Shown here: piece after piece, positions 1 to 64,000 of the stretch | Layout of the letters: every line of letters begins with the position of its first letter | Numbering within the stretch: the first letter of the stretch is position 1 | Assembly: GCA_010909165.1 (NCBI GenBank) | Contig: MU008172.1 | Location: 1,302,001-1,366,000, forward strand | Direction: 5' to 3' | Source: Anthoceros angustus | Lineage: Eukaryota; Plantae; Anthocerotophyta | DNA: 64,000 bases | Program-made: the position numbers and the translations under genes | The notes under the pieces: generated by a model | What the model was told of the DNA's origin: nothing | Seen by the model: only the letters and a program-made list of their open reading frames with translations | Database searches by the model: none

Positions 1-1090
1 TGAGCGTGAAGTACGAATTCTCGGAGCATGGAATCATGCCGGATGGTTTGTCCAGGAAGGGCGGGCTGTTTTTCTCCATAAAGCCGCACCCTATTGCCTA
101 AGGGAAGGCATCCGTACAAACTTGGGCCGGACGAGATCCGACTGTCTCGGTTAAGGAGGTCGCCATGGAGGTGCAACAAGGCGAGGAGGAGAAGGCCCTA
201 GGGAGGTGGACACTATTCGCAGTGACCGTTAAGAAGATTTTGAATGCGGTTCGGTGGGCTACGATGCAAAAGGATGTGTGGAGTTCACCGGAGGTGTGAT
301 GCGTGTCGAGGGTTGCCCACGTTGTCGACACAATGGCCTCTTACCTACATCTTACCTAGCACCGCTCGAGAAGTGGGGAATCGATTTCAGACCAATCAAA
401 CCACCAACGCAATGGACGAGGAAGCGACATTTTGGTGGCTACGGATTATTGTAAAAGATGGTGGAGGTGAAGCAACGAGGAAGGACGACCTAGGAGGAGG
501 CGACGTAGTGCGCACAGGAGGAGATTAGAACGTGAGGGGCGTTCATGCCCGATATTTGTTGAGCGTGAAGTACGAATTCTCGGAGCATGGAATCATGCCG
601 GATGGTTTGTCCAGGAAGGGCGGGCTGTTTTTCTCCATAAAGCCGCACCCTATTGCCTAAGGGAAGGCATCCGTACAAACTTGGGCCGGACGAGATCCGA
701 CTGTCTCGGTTAAGGAGGTCGCCATGGAGGTGCAACAAGGCGAGGAGGAGAAGGCCCTAGGGAGGTGGACACTATTCGCAGTGACCGTTAAGAAGATTTT
801 GAATGCGGTTCGGTGGGCTACGATGCAAAAGGATGTGTGGAGTTCACCGGAGGTGTGATGCGTGTCGAGGGTTGGGCGGCCTCGTTGTCGACACAATGGC
901 CTCTTACCTACATCTTACCGTTAGCACCATTCGAGAAGTGGGGAATCGATTTCGTGGGCCAATCAAACCACCAACGCAATGGACAAGGAAACAGTACATT
1001 TTGGTGGCTACGGATTATTGCACAAAGATGGTGGAGGCGGACGAGGAAGGACGGCCTGCTGGCAAAATTTTTATTCGAGAACATCGCACG
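1..1090. repeat. Tandem duplication of ~559 bp inside the integrase
   Basis: tgagcgtgaagtacgaattctcggagcatgg occurs at 1 and 560, followed by near-identical sequence; the first copy has extra deletions. Confidence 0.9.
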
Positions 1091-1685
1091 GTGTCCTTTG
1101 GAGTTGGTTAGACCAGGGGACACATTTCCTCAACTCGTTGAGTCCCTAACCACCTATTTTCAACATTCGCATCGAAGACGACCCCTACAACCCCAAAGCG
1201 AATGGATTGACGGAGAAGACAAATGGGTTGCTGTGCACAATCCTCACCAAGGTAGATAACGCATGTATGATTGGGATGCTAAGTTGCATTCGACCATGGG
1301 CCGCGAGGAGGAGAAGGTAACCACCAAGAAGACCCCTTATTATCTAACGTATGGCATGTCACCTGTGATGCCCGTGGAATTTGAAGTACCTACCTACAGG
1401 ATCATGGAGGATGAACGCATGACTGTAGAGGATAGCCAGGTAGCTAGACTAGAATCGTTCATAGAGCAGGAGGAACGTAGGGAGGATGCTTTAGAGGAAA
1501 CCCAGCGGATTCAGGAACTCAGGAAGGACAGGCATGATGGGAGGTTGAGGAAGCAAGAGACTATCGTGGACGGGGATTTGGTTCTTCTATATGATAGTCG
1601 ATACCTAGACTTTCCAGGGAAGCTTAGGCTAAGATGGATGGGACCTTACGAGGTGGTCGCAGTATACGAGAATGGATCGTGGTAA
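1..1685 (+). mobile_element. Degraded Ty3/gypsy integrase (HHCC remnant, core, GPY/F domain); truncated at the window start and interrupted at ~1686
   Basis: Frameshifted translations give PFEKWGIDFVG, ILVATDYCTKMVEA, TPYYLTYGMSPVMPVEFEVPT and GDLVLLYDSR...KLRLRWMGPYEVVAVYENGS. Confidence 0.9.
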
Positions 1686-2028
1686 CCAGTATTGGGAAGC
1701 GGGCGCTCGGGGCGCACGGCTCAAGCGGTCGAGGCCGGCATCCGACCCGGGCGCGCGCGCGCGTACGAAACGGCCGAGGCCGGCGGTAGGGGTCGAGACC
1801 GTTCTAGGCCGCGGCGCCCGACGAGCCGCTCCCTCATGTAAGGGAGCGGCCCGGGCCGAGACGCGCCTACCACTCGACTTCGCATCGAGGCGAGCCGAGG
1901 TCGATCTTTAGAATTGTTGCCTTGTGCAACCACTTAAAAGTCTTTTTCTCTCTTTCACGCCACTTTCGCACTTCAGTTTTCACTTTCACTGCACGCTTGC
2001 CTTTTCACGCTTTTGGGATTTATCCTTT

Positions 2029-3674
2029 CTAACTTTCTTCTCGGGCGTTGAAGGGGTGTACACCGCGATTTCGGATCCGCCTGTCTTGAATAATACTTCT
2101 TTGTTCATTATACGGTCCAGATAGAAAGTTAATCATTTCGAAAATTTCGTCCAAACGGGAATATTTCTGCAGGCAATGGTAAATGTTAGATATCGTACAT
2201 ATTAAATTTCACCACTATAAATATGATATACTAACCTCAAATAGTGCAAACAACTCCTTTTGATTCTTCGATAACTACAAACAAAAAAAGCAGTTAATAT
2301 TTTACCTCCATCTCAAGTCGAAGAAGATCTTGCTCAGTAAATACCTTTCTCACTAATGTGAGGCAATGGCTGTGAAGATTTCCCACACTACGGAAATGTG
2401 ATTGGACGTTCTGCAAAGAAGTATCAACGTTAGAATTTGCATATTTGGTAAATACGAATATCAATATTTTCCTTGTTTACATAAATAAATTGTTACGAAC
2501 TAACCTTTTGAATGTTTTTGTAGTTTCGGATCTTCCATCGAGTCAACAAGTCCGTGGTTTTAGCTCCTTATTTTCAATGGTCGATATTTCTACATTACCA
2601 AAACTCAAATTTCATTAGTACTACATAAACCGATTCAAGAACTATACTAAGAATAATATAAACCGATAACACTTACTTTTTGGATCTCCATGTCGCTCTA
2701 GGGTTGTCGACCCATCTTCATTCATTTCATTGGCTGGATCTTTGAGGCTATGTTCCCAAATGGGAACATATCTATTTTAAAATCTTGGAAGACTTGTGGA
2801 TACGAAAGTTATCCATCCATTTTCCAAAATCGCAAATTCTTCGATGGTCCATACGTTGGTGCATTATCTCTTCTTTTTCCTCTTTTGTCCTTTGAAAACA
2901 AGATTGTAAGTTATATACTACTTACAAATATACTAATTATTAATTACAAACATACAACAGCAATTACGATGAAAGATGTGTTGTTGATTTTGTCATCCAT
3001 TGCTTCAATTTTCTCCTTAATTTCCTTAGTCAGAACTTGTTCAAGAGACAGAACAAGGACATTAGTATTTATTACTGTAAACAAATACATATAATCGAGT
3101 TTAGTTGTTTACCTCCAAAATCGATCGAATTGAGATCTTGTCCATTAAACCTCCCACTGAGTCATTGTTTCCAACTCTAATTGAGCCGTTGTTCGGAGAT
3201 TCTTCTTAATATCCTGTAACCATATACAACTAAAGTGAGTTGCGATACCCCCCTGAAAGTTGCGAACCAAGTCTTTACCTTTTTAATTTTTTCCTTAGCA
3301 CCGCAAAGGAGCTGCAAGTCCTTTTGTCCATTGATGTGAACATAGTGTGCTCAGTACTTGTATCAAAGATATCGAGTTAGAAATGTTCATGGAGATTCAA
3401 TTCGAGATTAATTGAAATGTATTACCTTTCTCAACTATCTTCGTATCTCAATGAGAGGATTTGAACTTCACCATCATATCCTGGATCCCCATGGGTGGGA
3501 ACATTGTTGTTTGATCGCCATGTTAAGGTTTGTTGGTCTTTACTATTGTCGCCACTGAAAAAGTCATTTTAGCCATGGATTCATCAACCAAAAATGGATT
3601 TGGCTGAGGCGTAAATGATCATTACCTTCTTGGATGTCGACCATTTCATCGTTGCTCTCATTCTCGGATGCCAT
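2029..3674 (-). CDS. 10-exon gene of unknown function (gene A); a few frameshifts or stops in this sequence
   Basis: Hand-spliced exons 3674-3626, 3554-3426, 3311-3279, 3213-3113, 3074-2968, 2889-2677, 2589-2505, 2410-2306, 2274-2236, 2166-2029, all joined by GT...AG introns. Starts MASENESNDEMVDIQE. The last three exons splice in frame: NVQSHFRSVGNLHSHCLTLVRKVFTEQDLLRLEME|LSKNQKELFALFE|KYSRLDEIFEMINFLSGPY...REES*. Confidence 0.7.
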
Positions 3675-3797
3675 TCGCAATAAAAGCAATCCGTGCCAAT
3701 GAATAACTTGAACTTTTGAAAATGCACGAGGCTGCAGCCATCACGCGCAGTTGTCTTGCTGGTGCGCATGTTGTCCGCATGCGCGTACTTTCAGCTG

Positions 3798-5470
3798 ATA
3801 AAATATACTACGGCAACACAAAGATCGGATATGACTTACGCTAAATGGTTTCGCGCCTCTAAGATATTCGGACATGCAATTTCATTCGAATAGTTAGGAA
3901 AAACAGAAATAAAATATGATTATGGACTTTTGAACCGTCGAGTGATCCAATATCAAGAAAGCGCCCGATGCATGCCACGCTTAACGCGCAGGCGGCATGC
4001 CTATAAATACCTCGCATAAAGTTGACTCGACGTTGTCACGACGCGATGTTGACTCAAACATTGTTGAATGACCACGCCGACTCTAGCTACATTTTGAACC
4101 CGAGGTTTAAAGACAATCGTATGCCTAAGGAAAGGATTTCATTGCATGCGATGCAATTTATAGGTTGAGACGAGCGGTTAGCCTCTCTTGCATGCAGTGG
4201 TGCATACGCGCGCGCTGAGTCACTCAACGGGTTACGTCCGGATGATTAACCGAGATTAAGCGAGAATAAAGAGAGTTAAGCGAGAAAAGCGGATCGAGAA
4301 CTATCAAGACTTGTTAGCGCATCGGTCGAGTAGCGCGACTTTCAGATAAAATATACTACGGCAACACAAAGATCGGATATGACTTACGCTAAATGGTTTC
4401 GCGCCTCTAAGATATTCGGACATGCAATTTCATTCGAATAGTTAGGAAAAACAGAAATAAAATATGATTATGGACTTTTGAACCGTCGAGTGATCCAATA
4501 TCAAGAAAGCGCCCGATGCATGCCACGCTTAACGCGCAGGCGGCATGCCTATAAATACCTCGCATAAAGTTGACTCGACGTTGTCACGACGCGATGTTGA
4601 CTCAAACATTGTTGAATGACCACGCCGACTCTAGCTACATTTTGAACCCGAGGTTTAAAGACAATCGTATGCCTAAGGAAAGGATTTCATTGCATGCGAT
4701 GCAATTTATAGGTTGAGACGAGCGGTTAGCCTCTCTTGCATGCAGTGGTGCATACGCGCGCGCTGAGTCACTCAACGGGTTACGTCCGGATGATTAACCG
4801 AGATTAAGCGAGAATAAAGAGAGTTAAGCGAGAAAAGCGGATCGAGAACTATCAAGACTTGTTAGCGCATCGGTCGAGTAGCGCGACTTTCAGATAAAAT
4901 ATACTACGGCAACACAAAGATCGGATATGACTTACGCTCAAACCGGTTTTGCATGCCTCTAAGATATTCGGACATGCAATTTCGCCCAACGAATAGTTAG
5001 GAAAAACACGGTTAGAAATAAAATATGATTATGGACTTTTGAACTTCGCCGAGTGATCCAATATCAAAGTCGCTGGCCGATGCATGCCACCGCAACGCGC
5101 ATGTTGCGGCATGCCTATAAATACCTCGCATAAAGTTGACTCGACAAGTTGTTGAGACGATGTTGACTCAAACATTGTTGAATGACCAATCGACTCTAGC
5201 TACATTTTGAACCCGAGGTTTAAGACAATCGTATGCCTAAGGAAAGGATCATTTGCATGCGATCGAAATTTATAGGTTGAGAGCAGGCGCAGTAGCCTCT
5301 GATGCGTGTGGCTGCACACGGGCGATGGAGTCACTCTTGAACGGTTACGTCCGGATGATTAACCGAGATTAAGCGAGAATAAAGAGATGGTAAAACGCCA
5401 AGCGATCGAGAACTATCAAGACTTGTTAGCTTTGGGGTCGAGAAGCGACTTTGAAAACGGAAACGAATCA
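3798..5470. repeat. Three tandem copies of a 548-bp unit
   Basis: ataaaatatactacggcaacacaaagatcgg at 3798, 4346 and 4894 (exact 548 period). Copies 1 and 2 are essentially identical; copy 3 has extra bases. Confidence 0.95.
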
Positions 5471-5548
5471 GAAAGATAAGTTCGCTAATTAGGCTTACTG
5501 CTCCCCGATGTCTTCTTGCGTGGACTAAGGGCCGTGTGTAGAGGAGTC

Positions 5549-6030
5549 TCAGGTTTTCTGCAGCAACATTCAAGGTAAGAAAGATGCTTGCAAGCAAACT
5601 TACAGCGATAAGGCTATTCACAAGCAAAGACTGAGGCAAGAGTGCGCGAGACCGAAGCGAGGCGCAAAAAGAATAAAAGACGCCGACGTAAGAGTGTTTG
5701 TCGTCGTCCACGGAGGACGCCAAGGCGAGACCTCTTTGTCTCCTTGGCGCTGGTGAGCGGCTGGCAGACCGTGAGTGGAAACCGTCGCCGAGCGGGAAAA
5801 TCGGGCACACTAAGTTCTTGCACGAGCCCAACTCTTCCGCCAAGTTCGGAACCTTCCAGTGGTATCCTGCAGATGTCAACAAAACATGAGCATAGGCACA
5901 AAGGCAAAGACGACAAACAATTTCAAAGGCAAACAAACTCACCGGCCAAGTTTTCAATTTCAATCGCCGCCTTCAAACGTGTTTTCACCTCCGAGGGCCA
6001 CCACCGATGATGAGGTATGTATTTGTACGC
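5549..6030 (-). CDS. Spliced gene of unknown function (gene B); 5' exon unresolved
   Basis: Exons 6030-5943, 5866-5688 and 5630-5604 join in frame across GT-AG introns: AYKYIPHHRWWPSEVKTRLKAAIEIENLA|GYHWKVPNLAEELGSCKNLVCPIFPLGDG...DDDKHSY|SLLVNSLIA. A further acceptor at 5558 gives a stop at 5549 as written. Confidence 0.55.
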
Positions 6031-6359
6031 CTGAACCAAGGCGAAAGCCACCGGGAGTGTGTTTGATCCGGGCGGACGTCGGGAGAAGGCAAACAAACTC
6101 GCTATTCACTACGAGAAAGGAAGAAAAGGGCGCGTGGTGGGCGGTAGGGCGAGGAACAACCTTGCCGCGAGGTGAGCAATGGACGAGAGAAAGGAGGCAC
6201 TGTCATGCAGGGCGGTAGGGCGAGGTAGGAGCGAACCAGCAGCTGAGCGATGGAACACCAAGAGGACAGCGGGCTGGGCCGAGCGAGTGACGGCCATGGA
6301 AGAAGGTAGAAGGGGGGAGCCTAACGCGCGTGGTGGGCGGTAAAGTAAGTCCGAGGCGT

Positions 6360-6635
6360 GAGTGCTCCTTAAATAGACTTGAATTAGGGTTCGATGCTTA
6401 AGAGCTTGCGGCGGGTTCATTGGCGAGGTTTCGCGCCGCTAAGATTGGAACAAGGTTAGGTGTTGCATGGCTAGGTTTGGAACAAGGTGACTAGGTTCGG
6501 TTGAGGAGGCGCGGCGAATGGCGATCCTAGGTTGGTTTGGTGTCCCTAGAGAGTAGGTTTGGTATTTTCAAATTCGGTGAGAGAGAGTGGCTGACAGAGT
6601 GAGAAGGGTTAGGGTTTGGTGGCCTATATAAACGG
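6360..6635. promoter_or_regulatory. Candidate bidirectional promoter between gene B and the YR gene
   Basis: TATATAAA at 6625-6632 (+) preceded by a telo-box-like GGGTTAGGGTTT; TATTTAA at ~6369-6375 on the minus strand preceded by AACCCTAAT (6383-6391, -). Confidence 0.4.
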
Positions 6636-8845
6636 GTTCACGGACCTCTTTGGTCTTTTTGGTGCTGGGGCTTGGGACCTTCCAGGCTTTCTCCTTCGCC
6701 GCCTCTGCCTCCCTCTACTCCCTCTTTTCTATGTCCCTACGCACACGCTTGACGTCCGATTTCAAGGTTGTTTCGCCAAGTTTCATTCAGCTTTTGTCCG
6801 AGGCCAAGGCGTTGGTTTCTCACTTGTTGCGGTCCGGGCCAAGGTGCTCGCGCCAAGGCGCTTTTGTAAGGTCCAGCCTCCTAGCCCCCTGTTTTTAGTT
6901 GCCTAGCTCTTAGCGTTTCTTTGCGCCTGCCTTGTGGTGTTGCATCATGTCGGGTGATTCTGTTTCGTCTTGTTAGCTTGCCCGGACTGTCTTCTGTAGT
7001 TGGTCAGAGTCCGTTTCCAAGGTTTGATGTGCTTTCGACGGCCGAGGAGTTCTGGTTTCGTTGTTCCTTCGTGGTTTCCTTATGTTTTACGCTTTATGCT
7101 TTCTGGTCCGAAGGCCAAGGTCTTCTTTGTTATTCAAGGTTTCTTTCATTGTTGTTTTGTTCGAGGTCCAAGGGTTTTGCGTTGTCAGTTGTTGCTGTCC
7201 GAAGGCCAAGGTGTCTTGTCGTAACCTCTCATGCGTTTCTGACTATAGTTGTTTTAGCACTCGTTTGTTCTCACTTGCCTCCCACCGCTTGTCCGGCGTG
7301 CGTTTTTTGTGTGCTGCGTGTCTGCTCGTGTTCTCATCTTGTTATTTATGTTTGTACCTCATCATCACTTCCACGCCAGCCGACGGTGAGGCCGCTTTGT
7401 GTGCGCTTGTGAATATGTTATTTTTGCGCCTTGAGCTTTTCTTTTGTGGTATTTGGCCTCACATGTTAATGTGTTGTCCGCTTGTTCACAGCGTTATTCA
7501 CGCTCAAGAGCACGAAGTGCCTTGATGATGTGTAATGTCTTGTCGTGTTTGTCTTGTGTTTTCATCATCTCTGCATTTTCTATATATGCTATGTCGTTTT
7601 AAATGGATCATTTTGTTTCGCTTGGTGTTTATCTCTGTTTAGCTCACGTGTCTGTTGGTGTTTATCACCGACTAGTGTCTTCGTGACGTGTGTTATCTTA
7701 TACTCTCATTGTTGTGTTCTTCTTTGTGAAGTATAAACATTGTCTATCTCGGATACGAAGGCATCGAGCGTGCGTTACGACTTGATTGTTTCTTGACTTT
7801 TGTACATTAGCTCGTCTCTCAAAGTGTTGCGTCCTTAACTCGGTTGTGTTTACGTTATTTATGCTCTTATTTTTCAGTAAGAGCTTGCTTGTTCCATGCA
7901 TCGCGCCTTTGGGCAAAACATTTTAAAGGTATTTGTCTTTTCGATTGTTGTTCACATGTGCGGACAATTATTTGTGGTCTCATGAGTTATCGCTTGCTTT
8001 CTCGCCTTGATGTGTGCGCCATCGCTTGTCCGCGATGGAAGGTAGATCACTTTTGATCTTTTGCTTACCGCTGTCTTTGCTTATCGATGTGCGTGACGCT
8101 TGTTAGTCACCTGTTGTTTCTAATTTGATGTGTGTTTAGTTTAGTGTTTTATGTCGACTTTTGTTCTTGTTGATTGCATCATGTGCTCGTGGTTTGTCTT
8201 TTTGGTCATGGTTGGTGTTGCGGTCCAATGTGGTTCTTGCGCTATGTTAGTTTCATCGATGGTTTGTTGTTAACTCTTGCCTTTTGTGCATCACCCACGA
8301 GAAAATTCTTAGGGTGAATTCGTGGATTTTAGTAAGAGATGTTTACCCTTGCCTTTTGTTTTTTGTCTTGTTGTTCTTGCATAATCAAAATATCCGCACC
8401 TCACTAAATCGTTTCATGTAGGCGAAATTTGTCATCGTGTGAAGGGTCGCTCTTCCAACATTCTAAGTCTGTGGGTATCGTGATAACTATTTGCCCGAGT
8501 TTCTGGTGTTTTCTTCAGTGTTGACCGAGGCTCAAGTTGTGTGTGTCTTTTGTCATCAATATTATTGGCAAAAGAGTGTTTGTGAAGTATGTGGGTTTGT
8601 TAAAAATGGAAGTTTCGTTCTCTAACTTAAAATGGAGGGATCAAAATCTAACGTGTATAGATCAAAGGATGTGTCTCGCAATATCTCCCATGCCTCTTCT
8701 TTTCGATTGTGGTATAATCAACTTTTAGACCCTTCAGAGTTCTCATTTGAAAGCATTCACCTCCATGTAAGTCTTTTCATATTGGTTTGCAAGTTCATTA
8801 ACTTTTCAAATGTTTTTGTGTTTTGATCACATGCTTTTCTTTGCG

Positions 8846-11800
8846 ATGGCACCCAAAAGGAAACCCACTGCTTGGACCGGAAAGAAGCAAGGGTCCTGTC
8901 AAGTCATGGCTAAGCCGCACACTAGGGTGTCACCGCCCTCCACATCGCAACTCATCCACCGCAGGATGATGGTAAAGTTGATGGTGTCTTGGTGCAGTGA
9001 AGGAACATATTTAGTTCCAAAAAGGCATTCCTAAACCGCCAAGGCACTTCTCATCCAAGAAGGATGCTCGACGTGAAGTTTGTAAGAGAAGAAGGGTTGA
9101 CACTCGACTGTGGCATTGGTTGAAGGTCCTCTTGGAGATTACTAACTATGTCCCGTTGTCTCGAGAGAGGGTCCGGTTGTGGGGGAGAATGATTTCTTGA
9201 TAACGACGATCCCATGGTTGTGAGGCCGCCAAAGCCTCGAGTCTAGAGATTTGTGTGGTTGAACTTTTACTGGTGGCGCTTTCCATGCTTTGGTTCCCGA
9301 CCGAGTCATCCCCGATCAAGAAGTGCTCGATATGTTTGAGAGGCTAAAGTGTGCCGGTCCCAAGATGACTTTGCCATGGGTATGGAGGAAATTGATGATG
9401 AAGAAATTTTCGAGAGCGTGATTTGACCGTCCCCGTGAGGGAGCTGTGAATGATGCTTTGAGTGGTGGGGAGGATAGGTCAAACGCGTAATAACCGTGTC
9501 AAGTCGCCCTGTGGCCTTTATGAAAGTGAGTGGGGTCGGATGGGATACTGCTTGAGGATATTCCTTACAAGGATCTAAATCTTATTCGATACCCTTTTTC
9601 CATCAAGTTCGAATCAAGGACAACAGGAGATTTTCTCGTAAACGTAAGTAGTGATGTTTTCTTACTTGTTGATTTTGATAGTTCGACTTTCCTTCACATG
9701 ACCGATTCCGATCTTCACTTGTGCGGTGATGTCTTTCTTTCGTGGTTTAACCGGATTTTAACAAGGAAGTGCATCCCAACCAAAGCCGCTTGGTTCGATG
9801 TTCCTGATCAACTTGTTTCATGGAATTTTCCATGGCCTGTCAATGGTTGCGTCCATGAAAATCAAAGGACCTTGGGATTGTGTCATGTCGAAAAGAGGTG
9901 AAGTTGATTTCTGATGATGATGAGCGACTGATTCTTTCACACAGAGATCATCAATGCTCATTTGGGCGGGGGGCTCTGAAAAGGTAATATTGTTGGTTTT
10001 GGGGGTGCACTTTGATTGTTCATTTATGGTCTCTTAAACCTGGAGCCCTTATGCTTATATTGTTTGCAGGTGTGCATATTTTTGCATGACCAGGTTTGGA
10101 GTTCGAGGTGGTGAAGAGTTACATAACCTGCTCATTAGGGACTTCTCATTTGCATCGATTCAAAAGGACCTTTTGTTCAAGAGGGTGTAGTCTTTTGTTC
10201 TTGTTTGTTTGATGTTTTGATGTATCAGATTGAGCTCGTCTTCATTTGCGTGTATGAAGAACGATTCAAAAATTACAAAGTGGATATGAAGAACTACGAG
10301 TGAGCATTTCAAAAGGTCAAGATCTATGAAAAGGACGTCATCGAAACCTTTAAAGCTGTTATTGATCACTCTCCCAAGTGGTCTGCACATGACAAGAATT
10401 TGTCAATTCAGGGGTTTCTCTTCAATTCAACCATTGATAACCCAAGATCCAATGTAAGTTTTTGGTTTATTGGGCTTGAGTTTTGTGGTTTGTATTTACT
10501 AACTGTTTGTTTTTTGTTCAGGCTTGGTATGCAAAACTTCGTGTTTCAAAAGGAATGTTGTCAAGATTTATGAAGACCATGGTGAAGTAGCTGGGCTTGT
10601 TGGCTACTACACCAATAAGAGCTGCCGTGTAACGATGATTACACGTTTGACGATGGCTCAGGTGCCCTCTGATGCTGGGAGAAGTGTGACTGGCCATAAA
10701 ACGGATGCTGGATTTTCAAGGTAATATGTTGTGAAAGCTTGTGACATTTGAGTCTTTGTATGCTCGTCCTAACGTTCTCATATGTTTTGCAGATATGACC
10801 GTTCTGGTCAAGCAAAACAGGCAGCTGCTGCAAGAGTTCTTGTTCCTGGTGAACGACGATCTTATCAGGAGCTTTTAAATGAAGAACTCAATCGGATGCA
10901 GGATGATTTAAGGGGTGTTCTTCCGTCAACAGTGTTGAATGTAACTCCTGAAATAGTATTTTCGAGTCAGCCTGAAGATCAGCGTCCCTTGCAAGTGCAA
11001 CACGTTAGTAATGTAAGTGTTTGAGATTTGTATCAAGTATGTAGGGACTTGTGTCAAAATCGTGTCGACTTGTTTGATGTGTCTCTCGTGGCTACCTCGT
11101 TATTCATCATGAAAGGCACGAACAATGTTGGACCGAATCGAGTTTTTCCGCACCATGTGGTCCACGTGTCTTGAAGTTCGTTGGTATTGTGAAGTTGCTT
11201 TGTTGTAGTCCGCCATGTTAGTTTTTTTTAATCATACTGGTTCTTGTTTTTATTGGCAGGCACCTTCTGAAAGCTGTTGCCAAGGCATCCAGATGGACAC
11301 TAGCAGACCAACGACAGGGTGTTCTACTGAAATTCCATATGTTGACAAGGTTGATTCTTTGGCTGTTTGTTGTTTTCATTCATTTTGGAGTTTCCTGATT
11401 GTGTTCTTCTTGGCAGATTGTGAATCCTTCGACTAGTTTAAGCTTACGTCCCTCATTTCAACATTGACACGAGGGAAGTGGATGCGCCCTCCGTTGGAGG
11501 GCATTGCAGTGAGTGTGATCCATCCGAAGTTAACCAGACAGTGTGGCCGTGGTAGCACCTCGATATATTGCACGGATCGCAAATGGAAATGTAAGTGGCT
11601 TTGAGCGCTTGCCGATCTCCCGAGAACGGAATTGGAGAATGACAAATTGAAACAGAAATGGAGTTCGTGCAAAAGGATTTGGAGGCACTTATAGAGAGAC
11701 AGAGGCGCGTTGAATTACGAGTCTCTAAGCAAAGAGAGAAAGCCCTTGAGATTCGTGAGGCGAGAAATGCGGAGAGGAGACAAGAGCATATTAAGCATCA

Positions 11801-12141
11801 AGAGAAAAGGGCGCAGCAGAAGAGCGCAAGAGGTTCGGAGATTGGGGAAAGACAACAGGAGCAGAAGGATGTGCCTCGAGATATGTCAACTGCTATCTGC
11901 GAAAATCCGTCGGGATCGGTAAGCTTTATGCTTTTATTAATCAGTTTTACTAGATTGAAAATTAATGGTTGTGTTGTTTTAGGTTGTGACCTTGCAGGAA
12001 GATGGTCAATTTCGCCCAAGTCCTCAGCTTCATCAATTGGTTGCCAATTATGATAATGCTGTACAAGTACCAATCAAGCCAAGTGGTCGTGAAAATTACA
12101 TTTTCAATCTGTATAATTGTACAGTAAATTTCCCAAAATAA
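8846..12141 (+). CDS. Intron-containing Crypton-type / DUF3504-like tyrosine recombinase; frameshifts and one in-frame stop in this sequence
   Basis: Spliced translation gives FFHQVRIKD (core-binding), CAYFCMTRFGVRGGEELHNL (R at 10104), YEERFKNY (K), AWYAKLRVSKGMLSRFMKTM, AGLVGYYTNKSCRVTMITRL (R at 10626), VTGHKTDAGFSR|YDRS (H at 10695, Y at 10794) and C-terminal FNLYNCTVNFPK* (stop 12139-12141). Introns include donors at 9644, 9984, 10185, 10454, 10721. The order and spacing match the R-K-HxxR-H-Y YR catalytic set. ATG at 8846 is inferred. Confidence 0.85.
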
Positions 12142-13088
12142 GGTGAGTATCAATGTTTTTATTTTTAGTGTTTACTAGTAGCAGCGTAATTGAGGTTTGG
12201 GTGCTAATTTTGGTTTTGTTTGTAGGTTTCTTGTTGAAGCGAGTTCACTATATCGGTATTTACTCTTCATTAGTTGAATTCAGATTTCATGCACGGATAT
12301 ACAGGAAACTCGCAAAGAAAAGGTTCTTTGTTGGTTTTTTGTATATCCTGGATCCGCATGAATATTATTTAACAGAAAATGTTTTTGTCAGATTAGCGAT
12401 TTTGGTGGGATTTCTAGAATGAGCTTACTAGACGCACCTGGTTTTCACTTGGTCGTCATGTTTTCTACTCTAGTGCTCTGTTTTCCACCTTGATGGTAGA
12501 TCATATTCACCCCACTTGGCATGTTTTCTACTATATTGTAATGAATTTTACTATACTGTGTAAAATAATGGCCAAAAGGTCGATTCTCTCTTAAAATTCA
12601 CCTGCACTACCCCGAAAAAAAACCAACGGTAGCGTGAGGCCCCTGCACGAGGCAGCGACTTCCACGATTTTACGTGGTGCCGACCAGAGTGAACGGGTGG
12701 AAGGTTAAGAAGTACCTTCAACCCAAGGTACCTGTTGTTTGCGAGGACGCAAACAGGTGAGGAGGGGAGTATGTGGAACGCAAAAGTTTGGGCAACCAGC
12801 CCAAACGAGCCGGAGGGAGAACGAACTTGATTTTTTTTTGGCTAGGAACGATTGAAAAGAAGCATGCCAGGAAATTTCTGAAAGTCTTGGAGCTAGAGCT
12901 GTAAAATATTGTTAGGAAGACGAAGAGGATATCCCATGAAGAAGAACGTCAAAACCCCCATTTGCGCGCGGGGAGGGCAGTCCGAAGGTTGGTAGGTCGG
13001 CGACTATCACCGAGGGTCGCCACACACGCCCGTAGGTCAGAAAGAAGGACCATGTAAGTGGCAGACTACCATAGAGACGAACCTCGCA

Positions 13089-16000
13089 AAAAGGAAATTA
13101 GGATAAGGGGGATATCCACTATGCTCACCAATAGGGAGATAATAGGATTAATTAGAAGGTAATTAATTTGAGGTCATGGATAGGAAAATAGGTAATTGGC
13201 GTGCTTGGTAATTTAGGATGTTGAACCGGATCTAGGGTTGGGAACTCCGTGGCGCAATCCAAGAGGGCAAAGTGCAATTTGGCGCCAACTTCCTTCGAAT
13301 CGAGCCAACTTACTCGATCGAGCCGAGCGTAACCACAAGGAGAAGGAAAAGGAGGGAGAAGTGTAGACTGCCATCGCCATCGCTGTCGCCGCCATCTACG
13401 CCCAAGAGGAAGACGGTCCGCGAGCTGAAGAAGGGAAGGAAGCCCAATCATGGCGGAGCGAGGAACATCCGACAAAGACCGAGGAAGCTGCTCGGCGAAG
13501 TGAGAAGCACGCCAAGCACTGGAGAGAAGAGCCGACGGAGGGCCCCCAGAGCAATCAAGTGAAGGCCGGAAGGTCAAAGAAAGGAGCTCCACACGCTTCA
13601 CCGCCCGCGCCTTGCGGAGGAGAAATCGCGAAGGGGAAATTGGCGCCGTGGTTCGCACTGTGGCTAACGTTTGTGCCTGTGTTGGGTGTTGCTCCTAGTG
13701 ACAAGGAAGGTTGGTAGGTCGGGACTATCGCCGTGAGGTACGCCACACCACGCCCGATGGTGGGAAATGAAGCGACTTCGTGGTAAGCTTGGCGAGACTA
13801 CCACGATAGTGTGTCAGCGTAAAAGGAAATTAGGATAAGGGGGATATCCACTATATATGCTCACCAATGGGGAGGCGACCAATAGATTAATTAGAAGGTA
13901 ATTAATTTGAGGGCTGCGGATAGAGAAAGTAGGTAATTGGCGGGGCTTGGTAATTTAGGATGTTGAACCGGATCTAGGGTTGGGAACTCCGTGGCGCAAT
14001 CCAAGAGGGCAAAGTGCAATTTGGCGCCAACTTCCTTCGAATCGAGCCAACTTACTCGATCGAGCCGAGCGTAACCACAAGGAGAAGGAAAAGGAGGAGA
14101 AGTGTAGATCGCCATCCATCGCCGCCGCCATCTACGCCCAAGAGGAAGACGGTCCGCGATCAAGAAGGGGAAGGAAGCCCAATCATGGCGGAGAGGAAGA
14201 CATCCGACAAAGACCGAGGAAGCTGCTCGGCGAAGTGAGAAGCACGCCAAGCACTGGAGAGAAGAGCCGACGGAGGGCCCCCAGAGCAATCAAGTGAAGG
14301 CCGGAAGGTCAAAGAAAGGAGCTCCACACGCTTCACCGCCCGCGCCTTGCGGAGGAGAAATCGCGAAGGGGAAATTGGCGCCGTGGTTCGCACTGTGGCT
14401 AACGTTTGTGCCTGTGTTGGGTGTTGCTCCTAGTGACAAGGAAGGTTGGTAGGTCGGCACTATCACCGTAGGTCGCCACACTACGGTAGGTCGAAAGAGC
14501 GACTACCGTGGTGTTGGCGTCATCAATGGCAGACGACAACTCTCAAAAAGGAAATTAGGATAAGGGGGATATCCACTATATATGCTCACCAATAGGGAAT
14601 AAATTAATTAGAAGGTAATTAATTAGGAGCGGGCGGATAGAAAATAGGTAGTTTAGATGCTTAGGTAATTTAGGATGTTGAACCGGATCTAGGGTTGGGA
14701 ACTCTCCAGTGGCGCAATCCAAGAGGGCAAAGTGCTTTGGGCGCAACTTCCTTCGAAGAGCAACTTCGCGACCGAGCCGAGCGTAACCACAAGGAGAAGG
14801 AAAAGGAGGAGAAGTGTAGACCGCCATCGCATCACGCCGCCGCCATCTACGCCCAAGAGGAAGACGGCCGCGCGAAGGGGAAGGAGTAGCGAGCGGAGCA
14901 AGAGAGGAAGACATCCGACAAGGGTGCCGTGCGCGAAGTGAGAAGCACGCCGCCAAGGAGAGCCGGAAAGCGAGGAGGGCCCCAGAGCAAAGGCTGAAGG
15001 CCGGAAGGTCGGGGAGCGGAGCTCCACACCGACCGCCTCCGGAGGAGAAATCGCGAAGGGGAAATTGGGCCGGGTTCGACTGGCTAACGTGATTGTGCCT
15101 CAGTTGGGTGTTGCTCCTAGTGACAAGGAAGGAGTGCTTGGGAGTGAAGCTTTGGAGCACAACGCTTGAATTGGAAAGTAATTTGGAAGTAAGGAAGGTG
15201 CCATGCCGCCGCCTGAAAGGCAAGGGAAGGAGCCGCCAAGGGTTCCTCAGGAGGAAGGAGAAGAAGGCGGCAGCAGAGGCCGCCGGGGAAATGAAGCGAC
15301 TTCGTGGTAAGCTTGGCGAGACTACCACGATAGTGTGTCAGCGTAAAAGGAAATTAGGATAAGGGGGATATCCACTATATATGCTCACCAATGGGGAGGC
15401 GACCAATAGATTAATTAGAAGGTAATTAATTTGAGGGCTGCGGATAGAGAAAGTAGGTAATTGGCGGGGCTTGGTAATTTAGGATGTTGAACCGGATCTA
15501 GGGTTGGGAACTCTCCAGTGGCGCAATCCAAGAGGCAAAGTGCAATTTGGGCGCCAACTTCCTTCGAATAACTTCACTTCGATGGGCTGGGCGTAACCAC
15601 AAGGAGAAGGAAAAGGAGGAGAAGTGACCCATTGCCATAGCCGCCATCTACGCCCAAGAGGAAGGCAGTCCATGATCCCAGAAGGGGAAGGAGGTGGCCA
15701 AGGCATGGCGGGAGCGAGAGGCATCAGCCGGACAAGCGATGCGAAGTCTTCTCCTCAGCGCAACTGTGAGAAGCACGCCATGCCTGGAGGCTGGGCGAGT
15801 CAGAGCCACGGAGGGCCCAGTGCTCAAGGCATGAAGGCTGGAAGGTCGAAAAAGCGGAAAGGAGCTCCACGGCATTTCACCGTAGGCGCCTTGCCACAGA
15901 GGAGAAATCGCGAAGGAAAGTTAGCGGCGGAGAGTTCGAGACCAGGCTAGCAGTACTTGTGCCTCGGGTTGGGTGTTGCTCCTAGTGACAAGGAAGCGCT

Positions 16001-16150
16001 TGGGAGTGAAGCTTTGGAGCACACAACGCTTGAATTGGAAAGTAATTCTCTTTGGAAGTAAGGAAGGTGTCACGCCTAGGAAGCAAGGGAAGAGCCGCAC
16101 CTTAGGGTTCTTCCTGAGGAGGCAGGAGAAGAAAGTGAAATGCACGCCTT
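13089..16150. repeat. Four tandem copies of a ~730-800 bp unit
   Basis: aaaaggaaattaggataagggggatatccact recurs at ~13089, ~13822, ~14546 and ~15345 with colinear downstream sequence. Confidence 0.9.
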
Positions 16151-19100
16151 GAGGAAATGAGCTTGTAATGCCCCAATTTACGTGTTTTCTGAGGGCAGCT
16201 CAACCCCGTGATTTAGTGGATTTCCGCAATGGGCGTAAGAGGATAATATCCAGTTGGGATGGGTGTATGGCCAATGGGCCTACACCAATTTGGAGTCGAT
16301 TGAGGGCTTCATCAATCTCCATCAATCGTAGGCAGCCCTTGCAGTCGAAAGGAATGCTCGAACGGATCCTCCATTGTTGGACCGTAAGGAGCATTCGGCG
16401 TGTACGGGAGGAGGAAAGCTCGAATTGCTCTCTCGAAAGGTCGAATGGAGGAAGAGGACGCCCTCTCCGATTCCGCAAGAGCCTCGACATGATGGAGGAG
16501 GAAGGCCCATGCCAAGAATGGCTGGAAAAGAGCATCAAGGAGTCAAGTGGAGGCTCTTCAAGATTGTGTTGGGGTAAATTACCAGGACGCCTATTTCAAA
16601 GACCAACTTCGCAATTTTGTGGAAGATTTCGAGAGGAGCCAAGCCGATTGGGGCACCATCATGTATGAGGCCTACATCCACCAGAGAAGCTCCTCAAGCC
16701 AAATTGTGGATGAGGAAGGCCAAGGCTCTACCTTAGCACCTATTTGGTGCATTTGTGGGAAACAAGGGCTTCTCACAAGCAAGGAGTTGGAAGATGCTTG
16801 GCATCCTTGAGATAATCCATCTCCAGCTTGGAAAGGCCTTTGCCTTTGCATTGAGGAAGACAAGGGGAGGTCGACTCCACAAGCATGCTAGGAGCAAGGG
16901 AGGAGGAGGCAACAAGGTTGCCGAGTGGGAATCTTTTCCCCACAAGAGCAAGAGGAGAGGAAGAACCGCCGAGGAAGGCCGAATGGTAGTCTATGAGAGG
17001 AGGACTACCACAGAGGGGTGATGCCCCAAGGGTGGGGAGTCCCCACCATCTCATCTTTGGGAGAGGCACCCCACACCTCACCCAGGGGAGGCACCACCCA
17101 AGGTGCGATCAGGAGCGCCCACCATGGTAGGTAGGCGTACTCACCAGGGGAGCACCACCGCTGTAGGCACCCACGCCAGAGGTGGCCCAGGAAAGGGGAA
17201 GGGGCGCATGAGAGCCGCGGGCGGCGCCGAGGCCACCATCTCCGCTGGAGGAAGAGCGGATGGAGCGACGGTGAGGGACTCCACCGCTGATGGCCGAGGC
17301 AAGAGAGCTGAGATTTCCAGCAAGAAGAAAGTGGAATTGGGCCCCTAGGAGAATTGGCCGAGTGCTTGTGAAGCACTCACCGTGTGGATTTGAAGGGGCT
17401 AGGAGCCAGCCTCCTTGTGGGCCAAGAGGAAGTGAAAGCCCAAGACATGGCCGGAGGAAGGCAGGACCAAGTGGCAATTGAGGCCATGGAGTCCGGGCAG
17501 CCAAATTGGAGAAGGTCAGAGAAGCTCCAACACCTCATGGAGAGCCGAGAAGGTCCTAGAGGGAAGGTTGTCACATCAAGAAAGAGCTATTCGGGCAACA
17601 ACCCAAAGGGACATGGAGGTATATGAGGAGCATTTTGCCCAATTAGAGCAAGAGCGAGGGCAAACGAGGTTAGGAAGGAGAAGCTCCCAAGGACGAAGAG
17701 TGTGTGATGGCTACCCAAGCCATCAAGATCCGGACATGGAAAGGAATCCGGACCTCAATTTGGAAGAGAAGCGCTGAGGCTCAAGACCAAGACTGCAAGA
17801 GTTGGAGCGCGAAAAGAGTGCTTGGCAAGAGAGAGACCAAGATGGCCGAATTGGAACAAAGGAGGTTCCAAGAGGAGGAGCACCACAAGAAGGTGGTACA
17901 CAGGATGCTGGTGGTGAGAAAGCGATTTTGGGCGGACTATGCCCTTCAAAATGGCCAACCAAAGGAAGTGAGGGAGGAGAATGTGACCTCCATGTCAAGG
18001 TGGGGAATTGACCACCCAAGGGACGCCTACAAGGTAGGTGAAGATGGAGAGTGGCCCACTGAGATTGATGATCTCCAAATGCAATATCATAGCTTGGGGC
18101 TCACCTCCACAATAGATTTTGAAGGCCAACAATGAGATTCGCTTGGCCAAGAGGAGGACATTGGGTCCTCATGATGATGACAAAAGGAGTCAGAAGTGTG
18201 CAGAGGCCTCCGATTTTGATGAGGCCATCAAAATGGACTCCGAGGAACTGAGGAGTCGAGATGGGGAGCGCAGAGCGCCAAGGGTGGAAGATGGCGCGAG
18301 AGCAAGGAGGGGGAGCCCACCTCCGGGGTCAACCTACCACGAGGGGTGACCACGTAGTCCGCCAGCACCGTGGTGTGCCACCACGCCTAGTCCGCTGCTA
18401 CCGAGGGCGTGCGGGCGCAGAGCTGGGAGTCGCCGCCAAGGCCCCGGCCGAGGATGAAGGAGCCGGGGGTCCGAGTATACCCCTGAGGAGCAACTGAGGT
18501 GGTGGGGAGACAACCCCACCTGAGGAGACTAAAGACGGGTCCGACCACGAGGAAGGGAGGGGAAGTTCTCCCCACGAAGGGGAAGGCTGTGAGAGAGTCC
18601 AATGCAAAAGGGCCCGGAGTTAGACAGACAAATTGAGGGAGGAAGAACCTTTGAGATGCCCATGATAGGTATGGACAACCAACAAGAGGAAAGGAGCAAG
18701 ATTCCAACCCAAGAGGCCAGATGGAGAAAGAAGGAAAGGGCCGACTACCATGGTAACCACCCCTAGTCCGCCGCATCAGCGGTAGGGTGCGATGACGAGC
18801 GACCAGCAGAGGCTGGAGAAAAGGCGCGGGCGGGAGGGCGCGATTGCCGGGGGACTGAGAACTGGCGCCGCCTGGAGATGGAGGAAGGGGCAGATTGTAC
18901 TTGCCCCACACATTAGGAAGATGACAAGATCGGGAAGGAAGAGCAAAAGGAGGGCGAGGGAGCCAATCCACAAGGAGAAGGAAAGGAGGGAGAAGTGTAG
19001 ATCGCCATCGCCGCCGCCATCTACGCCCAAGAGGAAGACGGGCCAAGAAGAAGGAAGGAGCCCCAAAGCAGGCGTGGAGCGCGAGGAAGACATCCGAGCA

Positions 19101-22100
19101 TGAGAAGTCTTCTGTGAATGAGAAGCACGCCACAATGAGAGTGGAAGCAGCACGACGGAGGGCCTCGCCGAGCAAAGGCGGAAGGGGAAGCTGAAAGGAG
19201 CTCCACACCAGACGGCGCCTTGCCCGGGAGGAGAAATCGCAAGGGAAATTGGCGCCAAGGTTCACCGGCTAACGCGACTTGTGCGTTGTGTTGCTCCCAG
19301 TGACAAGGAAGGAGTGCTTGGGAGTGAAGCTTTGGTCCAACGCTAATTGAGTAATTCTCGCTAAGTAAGGAAGGTGCCATGCCTGGAAGAGCAAGGGAAG
19401 GAGCCGCCAAGGGTTCTTCCTCGCGAGGAGGCAGGAGAAGAAGGCGGCAGCAGGGGCGCCCGCCAGGGGAAATGAGCTTGTAATGCCCCAATTCACGTGT
19501 TTTGCGGCGTACCAACCCCGGATTTAGTGATTTCGCAATGGGCGAGGAGGATAATATCCTGATGGGTGTATGCAATGGCCTACACCAATTTGGAGTTGAT
19601 TGAGGAGTGTTCATCAATCTCCATCAATCGAGGCAGCCTTGCCGTACCGGAAAAGGAATGCTCGAACGGATCCTCTGACCGTAAGAAGCATTCGACAGTG
19701 TATGGAGACCGGAGGAGCTCGAATTGCTTCCTCGAAAGGTCGAATGGAGGAAGAGGACGGCCCTCCGACATTCCGCAAGAGCTCGACATGATGGACGAGA
19801 GTGAAGGCCCATGCCAAGAATGGCTGGAAAAGAAGCATCAAAGAGAGTGGAGGCTCTTTGCAAGATTGTGTTGGGGTTGGTAAATTACGAGGACATTTAT
19901 TTAAGACCAACTTCCTCCAATTTTGTGGAAGATTTCGAGAGGAGCCAAGCCGATTGGCACCATCATGTATGAGGCCTACATCCACCACCGGAAAAGCTCC
20001 TCAAGCCAAATTCGTGGATGAGGAAGGCCAAGGCCTCGCTACCTTAGCACCTATTTGGTGCATTTGTGGAAACGGAAGGGCTTCTCACAAGCAAGAGTTG
20101 GAAGATGCTTGGCATCCTTTGAGATAATTCATCTCCAGCCAGCTTGGAAAGGCCTTGCCTTTGCCTTGAGAAGATGGGAGGTCGACTCCACACATGCTAG
20201 AGCAAGGGAGGAGGATGGAGGCAACAAGTTGTGAGTGGGAATCTTTTCCCACCGAGCAAGAAAAAGAGGAGAGGAACAAGAACCGCCGAGGCCGAATGGG
20301 TCATGAGAGGAGGACTACCAGGAGGGGTGATAGCCCCAAGGGTGGGGAGTCCCCACCATCCCTTTGTGCCTAGCAGGAGGCACCGCCACTACCCCAGGGA
20401 GGCACCACCCAAGTGGGCGGCATCAGTGAGACCACCACGTAGGGTGCACTACCGCCAGGAGCACCTCACCGCCAGTAGGCGCACCCCACGCCAGGTGCAC
20501 ACGGTAGGAAGGGGAAGGAGAAGCCGGAGCTGCCGCGGCGCCTAAGCCACCACCACCCGCTGGAGGAGAGCGGATGGAGCGACGGTGAGGGACCACGCCG
20601 ATGGTCCGCTGAGGCAAGAGAGCTGAGATTTCAAAGAAGAGGGAATTTGGGCCCTAGGAGAATTTGCCGAGTGCTTGTGAAGCACTCACTGCAGGTGGAT
20701 TAAAGGGCTAGGAGCTAGCAGCTTCCTTGTGGGCATGCCAAGAGGAAGTGAAATCCCAAGACATGGCCGGGAGGAAGGCAGGGACTAAGTGGCAGCTAGA
20801 AGCCATGGAGTCCGACGAGAAGGCAGCCAAATTGGAGAAGGCTGTAGAGAAGCTCCGCGACCTCATGGATGAGCGGCGCGCGGGAAAAGTCCTAGAGGGG
20901 AAGATGTCACAAACCGAAGAAAGAGCTATTCGGGCAACAACCCAAAGGGACTCTTGGAGGCAAAAGGCGGAGGAGCATTTTGCCCAATTGGAGCAAGAAA
21001 GGAGGAAGGCACGAGGCATTAGAAGGGAGAAGGTATCGCCAAGTGACGCCAAGAAGAGCGGTGTGATGGCTACCCAAGCCATCAAAATCCGGACATGAAG
21101 GAAGCGGACCCAGACAACTGGAAGAGAGCGCTGAGCCGGGAGGCTCAAGACCAAGAACAAGAGAGTTGGAGCGCGAAAAAGATGCTTGGCGAGGAGAGGG
21201 CTTGCCAAGAGGACTGGAACAAAGGAGGTTCCAGAGGAGGAGCACCACAAGAAGGTGGTACAATGCCGGGTAGTAAGGAAACGAAGATTTTGGCATTATG
21301 CCCTGTGCAAAGATGGCCAACCAAATAAAAGAAGTGAGGGAGGAGAATGTGACCTCCATGTCAAGGTGGGGAATTGACCACCTCAAGGGATGCCTACAAA
21401 GGGGAAGATGGAGAGTGGCCCACGAGATTGATGATCTCCAAATGCAATATCATAGCTTGGGGCTCACCTCCACAATAGATTTTGAAGGCCAACAATGAGA
21501 TCTGGCTTGGCCAAGAGGAGGACATTGGGTCCTCATGATGATGATGAAGGAGCCGCAAGCAGCCTGAGGCCTCGATTTTGATGAGGCCATCAAAAATGGA
21601 CTCCGAGGAACTGAGGAGTCGAGATGGGAGCTCAGAGCCCAAGGGTGGGAAGATGGCGCGAGAGCAAGGAGGGGAGCACCTCCGGGGTCAACCTACTTGG
21701 GGTGACCACCACTACAGTCCGCGCTACCGCAGACAAATTACCACGCCCTAGTCCGCTGATCACCGGAGTAGGGCTGTGCGGGCCAGAGCTCGAGGGGAGC
21801 AAGGCCCGGGCCGAGGATGAAGGAGCCGGGGTCCGAGTATACCCCTGAGGAGCAGAGGTGGTGAGGAGACAACCCACCGAGGAGACTAAGACGGGGTCCG
21901 ACCGAGGAAGGGGAGGGTGAGAAGTTCCCGCCCACGATAAGGGAAGAGCTGTGGCCGGGAGGAGTCCAATGCAAAAAGGCCCAGAAGTTAGACATCACAA
22001 CAATTGAGGGAGGAAGAACCTTTGAGAACGCCCATGATAGGTATGGACAAATTAAACAAGAGGAAAGGAGCAAGATTCACCCAAGAGGCAACAGATGGAG

Positions 22101-22349
22101 AAAGAAGGAAAAGGTCGACTACCATGAAAGTCACCACCCTTAGTCCGCGACTACCGCGTAGGGTGCCGATGACGGGCCACCAGCGAGACGGAGAAAAGGC
22201 GCCAGCGCGGAGGGGGGCGCGACCGATGAAGAGGAATCAGGGCGCCTGAGATGGAGGAAGGGGCAATTGTACTTGCCCCACACATCTAGGAAGGCGACAA
22301 GATCCGGGAAGGGACAGAGCAAAAGGAGGGCGAGGAGCCAATCCACAAG
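15597..22349. repeat. Tandem duplication of ~3.37 kb
   Basis: ccacaag anchors at 15597, 18968 and 22343; aaatgagcttgtaatgcccca at ~16156 and ~19470; colinear ORF fragments in both copies. Confidence 0.9.
16150..18950 (+). pseudogene. Frameshifted accessory ORF of the gypsy element (unknown N-terminal domain, Pro-rich linker, coiled coil); second copy at ~19470-22340
   Basis: Fragments GVNYQDAYFKDQLRNFVEDFER and AMESDEKAAKLEKAVEKLRDLMDERRAGKVLEGKMSQTEERAIRATTQRDSWRQKAEEHFAQLEQERRK are conserved between copies. No gag, PR or RT motifs seen. Confidence 0.5.
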
Positions 22350-24857
22350 AGACACGCCGCCACCCCAAAGAAGATAAGGACTAAGAATGGTCAATGACCA
22401 TAAATGAGCTTTGGGAATGGGAAGGATAGGTGGTGTAGGACATCCTTAAGGATGATCTTAGGTGAAGTTGCTAGAATAGAATTTACCAACTGGACAATAG
22501 ATTTAGATGCCAGCCTTAAATGTCAAGTGTAGGAAATAATAGAAATTGGAAAAGGTGACCGCAGAGGGGTCACCTAAGGGGAGGTTGTATGTGGAAGGCC
22601 TCCTATAAGAGGAGGAGGATTTCACAAAGTAAAGTATCACTATGCGCCCACCCTCATCGAGTCCTTTGCCATTACAGAGGAATTTCGTGCGGCCGTGAGC
22701 CAACGCTGGGTAGAGAGGAAGTCGTGGTCTGAGTGTTGGTGGAGGACTTGCTCACGCAAGTGCCTAAACGAGTTGCTCCTTGTGAATGGTTGCGTGAAAT
22801 TGCTTTGCTTTGGGTGTGTGGCAATGCCTGTGAACACTGAGATTGATCCGTAGACTGGAGGTGCTCCGAATGGTGTCAAACTCAGCAACCGCCCAAGGAA
22901 GAACTTGCTGGTGGAGGCCGACCCTGTGCGCCAGCTGGCAGGGCGAGTCAAGCCAAGTCAACCGAGGTTAGAATAGGAGGAAGAGGATGAGAAGATGAGA
23001 AGATGAGTAGAGGATTAGAGGTGTAGGTGTTAGTGGAAGGCCAGGCGGGACGAATCCCAACTGCAAGTAAAGAGCGCCCGAGTGGAGAAGAGTGGTCTTA
23101 AGTAGGGACGAAATCTGTGTGGACTGGGGTCCTGGCGCCCGTGATAGGCTCTCACACGAGGCAGACCCGCAATTGTGTGTGTCGCTGTAGGTTGAGGATT
23201 GGCGATTTTTCGCAAGCAGGGGCAAGAGGGTGAGTAGAGGGCGCCTTGCTCGCTGAGAAGGCGAGAATTTGTGTCTCGCAGTAGCGACGCCATCACAAGA
23301 CCAACTTTCACACAAGTCTCATGGGACAAACCCAACGACGGCGACAAAGTGAGATAAGTGTGGCCGCTATAGTGGGAGGACCTGAGTGCCCCGGTTTTCC
23401 TACCACAATCCTAAGACTATACCTCGCCTGGGAATCCTACAAGACTTTGTTTCTTAGACATTTGGCACAATAATATCTTCCTGACCGATGTTTCTTGATT
23501 CGCCCCGCAATGCGAACGAAGTGGTATGGTGTGCACTTGGAGTCGGGCCCAAGCCAAATGTCTAAAGATTCAAAAGATGCACAAGGTTCTCTCTATTGTT
23601 TTGCCGTTGTTTGAGGTTTTGTTTTGTTTTATGTTTTATGTTTTATTCTTTTTTGCTTTATTATGCCTTAATTTTGTTGTGCTAGTGGTTTAATTTATAT
23701 TATTGTAGTAATGTTTTTTCCGTTTGGCCATGAAATTTGAAAATGGAGATAAGATGAGAATCCCAATGCTTATGTATTCACAAGAAAAGCCCAAAGTAGG
23801 TCAAACCTGCTATTCCACAACGCAAAGTCTCTCACGACTAACCTCTTATCCTACAAGTCTAGGTTTGTTTTACGCTCTACGTAGTTTGATAGTCCTTGAA
23901 ATCATCCTTGAAATCATGATGAGTAGTTCTTTATGTAAAGTGTACAAATTGGATGGTCTCATCTACACTAAAGTATTGGGGTCTCCTAATTGCCGCTTGC
24001 AATATTGGGCACCTTGATAAAGATTTCGTGCCAAACTAGATATCTGAATGGCTCCTTTTGATGAAGGTTTGAATGCCATGGACAGCCCTTAGTAAGAAGC
24101 AGTTTTGGGAGGCCATCGTGAGCTTCAACATAAAAGGTTCGTGGCAATCAAGGCCAGCCTTAAGTTGACGTAAGTTTAGCACGCAATTCATAACATTAAT
24201 AAGGTTAAAACTATGACCATGTTACCACATTTGGGCTGAAGTGTTAGGCATGACATTGCTTAGTTCACGTACAAAAGTTCATCAAGGAACGAAACAAATG
24301 CCTTTGTCTAATCACGTGGTAACTATTTCCCACATCAACTTCTATTCCTACAGCATTTGGTGTAGTTTAGTTCTCCAATTGACATGTTGTACATTAAGAA
24401 GGCAAGGTGAGGAGACTTAATTATTAAGTTGCACAACCATGCCATTTTGTTACTAAGATGGACCAATACGAGCAGCGTGAAAGAAATTCAAAGATACCAC
24501 AAAAGAAAATACCAAATATAAATATAATATCGCTACCACAAGAAAACAATTAGAACATGCTGGAAAGGAAATATCATATATCCATTAATAGTATGTATTA
24601 CAAGAAAAACAACTTGAACGTGCCATAAAGGAAATATCAAATATCCATTTATAGTACCTATCACAAGAAAAAACAATTTGAAGATGCTAGAAAGGAAATA
24701 TCAAATATCCCTGTATAGTATCTAGTATTCAAGGTCATCTATAAAGGAGCCATCATCTAAGTGGTTGGTTGAGTTGCCCACCTGCAACGCTTGCACCTTA
24801 GGAAAGCCTAACAAGAAGTGGTTTGTTGTTGCTCATCCTCGCCACGCTCCACCTCGA

Positions 24858-25210
24858 ACATCTATCAAACAATAAGTGGTCATCTATCCAATAAGTGTGA
24901 ACATCTATCAAACAATAAGTGGTCTATAAAATTGAACATCTATCAAACAATAAGTGCTCAAAATTGAACATCTATCAAACAATAAAAATTGAACATCTAT
25001 CAAACAATAAGTGGTAAAATTGAACATCTATCAAACAATAAGTGGTCTATAAAATTGAACATCTATCAAACAATAAGTGGTCTATAAAATTGAACATCTA
25101 TCAAACAATAAGTGGTCTATAAAATTGAACATCTATCAAACAATAAGTGGTCTAAAATTGAACATCTATCAAACAATAAGTGGTCTAAAATTGAACATCT
25201 ATCAAACAAC
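24858..25210. repeat. 35-bp minisatellite (AAAATTGAACATCTATCAAACAATAAGTGGTCTAT); also at ~28690-29010, ~32260-32320 (degraded), ~35735-36010
   Basis: Direct head-to-tail repeats with a 35-nt period visible at 25021/25056. Confidence 0.9.
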
Positions 25211-26399
25211 AATTGAGAGGATATTGAGCAAAATTGAATATACAAAATAATCCATATTGACCAATTTTAAATATTATAGAACAAACATCCAAGCAATAAT
25301 GAATCACAACAATAATTATGATTGCTCAATAAGACAACTGGTCATCATCTTGATGACTTGATCAAGCTCAATAAGAATTGGATTTGATCAAGCAAAAAAT
25401 CACCACATGCATGATTCAAAATAAAATTGAGATGACTTGATCAAGCTCAATAAAAGAATAAGCATGACTTGATCAAGCTTAAGGCAAAATACATCACCAT
25501 ATGCAACCTAAGCAGGTGGCATCTAAGTCTTGATGACTTGATCAAGCTCAATAAAAGAAATCTTGATCCAATGCATGAAGCAAGGCAGTCATGTTGACAC
25601 ACGACTTCTCAATAGCAAAGAATCGCATACTTAATCAAGGTTTGTAATACACACGGTGGCGGTTAGATGCAATATGGTGGAAGGCAAAGGACTTGTGAGC
25701 TTGATATATGATCAAACTCAAAAGCAAGGCGATGTCAGTGTTGAAGTCTCAATGTGATACTTGAGTGACTGTTGCATGTAAGGGTTCTCGAGTAGCTGGA
25801 ACCACTAAGCCAAACAACCACTTGATCTGATGGCAAACCAATGACCATTGAGGCAATTGAGCAATGATAATCAAGCAAACCAACACTTTGGTGTGTGGCA
25901 TGTTATAGGAAGAAGTGGAACTGCATGTAGTGCAGGTCTTGTGCCTAGATGTACCATGGTAGATGCTTGTTATGACTTCATTTTAATTTGTTACTTTGTG
26001 GATTGCTGATTTTGTATATTTGAGTTTCTGTTGTTGCAACTTCTAATTCTAATTTTTATTTACTATGCTAGTAATCACTATACTAACATGTTGCAAACCA
26101 ATGAAAGTTTGATCAAATACAATTAATTGTAAAGAAGAAGAAGAGGAAGGGGGAATGGAAGGGGGGGGGAAGGGGGGGGGGTTGGGGGAAGAGGAGGAGG
26201 AAGAAGATGCAAGAAGGTGGAGGAGAAGGCCATGAAGCACAAGAAGGGAAAAGGTGGAAGAAATTTACAAGTATGATTGATTTCATATGTTGTATTCTTT
26301 TGTTTTGCAATAGACATAATTTTAAATAAAAATACTAAATAAAATTACAACATGTACAAAAAAATTTATGAAGAAGTTTCATAGTTTTCTAAATACAAT

Positions 26400-26585
26400 T
26401 AATAACGAAGAAGAAGAAGAGGAAGAAGATGAAGAAGAAGAAGAAAGAAGAAGAACAAGAAGAGAAGAAGAAGAAGAAGAAGAAGAGAAGAGGAAGAAGA
26501 AGAACAAGATGAAGAGGAAGAAGAAGAAGAAGAACAACAACAAGAACAACAAGAAGAAGAAGATGAAGAAGATGAAGAAGAAATT
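26400..26585. repeat. (GAA)n-rich microsatellite; also at ~30038-30225, ~33403-33585, ~37050-37230, each preceded by a G-rich tract
   Basis: Long gaagaagaa runs with aac variants; poly-G at ~26150-26190, ~29795, ~33175-33225, ~36828-36870. Confidence 0.95.
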
Positions 26586-29500
26586 TATTCAAGTCCACTA
26601 AGGACGGATCTTCATAGGATTGAAATATGGCAACTACAGATTGTGTAAAATGGTCTAGAAATGCAAAGGTAAAATTCAAACAAGACAAATAATCTTCAAT
26701 CAATCAATAATGTTAATGAAATGCATGAACGAGGGCTAAACACCACATTCATCCCCATGAAAGAAAGCCGTGACTTGCAAGACGACATCTAAAAGGGTCT
26801 CCTTCTTAATCTTCCATTGCAATGGTGTAAGATCATTGATATATAAGAGTCGAACATAGACCTAGCCTTCATAACTCACGATCATCCATGGAGTGAAAAG
26901 TCATAATCATGCGGTCTCAAAAGATCCTTTCCAAGGCTCGAGCAAACTACATCGACTGCAAAAACAATGTTGACCATAAATTGAAGTTCAATGCACGCAG
27001 CATGCCGATATTGTGTGTTACCAAGACAAGCAAGGGGATCATATCATTAACTCCCAAGGGTTTCTAAGAATAGTCATAGAAAGTTTCTCCATTTTAATAC
27101 ACGGACATGCAAAACCCCAAATTGCATGCTAAAAATCCGCACTAAAAGACCATTTTGAATAGTTTAGGTCTTGTTTACGTGCACACAAACCATTTGATTT
27201 TCAATTTTATCCAATTTTGAGCCTTAAAGAAGGTCATTCTCACAATCCGCACGTGTACAAACATTTAGAGTGTTAGGCTTGCTGGATTTTGGTGCAAACT
27301 TGTTTACGATCAACCTTTCACTGCATCACCAATCCTAAGACTATACTCCTAATCCTACAAGACTTTGTTTCAGACATTTGGCACAATAATATCTTCCTTG
27401 ACTGATGCTTGATTCGACAACAATGAAACAAAGGTATGGTGTGAGGATGGGCCCAAGCCAAATGTCTAAAGATTCAAAAGATGCACAAGGTTCTCTATTG
27501 TTTTGCCGCTTGTTGTTTGAGGTTTTGTTTTGTTTTATGTTTTATGTTTTATTCTTTTGCTTTATTATGCCTTAATTTTTGTTGTGCTAGTGGTTTAATT
27601 TATATTATTGTAGTAATGTTTTTCCGTTGGCCATGAAATTTGAAAATGGAGATAAGATGAGAATCCCAATGCTTATGTATTCACAAGAAAAGCCCAAAGT
27701 AGGTCAAACGCTATTCCACAACGCAAAGTCTCTACGACTAACCTCTTATCCTACAAGTCTAGGTTTGTTTTCTTTATAGTTTGATCATCCTTGAAATCAT
27801 AATATGATGAGTAGTTCTTTATGTAAAGTGTACAAATTGGATGGTCTCATCTACACTAAAGTATTGGGGTCTCCTAATTGCGCTGCCTTGCAATATTGGG
27901 CACCTTGATAAAGATTTCGTCAAACTAGATATAAATAATGGCTCCTTTTGATGAAGGTTTGAATGCCATGGACACCCCTTAGTAAGAAGCAGTTTGGGAG
28001 GCCATCGTGAGCTTCAACATAAAAGGTTCGTGGCAATCAAGGCCAGCCTTAAGTTGACGTAAGTTTAGTACGCAATTCATAACATTAATAAGGTTAAAAC
28101 TATGACCATGTTACCACATTTTGAAGTGTTAGGCATGACATTGCTTAGTTCACGTCACAAAGTTCATCAAGGACGAAACAAATGCCTTTGTCTAATCACG
28201 TGTGGTAACTATTTCCCACATCAACTTCTATTCCTACAAGATTTGGTGTAGTTTAGTTCTCAATTGACATGTTGTACATTAAGAAGGCAAGGTGAGGAGA
28301 CTTAATTATTAAGTTGCACAACCATGCCATTTTGTTACTAAGATGGACCACGAGTAGAAAGAAATTCAAAGATACCACAAAAGAAAATACCAAATATAAA
28401 TATAATATCGCTACCACAAGAAAACAATTAGAACATGCCGGAAAGGAAATATCATATATCCATTAATAGTATACAAGAAAACAACTTGAACGTGCATAAA
28501 GGAAATATCAAATATCCATTTATAGTACCTATCACAAGAAAAACAATTTGAAGATGCTAGAAAGGAAATATCAAATATCCGATAGTATCTAGTATTCAAG
28601 GTCATCTATAAAGGAGCCATCATCTATGGTTGGTTGAGTTGCATAAGCTGAATAAGAAGTGGTTTGTTGGTTGCTCATCCTGAGTATGCATCTATCCAAT
28701 AAGTGAGCATCTATCACAATAAGTGGAAAATTGTCTATCGTCTCATCTATCAAACAATAAGTGCTCGTTTGAACATCTATCAAACAATAAGTGGAAAATT
28801 GAACATCTATCAAACAATAAGTGGTAAGAAAATTGAACATCTATCAAACAACAAGTATAAAATTGAACATCTATCAAACAATAAGTGGTCTATAAAATTG
28901 AACATCTATCAAACAATAAGTGGTCTATAAAATTGAACATCTATCAAACAATAAGTGGTGTAAAATTGAACATCTATCAAACAATAAGTGGTCTATTGAA
29001 CATCTATCAAACAACAAGTGTGGTATTAACAAAATTGAATAAATCTATAAACAATAAGATAAAACATTAAAACAAACATGTAACAATAATGAATCTATCA
29101 ACAATAAGTCTATAAGACAATTGCACATCATCAATTCAATAGAAATTGATATTGATTTATCATTGACCAATAAACTCTAACAAATTGACATCCATCAAGC
29201 AATGAATAACATATTGATCAAGCACAAAGGACCTATGCCACTATAATTATGAGTTCACAAGGAACAACAGTCTTGATGACTTGATCAAGCTCAATAAAAG
29301 AAAGCTGCATGGACCAAGAGATGCTAAACAATGAGTCTATGCACCACATGCAATAAAGTCAAGATCACTTAATAAGGACAAAGTGTCGGAGATCAAGCTT
29401 ATAAGGCAAAGGACTTGTCAGCTCAAAGATCAACCTCAAAAGAGGCACGCTCAATTGATCTCAATGTGGACTTGATGCTGTTCACAAGAGTGCTCAAAGT

Positions 29501-30042
29501 GGTCAACCACTGAAACAAAGGTCTTGATAAACCAATCTTAGGCAATTGATATCTTGTAAGCACAACTTGTATCACTGTTAGAAAATGAACTTGATCAAAA
29601 CTAGGTTCTTATCACTTGTACTTAATTTAGTTGCTTGAACTTGTTACATTTGTGATGCTTTGTGACTAATTTTATATTTTTGTTTCTTTGTTGTTTGTCT
29701 CTCTAATTTTAATTTTTATACTTGCTATGATAACCTATCTAAACTGTTGCAACCTAATAAGTTTGATGTCAAACTTAATCTTGGCAAAAAAGAAAGGGGG
29801 GGGGGGAATGGGGGGGTATGAAGAGGGGGGGAATTTGGAAGAATGAGGAGGAGGAAGGGCAAAAGTGAAGAGGAAAAGAAGGCACACCGCACAAGAAAAG
29901 GGGCTGAGAAGAAATATGTATGGGTTTCTTTATTGTTGGAATAGCATAAATAAAAATAAAAAATATTTATTATGCTAGGAAAAAAATACAAAAAAATATT
30001 ATGAGAAGTTTCATAGTTTTCTAAATACAATTAATAACTGAA

Positions 30043-30077
<35 letters not shown>

Positions 30078-30108
30078 AGAAGAAGAAGAAGAAGAAGAAC
30101 AAGAAGAT

Positions 30109-30152
<44 letters not shown>

Positions 30153-33100
30153 GAAGAGGAAGAAGAAGAAGAAGAACAATAAGAACAACAAGAAGAAGAA
30201 GATGAAGAAGATGAAGAAGAAATTTATTCAAGTCCACTAAGGACGATCAGGATTGAAATATGGCAACTACATAGATTGCGGTAAAATGGTCTAGAGAATG
30301 CAAAGGTAAAATTCAAACAAGACAAATAATCTTCAATCAATCAACAATAATGTTAATGAAATGCATGAAGAGGGCTAAACACCACAAATTCATCCCCATG
30401 AAAGAAAGCGTGACTTGCAAGGATAAAGGTGTAACTCCTTCTTAATCTTCCATTGCAATGGTGTAAGATCGATTGATATATAAGAGTGTGTAACATAGAC
30501 CTAGCCTTCATAAGGAGGCGATCATCCATGGAGTGAAAAGTCATAATCAAATGCGGTCTAAAGATCCTTTCAAGCAAGGCAAACACCACATCGACCTCTA
30601 GCCTATTGAGAAACTCCTTGCAGAAGTGGTGCAACAATGTCATTACCAAGACCATAAATTCTGTTCAATGCATGAGAAATGTTGATATTGTGTTTACCAC
30701 CAGACAAGAAGGAGCAATCCATATCATTAACTCATGGGTTTCTACCAAGAATAGTGGGTAGAAATTTCTCCAGAACCTTGCATGACTTGCAAACCCCAAA
30801 TTGCATGCTAAAAATCCGCACTGACCATTTTGAATAGTTTAGGTCTTGTTTACGGTGCACAAAGCATGATTTTCAATTTATCAATTTTGAGCCTTCCTAA
30901 AAGAAGGTCATTCTCACAATCCACGTACAAACATTTAGAGTGTTTAGGGCTTGTGATTTTGGTGTGCAAACTTGTTTGCGATCAACCTTTCACTACCACC
31001 AATCCTAAGACTATACTCAATCCTAAGACTTTGTTTCTTAGACATTTGACAATAATATCTTCCTTGACCGATGTTTTCTGATTCGCCACAATGCGAGAAA
31101 AGGGTATGGTGGACTATCAGCCAAGCCAAATGTCTAAAGATTCAAAAGATGCACAAGGTTCTCTATTGTTTTGTGTTGTTTGAGGTTTTGTTTTGTTTTA
31201 TGTTTTATGTTTTATTTTTTTGCTTTATTATGCCTTAATTTTTGTTGTGCTAGTGGTTTAATTTATATTATTGTAGTAATGTTTTTTCCGTTTGGCCATG
31301 AAATTTGAAAATGGAGATAAGATGAGAATCCCAATGCTTATGTATTCACAAGAAAAGCCCAAAGTAGGTCAAACCGCTATTCCACAACGCAAAGTCTCTC
31401 TCGACTAACCTCTTATCCTACAAGTCTAGGTTTTGTTTCTCGCTACGAGTTTGATAGTCCTTGAAATCATAATATGATGAGTAGTTCTTTATGTAAAGTG
31501 TACAAATTGGATGGTCTCATCTACACTAAAGTATTGGGGTCTTCTAATTGCTGCTTGCGCCTTGCAATATTGGGCACCTTGATAAAGATTTCGTGCCGCA
31601 AACTAGATATACGAATGGCTCCTTTTGATGAAGGTTTGAATGCCATGGACAGCCCTTAGTAAGAAGCGCTTTGGGAGGCCATCGTGAGCTTCAACATAAA
31701 AGGTTCGTGGCAATCAAGGCCACCTTAAGTTGACGTAAGTTTAGCACGCAATTCATAACATTAATAAGGTTAAAACTATGACCATGTTACCACATTTGGG
31801 CTGAAGTGTTAGGCATGACATTGCTTAGTTCACGCCACAAAGTTCATCAAGGAACCAAACAAATGCCTTTGTCTAATCACGGTGGTAACTATTTCACATC
31901 AACTTCTATTCCACATTTGGTGTAGTTTAGTTCTCCAATTGACATGTTGTACATTAAGAAGGCAAGGAGGAGACTTAATTATTAAGTTGCACAACCATGC
32001 CATTTTGTTACTAAGATGGACCAATACGAGGTGAAAGAAATTCAAAGATACCACAAAGAAAATACCAAATATAAATATAATATACCACAAGAAAACAATT
32101 AGAACATGCCGGAAAGGAAATATCATATATCCATTAATAGTATGTATTACAAGAAAACAACTTGAACGTGCCATAAAGGAAATATCAAATATCCATTTAT
32201 AGTACCTATCAGAAGAAAAAATTGAAGAAAAGAAATATCAAACAATGTAGTATCTATCAAGTATTGAACATCTATAAACAATATGGAAAATTGAACATTT
32301 ATCAAACAATAAGTGGTTGGTAAAATTGCTCATCCTTCAACGTTCCACCTCGAACTCTAAAAAATTGATTTGAATATTGAACAACCACCACTTGAATATA
32401 TAACAAAAATAACCATATTGAAATTTTAAAACATCTATCAAACAAACATCTAAAATGAACATCTATAATAATATGAGTCAAAAAACAAGTATCATCTAAG
32501 TTGAACATCAAGCTCAATAAAAAGAAGTGGTCTTATCAATTGGCAAACATCATCAACATATAAGTAAAACAAATTGACATCTATCACAATAAGAATAATA
32601 AAATTGAACATCACAAAACAGTCAAAAATTATGAACTATAAAACAAATCATTTGAACATCTATAAACAATAATTATAATTGACATCTACAAACATAAAAC
32701 ACATCAACAATAAATATCAAATAACCTCTATCAAACAATGTCAGAAAGAGCAAAACAATAAGTGCGTCAGCTCAATATGAAAAGGAACCAAAGAGACTTG
32801 CTCACGAAGCAACGATCTTGATGACTGATCAATAATGATGGCTCACAAAAGTATACTTAAAACAATATCTTGATGGACTGCCAAGGCAAATTGAATCGAT
32901 GATAATCAAGCTCAAACCAAAAAATGAGTGTGCACAAAGACCAATGATCATGCAGAGGTCTTGATCACCAATTTAAGTCTGATGCGTTTAAATTTGTTGC
33001 ACAACTGTGATGCTTTAAGTGTAACTTTGAACATATGTATGATTGTTGAGTTTTGTTGCTGAATGATGCTACTAATTCATAATTTTTATTTACTTGCATG

Positions 33101-33404
33101 ATTTCACATACTAAACTGTTGCAACCCAGATGGGTTTCTGAGTTTCTTTAACCACTAAGAAGGAAGAAGAGGAGGAGGGGGGCAAGAGGGGGGGCGGGGT
33201 GGAAGAGGGGGGGGGGGGAGGAGGAGGGCAAAAGTGAGAGGAGGGGCTCACAATTTGGCAAAGAAAAGGATGAAGAAGTTTATTCAATATCATTTTGTTT
33301 CTTATATTGTTGTAAACAATTTAAATTTTATATTTAAATGCTAGTGAAAAATTCACTACACAAAAAAATTTATGAAGTTTCAGTTTTCTAAATACAACAA
33401 CTGT

Positions 33405-33438
<34 letters not shown>

Positions 33439-36400
33439 AGAAGAAGAAAAAGAAATAAGAAGAAGAGAAGAAGAAGAAGAAGAAGAAGAGAAGAAGAAGA
33501 ACAAGAAGAAAAGAGGAAGAAGAAGAAGAACAACAACAAGAAGAACAACAAGAAGAAGAAGATGAAGAGGAAGAAGAAGAAATTTATTCAAGTCCACTAA
33601 GGACGGATCTTGATAGGATTGAAATATGGCAACTACATAGATAAAATGGTCTAGAGATGCAAAGGTAAAATTCAAACAAGACAAATAATCTTCAATCAAT
33701 CAATAATGTTAATGAAATGCATAGGCAAAACACCACAAATTCATCCCCATGAAAGAAAGTGACTTGAGACGAAAGAAAAGGTGTAACTTCTCCTTCTTAA
33801 TCTTCCATTGCAATGGTGTAAGATCAAGATTGATATATAATGAGTCGTCAACATAGACCTAGCCTTCATAATGAGGCGATCATCCATGGAGTGAAAAGTT
33901 AATCAATATGCGGACCAAAGATCCTTTCAGCAAGGCAACACATCGACCTCTAGCCTATTGAGAAACTCCTTTGCAGCCACAAGTGGTGCAACAATGTCAT
34001 TACAAGACCATAAATTGGTTCAATGCACGAGCAGGCCTTCGATATTGTGTTACCACCAGACAAGAAGAGATCATATCATTAACTCCCATGGGTTTCTACG
34101 AATAGTAGAAAGTTTCTCCAAGAACTGCACAGCAAACCCCAAATTGCATGCTAAAAATCCGCACTGACCATTTTGAATAGTTTAGGTCTTGTTTACGCAG
34201 CACAAAGCATGATTTTCAATTTTATCCAATTTTGAGCCTTCCTAAGGTCATTCTCAATCCGCACGTGTACAAACATTTAGAGTGTTTAGCTGTGATTTTG
34301 GTGTGCAAACTTGTTTGATCAACCTTTCACTGCATCACCAATCCTAAGACTATACTCGCAATCCTACAAGACTTTGTTTCAGACATTTGGCAATAATATC
34401 TTCCTTGACCGATGCTTCTTGATTAGCAATGCGAGAACGAAGTGGTATGTGTGCACTATCAGCCCAAGCCAAATGTCTAAAGATTCAAAGATGCACAAGG
34501 TTCTCTATTGTTTTGTTGTTTGAGGTTTTGTTTTGTTTTATGTTTTATGTTTTATTCTTTTTTGCTTTATTATGCCTTAATTTTTGTTGTGCTAGTGGTT
34601 TAATTTATATTATTGTAGTAATGTTTTTTCCGTTTGGCCATGAAATTTGAAAATGGAGATAAGATGAGAATCCCAATGCTTATGTATTCACAAGAAAAGC
34701 CCAAAGTAGGTCAAACCTGCTATTCCACAACGCAAAGTCTCTACGACTAACCTCTTATCCTACAAGTCTAGGTTTGTTTTCCGCTCACGAGTTTGATAGT
34801 CCTTGAAATCATAATATGATGAGTAGTTCTTTATGTCAAAGTGTACAAATTGGATGGTCTCATCTACACTAAAGTATTGGGGTCTCCTAATTGCCGCTTG
34901 CCTTGCAATATTGGGCACCTTGATAAAGATTTCGTGTCACAAACTAGATATCGAATGGCTCCTTTTGATGAAGGTTTGAATGCCATGGACAGCCCTTAGT
35001 AAGAAGCGTTTTGGGAGGCCATCGTGAGCTTCAACATAAAAGGTTCGTGGCAATCAAGGCCTTAAGTTGACGTAAGTTTAGCACGCAATTCATAACATTA
35101 ATAAGGTTAAAACTATGACCATGTTACCACATTTGAAGTGTTAGGCATGACATTGCTTAGTTCACGCCACAAAGTTCATCAAGGAACAAACAAATGCCTT
35201 TGTCTAATCACGTGGTAACTATTTCCCACATCAACGCCCTACAAAGATTTGGTGTAGTTTAGTTCTCCAATTGACATGTTGTACATTAAGAAGGCAAGTG
35301 AGGAGACTTAATTATTGTTGCACAACCATGCCATTTTGTTACTAAGATGGACCAATACGAAGTGAAAGAAATTCAAAGATACCACAAAGAAAATACCAAA
35401 TATAAATATAATATCGCTACCACAAGAAAACAATTAGAACATCCGGAAAGGAAATATCATATATCCATTAATAGTATGTATTACAAGAAAAACAACTTGA
35501 ACGTGCCATAAAGGAAATATCAAATATCCATTTATAGTACCTATCACAAGAAAAACAATTTGAAGATGCTAGAAAGGAAATATCAAATATCCTCAGATAG
35601 TATCTAGTATTCAAGGTCATCTATAAAGGAGCCATCATCTAAGTGGTTGGTTGAGTTGCCCACCCAACGTTGCACCTTAGGAAAGCCTAACAAGAAGTGG
35701 TTTGTTAAGTTGCTCATCCTCGCCACACCTCGTGAACATCTATCAAACAATAAGTGATAAAAATTGAACATCTATCAAACAATAAGTGCATTGAACATCT
35801 ATCAAACAATAAGTGGTCTATAAATTGAACATCTATCAAACAATAAGTGGTCTATAAAATTGAACATCTATCAAACAATAAGTGGTAAAATTGAACATCT
35901 ATCAAACAATAAGTGGTCTATAAATTGAACATCTATCAAACAATAAGTGGTCTAAAATTGAACATCTATCAAACAATAAGTGGTCTAAAATTGAACATCT
36001 ATCAAACAACAAGTGCCTAAAATTGAACAAATTGAATAACAAAATAATCCATATAAATTTTAAATACATTGACACAAACATCAAACAATAAGTGGTCTAA
36101 AATTGATCTCAAAACAGACAAGTGGTCATGTTTGAACATCAATCAACAAAAGAATTGATATTGATCTAGGCAAACTCACCAATATGAATAAAACAAATAT
36201 CATATTGACCAATAAAGAATAAGCAACATCAAGCAATAAATACATCAGCACATATTATGATTGCGCTAAGGACATGAGTCTTGATGACTTGATCAAGCTC
36301 AAAAAAGCAATGGCGGTCATCCAATGCTATAAGAAAATAAGTCATGTTGACAATAGCAAGTAGCAAACAATAACACTTAATAAGGAATAAAGGTGTGCGA

Positions 36401-39007
36401 GATCAAGCTTATGGAAGGCAAAGGACGCAGCTCATAAGAGCAACTCAAACATAGGCATCTTGCTCACAATTGAAGTCTCAAGTGATACTTGACATCAAAC
36501 AGAGTGCTATGAAAAGCTTGAACCACTAAGAAACAACCACTTGATCTTGATCAAACCAATGACCATTGAGGCTTGAAATGATAATCAAGCACATAGTGTG
36601 CTGTTTGGAATGTGAATTGTAGTGCATCTTGTGAGCTAGATGTACTTCAAGTGATATGCATTAACTTTGTTGCACATCAGATGCTTTGTGCAACTTTTTT
36701 ATTGTTGTTGTTTCTTTGTTGTTGATGTCTCTAATTAAATTAATTTTTTGTTACTTGCTAGTGTAATCTCTAACATGTTGCAATACCAAAACTGCAAACT
36801 TGATCTTGAAAAGAAAAGAGGCAGAGAGGGGGGGGGGGGGGGGGGGGGGGTTGAAGAAGGGGGGGGAGGGAGGAGGGCAAGAAGTGAAGAGGATGCAAGA
36901 AGAAGCACAACCAAGCACAAGAAGGGGGTGAAGAAGTTTATGTATGATGTTTCTTTGTTTTGTTGTTTACATATTATATATAAATACTATTATACTATAA
37001 AAATGTATAAAACAATTGAAGAAGTTTCATAGTTTTCTAAATACAATTAATAAGAAGAAGAAGAGGAAGAAGATGAAGAAGAAGAAGAAGAAGAAGAAGA
37101 AGAAGAAGAAGAAGAAGAAGAAGAAGAAGAAGAAGAAGAGGAGGAAGAAGAAGAACAAGAAGATGAAGAGGAAGAAGAAGAACAACAACAACAACAAGAA
37201 GAAGAAGATGAAGACGAAGAAGAAGAAATTTATTCAAGTCCACTAAGGACGGATCTTCGTCATAGGATTGAAATATGGCAACTACATAGATTGCGGTAAA
37301 ATGGTCTAGACGAATGCAAAGGTAAAATTCAAACAAGACAAATAATCTTCAATCAATCAATAATGTTAATGAAATGCATGAACGAGGGCTAAACACCACA
37401 AATTCATCCCCATGAAAGAAAGCCGTTGACTTGCAGACGAGAAAAAGGTGTAACTTCTCCTTCTTAATCTTCCATTGCAATGGTGTAAGATCGATTGATA
37501 TATAAGAGTCGTCTGTAACATAGACCTAGCCTTCATAACTGGAGGCGATCATCCATGGAGTGAAAAGTCATAATCAATGCGGTCTCTACCAAAGATCCTT
37601 TCCAAGCCAAGGCTCGAGCAACGACCATCGACCTCTAGCCTATTGAGAAACTCCTTTGCAGCCACAAGTGGTGCAACAATGTCATTACCAAGACCATAAA
37701 TTCTCAAGTTCAATGCACGCGAGCATCCGCCTGATATTGTGTTACCACCGTGACAAGAAGGAGGGGGGATCGATATCATTAACTCCCATGGGTTTCTACC
37801 ATAGCGTGGTAGCCAAGAACCTTTTGCACACGATATGCAAAACCCCAAATTGCATGCTAAAAATCCGCACTAAAAAGACCATTTTGAATAGTTTAGGTCT
37901 TGTTTACGGTGCACAAACGCATTTGATCAATTTTATCCAATTTTGAGCCTTCCTAAAAGAAGGTCATTCTCACAATCCACGCGTGTACAAACATTTAGAG
38001 TGTTTAGGGCTTCGTGATTTTGGTGTGCAAACTTGTTTGCATCAACCTTTCACTGCACATCAATCCTAAGACTATACTCGCTGGGAATCCTACAAGACTT
38101 TGTTTCAGACATTTGGCACAATAATATCTTCCTTGACCGATGCTCTTCTTGATTACCGCACGAGAACGAAGTGGTATGGTGTGCACAGGAGTCGGGCCCA
38201 AGCCAAATGTCTAAAGATTCAAAAGATGCACAAGGTTCTCTCTATTGTTTTGCTGTTGTTTGAGGTTTTGTTTTGTTTTATGTTTTATGTTTTATTCTTT
38301 TTTGCTTTATTATGCCTTAATTTTTGTTGTGCTAGTGGTTTAATTTATATTATTGTAGTAATGTTTTTCCGCTTTGGCCATGAAATTTGAAAATGGAGAT
38401 AAGATGAGAATCCCAATGCTTATGTATTCACAAGAAAAGCCCAAAGTAGGTCAAACCTGCTATTCCACAACGCAAAGTCTCTACGACTAACCTCTTATCC
38501 TACAAGTCTAGGTTTGTTTTACGCTCACGTAGTTTGATAGTCCTTGAAATCATAATATGATGAGTAGTTCTTTATGTCAAAGGTGTACAAATTGGATGGT
38601 CTCATCTACACTAAAGTATTGGGGTCTCCTAATTGCCGCGCACCTTGCAATATTGGGCACCTTGATAAAGATTTCGTGCCAAACTAGATATACGAATGGC
38701 TCCTTTTGATGAAGGTTTGAATGCCATGGACAACCCTTAGTAAGAAGCAGTTTTGGGAGGCCATCGTGAGCTTCAACATAAATCAAGGTCAGCCTTAAGT
38801 TGACGTAAGTTTAGCACGCAATTCATAACATTAATAAGGTTAAAACTATGACCATGTTACCACATTTGGGCTGAATTCAGTGTTAGGCATGACATTGCTT
38901 AGTTCACGTCACAAAGTTCATCAAGGAACGAAACAAATGCCTTTGTCTAATCACGTGTGGTAACTATTTCCCACATCAACTTCTATTCCTACAGCATTTG
39001 GTGTAGT

Positions 39008-42000
39008 GGATGGAACCTTCTCAGGTGGTGGTAGTATATGTGACTGGATCCGTGCAACTGCGAGTGCTGGATGGGGATTTGCTGCCAACTATGGTGAATG
39101 GGTGGAAGGTTAAGTACCTTCATGAGTACTGTTGTCGCAGACGCGAAAGCGGTGAGGAGGGAGTAATGGCATAAAGTTTGGAGCAACAGCCCAAGCGAGC
39201 CGGAGGAAGAGCAGACTTGATTTTTTGGCTAAGAATGATTGAAGGGATCATGCCGGGATTTTACGAAACTTGAAGGCTGGAGTTGTAGGATCTTTGTGGG
39301 AGGCGAGAGGATATCTCGGGGAAAAGCAGGTCAAAATGACCCACAGTGAGATGGAAGGCAGCCGAAGAAGTGAGGCGGCGGCACTACCGTGAGGGTCGCT
39401 CACACTACGCCAAGAGGTCGAGAGGAAGAGCGCAGACTACGGGTGAGGCTGGGGCGTCTCGGCCAAAAGGGAAAATTAGGATGGGAGATATCCACTATAT
39501 GCCCACCAATAGTGGACTAGATAAATGGGTCGAATAGGAAATTAAAAGCTAGATTGGGCCGTTAGGAAACTAGGGGAAATAGTATCTTAGTATAAGAGGA
39601 ATTGGAAACTCAATCAAGCTGTGGAAAAGGTGCCACGTGGTGCATATCCAAGGCGAGTAGATTGGTAGTTACCATTCCTAACCCCAAGTTATCTTTATAA
39701 TCTGCATGTGTGTAGGAGGTCACAACTTGAAGGTGAGGAAGCGCCAACAGGAAGGCGCCACACCAAGAGTAGAAGAGCCCCACATTACACGATGTACGTG
39801 CGCTGCGGGGATAGAGAGGCGCAAGCTAGGCGTAGAGGAGGAAAATAGGCAAGACAAGTAGGGTGCAGAAGAAGAAGGAAGGAAAGGGCCGGGTGGAAGG
39901 AAGAAGGCAATGCTTGCCCAAGCCCAAAGGTGTTGGGAAGAGCAAGGCATGTCAAAATTGAAGAGAAATTGCGAGAAGGGACTCTCAACTTGCTGGAAGA
40001 TGTAAGAATCCGTGAAACGCCCTTAGAGAATTCCTTCTTTCGAAATCACAGCAATTGGAAACTCGTCCTGGAAAAGCAAGGGTATAAGAGCTAGGGGAAT
40101 TGTGAGCAAGGGCGAGGTCAAGGCCAGGGTGTGTGTGTGGAAATTGCAAGGAGCTGGAAGGTTCTTGGCATCCATTCAATTGTCCATCTCGAGGCCAAGC
40201 ATGGAAAGACCATTGCCTTTTATGACACTCGGAGGATAGGCATCATCAAGCGCTGCAGCATCAAGGCTGGAGGACTCTGCGAAGGAAGAGGAGGAAGCAG
40301 TGGTAGAACCCGAGGGGTTGCTGCCGGAGGAGGAGGAAACCTCCATGAGCGAGCCCCAGAGAGGAGCTCAAGAGATGCGAGGATAGGCCAAATGGTGTAT
40401 AGGGAGACGCCTACCATGGTAGGTGCACACCCTACCGTGATAGGAACAACACGTAGGGAGTGGAGTGGGTGGGTAGGCAGCCCTCAGTGAGGAAGGGGGT
40501 GGAGTGCCTAGCACATGTTGCGCGGTGAAGGCCAAGGATGAAGAAGATAGAAGAGAGCTGAAGTTATGGTGCACCAATGCTAGTCATTTGCAAGAGGAGG
40601 CCATGGCGTGCGAAGCATGTGGAAGTACTTGCGTGGAGTAATGATGTGAGGATGGCATGATAGGGCCGTGTGCTGAACTAGGAGAGGCCATGGTAGAGCT
40701 CTCATGGCAAGCTGAATTTGCAGCTGGGCTGCAAGATGGAGGTGGCATAGCCACAGGAAGGTAGTATTGCAGATGGGCTGCGATATGGAGAAGGAATCGC
40801 AATGGGGTGTGCATCATGAAGGCAAAATTCGCAGTTGGGCTGCAAGTAGGTGTGAAGGGAGGTCGTTGTGGTGGCCGCGAGGAGAATTGGGCAGCAAGGT
40901 AGGCTGATTCGAGAGTTGGTCAAGGAGTTCGCTAAGGAGAAATGTGGAGAAGGAGCTTGGTGAGGAGTTCAATAATGAATCACTAAAATGTATGTGGCAA
41001 GATATGCACAAGGAACTTGGTGTGTTGGATATGTGGATATAAGAACTCCAGAGTTAAGCGTCCTATGGGCGGATCAGTACTCAGATGGGGTGCCTTTTGT
41101 GTGAGGAGTATGAGCTTATATTTGCAAAAGACACAGGAGCTGATTGGGAAAGTTCTTAGTAGGGAGTTGCAGTGCCGGCACATTTTGGAGGCTGAGGATT
41201 GAGCTTTTTCCTTGGGTTTTGGGGTAGGATGGTCTCTATGGGAGCGCCTAGGGCCAAGGAGATGCAGGAATGTTGCTCTTGCACAAGAGCTGAAGGATTG
41301 ATGACTTAAGAGCCTTCTTGGTGCAAACCAACTAGGGTCTTGAATTTGTGCAAGATGGATGGAAAGGATCCTTAGATTCATGGTGGGGATTGATGGCTAC
41401 GATAGAAATTAGAGGTTATGGCTGGCTGTGCGAAATAATGGATGGGATATGGCCACATGCTTGCAGCAACCACTCAAATCTATGGCTGCAATTTAGGAGC
41501 TCTGTTGCTATAATTGTCGCATGAGAAGACCTGGGCATCTAAAAGTGCAGAGAGGGAGTGAGAGCTAGAGCTGTGTGCGCTCTCAGTGTGTGTGCCTTCT
41601 TAAGAGTGATGCCATCTCCTCTTGGTGTTCTCTTTTCTTGTGGCACCAATTTCTTGGGTCTTGGTGTGCCTTGGCTTGGTTTTGAGTGAATTTCTTCTAA
41701 GAGGGATGTCCTTAGTGTTCTTGGTGCTTAGCTTGGTGTTTGTTCTCCTCATGGGATTGCTAAGAGCCAAGCAGGATGAGGTGGTTCGGAGGAAGCGTGT
41801 GGATGCCGTGAAGGGTTTCGGCCAAGAAACCCCAACTCATGAAGCGCATGGTGGTAGTTTGGAGTGTAAACCCATTGCCAAAAATATTGGGCGATGGCAT
41901 GTGTGTGGAGGCCTACAATAATTGTGAAGAGGAGGATGCTTGGGCCACACGATGATGATAGGGAGGCCCTCATGCAGATTAAGCCGGGGCCTTAGATTTT

Positions 42001-44065
42001 GATGAGGTCACAAGCGATATGGACTCAGGAGTTTGGAGAAGAAATGGCGAGGAAGGAGCCTACAGCAGGGAGAAGGCGACCTACGGTAGGTCTGTCGAAG
42101 GAGGCAATGGATGCAAGTGCTATTGAGGGAGCGATGGTAGGGAGGCAAGTACTTTGGCCCCACAGAGATGTTAAGGAGGAGGTTGTCTCCCTAGGAGAAT
42201 GAAAAATCACAAAGAGGAGCTCAACCTACCAACATAAGTGCAGGGAAGGAGGTCACTTGTTCCACAAGTGAGGAGGATGAGTCCTCGGCGCCAAAGGAAG
42301 GAGATGGCGCAGGGAAGCAGGTGAGGTCACCCTACCACGGTGAGTGACCACCCTACACGGTAGTGCAGTGCGTGGTAGGCCCACCACCCTCGCGTGACGG
42401 CTGTGAGGCGGTACCACAGGCGTGGGACTGAGGGGAGCCGGGCCACGAGGCTTTGAGGATGAAGGGCGGGGTCGAAGATACCCTAAGATGATGGAGTGGT
42501 GGTGGGAGCAACCGGGAGGAGAGAGGCAGGGGTCCGACCCGTGAGAAGGGAGGGTGAGGGAGAACACCCCACGGATAAGGGAGGCAGGCCGAGAGGAGAC
42601 CAACGCAAAGAAGGCCCGGAGGAATTAGTGACAACATCGGTCAAATGGGGAGGAACCTTTGAAGACATGCTCCATAATAGGTATGGACAAATCAAACAAG
42701 AAAGGAGCAAAAGGATCTCAGGAGACCATCACCGATGGAGAGGAAGAGAAGGAGATAGGGACGGACTACCATGGTAGGTAGTCACCTACCGATGCCGGAC
42801 TACGCGTAGGGTGCCTTTGAAGGAGGCCGCGGTGGAGGCTAGAAAAGGCGCTGGCGGAGCGCGATTGCTGGATGGCAAGAGGAATCAGGCGCCGCCCAGC
42901 GGAGATGGAGGAAGGGGCAGATTGTACTTGCCCCAAATTAGGAAGATGACAAAAGTGGGGAAGGGGCAAGAGCAAAAGGAGGCGAGGCCAATCCACAGAG
43001 AGGGTCCCCGCAAGATAAGGTGGAATGGTCAATGACCATAAATGCTAGATGAAGAATAGGAAGGACGGTGATGTAACAACATCCTTAAAGACTTAGGTGA
43101 AGTTGCTAGAATAGAATTTACCAAGGATCGGACAATAGACTTAGGTGCCAGACATTAAATCTTGTAGGAAATAATAGAAAATTGGAAAAGGTGACTGCGG
43201 TAGGGTCACCAAGGGAGGTTGTATGTGGAAGGCCTCCTATAAGAGGAGGAGGATTTCACAAAGTAAAGTATCATGTCTTGCGCTTCCACGCTCGAGTCCT
43301 TTGCCATTCTGAGAGGAATTTCGTGTGAGCCAACCACGTCACAGAGGAAGTCGCGGTGGTCGGAGTGCTTGGTGGAGGACTTGCTCTGCAAGTGCCTAAG
43401 CGAGTTGCTCCCCTTGTGAATGGTTCTTTGTGAAATTGCTTTGCTTTGGGTGTGTGGCAAATGCCGGAGAACTCTCGGCTTGAGGGTAGACTACAGGAAA
43501 GACTCCTGGAGGTTCTCGTTGTCACAGTGTCAAACTCATACCGGCCCAAGGAAGAACTTCTGGTGGAGGCGGACCCAGGCGGTTGTGCCGTAAGGCGGTC
43601 GAAACCAGTGCCAGGCGAGGTTAGAATAGGAGGAAGAGGATGAGAAGATGAGTAGAGGATTAGAGGTGTAGGTGTTAGTGGAAGGCCACAGAGGCCCTAA
43701 GGGACGAATCCCAAACTGCAAGTAAAGGCGCTCACAGTGGAGAAGTGGTCTTAAGTAGGGAAATCGCGGTGTGGATCGGGGGTCCACTGGGCGCCGTGAT
43801 AGGCTCCTCACTGGCGGGACACACAATTGTTTGTCGTGTAGGTTGAGGTTGGCATTTTGGAGCGGTGCAAGTGTGCTGTGGAGGAGTAGAGGCGCCTTGC
43901 TTGTTTAGAAAGAGAAGTGTGTCTGCGGTGGCGATCGGGCATCACAAGACCTCGAACTTTCACACAAGTCTCATGGGACGAAACCCAGCGTGAGCGGCGA
44001 TTGGGATAAGTGTGGCCGCTATAGTGGGAGGACCTCGGGAGTGCCCCGGGTTTTCCCTAACCACA
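39008..44065 (+). mobile_element. Second, diverged, 5'-truncated copy of the gypsy 3' region
   Basis: Starts abruptly in the integrase GPY/F domain (...TGSVQLRVLDGDLLPTMVNGWKVK), then GAGGAGGGAG, accessory-ORF remnants and the same terminal ~1 kb as 22380-23407, ending ...ttttccctaaCCACA. Confidence 0.8.
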
Positions 44066-44210
44066 CACCCCTACTTCATAGTGAGTGAGAGTGATCAAAT
44101 ATTTGACATATTAGGGCCCTATTCATAAGGTAGCTAATTTTCACCCCTACTTCATAGTGAGTGAGAGTGATGAAATATTTGACATATTAGGGCCGTATTC
44201 ATAAGGTATC
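44066..44210. repeat. Two tandem copies of a 76-bp unit
   Basis: cacccctacttcatagtgagtgagagtgat at 44066 and 44142. Confidence 0.9.
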
Positions 44211-44379
44211 CTTTAAATTCTCATTATTTATTTCTTAGGGCGATAATTAGATTAATTAGTTACTTAATTGGTTATTTGGTTACAACATTCTATAACAGCG
44301 TGTGGGTGGAAAGGGGTCTCTCCAGTCACCCGTTTTTGCACGCGCCCGGACTTTTGCGGATGCCAAATTGTACGCCGAA

Positions 44380-44760
44380 AAATCCATATTGAGAACAGCA
44401 GTTTTGAAGAGTTAGGTCTTATTTACGCGTTTACAAATGTATTTGATTTTAAACTTTATCAAATTCTGAGGTATCCTAAAAGAAGGCCACTCTCACGACC
44501 AGCACGTGTACAAACATTTACAGTTTTAGGGCCTCTACTATGATTCTGATGCGCAAACAAGTTTGCGTATCAACTTTTCACTCGCAGCACTCAATCCTAA
44601 GACTATACTCTCGCTATGTGAATTCTATAGGACTTTGTTTCTCAAACATTGGCAGGATAATATCTTCATTGATCTAATGCTCTTGATCCGCGTGCAATGC
44701 GAGAATGAGATTGGTATGGTCTGCACTTACACGCCAAACGTCTCAAGATTCAAAAGAATG
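44380..44760 (-). mobile_element. Diverged fragment related to the CACTA-like array unit
   Basis: Colinear similarity to ~27110-27480 (ccaaattg..., taggtctt.tttacg..., gtacaaacattta..., aatcctaagactatactc...). Confidence 0.65.
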
Positions 44761-45474
44761 GTTCTCACTACTAGTTCAAAGCTTTGATCACTACAGGAAA
44801 AGATGAGGGCTAAGTCAAGATGAGGACATATTCAAATTAGGGAGGTGCACAAAAAGGGTTGAAAACAACAAAAGGAATCTTTTAAAACAACAAAAATACC
44901 AACAACAATACTAAAAAACGCACGAAAAGGCCAAAATTTTATAGCAAGTGCGCTCACTTGCCCCGAGAACCTGAAATTTTTTTTGGATGTATTTCATATG
45001 TTTTTGGATTTTTTGCTTATTTTGTGCAAATAGGCTTGCACACTGCCACATTGGGTGCGTAAACTTGTCTGCGCACTCATCTCGTTCCGTCTGTTTTCTA
45101 ACATAAATGCTTGTATGAGATGAAGGGTGGACATGCAAAAATAGCCTATAACTGATGGTTCTGCTTATTTTCACCCCTTCAAAATTGCAGTGTCCACCCA
45201 TGGATGTGGTACATTGTGACCAAATGAAAATACAAGGTGTGGCGCCGCGACTTTGAACACCACATTTAAGTTAGCAAACACCCTTATCGTGATGACATCA
45301 GTATCAGCCAGTCATGTGTCATATAATACCATCCAGGCTACAACCATGCATTTCAGTGACACATCGTGCACCTTCAAACCATGCTAAGTCGGTAGCGTCG
45401 GTCACTCCCATTCCATGATCTAAGTTTATAACAACAAAACAAAACAAGAATCGACATAATTGTCAGACCTCATC

Positions 45475-48400
45475 AGAGGTTCGAGCTAAATGCGTCAGCA
45501 TCCGCTCAAGTTAAGTGGAGAGTTCCTAGTCCACAAAAAGCGCGCATCATCAGCGTGAGAATGTGGGCTCATGCTCACTGATCATGCAACCTATTGTTCC
45601 AACGGATGAATTGCATAGAAAAGAATGACAATCGTGAGCCTTTGCTCGGTGATCTCGCGACCGGCGCTTTCCGACTGAGACTCTCTGGCGGACTCGGCTA
45701 CCAACACGGGACCTCTTAAGCTCGTCCCGTCTCATCGTCTCCATCTAGGTGCCCAGCCTGATTCTCTCCGCTCCATACATCACTCCTCGGTAACCTTGTT
45801 ACATCATCATTCATCTTGGATTCTCAAGCAAAACTTAAATCTCGCCCTATTCACATAGGCACCGGCACTATTGACCTAATCGTGCTTCCATTTACCACGC
45901 ATTTATACCCACATGCGAATTAACCTATGCCCCAGCCTGGCCCTACATATCATGATGGCGGTGACACATGTACACACCTTCAAACCATGCTAAGTAAGTG
46001 GCGTCGGTCACTCCCATTCCATCTAAGTTTATAACAACAAAACAAAACAAGAATCACGACATAATTCGACCTCATTCCCAGTGGGCGAAGGGCGTCAAGC
46101 CCGCAACATCAAGCGGAGAACCAAACAACCAAGAAGACTCACATGCCAGCGCTCCCAGTACCCTTACTCCGACAGCAGGGCAATACCAAACACCGGCACC
46201 TCGGTGAGTGGTGGAGACAAACAAAATAGATGGAATCCACCATTGCATCAGTCACACAACAACATAAGCTCCGGATCGTCTGTTGGCGGCATGGATAATC
46301 GGAAGGTGGCACCCAATCCGCATACGATCGTGGGGTCCAGTTGGGAAGATGGCAAGGAGCACAATTCTTCATGTGCTCTTGAGGATCGTCCGTCGACCCT
46401 TGCAACACCAACACACATTGTCGGCACCTCTTTAACTCGCAATACATGTCTACGAGTAGAAGGTTCCAGTATTGGCGATCATCTCGTAGATAAACATAGT
46501 CTCCGTGTGAAACTTCTTCAATTTAGGCGGAAGTGGCCGCATGCGAGTGTAAGCATAGCGGCGTGTCTCGAGCAATCGAAGGTTAGCCATAGCCATGGGC
46601 ATAAAATAAAGCTACCGCTCACCAACGATCGGGCCCATGTGGCGGGATCATCCGGGGCCACTACGATGCATTTCCTTGGCAATGGAGCGGGAGCAGGATC
46701 CACCCAAAGAGCAAGAAATAGGGAAAAATGGGCCAAGCGTGCTTACTCATACGATACCCCATCGCCACATACGGCGCGAGTCCCAATCAACTTGAGGCAT
46801 TGTCAACAGCAGTTTCGTAAACTTGCTTAATGGTACAGACCAAGCGCTCGCCAACCCATGGGGATGATCTCGACTAGTTCGTCGATGATCAATGAAAGCA
46901 TGATCCAACAATCTGAAATTCTCCACGAAACTCCGTACCACGATCGAGACATTCGCCAAACCGACTAAGCACATCTTTGTAAAAAAGGCGTGCTCCTCGA
47001 GCTCTTATCGGGCAAAGCAACAATCTCAGCCCACTTAGAAAAGTGTTCTACCATCACCATCACATAAACATTACCCCGTGCTGTCTTAGGCAACTCACCA
47101 ATAAGATCGCAAGACCCGGTGAAGAAAAGACCCACGATAGGTAATGGCTGGGCTGCGATGGCTTGATATTAAAAGAAGCCTTTACCTTTGCTCGCATTGG
47201 GCTATCGGATCACGAACTTGACCATACATGCCACTCCAATGAGGAGCCAACAAACTATCGTTCGTTTGGCAATGCCCCATGTCGGCATGAGCCAGCTTGA
47301 CCAATCATGGCGGCGGCACGGTCGAAACGCTTCTTTGCCGGTCTGCATCGAGATAACCATCTCGCCAATTGTATCGGCCGCCCGTTCTTTGAATCGTGTT
47401 TTACGCTTGTACACCCTAGGGTATGAACCGGTTGCAAATAATGCATGGTTCCGAATCATCCAAATGTCTCGCTCATGCCAACAATCGGTATAAGCAGGCA
47501 CAATGCTCAAGTCTCCCAAAGCGGCGACAGGCCATCTAGTCACCATCCCATTCTCGTCAAAATCTTGTCGTGCCTATGGTCTTCTTAGATTCCACGGATG
47601 CCGTGATAACAAACAAATCGGCGTGCGGTGACAAGCTCCGGACGATGAACAACCTCAAAATCATAATCTTGTAAGGTCATTGCCCACGAGCCAACTTGCC
47701 ACTCAATTGGGTGTTAGTCATCAACCACTTCAAGGCGATGGTCGTCACGGTGTAAACTGCGCCCATACAAGTAAGGCCGAAAATGACATACACCACGGCC
47801 GCCAAACACTCCCTTCATAACTAGGGTAATTACTCTCAGCTCTATTGCAATCTGAGAAGCATACAATTACACGTTCATGACTGCATCATCAATTTGGGCG
47901 AACCCAAACCAGTGACTCAATCCAAGTATACTGTGAATGGTTTGTCAAAATCGGGTCTAGCCATGACGAGCATCTCGATCAACTGTCCTTCAACATAAGA
48001 AACGCTTGCTCACACGCTCCAATCCCAAGCGACATTCTTGCGTAACAACTCATTGAGAGGCTTGGCAATGCGACTAAAATCCGTAAATGCGATAATAATT
48101 GCGAGGCCCGGATATGCCCTTAACGTGGACACGCTGGTAGGCGCAGTACCTCAAGATAGCTGAACCTTAGCGGCGTGAGGCATAATGCGTTAGGCACAAT
48201 CCTATGACCTAGAATCTTGATCATTATCAACACCCAGCTCACACTTGGCGGGATGACACTTCAATCTTGCCTTCGGCCGAAAATAGGTCCTCCAAGTGAA
48301 CCAAATGTGTCAAAGTCTCGTGAACCAACACATCATCGATGTAACACAAGAGATGTGGTGCACCCGCCAACACCTTGTCCATGATTCTCTGAAACGTAAC

Positions 48401-51400
48401 AGGAGCATTACGGAACCCAAAAGGCATGAACAGCCACTCCCAAAGTTGTTGCGAGCCGTGGAACGCCATCTTCTTGATGTCCTCATCCGCCATGGGCACC
48501 TGGTTAAATCCCTGACGCAGGTCCAACACCGAAAAAAACGAAGATTGTCCAATCTGATCAAATAACTCCTCCGGGGTAGGCAGATACGATCTGCTGCCGG
48601 CTGCGTTCGAGGCCGATAATCACCACATGCGTTTTGGTCCACAATCACGACTATCCTTCTTGGGTGGAAGAGCATTGGCAAAATCGACGTGGATGGCGAA
48701 TCAACCTTCATGTAACTCCTTACGTCGTCCACGATCTCCCACTCGGCGGGCTAAGGCGGTACCGGCGCAACCGGCTCATTAGTGGTCGGTGAACACGGAA
48801 CTTCATCATTACAAGTACCGGCTCCTTCATAGAAGGCAAAACAATCTCGGTGCCCAGCGGTCACTTAACTGCCTCGATCTTGTCAGCGAGACCCATATTC
48901 CGAAACATATCGAGGCTCAAGCCGCTGCGTGATGATAAACCGGTCTCCGAATCCGAATTGCTCGACCATACAAGCCGAAACCGAATGATGGACACGAGCT
49001 ATTGACTCCCCAGCATCCAGGTATAAGAGATCGAATCAGAAAGGGCAAGTGAAAGACATGGATGACATGCTCCAGCCACGTGAAATAAACCCACAAAAGC
49101 GGAGCACGACAAGATTTGAAACACTAAACAAATGGTAACAAGCCGTGGCATAGCAAATCCATAGCACGCCGAAAGAGCAATCCGATGACGTAAGTGGCGC
49201 CAACATGTAGCATATCAAACCCCATGATACGTTCTCGTTCTTCCACGATGGGCTCCTCCCATCGTTGAGTCGAACATTCAACAACAGCCCATTGCCAGCC
49301 CACGATCGCATAAGAACCGGAAAAGCCGGTGTGGTAGTGCGGCGGCATGCGGCCGATTAGTTGGAAACCACGGAGACTTCTCCACCTTCACCGGACGGAC
49401 TATGATATGGTTCCAAAACATCTTGCAACCGGAGCTGATCATCACGAATCTTTGAAGTGCCAATTGCAAAATTGTGCATGGAGCCCAATTGGTCCAATAG
49501 TGCGTAAGCGGTGGGCAAAGCTACGACTGCGACATCCATGACAAACGGAGATCCCACCACATGTTGGATCAAGCGTGGCATCGACAAACAAGTGCGGCCG
49601 AGGATCTAAATGTGCGGGTATTCTCGAGCACATACACCATATGAGGTGCACTGTTGAAGCCAATGCAAAATACGAGCCAACAAAAAGCGATCCGCTCGTG
49701 GATCACGCAAACCCGCACCTTGGCCAGCAGGAAAACCCCGGCACTCCCATCCGATCACCGGATCAACCGGGCAAAGCACGGATGTGAGATTGGTGAATGT
49801 CAGACATCTTGAGGTAAGCGTGAGCGTAGTCACAAATCGATCGAAACAAACTAGATGGCGAGAATGTCTGCAGCGATGCCCGACAATCTGACCGGACAAT
49901 TGTCCGGTAATAATATTGGCGCGCAAAGCGCCGCGTAATAGAGCCTCCAAGCGATTACAAACCTAATTCCAATACCACATAACCGGCCTACATGGGCCAA
50001 ATAATGGTATGTTGATTCAAAGGTGGAAACAGCGTTAGGCAGACTCAAAACGGCTTTGTCCGGCCTCAATCCCGGCCGCATGAAATTCTTTAAAGCATAC
50101 TCCACATGCAGGCGGCACTCTCTTGCTGACTCGACAACGGGGCTCGCGAGGCAATGGTATCCACATCATCGAAACAGCAGGTGGCATCATCCTCTGTAAA
50201 ATCCAAGAGATGTGATGATCATCACGAGGTAACAAAGGATAGCATCGGACATGCTTGGCGGTCGACTAATGCGTCACCGGCTAGCTGATGATGTAAGTCA
50301 AAGGAATGTAGGCTGCGACCACCCGCCGTAATCCGGACGATAATATACGCTCCGTCCGGTTGTCAATCCCAACTCGGTGAGCGAAATTCCTGCCAGGATG
50401 TCATAGTTGGTGGCGGTGATACCAAAGCAGGCAAGTCCGGTGAACAACATCGTTAGTACCGAGTTTCAAGGCGATAGAAGCGGACACCTGTCTCGCCAGG
50501 CGGCTCGATGGCCCTGGCGGTCGAATACTCCACGGGGCTCTTGAGAGCATCTCCCCACGTCTGCGTACGCCAAGGCTTGACCGATGATAACAGGTTGTGC
50601 TCCGTGTCCAAGAGCACCACCGTGGTGCTACTCCATTGTGATAACACAACTTTGATTGTCAACCACGGCATGGTTGATAGGCACTGCATCCGCTGAGTAG
50701 GCTGGATCATGGGATGACCATGACTCGAGCCAATTGTGACATCACCTCCTTGCCGGTCGGTTGCTCAAAGCTAAGCCCCTTGACCAATTGTAGCCGCCGG
50801 CCGTAAGCCGACTCCTCGGGTGGTACAGCGCTCGGGGGCCCGTCCGAGCAACCAGGGCTGCTGGCGTGGCGGCATATTGATCGCCAACATCCGGATCCGC
50901 TAAGGTGAACAAAGGAGCCGTGCAATCTTACACTCGAAGTTGACCATGCACGGCGGGAACAGATGGTTCCTACCAACCTATGATGATTGTGGTGGCTCCA
51001 AAGCCTCCATCAAATGATCCGCACCACGTGAATGGAAGTTCACGGTGACAATGGCACAAAGGACTTGGGCATATGACTACGGGTGATTGGTGCGAGCAGC
51101 AAGTGTTACATAAGCACACTGCTGATCATCATGCCCCAGCCATGTTGCGAGGCATCCTCTTCCTCCACATCCACCTTATGAACGTACATGCAGTAGGGAT
51201 CTCCATAATCCTCACCTTGACACCAGCAGGGTGAAGACACGCACCGCAGCCACACCGGTAGGTTTAGTCGTCAGCGAGGCGGTCAACATATGGCGAGTAG
51301 TGGTGTGGGCGACTGAGACTCAAAGCCGTCATCTTCTCGAGATACAGCACCACCTTGTGTTTGCCCTTATCCGCTTGACTTGCTCTTAGTGAGACACCCC

Positions 51401-53383
51401 CCATGCTTGGGCTGCAGGTCAAGGCTCCGATGGCTCTGCGGTGTGGGAGTTTCTCCTTCACTCCCCGATACGCCCGTTGGGAACTTACGAAAACATCTGT
51501 AACAACATGACCCGTCTTGTGGCAATGTGTACAATATAATGCTTCCACGCACATTTGCAAGCGGTGACAAATGATCGAGCGCCCAAGTGATTACACATAG
51601 TAATCGTGTTGGTAGGCGGATAGACCACCTTAGCCATCTTAACTTTGTCGGGCTTAAGCACACCCAGTGATAAATGCACCGGAAGATACACCCTTCCCGG
51701 CAAACATGGTGCGATAATGAGCATACGACTTAGTGTGCTTATAAGCATAAGCGACGCCAACTCCTTATTACGCCTCCTGGAAGACGATCTAGAGTGTATT
51801 GATCTCCATATTTGTCCTAGCGAGGTAAGTGAAAATGAAACAATGGTTAGTCTCGAAGCGACCCGAAACTTTTGTCTTTGCCTCTTGATCGATCAACATA
51901 CCGATTCCATCCACAGCTTTTCAGCGGCGAAATGCCATTTACCTTTGTCTCTCCTTCTTTCGTTGGAAAGCGACAAGTTCACTATCTTCTCGGGGTTTTA
52001 AATGGAAAAGCCTTCTCCAATATAGTGAAAAACTCCTCTGATTGGCAAACTTGGGTACAACAACGTGCTCATCAATCCGGCGATTAGCCCTCTCTTGAGT
52101 CATGCGACCAGCAGGCCCTTACCGGCGTGGCCTTCCTGCGCAACTTTGAGCTTGATGATGAGCCATTCATTCTTTGCATGCAAATTATTGTATGCAGTAC
52201 CGCGCTGTGATAAGCGGATTGGGAGAAAGCCGATTGCCGACAAATCGGGTGTGTGCTTCATACAAATCCAACGCCTCGTCACTCATATATCCGGAAGTTG
52301 TTCAAACATATCTTGATGAGAATATGCGGACCATGCTTAAACTTCACCACCGGTAAGGAAATTGAAAAACATTAAGAAATCTCTCAGCGTTTGAGTCCGA
52401 ATGCTGAAAATTTATCGCCCTAAGCGGCCGATCAAGCTCGCCATCTCTTACGAACCACTCGAATCTTGCCTCTTCAGAATCGTCCTCGTGATCACCAGCG
52501 TTTACAATACCCGACAAGGGTGACCAGCTAGCCAATTGTTGACCAGCATCACGCGTAGCGCGCCTCCCTCCTTTGTCAAATCGCTCCTGGTTCAAGTTAC
52601 GTAAACTCCACCGTCTCGGGTAACCCCTCTTCGACAGTAACCTGCGGATGACGAGGAACCACTCGCGATCTCAAGCAATAGCGTGGCTCTTCATCCTCCT
52701 CGTGACATGCATTACCAGCGGACATGTCAGAACCACGCGAGCATGAGTAGAAAACCTCCTACCTCGCTAACCAATGTCGATGGCGGTGATGCTTCTCTCA
52801 CGACCAGCGAGCAAATTGTCATACCTCCCCTCCTTCCACCCAAAGCCAAAATGCAAAGACTCACTTCCCGGTGAGCGATTGTGAGAGTAGAGGTTCGAGC
52901 TAAATGCATCGACATCCGCTCAGGTTAAGTGGAGAGTTCCCTAGTCCACAAAAAGCAGCATCATCAATGTGCGGTGTGGACTCATGCTCACTCGATCATG
53001 CAACCTATTGTTCCAACCGGATGAATTGCATAGAAAAGAATGACAATCGTGAGCCATTGCTTTCGGCGATGCTCAGCGACGCTTTCCACTGAGACTCTCT
53101 GGCGACTCGGCTACCAACACGGGACCTCTTAAGCTCGTCCCGTCTCATCCGTCTCCATCTCGTGCAAGATTCTCTCCGCTCCATATCACTCCTCGGTAAC
53201 TTTGTTCGCATCATCATTCATGCGCGGATTCTCAACCAAAAGCCTAAATCTACTGGCGCCCTATTCACATAGGCACCGGCACACCATTGACCTAATCGTG
53301 CTTTCTGTTACCACGCATTTATACCCACATGCACGAATTAACCTAGAACTGCTTATGCTAGCCCTACATATCGCAGCATGACA
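45475..53383 (-). mobile_element. Near-complete degraded Ty3/gypsy LTR retrotransposon with a PHD finger at the integrase C-terminus
   Basis: Direct repeats 45475-45966 and 52889-53383, both starting TGTCA on the minus strand. Gag knuckle YCTHCHKTGH (~51500-51545); RT LDLRQGFNQ...MPFGFRNAP..FQRIMD...CYIDD (48239-48529); RNase H PDFDKPFTVY.DW...ESNYPSYEG...LARWAM.LQDYDF (~47600-47970); integrase below. Confidence 0.85.
46170..46300 (-). other. PHD (C4HC3) zinc-finger coding segment at the end of gypsy pol
   Basis: With two frameshifts and one stop: [41 protein letters not shown]. Confidence 0.8.
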
Positions 53384-53639
53384 CCCTTAAAAAAAGCCTA
53401 AAACAAAAGGAATGCACATTTTCGCCCAAAAGACGACGGGATTTTAGCCATAACTCCTTTTTGCCGGAGAAACCCCTTTCTACCCAAATGTTATTCTATA
53501 ACCATATACTTTGTATAAATATTATGTACTTTTTATTATGATAATGAATGCCTAAGATCTTTGAGCTTGTCCTTGATTCTCGTCATGACTTTCTGTGCAT
53601 GTTAATCAAACTGCTGGCTACATACACATCGCCTCTTCT

Positions 53640-54045
53640 TGTCCTATGGTCTTATGTTTGTAGCTACCTACTAAGACGTAAAGCGCTCTAGAGGAGCAAG
53701 GCGGCCATACACATGCCTGCGGCAAGCTCACAAATAACGAGAAGGCAATAGATTTGGGTAGAGCCATGCTCTCTTCTTGCACAGCACTATGGAGGAAGGT
53801 CTGAATACCATGCCGGAGATATCCTGCTTCGTGGCAGCCTATATAGAGGACTTTGCTGTGCTCACTTTCGACGAGCGTCGGACAGGGTGTGGCAACGGTA
53901 GCATGAGGCAATTTGGCTATTATCTTGTGAGAGCTAGTACCTCGTCAAGTTCTCTTGCTCGGCCCAGTAGATCTACCACACATGTGGCAGTAGTTCACCA
54001 TGGAAATGATGGAGTGTTGTCTGCTCGTACCCTCGATGAATTCTT
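53640..54045 (-). pseudogene. PLS-class pentatricopeptide repeat (PCMP) C-terminal / E-domain fragment
   Basis: HVVDLLGRARELDEVLAL, YL*ACRRHVYGRLA and ALYVLVGSY match the VDLLGRAGxLDEA, LLxACRxH and YVLLSNxY motifs; stops and frameshifts present. Confidence 0.6.
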
Positions 54046-54288
54046 GTAACTTAAAAATCTAACTTACAATTTTCTACATTCATATTTCTCTGGGAAGTTC
54101 ATTTTGAAAATAAGTAATAAAGTTATGGCTAAGCTAACTTTCCAAACGAGTTGAAACTAAGCATATTTGACATATTCCAACCTTCAGTCTCATGTTTGCA
54201 TATTCTCCCATCATTGCGTGTGCCAACTACTAGGGACTACAACATTATGAAATAGGAATCTACTCAATAATTTTTTTTGTCATCAGGT

Positions 54289-54693
54289 TCAGCTCCTGAC
54301 ACTTGTGGCATAAACCCAACTTCCGTCTACAATGCATTGATAGGTTGAAGTTGGTATCGGTGGCTTACTCCTGATAAATTGAAGCAATCTCTTGAACAAC
54401 TCTACATTGCAAGGAATATGCAAGTTGCCTTTTTGAAGAGGCAACTTGCATATTCCTCAGGTCAGTCCTCAGCCAAACTCAGCCTCCATATAGTCTAATA
54501 AGGGCCTGAACAAGGCATGGTTGAGCTTGTCCATTGAAAGAGGAAACCTAATCCTTTCATCCCCCACCTCCACAACTATGTACCCTTTCATAGGCTTCTG
54601 GCTTTCTTTTCCATTGCTATCCTCATCACATGCATTACTTCTAAAACCCAGCAACGGCTTAAGAAAGTTCATGGAGTTTTGTTTTGATTTCAT
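54289..54693 (-). pseudogene. SAUR: SAUR (small auxin-up RNA) family gene disrupted by a 33-bp insertion
   Basis: KGYIVVEVGDERIRFPLSMDKLNHALFRPLLDYMEAEFG*...LQKGNLHIPCNVELFKRLLQFI; removing 54439-54471 restores EFGLQKGNLHIPC. Confidence 0.85.
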
Positions 54694-55428
54694 TTTGAAC
54701 TATCAAAATGGTTGCTGCAAGAACAAGTGCTAAATTTTTGCAAGAACTGTATACTCACTTTATATGATATATCGTCTTTCCTACTCTGATATACATATAT
54801 GTAGCATACTATCTCAAGTGAGGAATCACTCTTTATGGTAGTCTTTCATACTATGACATGCATGTATAGCATACTATCCTAGAAGTGTAACTACTTTTTA
54901 TGATAGTCTTTTCCACTAGGACATACATACATAGCATACAATTATCTCCTTGGATCTTGACCTCACGTGATCTACCAAAATGGAAGGAAAAGAAAATAAA
55001 TCCATTAATTAATCAACAAATGAATTGATCAATTAACACTTCCTTGGGTTTTGAACCGATTGGGATCACTCTTTTGCACTATGTATTACATTCATCCAAA
55101 TTATTCTACTACTCTAAACTACAAAGATATCAAAGCGGTGCTCATGCAAGATATCATTGTGTTCTCTATTGCTCACTCATATGTGCAAGATACAACCTCA
55201 ACATGGACCATTTCATCCAATTTCAATACTACTCCATGGGAGAGTAGTTTGTAATGGTTTGTTTGAAATGGCTAAATTGAGACTGGTGAGCCTTTTTAAT
55301 TAGATAAGCAGCGCCCTTTTTTCATACGGACTTGGTAAAAAGCATGTGGTGACCTCACCAAATGAGTGATGTGTCTAGCGTCATAAAGCTACTAGGGTCT
55401 ACTGATCCCAGCATTCTCTGTGGAAGCA

Positions 55429-55863
55429 CTATTTAAACTTGAGCAAGGATTTTGTCAGCACATCCGCTGTGATGTTGTCTGCTGGTGCATATTGTACCTT
55501 CACGATCTCCGCTGCATCACGAATATAGTGATTTTGAATCTTTATGTGCTTCGTGTGTGCATGGCATATGGGGTTAGCAACTGAAGCAATTGTTGACATA
55601 TTATCACAATTAAGAGTCGTTGACCCTTCTTGCGGCATATCCAGATCCTCATATCATAGCTTCCTTCCCGCTCAGCCTCCTTAGTGGCTCCTGTGAACGC
55701 CTTGTACTCCGATTATGTTGATGAAAGTAATATGGTTGCTTGTTTTCTACAAGACCAGTTAAGGAAGGAGTATGATGAGATACTTTTCCGGGTGTCTGCA
55801 TTTGAAGCCCAATTTGCATCCACATAACATGTAAGCAGAAGGCACTTTTTTCTGCTTGGTTTA
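55429..55863 (-). mobile_element. Older Ty1/copia element, RNase H part
   Basis: YVDANWA, WSCRKQ, CDNMSTI..VANPICHAHTKHIKIQNHYIRD, ADVLTKSL. Confidence 0.85.
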
Positions 55864-58800
55864 TGTAAATTATCGGAGCACGATCATTTGACTAAGGCCA
55901 GAAGGCTTAGAGACTACACAAAGTTTTGTGTGTGTGCAAAAACGATGAATAATCAAAGGAATAATAAAAGGTCTCATATGTGTTCATTATATACCACGTA
56001 ACCCTAAATATCAAACGGTATGTATATATCAAACTCAGCTAGGTTAAGCGAATAACAGATTAACCCTTAACACTCCCTCTTAAGCTTATGAGCTTAACGA
56101 GAGAAACATAACTCCAGGCATAAACCCGTTTACAAAACCCAAAACCCCGTACGCGATCCCATGCGAACCATGAGATAAGGGACTTCCCACGAGAAGCAGG
56201 CGGCTAGGTATCACAAGGAACAAGCTCCTGGCGGCGCACGCTTGGGCGTAAACCGGTGGTTGGGGCGATCCATCTTGAATCCTGCAATCAAGTCCGTGGC
56301 TACAAGAATGGAGCTCCACCTGTGCTCACCGCCAAATCTCAACTCGCGCTCTTCATCTTTACCGTCATGGATTTTCATTCTTGACCATGAAGACAAGGCG
56401 GCGGTGAGCCTCGAGTTCCTCAGCAGGAGGCGGAAGAGAAGTGGAGGCCTGGTAACCATCCCAGCATTCCCACGGTCCACAGCGACGAAACGCAGGCGTC
56501 CTCTTCATCGGATGTCGTGCCTCACGAGGGAGGAACAACAAAGGATGGGAGTGGGACGGCCCGGACATGAGGTCGGTAAGCATGTGCGCTTGGGAACTAT
56601 CATGGGCAGAATGTGTCCTTGGTGATAGGCAAAGTGAGGCAGGGATACCCACATCTCGAGCCTCCAACTCGTGAACAAGCGAGGAAAAAGGCGAGGTCTT
56701 GTCGAGAGCTAGAGGACACTATCAGTGCTAAAAAGGTGGACTTTGACAAGGTTTGAAAAGCAGGCATCTGAGATGATTAGCTATATCCCTCACGCTTCAT
56801 CCATCTGATCCTGTGTGTCCTTTGTTGTTCAAAATTTGTAGACTCTGAGGTATTGTCGTTGCTTGTGCGGCTTAAATCATCCAGGAGGCGGTGGAAGCTT
56901 GTTGGCAAATTAAATCACAGGTGTTGTGCGAAAACATATATATGTTGTTCACAACAAGTTCACAACAACCCTAAATAGACTTGGATGCTCATATAAAACC
57001 AGATAAAGTACACCTTAGATTTGTTCATAAGGCATAATCAATGCCTAGGCCTTCCATATATTCATAATGTTTATGTTTGGGAAGGCCCTTAGTAAGGATG
57101 TCGGCCGTGTTAAGTTACATTGATACATAGCTAACTTTCACGATTCCACGTTCGACCACGTCTCTAACATAGTGGTGCTGTATTTCTATGTGTTTCGTTC
57201 TTGCATGGAACTTAGGATTGGCAACAAGTTCCAAAGCTGACATATTGTCACACAGGAGAGGAGTCGGCATGTCTTGCTTCTGTCCTAAATCGGACAAGAA
57301 GGTGCGTTCCCACTCAGCCTCCTTGGATGCCTCTGTTAAACTTTTATACTCAGCCTCAGTTGAGGACAGAGCTACTGAAGTTTGTTTCTTACAGCTCCAA
57401 TTAATAACAGCTGATGAGAGGAGAAAGCAATACGTGGAGAGGCTTCGACGTGACTCTGTATCCGACGCCCAGTCAGCGTCTGTGAAGCCCTTCAAGGTAA
57501 GCTGCTCTCCACTGCTCCTGTATGCGAGCCCATAAGACTGCGTCCCCTTTAAATAGCGAAAGACACGTTTAGGCTCATCCAATGCACCGGCACAGGTTTT
57601 CAGTGTGACAAGGTCGTGAGAATATTGAATATCGGGTCGTGTCCAGTTAGCTATAAATATGAGGCGCCTGTGCATGCACTGTAGGGAACTGTCCATCTCA
57701 ATCTAAATGCACCTTGTGGACACTGTAGGCTAGTCAGCTTAGTTCCTAGTGCATAGGGTGTGGTAGATGGTCTTGCCTGTTCAAGCTTAAATTTGTGCAG
57801 CAGTTCTTGTACGTATTGGTACTGGTGGATAATAATTAGCTTCTCAGGTCTTATCCTTAACAAGCGAACTTTAACTCACCTATGTCCTTCATATCGAATA
57901 CGCCCTTAGCATCTCTTTAACCTCTTGCCGGTGGTGACTACTATTAGTATACATCGTCAGCGTCTGATGATAGAATAACATATTCAGCTCCCTTGGTCAA
58001 CTTGTATCTGATTACCATCAGTGAGCTTTGAACAAAAGAGTTGTTGATCGGATGTTCGTGGATGGTGAAATACCAAACTACGCCACTTTGTTTGGACCAT
58101 AGATGGTCTTTAATAGCTTCGAACACCTTAGGATGTTTAGGATCCACATAGCCTTGATGGACCATGTATAAGTCTTCGTCAGGCACCATATAAAAAGGCA
58201 TGCATCGTCCATTTGATGCGGTCTAAATCAAATTTGCGCCGATTAATATCATCCTTATTGGTGAGCTTTCTGGCAGGTGAAAAGGTTTCCTGGTAGTCTA
58301 GTCCCTCAACCTGTGTGAATCCTCGTGCAACCAGCCTAGCCTTATATCTGGCGATTTCTCCCTTAGCATTCAGCTTAAGCTTAAATACCCATTTGCAGGA
58401 GATAGGTTTTCTGCCAGGCGGGAGGTCCGCTAGCTTCCATGTCTTATTCTTGACTAGGGAATTGTACTCATCATCAACTGCATGCTTCCATTTATCCTTT
58501 TCGGATCCACGAGTAAGCCTCATCAAAGACTTAGGCTCCGGTGTAGAGTGCTTGAAGCGAGTGCATGTCTTGCATATCTTTATAGTCAATTGATTCATAA
58601 CGTAGCTCTTTCCTGATCGGAGGCGGTTTAGTTGACCGTCTCGCGGAGGATCGAGGTTCTTCATATTGAGCGGCTAGTAGAGGTTCATTTTCTTGGTGGG
58701 TCCTCCTCAGCGGTGCATAGCCCTCATCTCCCTCTGCTGGCTGCATGATAGTTAGGTTGATGATCATCTTCTTGTGGAATAGGAGGTGGATCTGGATTAA

Positions 58801-61800
58801 CGGCGTTTGCGGTGATCTTTGTCTGGTGGGGTATAGGTGAGCAGGGAGGTGTACCCCAGTGGGCCAGTGGTTCATCTCCCTCGTCAATTGAATCATCAGA
58901 AGGGAAGTCTACAGTGTCATCATCTGTGGTAGGTAAAACAGCTCCCTCTGTGGTGGTTTGACCTAAGATGAGAAGTTTGTCAATTTCCAGAAAGGTAACT
59001 GATCGAGCTAACACCACTCGTTGTTCGTCGGGGTGATACAATTTGTAAGCCTTAGACTGTTCACTGTACCCAATGAAGATGAGTGCTTGGGCTCTTGGAT
59101 CCAGCTTCTTTCTCTTCTCCTCTGGGATGAGAGCAAAAGCACGGGAACCAAAGACGCATGATGCTTCAAAGGTTTCGCTTCCAATAAGCCTCATATGGAG
59201 TCGCAAGGGGCCAGGCTGGTGAAGAGTCGGTTCGAATATAGGTTAAACGATTGCCTCATTAATATTCTTGAGATAAGTTAGCCCACAATAACATGCTCTG
59301 GTCATGGCTAATAAGGTCTGATTTTTCCTTTCGGCCACGCCATTTTGTTGTGGGGTATATGGAATTATGTCGTATCGTTGTATCCCCCTCTCTTGTAGGA
59401 AGCTATCAAATGTTGTGTTAACAAATTACATTCCATTATCGATCCAGAAGATATTTAACGGGTACACATACATTTTCCATGATCGTGACCAATCATGGAA
59501 GAGTTCAAAGGTATCACTCTTGGTGCATCGGGAAAGTCCAAGTGTCACAGGAATAATCATCGATGATGCATAGGTAATAGATAGAACCGCCAAAGGGCCA
59601 GGACATGTATTTTGCAGAAATGCATGCACTAACTCGGGGGCAGCGGATGCTGTGAGGCGTGAAAAGGGTGAGCTTTTGCTTGGCAGCAATGCAAGCTTCA
59701 CAAGAAGGTAAATCTTTGAAAACACAGGCAAGGGTTCGGTGACATTTCAGCAATGACATGTCTATAGCTTATTTACATGACCAAGTCGTGCATGCCACAG
59801 GACAGCAAGGCTTTGGGACTTCTTAGAGACAAGACTGGCCTGGTGTCTAAGGGTACAAATATTCAGTCTGTAGAGATCATTATTTAATGTACCTTTGAAT
59901 GCCAGCATGGAAGGTTCTGACCTCTTATAGAAGAGACAAGTATCCTCACTGGCTTTCATATCATATACTCGAAGTTGCATCAGTTTGCTGAGAGAGACCA
60001 GATTCTTAGCCATTGACGGCACAAACAGGGGTTCATCCAAGGTAAGAATTGATCCATCGTGTAGAGTAAACTTGCATGTTCCATGAGATGGAAGCTGGAT
60101 TGATTTCGTTCATCTCCCAATAGCACTCTTTCAGCTATTTTGTGTGTCTGTAGCAAGTAAAATTGCTCTTTACTTCTGCAGATGTGTGAAGTAGCGCCAG
60201 AATCCAAGTACCATCCATCTTCATCACATATGGGGCGGGCAAAGCAGACTGTTAGTATCTTCACCACTGGTTTGGCGTCACCTGATGTCTTCTCCTTAAT
60301 AGCAACAGTTGCAGAACCTTTAGGAGTGCGCTTAGGTTCCACGCTTTTCTTCTTACATTCCCCAGCGGTGTCGGCTATACCACGATTCCAGTTTCACGGG
60401 CGCTTTGATGAGCCAGTGAGAATCAAGTTTGGCGAGTTTACCTCCGGCTTTGCCTTTTCCTTTGAAGGTTCTCGACGCCATTAATGCCTTCTCCGTTTTA
60501 CTCTTAGGAGTTCTGAAGAAAGCGCTGCTTTCTTCTTCCGATATAAAGCACCTATCACCTCTTCCAAGGTGATGTTTCCGATGCCTCAGAAACTACGGCA
60601 TTGGCACTGAGAGGGCCATTCGACTTGTGATAAAGGCGATAAGATGGAGGGAGCCTTGCGAGTTCAGCTACAACATGACCTCTTCCATCTTGGTTCCGAT
60701 AGAGAAGCCATTTGTGCTCTAAGGTGGAATTTACTTGTGAATGCACCTTATCTCCTCTTCATCTTTAAGGCATAGAATTCATGTTTTACACCAACAAGAG
60801 TCATCACGTTGGTAACTTTGTATGTTTCTCCATGTGTCTAGATATCGGAGGCTTTATCGAGGAACTCCACCTCGGGTATGAGATCGCATGAAGTCCCCTA
60901 TCAGAGAGCTATGGCAATCTCGTCTGGTCCCAATCAACAATCGATCGTGAAGGTCTTTGGATTTGCAATTGATTTGGTTTGGGAGTAGTTCCATCTACTA
61001 TTTTCCACACGTCGGGCCAATAAAGTTGACTTCATTCGGATCGCCATACAGTATTGTGTGCCGTGAATCGATCTTTCTCTTCGGCTGCGTGTATGAGGGT
61101 TTATGACTACGGTGATTCTCGTTACAGATCGGGGAGTGTCACTAGCTGTCAAGGCTAAGTGCTTGGAATAGGCTACTTAGGCGTCTATAGACAAGGATGG
61201 ATCTGCGGACATATAAGACTAACAAGATAACTAGAGCTATGGCTTTAGTAACACAGCCCTGATCCTACACTTTCTTAATTATGTGCATAAATAAGTGTCG
61301 GCGTAATGCGTGTATGGTGACCGTAGATGCAGACGAGAATACACATTTGTAGCTATGTGAGTTTGTCTATGCTCACTAGTGATTCCTCTTCCAATACTCA
61401 AACACGTTAGCAAATAAAAAGTGATCAAGGGGTCATGAGAGAACAGAAACAAAAAGCAGTTAACGCGTTTGATTCTTTGTACTTTTACCAAAAGCGGCGT
61501 TGGTTGGTGTTTCAAAATGAGCAGACGCGAAGGCGCCTCTTCATTGCTCGCAGGAAAATAACCAGATCACAGCAGGCGTGGATCCTTGCTTCAGCAGTCG
61601 CGAGGGGCCTGTCGGGTGTACACCTGGCAGTACTCGATGCGGCGCTTCAGGTGAGATCGCGACGCTTGCAGTCTGGTGTTTCCCACGGCGCAGCGGATTC
61701 AGAGAATTGAGCGCCGACAACCTCCTCGATTGGGAGATCTGGGTGACGCATACTTGATTTGATGTTCTCTAATCTTGGCTGTCATCTCAGCTATGCTCCG

Positions 61801-62445
61801 AAGGTGATTCATGATCGTTATATTTCGTAGATGAATTGCTCTTAGAAAACTCTGATATTGCTCTTCAAATAGAAGCCCAAGAGCAAGATGTCTATCAAAG
61901 TCAAACTTGTCAACGTATTTGGTGGTGAAAAGCGTCGGATCTGGAGTGCATGAGACGATCGAGTTACTGCCCTCTCCTTCCACAACGTTCTCTGTACAAC
62001 CTATCTACCTCCATTTTTATTGGTCAGGATGTAGGCTTGTCTTTGCAGCGCTTTAGCGAGAGGGTTGGGTAATCTTGCTCGTAGAGATCCGGTGTATCTA
62101 TTGGTACTCACTGCTCGAGATGAGGCACCTCGATGTATTTTGTATCTAGGAGGTCCCCTGGCAAATCCTCTCTGCGAGCCACCCGCCTCGGCATTTTCTA
62201 GCGATGTCGAAAGTCTGAGGCATTTGTGCTCGATACCATGTAAATTATCCAGACACGATCATTTGACTAAGGCGGAAGGCTTAGACTACACAAAGTTTTG
62301 TGTGTGTGCAAAAAGCGATGAATAATCAAAGGAATAATAAAAGGTCTCATATGTGTTCATTATATACCACGTAACCCTAAATATCAAACGGTATGTATAT
62401 ATCAAACTCAGCTAGGTTAAGCGAATAACAGATTAACCCTTAACA
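55864..62445 (-). mobile_element. Full-length Ty1/copia LTR retrotransposon (6582 bp), degraded ORF
   Basis: LTRs 55864-56072 and 62239-62445 (TG...CA); GTTTA duplicated at 55859-55863 and 62446-62450; tRNA-iMet-type PBS at 62227-62238; PPT AAGAGGGAG next to 56072. PR WYLDSGATSH, LWHARLGH, RT KWVFKLK...YKARLVARGFTQ, RNase H FTDADWA...SSTEAEY...HARTKHIEIQHHYVRD. Confidence 0.95.
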
Positions 62446-64000
62446 GTTTATATTAGAGGCGAAAGATTTGTGTACCCTTAAGGTAGTGCATAATATGTTT
62501 GAGAGCAATCAAGAATCCTTTCCTAGATTCTCTGAGAATTGAGGAGCTGCATTCACGGTGTTTGAGATGTCTAGTCTTGTTTGATTACTTAAGAACGTGA
62601 GAATACCAACTCCCATGCATAGGGTATAGTCTCCATCTCCTTCTTGTCCTCTTCAGATTGTGGATAGGAGGCAGATGAGAGCTGAACGCCAACGGCACCT
62701 GGTATGGCTACCGCCCAAGCGTTCTTCTAGTTGAAGCCCTTTATTTAACATACTAGCTACATATTTGCCTTGGTGAAGATAAATAGGTCCAGTACTTCCT
62801 CTATGTATATGCATTCCAAGAATATATTTAACTTTGCCGAGATCCTTCATCTCGAATTCTTTGCTAAGATAAGCTTTTATCTTGTTGACTAATTCAATTT
62901 TCTTATTTGGAATAACTAAGTTATCGACATAAAGTGCAACTAGCACAAGTCAACTGTCTAGATGAAGTACATAGATATTGGTGTTTGTTTCACTCTGGAC
63001 AAAACCTATCTTCTTGAGATAAGAGTCCATTCTCTCGTACCACAAACGTGGGCTTTGCTTAAGTCCATAGATAGAACAAATAAGTTTACACACTTTGTGA
63101 TGGAACGTTTTATCTTCATAGTCTTCGGGTTGATCCATGTAGATCTCTTCTTTATGATGACCATAAAAAAAGGCCATGCCAACGTCAAGCTCATAGATCT
63201 CCAAATTAACCTCAATACATAAAGGTAGAAGCATCCTTGCACGAATACATTTCTAAATTAAGCTCAACACATAAAAAGGTAGAAGCGTCCTTACTAGGTA
63301 GCTTTAATGAGATGTGAGTAAATTCTATTAACTTAGTAATCCACTCTCTCTAGGTGACTATAACTCTTGACTTTGTGTCACCGACTATAATCCTTGGGGA
63401 CTAATCCTAAGATCACCTTGGAAACCCACTCATTCTTTGTGGTTATAACCCTTGACTACTAATCTAACCTTCTAGTGAAATTCTAGGCTCAACTTCATGG
63501 AACCCTTTTGGAAGGACCAATTTGCATTTCCCGATCATCCTACCCTTGAGAGATTGACTACATCCAGGTGGTCTAATAGAAAAGTGAGATCATACAAAAA
63601 GTGAGATAATACAAATAGTGTATACGTGATGCCACACCCCAACCGGAAGTCGAGCGCCATGCATATTGATATGCATTTGCTCCACCACTTGGTGGAAAAC
63701 CAACCTAATATTATCATATGTGGATTATCATACATGGCATCGGAAGTGGATAATTAAGTCATCAAACATTGTTCCAAGAATATTCCCTGTTAGTGAAAAA
63801 ACTGTTGCACATGAATCAAGCAGCTGAACTGCCATTTGGTGAAAGTTACGAAGATTTAAGACCTCATGAGCCACACTAGAAGTGAAAAGCAAGGTGCTCA
63901 TGAGGAAAGATAAAACCCATGTCACAGAACGTTGAGATCAAACTGAAGCACGCTCACACCTTGGTTACTGAAAGACAACCTAGTAGGCAAACGCTCTGCT
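62446..64000 (-). mobile_element. Older Ty1/copia element, RT region; continues beyond the window
   Basis: KVRLVVKGYNHKE, ELDVGMAFFYG..KEEIYMDQPE, SIYGLKQSPRLWY, LYVDNL, MKDLGKVKYILG. HYLKGT...YK joins the 55863 flank across the TSD. Confidence 0.85.

Follow-up and report, generated by a model that had tools for sequence, protein, structure and literature searches.

A probable Crypton-like fossil within a Ty3/gypsy integrase gene of Anthoceros angustus

The window (the whole stretch of 64,000 nucleotides that was analysed) contains a real insertion of DNA into a retrotransposon gene, and the locus is probably a Crypton-like fossil. A block of about 11 kb interrupts a Ty3/gypsy integrase, its edges are marked by a 6-bp direct repeat, and it carries a broken gene for a tyrosine recombinase. 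That a Crypton-like recombinase unit formed part of the inserted DNA is very likely, and we lean, with modest confidence, towards reading the whole block (1684-12672) as one Crypton-like fossil element. Cryptons are rare, poorly bounded transposons. An insertion into a recognisable gene, together with a related uninterrupted site and a repeat at the edges, allows the ends and the crossover site of the plant family to be guessed in concrete terms. The value of the locus is limited, because the copy is dead and the claim of a multi-gene or cargo-bearing element is unsupported; it is a useful fossil, not a working or a three-gene element. The coordinates of the features are collected in Table 1.

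Table 1. Features of the interrupted integrase, the inserted block and the neighbouring repeats, in window positions.
Feature	Position	Strand	Remarks
Left flank, decayed Ty3/gypsy integrase	1-1683	+	Frame-broken core; ends in the first half of the SH3-like domain
Left direct repeat CGTGGT	1678-1683		Edge of flank homology; read from the sequence
Inserted block	1684-12672		10,989 bp, or 10,995 bp if one repeat is counted
Left-terminal GC-rich segment	1684-1915		70% GC; 13-bp inverted repeat with 6-bp spacer at 1822-1853
Putative spliced gene A	~2029-3790	-	GTAA-type donors; possible start MASENESNDE at ~3676
Tandem array	3781-5452		Three units of ~548-565 bp; 3797-4096 and 4345-4644 100% identical
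TATATAAA with CT-rich leader downstream	6625-6632	+	May be the promoter from which the recombinase is transcribed
Crypton-like tyrosine recombinase gene, intron-rich	8846-~11012	+	Many small exons; homology to P0004-P0009, L001 and L010
In-frame TGA	10301-10303	+	In an exon; the collinear coding sequence is uninterrupted in L010 and L001
Frame change	10576-10590	+	Spliced frame from 10522 meets TAG at 10588-10590; homology in another frame from ~10575
ORF with ETEMEF motif and charged coiled-coil-like run	11643-12050	+	Order as in the C-termini of relatives
Right direct repeat CGTGGT	12673-12678		Edge of flank homology
Right flank	12675-23404	+	End of integrase frame, then long GC-rich LTR-like region; ends ...CCACA
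Macrosatellite	23406-39007		Period 3.6-3.9 kb (self-comparison)
Second integrase tail and LTR-like region, uninterrupted	39007-44054	+	70-80% identical to the first

The Interrupted Integrase

The integrase frame of the left flank ended at 1682 with ...WMGPYEVVAVYENGSW and was followed by a stop codon at 1683-1685, and the frame of the right flank, opening at 12641, read ...VVPTRVNGWKVKKYLQP... (also given as ...VVPTRVNGWKVKKY...). Both parts were read as one run in the second gypsy copy, at 39007-39167. In local alignments, positions 1635-1681 matched 39007-39054 in 38 of 48 columns, and positions 12675-12800 matched 39080-39190. The left and right halves aligned to this one contiguous reference copy (39007 onward) and were similarly diverged from it, which fits, at the level of sequence, two halves of one family and of one interrupted copy. 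The split point was located inside the SH3-like part at the C-terminus of the integrase; in the Atlas, the clusters closest to 1260-1682 carry PF24626 (SH3_Tf2-1) and occur in Streptophyta. Furthermore, the zinc-finger and core motifs of the left-flank integrase were readable across three frames, and the Pfam search of the frame-broken integrase pieces gave no match. Integrase similarity extending beyond TAA (to ~1702, and back to ~12666 on the other side) was dropped, as 90-95% of shuffled sequences reached the same score.

Between the two matches, the second gypsy copy has 25 nt (39055-39079) that neither flank matched; thus, either the gypsy lineages differ at this place or DNA was lost at the insertion. 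In X1, the sole public run found, the integrase was deep up to ~1700 and the depth was zero at 1801-2200, although holes in the short contigs of this run are no evidence of absence. The drop in depth past ~1700 indicates that the gypsy family generally does not run on into the block. Since an integrase that was already present was interrupted at one point, the block arrived after the retrotransposon.

The original prediction had described an integrase split by the block, an unsplit integrase elsewhere in the window and a block younger than the retrotransposon, and all of these agreed with the present alignments. Its coordinates (1686-12660) lay within 3-15 nt of the edges found here, which are those of the block in Table 1 with a 6-bp repeat on each side.

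The repeats around the integrase were also inspected by self-comparison. The left flank contained an internal tandem duplication (1-491 and 560-1057), and the LTR-like region of the right flank was made up of tandem repeats of ~720 bp. The second gypsy copy began abruptly where the macrosatellite ended, and its LTR-like region also ended in ...CCACA. A solo LTR flanked by a target duplication was considered for this copy and rejected, because the flanks of the copy do not repeat.

Edges of the Block

The pair of CGTGGT repeats at the edges of the block is a new detail. The probability that an exact 6-mer falls by chance no more than 3 nt from each edge was estimated at ~1-2%, for what is a single locus. 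If the integrase halves are joined at CGTGGT, their reading frames are offset by one base, and the left flank had a gap of 1 nt against the second copy immediately before CGTGGT. The repeat fits, on the present analysis, the trace of a Crypton-type integration, and it could also be a target-site duplication produced by another mechanism. Another candidate edge repeat, AGCG/GGnAGCG, was rejected because its position was not at the edges. The search of the block for terminal inverted or long direct repeats gave no terminal repeat of at least 14 nt. In addition, no similarity was found between the block and the rest of the window by tblastx and sensitive blastn.

The Recombinase Gene

The recombinase exons were searched one by one. 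Homology was detected by tblastn and tblastx for exons at ~9883-9939, 10069-10184, 10211-10453, 10522-10720 and 10793-11012, and the identity of the window exons to P0004-P0009, L001 and L010 was 40-55%. A HMMER search of 1.84 billion representatives with the catalytic exon gave only four matches, two of which were repeat proteins and were taken as chance; the exon at 10503-10721 matched P0004 with 52% identity. A search with P0004 then led to a small family, P0005-P0009. Among these proteins, P0008 matched PF00589 (Phage_integrase) with 30.4 bits at a cut-off of 27.1, and three other relatives were slightly under the cut-off; the single exons of the window gave no useful Pfam match. An animal protein with the pattern TNHSLR...TGHRS (P0001) shared 34% identity with a window exon over 50 aa. 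Two metagenome scans with the family alignments returned pattern matches, none of which was confirmed, and an exact look-up of ten window ORFs in the protein collection found none of them present.

The catalytic residues of a tyrosine recombinase were recognised in these exons. The catalytic Arg (in RGGEE) was at 10104-10106 in the exon 10069-10184, K-S-C-R at 10617-10628 and a His at 10695-10697 in the exon 10522-10720, and the catalytic Tyr at 10794-10796 in the exon 10793-11012. Box II was K-x-x-R, not H-x-x-R, and Lys replaced the first His in every member of the plant family.

For the N-terminal half, Pfam gave no match to DUF3504 (PF12012) at E 0.1 for P0004, P0005, P0006, P0008 and single window exons. 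In the Atlas, the N-terminal half of the relative L010 was nearest to DUF3504/QRICH1, diatom/oomycete, NDC10_II and DUF3435 clusters, with a look-alike score to DUF3504 of 0.96 on 186 features.

The intron at 10454-10521 was 68 nt long. The in-frame TGA on one side of it and the frame change on the other (Table 1) indicate that this copy of the recombinase is dead. Since this copy is broken and sits within a retrotransposon, it does not represent a domesticated gene of the host.

Other Contents of the Block

The block had been described as carrying three genes. Homology supported the recombinase only; gene A was without homologs and a third gene was not found. In a spliced-ORF search, gene A scored 572, compared with 248-439 in shuffled sequences, which is a weak result, and its pieces had no homolog and no Pfam match. 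Between 5450 and 8800 nothing recognisable was present, including any third gene. The ORF at 11643-12050 is possibly the last exon of the recombinase rather than a third gene, as suggested by its motif order, with an alignment that is not significant. As a recombinase C-terminus, it was set aside, since 4-24% of shuffled sequences equalled its score for five of six relatives and over half did so for P0006. The homology search with the ORF at 11658-12050 gave no match. Moreover, reverse transcriptase, RNase H and DDE transposase domains were searched for with Pfam in ~30 block ORFs and none was found, where small exons could escape such a search. The suggestion that a cargo-bearing architecture would be novel was also not upheld, because two-gene Cryptons with a C48 peptidase ORF have already been published for CryptonF and CryptonS (PMC3212892).

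The GC-rich left end corresponded to no known RNA, the Rfam and tRNA scans of the window being negative. Its 13-bp inverted repeat was unique in the window. Its geometry is that of a core site for a recombinase; such a role is speculative.

Origin of the Insertion

The reading of the block as one inserted element is drawn from the single break in the integrase together with the edge repeat. A circular Crypton-like form would have been integrated by its own tyrosine recombinase or by that of a sister copy, with a crossover via the short shared core CGTGGT, for which the crossover role is inferred. The target would have been the part coding for the SH3-like domain at the 3' end of the Ty3/gypsy integrase, and both the insert and the host element would have decayed later. 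Two divergent genes would make up the element, namely the recombinase on the plus strand (promoter near 6625, where TATATAAA may be the promoter, and ORF from 8846) and the spliced gene A on the minus strand, separated by a repeat-rich spacer. On this account, all 11 kb would have moved as one piece and gene A would belong to the element.

Alternatively, the Crypton-like element that was inserted was smaller and comprised little more than the recombinase unit. The multi-copy region at 2201-3400, the 548-bp array and the GC-rich end would have been added afterwards, through nested insertions or through amplification in place, and the 11-kb multi-gene element would be illusory. We regard this as the less likely reading; several observations speak for it. 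The cover in X1 was uneven: 2201-3400 was present at a summed depth of 140-450 with 80-99% likeness, nothing was found at 3401-6000 or at 1801-2200, and the tandem array was missing from the contigs. The GC content along the block was very heterogeneous (0.70, 0.37, 0.45, 0.53 and 0.43), and the two fully identical units of the array point to a recent local change. Furthermore, the loci of the relatives were compact, with the recombinase exons within ~4 kb, and those of L001, L002, L010 and L011 had only the recombinase exons in common with the block. However, no target-site duplications, TIRs or LTRs bound an insertion near 2200 or 3400, and the gaps in X1 carry the weight stated above for short contigs.

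Two readings fit the X1 pattern: either 2201-3400 is a nested repeat, or copies of the family share gene A without the spacer and the end. Compared with uniform copies of an element, the pattern is better fitted by a separate abundant repeat (2201-3400) nested in the block.

It is improbable that the recombinase was only a passenger in a block placed by filler DNA at a double-strand break or by ectopic gypsy recombination. The 25 nt of integrase that are unaccounted for and the dead state of the recombinase copy would agree with such an event. So would the start of the second gypsy copy, which is truncated at 39007 (corresponding to 1635), only 47 nt upstream of the split, a hint that the site is fragile or prone to recombination. 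Nevertheless, 6-bp edge repeats are expected from an insertion mediated by a recombinase or a transposase, and it would be unusual for an 11-kb filler to include the whole transcription unit of a recombinase. An assembly artefact, in which repeats were wrongly assembled and the block was thereby joined to a gypsy copy, is highly improbable. The region is rich in repeats and the only run found consists of short contigs, but a chimeric join would not return, 11 kb further on, to the codon region of the integrase that it had left, with a 6-bp repeat on either side.

For the single-element reading, two earlier statements hold in part. The claim that a tyrosine recombinase element had moved agrees with the Crypton-like recombinase, the insertion at one point and the CGTGGT edges, but it does not extend to current mobility, as the gene is broken. 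Likewise, the unity of the block is favoured by the single break in the integrase, whereas the deep cover of 2201-3400 with absent neighbours in X1 counts against it.

Comparison with Known Elements

Tyrosine recombinases are also used by other eukaryotic elements, such as DIRS, Ngaro and PAT, and by Starships. Unlike DIRS, Ngaro and PAT, the block lacked reverse transcriptase and RNase H, and its termini had neither split nor inverted repeats. It was far smaller than a Starship and had no DUF3435 captain at one end.

Cryptons are without TIRs and LTRs, and have terminal direct repeats of 4-6 bp, which are presumed substrates of recombination; some carry a second ORF (PMC3212892). The block was similar in having a tyrosine recombinase (with Lys for the first His, in a broken copy), no reverse transcriptase or transposase, no TIRs or LTRs, and a 6-bp repeat at the edges. 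As in the Cryptons described by Goodwin et al. (2003) and Kojima and Jurka (2011, PMC3212892), including the two-ORF CryptonF and CryptonS of oomycetes, the sole recognisable mobility enzyme was a tyrosine recombinase. Further likenesses to CryptonF and CryptonS were the short direct repeat at both ends without TIRs or LTRs, the second ORF found in some of those families, and an N-terminal half of DUF3504/Ndc10-like type, judged from the Atlas look-alikes of the relative L010. On the other hand, Cryptons are a few kb long, whereas the block is ~11 kb, with an intron-rich gene and a land-plant host. The putative second gene also differed from that of CryptonF and CryptonS, as it is no C48 peptidase and matches nothing known, and box II was K-x-x-R.

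The DUF3504/Glomhopper elements of CryptonA, and the domesticated genes ZMYM, QRICH1 and KIAA1958 (PMC13465315, PMC3212892), were comparable in the type of the N-terminal domain and in the catalytic C-terminal half. They differed in that PF12012 gave no match to the plant relatives, for which only PF00589 did.

No paper describing Cryptons in land plants was found in the literature. The locus may, tentatively and at somewhat less than even confidence, represent an undescribed land-plant Crypton lineage, which would be characterised by the whole 11 kb, a conserved divergent second gene, the Lys-for-His site and the CGTGGT core. If this is true, the locus would be the first in an embryophyte at which the boundaries of a Crypton insertion are resolved, and the equivalent of the empty site would lie in the same window.

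Direct activity of a Crypton has been observed only in Chlamydomonas (PMC9977147). The active element, CryptonF-1_cRei of Chlamydomonas reinhardtii, ends in CACCG and targets CAYCG (PMC9977147). It was likened to the block by description: its mobility was observed, whereas the copy studied here is dead and its mobility is inferred. Both belong to the green lineage, and the 5-bp terminal motif of CryptonF-1_cRei with its near-identical target is paralleled here by CGTGGT at both edges (PMC9977147).

Recombinase Family and Candidate Core Site

Throughout the plant recombinase family (the relatives P0004-P0009, the locus sequences L001 and L010, and the block gene itself at 10617-10628), the normal His of box II was replaced by Lys. 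The family motif is TNKSGR, and the animal protein P0001 has TNHSLR at this place. Type IB topoisomerases likewise have Lys at the position of the box II His. Near the left end of the block, 140 bp inside it, positions 1822-1853 form an inverted repeat whose 13-bp arms (12 of 13 pairs matching) flank a 6-bp spacer. It occurred once within the window, and its geometry is the same as that of a tyrosine-recombinase core site.

The relative P0008 adjoins an alcohol-dehydrogenase-like gene at L001 and L002, which are JGI metagenome contigs. This pair of neighbours was one identical locus in contigs of at least ten metagenome samples. The P0008 gene there appears to belong to a single plant, in which it would be fixed as one copy and perhaps domesticated.

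Representation of the Block in a Public Run

In the short contigs of the sequencing run X1, 2201-3400 was the sole part of the block at high summed depth (140-450), and the contigs were 80-99% alike to it. Neither the GC-rich end of the block nor its 548-bp array appeared in these contigs, holes in whose coverage are not proof of absence.

Gypsy Copies and Surrounding Repeats

The second gypsy copy starts at 39007, equivalent to 1635, only 47 nt upstream of the split point of the first copy. Either the LTR of this gypsy family starts inside the integrase reading frame and has the ends TG...CA (TGGATGG... and ...CCACA), or this spot is frequently broken. The macrosatellite fills exactly the interval from 23404, where the first LTR-like region ends, to 39007, where the second integrase tail abruptly begins. 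Its units are 82-93% alike, and each includes minisatellites of 30-35 bp and 57-63 bp as well as a (GAA)n tract roughly 180 bp long.

The integrase core of the first copy carries a tandem duplication of about 560 bp (1-491 and 560-1057, 94% identical), and several frame changes are needed to read the integrase at 1-1057. The LTR-like region past the split integrase is about 10.7 kb long because of nested tandem repeats (12984-22349).

Tandem repeats of the gypsy LTR-like region and the adjoining interval
Feature	Position	Description
Tandem units, ~720 bp	12984-16000	LTR-like region downstream of split integrase
3.4-kb duplication	15597-18974 / 18968-22349	LTR-like region downstream of split integrase
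Macrosatellite	23406-39007	~4 units, period 3.6-3.9 kb

Follow-up and report, generated by a model that had tools for sequence, protein, structure and literature searches.

The described elements closest to the gene copy analysed here are the animal Crypton-A/DUF3504 sequences (PMC3212892). The copy lies at 8846–12141 on the forward strand of a 64,000-nt stretch of Anthoceros angustus DNA (contig MU008172.1, positions 1,302,001–1,366,000; hereafter the window) and groups with a plant-type clade that we call TNKS, a label coined here from its TNKSxR box. The animal sequences resemble this clade in the order and residues of the catalytic boxes (..YTN(H/K)S.R.T.. and then TGH(K/R).....Y) and in an N-terminal helical domain with T.KS..W....F..W, and they are its best match by sequence search, by a plant-only profile and by protein-atlas features. 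The plant sequences differ from them in having Lys in place of the HxxR His, a sub-threshold score for the Pfam family PF12012, a long coiled-coil C-terminal tail and one conserved intron, with many more introns in the lineage of the window copy, and they form a separate clade (SH-aLRT 97). Glomhopper is a DUF3504 Crypton-A subfamily of Glomeromycota, which, compared by its description, is likewise multi-copy, often intron-containing and mostly truncated with the catalytic residues kept (PMC13465315). Its fungal hosts are symbiotic with bryophytes and ferns, but Glomhoppers satisfy the DUF3504 profile, whereas the plant clade does not.

CryptonF-1_cRei from Chlamydomonas reinhardtii, for which site-specific movement at the short target CAYCG was observed (PMC9977147), is a green-lineage Crypton with introns, but it is of the F type and comes from a chlorophyte alga, whereas the window element is known from sequence alone. 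The DIRS, Ngaro and PAT elements share the tyrosine recombinase catalytic domain; they carry RT/RNase H and an intronless recombinase ORF, in contrast to the many sense-strand introns and the lack of an RT here. Xer/Cre-type recombinases and type IB topoisomerases have the same fold family and catalytic layout, but only remote sequence similarity (XerA, E 0.37). A review of the transposable elements of land plants from 2022 names no tyrosine recombinase elements, places DIRS "only in green algae" and leaves Cryptons unmentioned (PMC9033089). The first-pass annotation of the window knew of no characterised land-plant Crypton family, and our literature search (Crypton combined with bryophyte, fern and land plants) likewise found none described. 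We regard the segment 8846–12141 as a decayed tyrosine recombinase gene copy that is probably a relic left by a lineage of Crypton-like DNA transposons in seedless land plants.

Anatomy and lesions of the gene copy

The proposal that the window holds a tyrosine recombinase gene divided by many introns is borne out by short GT..AG introns, 9–10 of which lie in sense orientation. The donors proposed at 9984, 10454 and 10721 were right within 1 nt (the GT dinucleotides are at 9985, 10454 and 10721), and excision of these three introns yields a gap-free alignment to the relatives. The features are as follows:

8788–12651, forward strand: repeat unit enclosing the whole gene, multi-copy, edges resolved to bins of about 180 nt
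8846–8972, forward strand: putative first exon with ATG and a basic KRK stretch; GT donor at 8973; weak homology
9389–9984, forward strand: remnant of the N-terminal (core-binding-like) domain, with the pieces LEDIPYKDL, FNRILTRK and KLISDDDE
9985–10069, forward strand: GT..AG intron of 85 nt, not in relatives; excision fuses GALKR with CAYFCMTRFGVRGGEE in frame
10070–10184, forward strand: exon with the first catalytic Arg (FGVRGGEE; Arg codon 10107–10109)
10185–10234, forward strand: intron at the sole position common to all relatives, after ..LR and before Y DETLSKNH
10235–10453, forward strand: exon with the beta-hairpin Lys (FKN) and an in-frame TGA at 10301–10303
10454–10521, forward strand: intron of 68 nt, not in relatives
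10522–10720, forward strand: exon with TNKSCR (Lys for the HxxR His, second Arg) and TGH; frameshift near 10585
10721–10792, forward strand: phase 2 intron of 72 nt that divides the Arg codon just 5' of the catalytic Tyr; not in relatives
10793–11015, forward strand: exon opening with (R)YDRS, which holds the catalytic Tyr, and running on into the C-terminal tail
11016–12141, forward strand: C-terminal tail in several exons, with a coiled coil at 11658–11918 and frames broken at about 11430–11650
11983–12141, forward strand: last exon, with the stop at 12139–12141

The relatives also open with a basic stretch (KRAxSGKR), comparable to the KRK stretch of the putative first exon. The N-terminal remnant contains an intron at about 9607/9644–9681, and the family profile matches 9877–9999 with an i-E of 5e-7. 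At the conserved intron the ancestral donor and acceptor look mutated and the 3' edge is uncertain (10228, 10234 or none); the relative L011 reads CTCAG/GTACAA...CTCAG/GTATGAC at this place. In the coiled-coil region, 11721–11822 weakly matches the FAMQK..LALLRREN region of the family profile, so that a gene end at 12141 is plausible.

All five motifs named in the first-pass annotation are found on the forward strand within 10098–10808 and in the order given there: FGVRGGEE (10098–10121), FKN (10265–10273), TNKSCR (10608–10625), TGH (10689–10697) and R/YDRS, which spans the intron 10721–10792. The codons of the tyrosine recombinase residue set (Arg, Lys, the HxxR position, His/Trp and Tyr) are all kept in order, with Lys for the HxxR His, and the same residues are conserved across the plant clade. 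The Lys of the TNKSxR box occurs in all of the approximately 36 plant-type sequences. A search of the PDB with the family profile returned only archaeal XerA (E 0.37), in an alignment that places K over the HxxR His and pairs R with R, GH with GH and Y with Y. In vaccinia topoisomerase IB a Lys (K220) sits where recombinases have the HxxR His, and a Lys at this position is therefore compatible with catalysis. We infer that Lys may be able to replace the His in the plant clade as well.

"Hand splicing recovers" a recombinase, as it had been put, holds for the motifs and the introns, but stops and frameshifts went unmentioned, and the gene is not intact. The TGA at 10301–10303 lies inside the exon with the catalytic Lys, between this Lys and conserved downstream residues of one and the same frame. 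Near 10585, between ...FMKTM and AGLVGYYTNKSCR, frame 1 gives way to frame 0 where no intron would fit. In the N-terminal half (about 9389–9984) the frame changes at least four more times, near 9488, 9538, 9818 and 9858, and a stop lies near 9419, which brings the lesions to at least five frame changes and two stops over approximately 1.3 kb. The window copy is thus a pseudogene of a multi-copy repeat, from which no working protein is possible. An intact and functional gene, with the stops and frameshifts due to assembly errors or bypassed by splicing, would agree with the presence of all catalytic codons, and the many 1-nt indel differences between copies in the contig table of a DNA run from the same organism (X1) make some indel noise possible. 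We nevertheless consider this highly improbable, for it has to account for every one of these lesions, including the TGA that shares its frame with conserved residues on either side, as well as for the mutated splice sites of the conserved intron and the long branch of the window copy in our tree (0.9). Furthermore, in the one RNA-type run searched (X2) no contig matched the gene, the matches being confined to 12686–12800. An exact look-up of the 131-aa ORF returned no record.

Family membership and the TNKS relatives

The window pieces match the family profile (i-E 7e-13); the Pfam check of the window's own exon pieces, suggested in the first-pass annotation, gave no useful match. Among the relatives, P0006 exceeds the cut-off of Phage_integrase (PF00589; 30.4 vs 27.1 bits), and P0003, P0004, P0025 and P0002 score 22.7–26.3 bits. 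On this sequence evidence the family is assigned to the tyrosine recombinase superfamily.

Its placement as Crypton/DUF3504 type stands in part: the nearest named relatives are of the animal Crypton-A/DUF3504 type, but the threshold of PF12012 is not reached. No family member attains the DUF3504 gathering score of 29.7 bits; the N-terminal part of L007 comes highest with 14.6 bits (E 0.036), and across 16 members the lowest E-value is 0.006. Besides DUF3504 (weak, E 0.006–0.036), the Pfam scans show recurrent hits only to the QRICH1-type N-terminal domain (PF25561), weakly (E 0.099–0.14) in two of the 16 members. When a 47-aa window piece was compared with 1.84 billion representatives, the sole matches were P0001 (E 5.5e-6), an animal-type sequence with TNHSLRAT..TGHRS, and P0002. 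With the plant-only profile, animal proteins with DUF3504 and Phage_integrase score 20–55 bits, and 17 proteins annotated with PF12012 score 27–52 bits. In the protein atlas, both halves have DUF3504/QRICH1 clusters as neighbours (0.96–0.97, 178–181 shared features). The AlphaFold models are too poor for use (pLDDT 54.6 for the N-terminal part and 46.6 for the catalytic C-terminal part); the fold search against Swiss-Prot gave nothing significant, and the hit to KIAA1958 (E 0.4) comes from the model with pLDDT 54.6.

In a tree confined to the TNKS and TNHS groups, the window copy is one of 27 TNKS rows, which stand apart from the animal TNHS rows (SH-aLRT 97). The relatives, which make up a small family on plant-like contigs, adjoin genes for an LRR receptor kinase and a plant-type O-methyltransferase, which indirectly suggests a land-plant host; P0006 and P0043 are flanked by ordinary plant genes, and this context recurs in many samples. 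A foreign origin, by contamination or by recent transfer from an animal or from an arbuscular-mycorrhizal fungus carrying Glomhopper, could be imagined, since the nearest named relatives are animal sequences and the Glomeromycota are bryophyte symbionts (PMC13465315). We rate it, together with the recombinase of a DIRS-like retrotransposon, as very improbable: the copy groups with TNKS sequences of plant context and not with TNHS, has other repeats around it on the same contig and occurs in many copies in the DNA run of the same organism. A DIRS-type origin is disfavoured because sense-strand introns could not have survived retrotransposition, and the unit contains no RT, RNase H or methyltransferase.

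The relatives themselves allow another reading, namely that seedless plants have a domesticated host gene family derived from a recombinase (cf. ZMYM/QRICH1 and ALOG), of which the window copy would be a dead paralogue and no transposon relic at all. The single intron position common to all relatives, their long C-terminal tail with conserved blocks and their location between host genes, which P0006 and P0043 keep in many samples, fit such a family too and count against a transposon relic. A host gene family would also suit the strong purifying selection among relatives (dN/dS at most 0.15, with dS saturated), which we take as a probable sign of past function, and L010, whose exons are open although transposons sit in its introns. 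Yet the clade keeps all catalytic residues, unlike the domesticated animal DUF3504 genes (PMC3212892), and nearly every sampled relative has its own stop or frameshift; L007 and L011, which are about 98% alike, each bear a different single lesion, and of the family members found so far only the C-terminal ORF P0025 is open. L006 and L011 come from one run, which reveals several divergent paralogues per organism, and many copies that are 90–100% alike are present in the genome studied here. On balance we find the host gene family unlikely and prefer the relic of a Crypton-like transposon.

The repeat unit and its surroundings

In X1, which is possibly the assembly's own source sample, 708 short contigs are 90–100% alike over 8788–13000, 227 of them at 99% or more. 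The summed contig depth, which is not a copy number, amounts to tens to hundreds over 8788–13000, to 1.35 in the bin 8604–8787 and to zero over 7500–8603. Because hundreds of X1 contigs match 8788–13000 and none 7500–8787, we place the gene in a multi-copy repeat. A paralogous contig (record 8) aligns at 12481–12621 and diverges beyond. The repeat unit is approximately 3.9 kb long, from about 8790 to 12620–12660, and is present in many copies, dispersed or tandem, in the genome. Its left edge is only about 60 nt 5' of the ATG, which leaves scant room for a promoter. At the ends, the sole feature is an inverted repeat of 13 nt without mismatches (8834–8846/12310–12322), of which about 0.13 would be expected by chance; termini, target-site repeats and empty sites were not found in the 64-kb window with its single copy. 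The window holds no second copy, and a six-frame profile scan detected no further fragment in it. The segment 8632–8766 weakly resembles the exon with the first catalytic Arg, but the profile did not bear this out.

The unit encodes no enzyme besides the recombinase: within 8788–12651 no other domain was found, be it an RT or a DDE transposase, and gypsy remnants lie outside. An adjoining RT of DIRS type, which the first-pass annotation had named as evidence against a Crypton, is thus absent from the unit, and the loci of the relatives contain no RT in matching orientation. Since the gene has 9–10 sense-orientation introns and the unit has no RT, we conclude that the lineage was probably a DNA element rather than a retroelement.

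The recombinase might instead be a passenger or module of a larger composite, such as the 1686–12660 block or a large DDE-type transposon, and not an autonomous 3.9-kb Crypton. The block is flanked by what appears to be a gypsy integrase C-terminus cut in two (GPYEVVAVYENGSW at 1640–1685 and VVPTRVNGWKVKKY at 12674–12715), and positions 1–32 of the 64 of Pfam SH3_Tf2-1 match 1503–1682 (E 0.06). However, the right half of this SH3 domain was not confirmed by Pfam, the ORFs of the block contain no DDE or RPA domain, and the segment 7500–8787 inside the block has no matching contigs, as against hundreds for the recombinase part. In addition, a tblastx comparison of the 1.5–13.2 kb block with the loci of the relatives detected no flanking gene in common. 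We therefore hold a composite element to be quite unlikely, and retain the 3.9-kb unit. The hexamer CGTGGT at the two edges of this 11-kb block (1678–1683/12673–12678), considered as a target-site duplication, was rejected as being at chance level; joining at it gives neither the right frame nor the right spacing. A motif search of the window could not find the "neighbouring SAUR and PPR fragments" reported earlier; Pfam scans of its long ORFs revealed no plant host family, nothing in the window itself points to the host, and neither the Rfam nor the tRNA scan gave a hit.

Possible mechanism and meaning of the family

By analogy to Cryptons, intact members of the family would excise the element as a circle, which would then re-insert by site-specific recombination. 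The predicted catalytic set consists of Arg (F.xRG), Lys (SKNH/FKN), Lys..Arg (TNKSxR), His (TGH) and the nucleophile Tyr (RYDR/RYNR). The window copy has all of these codons, but with its stops and frameshifts it would supply no enzyme; the locus is only a fossil, and its worth is that of one more dated copy and of a pointer to the family.

A wider reading, which we put forward tentatively and at somewhat less than an even chance, is that seedless land plants possess an undescribed clade of Crypton-like DNA transposons, characterised by Lys for His, a coiled-coil tail and one ancient intron. Such elements would be the first in embryophytes to be recognised as mobilised by a recombinase, amplified recently in this genome, as suggested by the copies that are at least 99% alike, and intact members may be active or co-opted. 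If true, the plant mobilome would gain a class that it has lacked, a plant-specific, multi-copy clade akin to Crypton-A/DUF3504, and with it a natural variant of the recombinase active site in which Lys replaces His. The clade would also be a new candidate source from which DNA-binding genes may be domesticated, as ZMYM/QRICH1 were in animals and ALOG in plants.

The recombinase copy and its lesions

The gene at 8846-12141 (+) had been described in the first-pass annotation as an intron-split tyrosine recombinase (YR) of Crypton type. All five motifs claimed for it were found in the translation of the plus strand, in the order proposed, and the splice donors named there are right to within one base:

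10098-10121, +, FGVRGGEE
10265-10273, +, FKN
10608-10625, +, TNKSCR
10689-10697, +, TGH
RYDRS, +, interrupted by the intron 10721-10792
9985-10069, 10454-10521 and 10721-10792, +, introns of 68-85 nt with GT..AG ends

Once these three introns are taken out, the sequence aligns to its relatives without gaps. The motifs, their order and the introns are thus real, but the description of a spliced YR gene was overstated, because the copy is a pseudogene. An in-frame TGA (10301-10303) lies between the catalytic Lys and the conserved residues farther 3', and a frameshift occurs at ~10585, where the spacing relative to the relatives is too tight for an intron. Reading the N-terminal domain (~9389-9984) requires frame changes at ~9488, 9538, 9818 and 9858 and crosses a stop at 9419. 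Over 346 positions the copy is 44% identical to the family consensus.

In Logan contigs from a DNA run of this organism, almost all the depth of paralogous contigs is one base short of the window at 9978, 10093 and 10912; at 10093, inside the exon with the first catalytic Arg (Arg-I), this holds for 898 of 913. The window copy may therefore lack frameshifts that most other copies have. Upstream, an ORF at 8632-8766 ends in a GTAAGT donor and weakly resembles two downstream stretches at the DNA level, one in the Arg-I exon (8737-8759 vs 10140-10162, 78%) and one at 11865-11887 (83%); the family profile gave no confirmation of it.

Relatives and family assignment

A 47-residue piece (10581-10721), searched against 1.84 billion representative proteins, matched only P0001, an animal-type fragment (TNHSLRAT..TGHRS; Phage_integrase 36 bits), and P0002, which is 57% identical and shares the TNKSxR, TGHK and RYDRS boxes. 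Further searches of Logan assemblies, ENA assemblies and JGI metagenomes yielded ~36 proteins with the TNKSxR box, all unnamed. Their long N-terminal ORF runs from a variable acidic region through a helical domain (T.KSN.W..NRFN.W) to F.IRG..ELY.L, and is followed by one intron, always at ..LR|Y. The second ORF (450-490 residues) contains DETLSKNH, TNKSGR, TGHKN and RYDR/RYNR, and then a tail that carries a coiled coil as well as a conserved C-terminal motif. One relative (P0043) is neighboured by genes for an LRR receptor kinase, a plant-type O-methyltransferase (PF08100+PF00891) and a serpin, and another (P0006) by an alcohol dehydrogenase gene; the loci of the relatives are therefore in plant genomes. 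On a 353-kb ENA contig (L010) the exons are scattered over 14 kb (4026-17932), with a gypsy element (4822-9128, -) and a pogo-like element (HTH_Tnp_Tc5 + DDE_1, 12023-13873) between them. The Logan protein P0013 is missing the central part of the N-terminal domain (columns 440-505 of the alignment of relatives; ..INSA runs into RRFVLFATS..), which may reflect exon skipping or a deletion.

The first-pass annotation had looked to a Pfam match of the spliced protein, and the window's own gene pieces alone give none. Among the relatives, P0006 passes the Phage_integrase cut-off (30.4 vs 27.1 bits), with scores of 21-26 bits for five others. Aligned to archaeal XerA (E 0.37), the profile made from the catalytic part places the Lys of TNKSGR on the His of HxxR and the Arg, His and Tyr each on their counterparts.

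Several independent lines, individually modest, tie the family to the Crypton-A/DUF3504 type. These are the direct phmmer match of the window piece to P0001; weak matches to DUF3504 (E 0.006-0.036) and to the QRICH1 domain (E 0.099-0.14), the only recurring families among 16 N-terminal members; and the protein atlas, where both halves have their neighbours in DUF3504/QRICH1 clusters (0.96-0.97, 178-181 shared features). Strongest of all is a profile built from plant-type sequences alone, with which animal proteins annotated with PF12012+PF00589 score 20-55 bits. A tree built from 101 catalytic cores has a branch with SH-aLRT 97 between the TNKS clade, including the window copy, and the animal-type TNHS group; the window copy, entered read through with X at breaks, has a long branch (0.9) adjoining P0084/P0087. 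The Crypton-type recombinase proposed for a plant lineage is borne out in part: the gene is Crypton-like and belongs to a plant-specific clade, but its mobility is putative and the family does not reach the Pfam threshold for DUF3504. For that reason we do not file it as DUF3504, and regard it as a sister-like clade of plant type.

Published Cryptons come from fungi, animals, oomycetes and diatoms (PMC3212892); Chlamydomonas has active ones (PMC9977147), and Glomeromycota have them in the form of Glomhoppers (PMC13465315). A 2022 review of land-plant elements does not list tyrosine-recombinase elements (PMC9033089). The first-pass remark that no characterised land-plant family is known agrees with our literature search (Repbase and subscription journals lying outside its scope), which found no paper on one.

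Transposon or host gene family

In the DNA run, 708 short contigs match 8788-13000 at 90-100% (227 of them at >=99%), none match 7500-8603, depth is 1.35 in the bin 8604-8787, and one contig's match ends at ~12621. The gene is therefore part of a ~3.9-kb unit present in multiple copies, and the left edge of this unit falls immediately upstream of the ATG. In another organism two loci (L007 and L011) are ~98% alike, each with its own different single lesion, and a divergent paralogue is present in the same run. The unit contains no RT; this, together with the sense-strand introns, favours a DNA element over DIRS. The window copy is probably a relic of a transposon. A host gene family would also suit the conserved intron, the conserved C-terminal tail and the placement of the relatives between host genes. 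Between relatives dS is saturated and dN is 0.14-0.6 (dN/dS <=0.15), which means that selection was acting on the protein as the lineages separated.

A 13-nt perfect inverted repeat joins 8834-8846, directly before the ATG, to 12310-12322, which lies in the 3' segment that is repeated most, within a hairpin with 25-nt arms (12295-12348). With ~0.13 such pairs expected by chance, it is possibly a terminal feature, or nothing. Contigs from an RNA-type run of the same sample matched, within 7500-13000, only 12686-12800, which belongs to another repeat, located on the right side of the recombinase unit.

The surrounding block and other elements

The 11-kb block containing the gene (1686-12660) is flanked by GPYEVVAVYENGSW (1640-1685) on the left and VVPTRVNGWKVKKY (12674-12715) on the right. 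The flanks 1503-1685 and 12668-12757 read like the split integrase C-terminus of a decayed gypsy element; the left one has a weak Pfam SH3_Tf2-1 match (positions 1-32 of 64, E 0.06), and the right half, recognised by eye alone, has no Pfam confirmation. We do not take the block as the mobile unit, since its part 7500-8787 is not multi-copy in the DNA run and the window copy shares no flanking genes with the relatives' loci. Other features in the window are:

2029-3674, -, multi-exon orphan gene starting with MASENESNDEMVDIQEG at 3674, no recognisable domain
3781-5452, tandem array, three ~552-bp copies
12984-16133, tandem array, ~730-bp period
15597-22349, tandem array, two ~3.4-kb copies
23396-39007, tandem array, ~3.6-kb macrosatellite
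57100-60350, -, Copia-type remnant (Pfam RVT_2, SH3_retrovirus, Pol_BBD)

A second fragment of the same gypsy family (LLPTMVNGWKV-KYLH, 39079-39123) starts ~70 nt past the end of the 23.4-39.0 kb macrosatellite, and thus two copies are broken at about the same integrase position.
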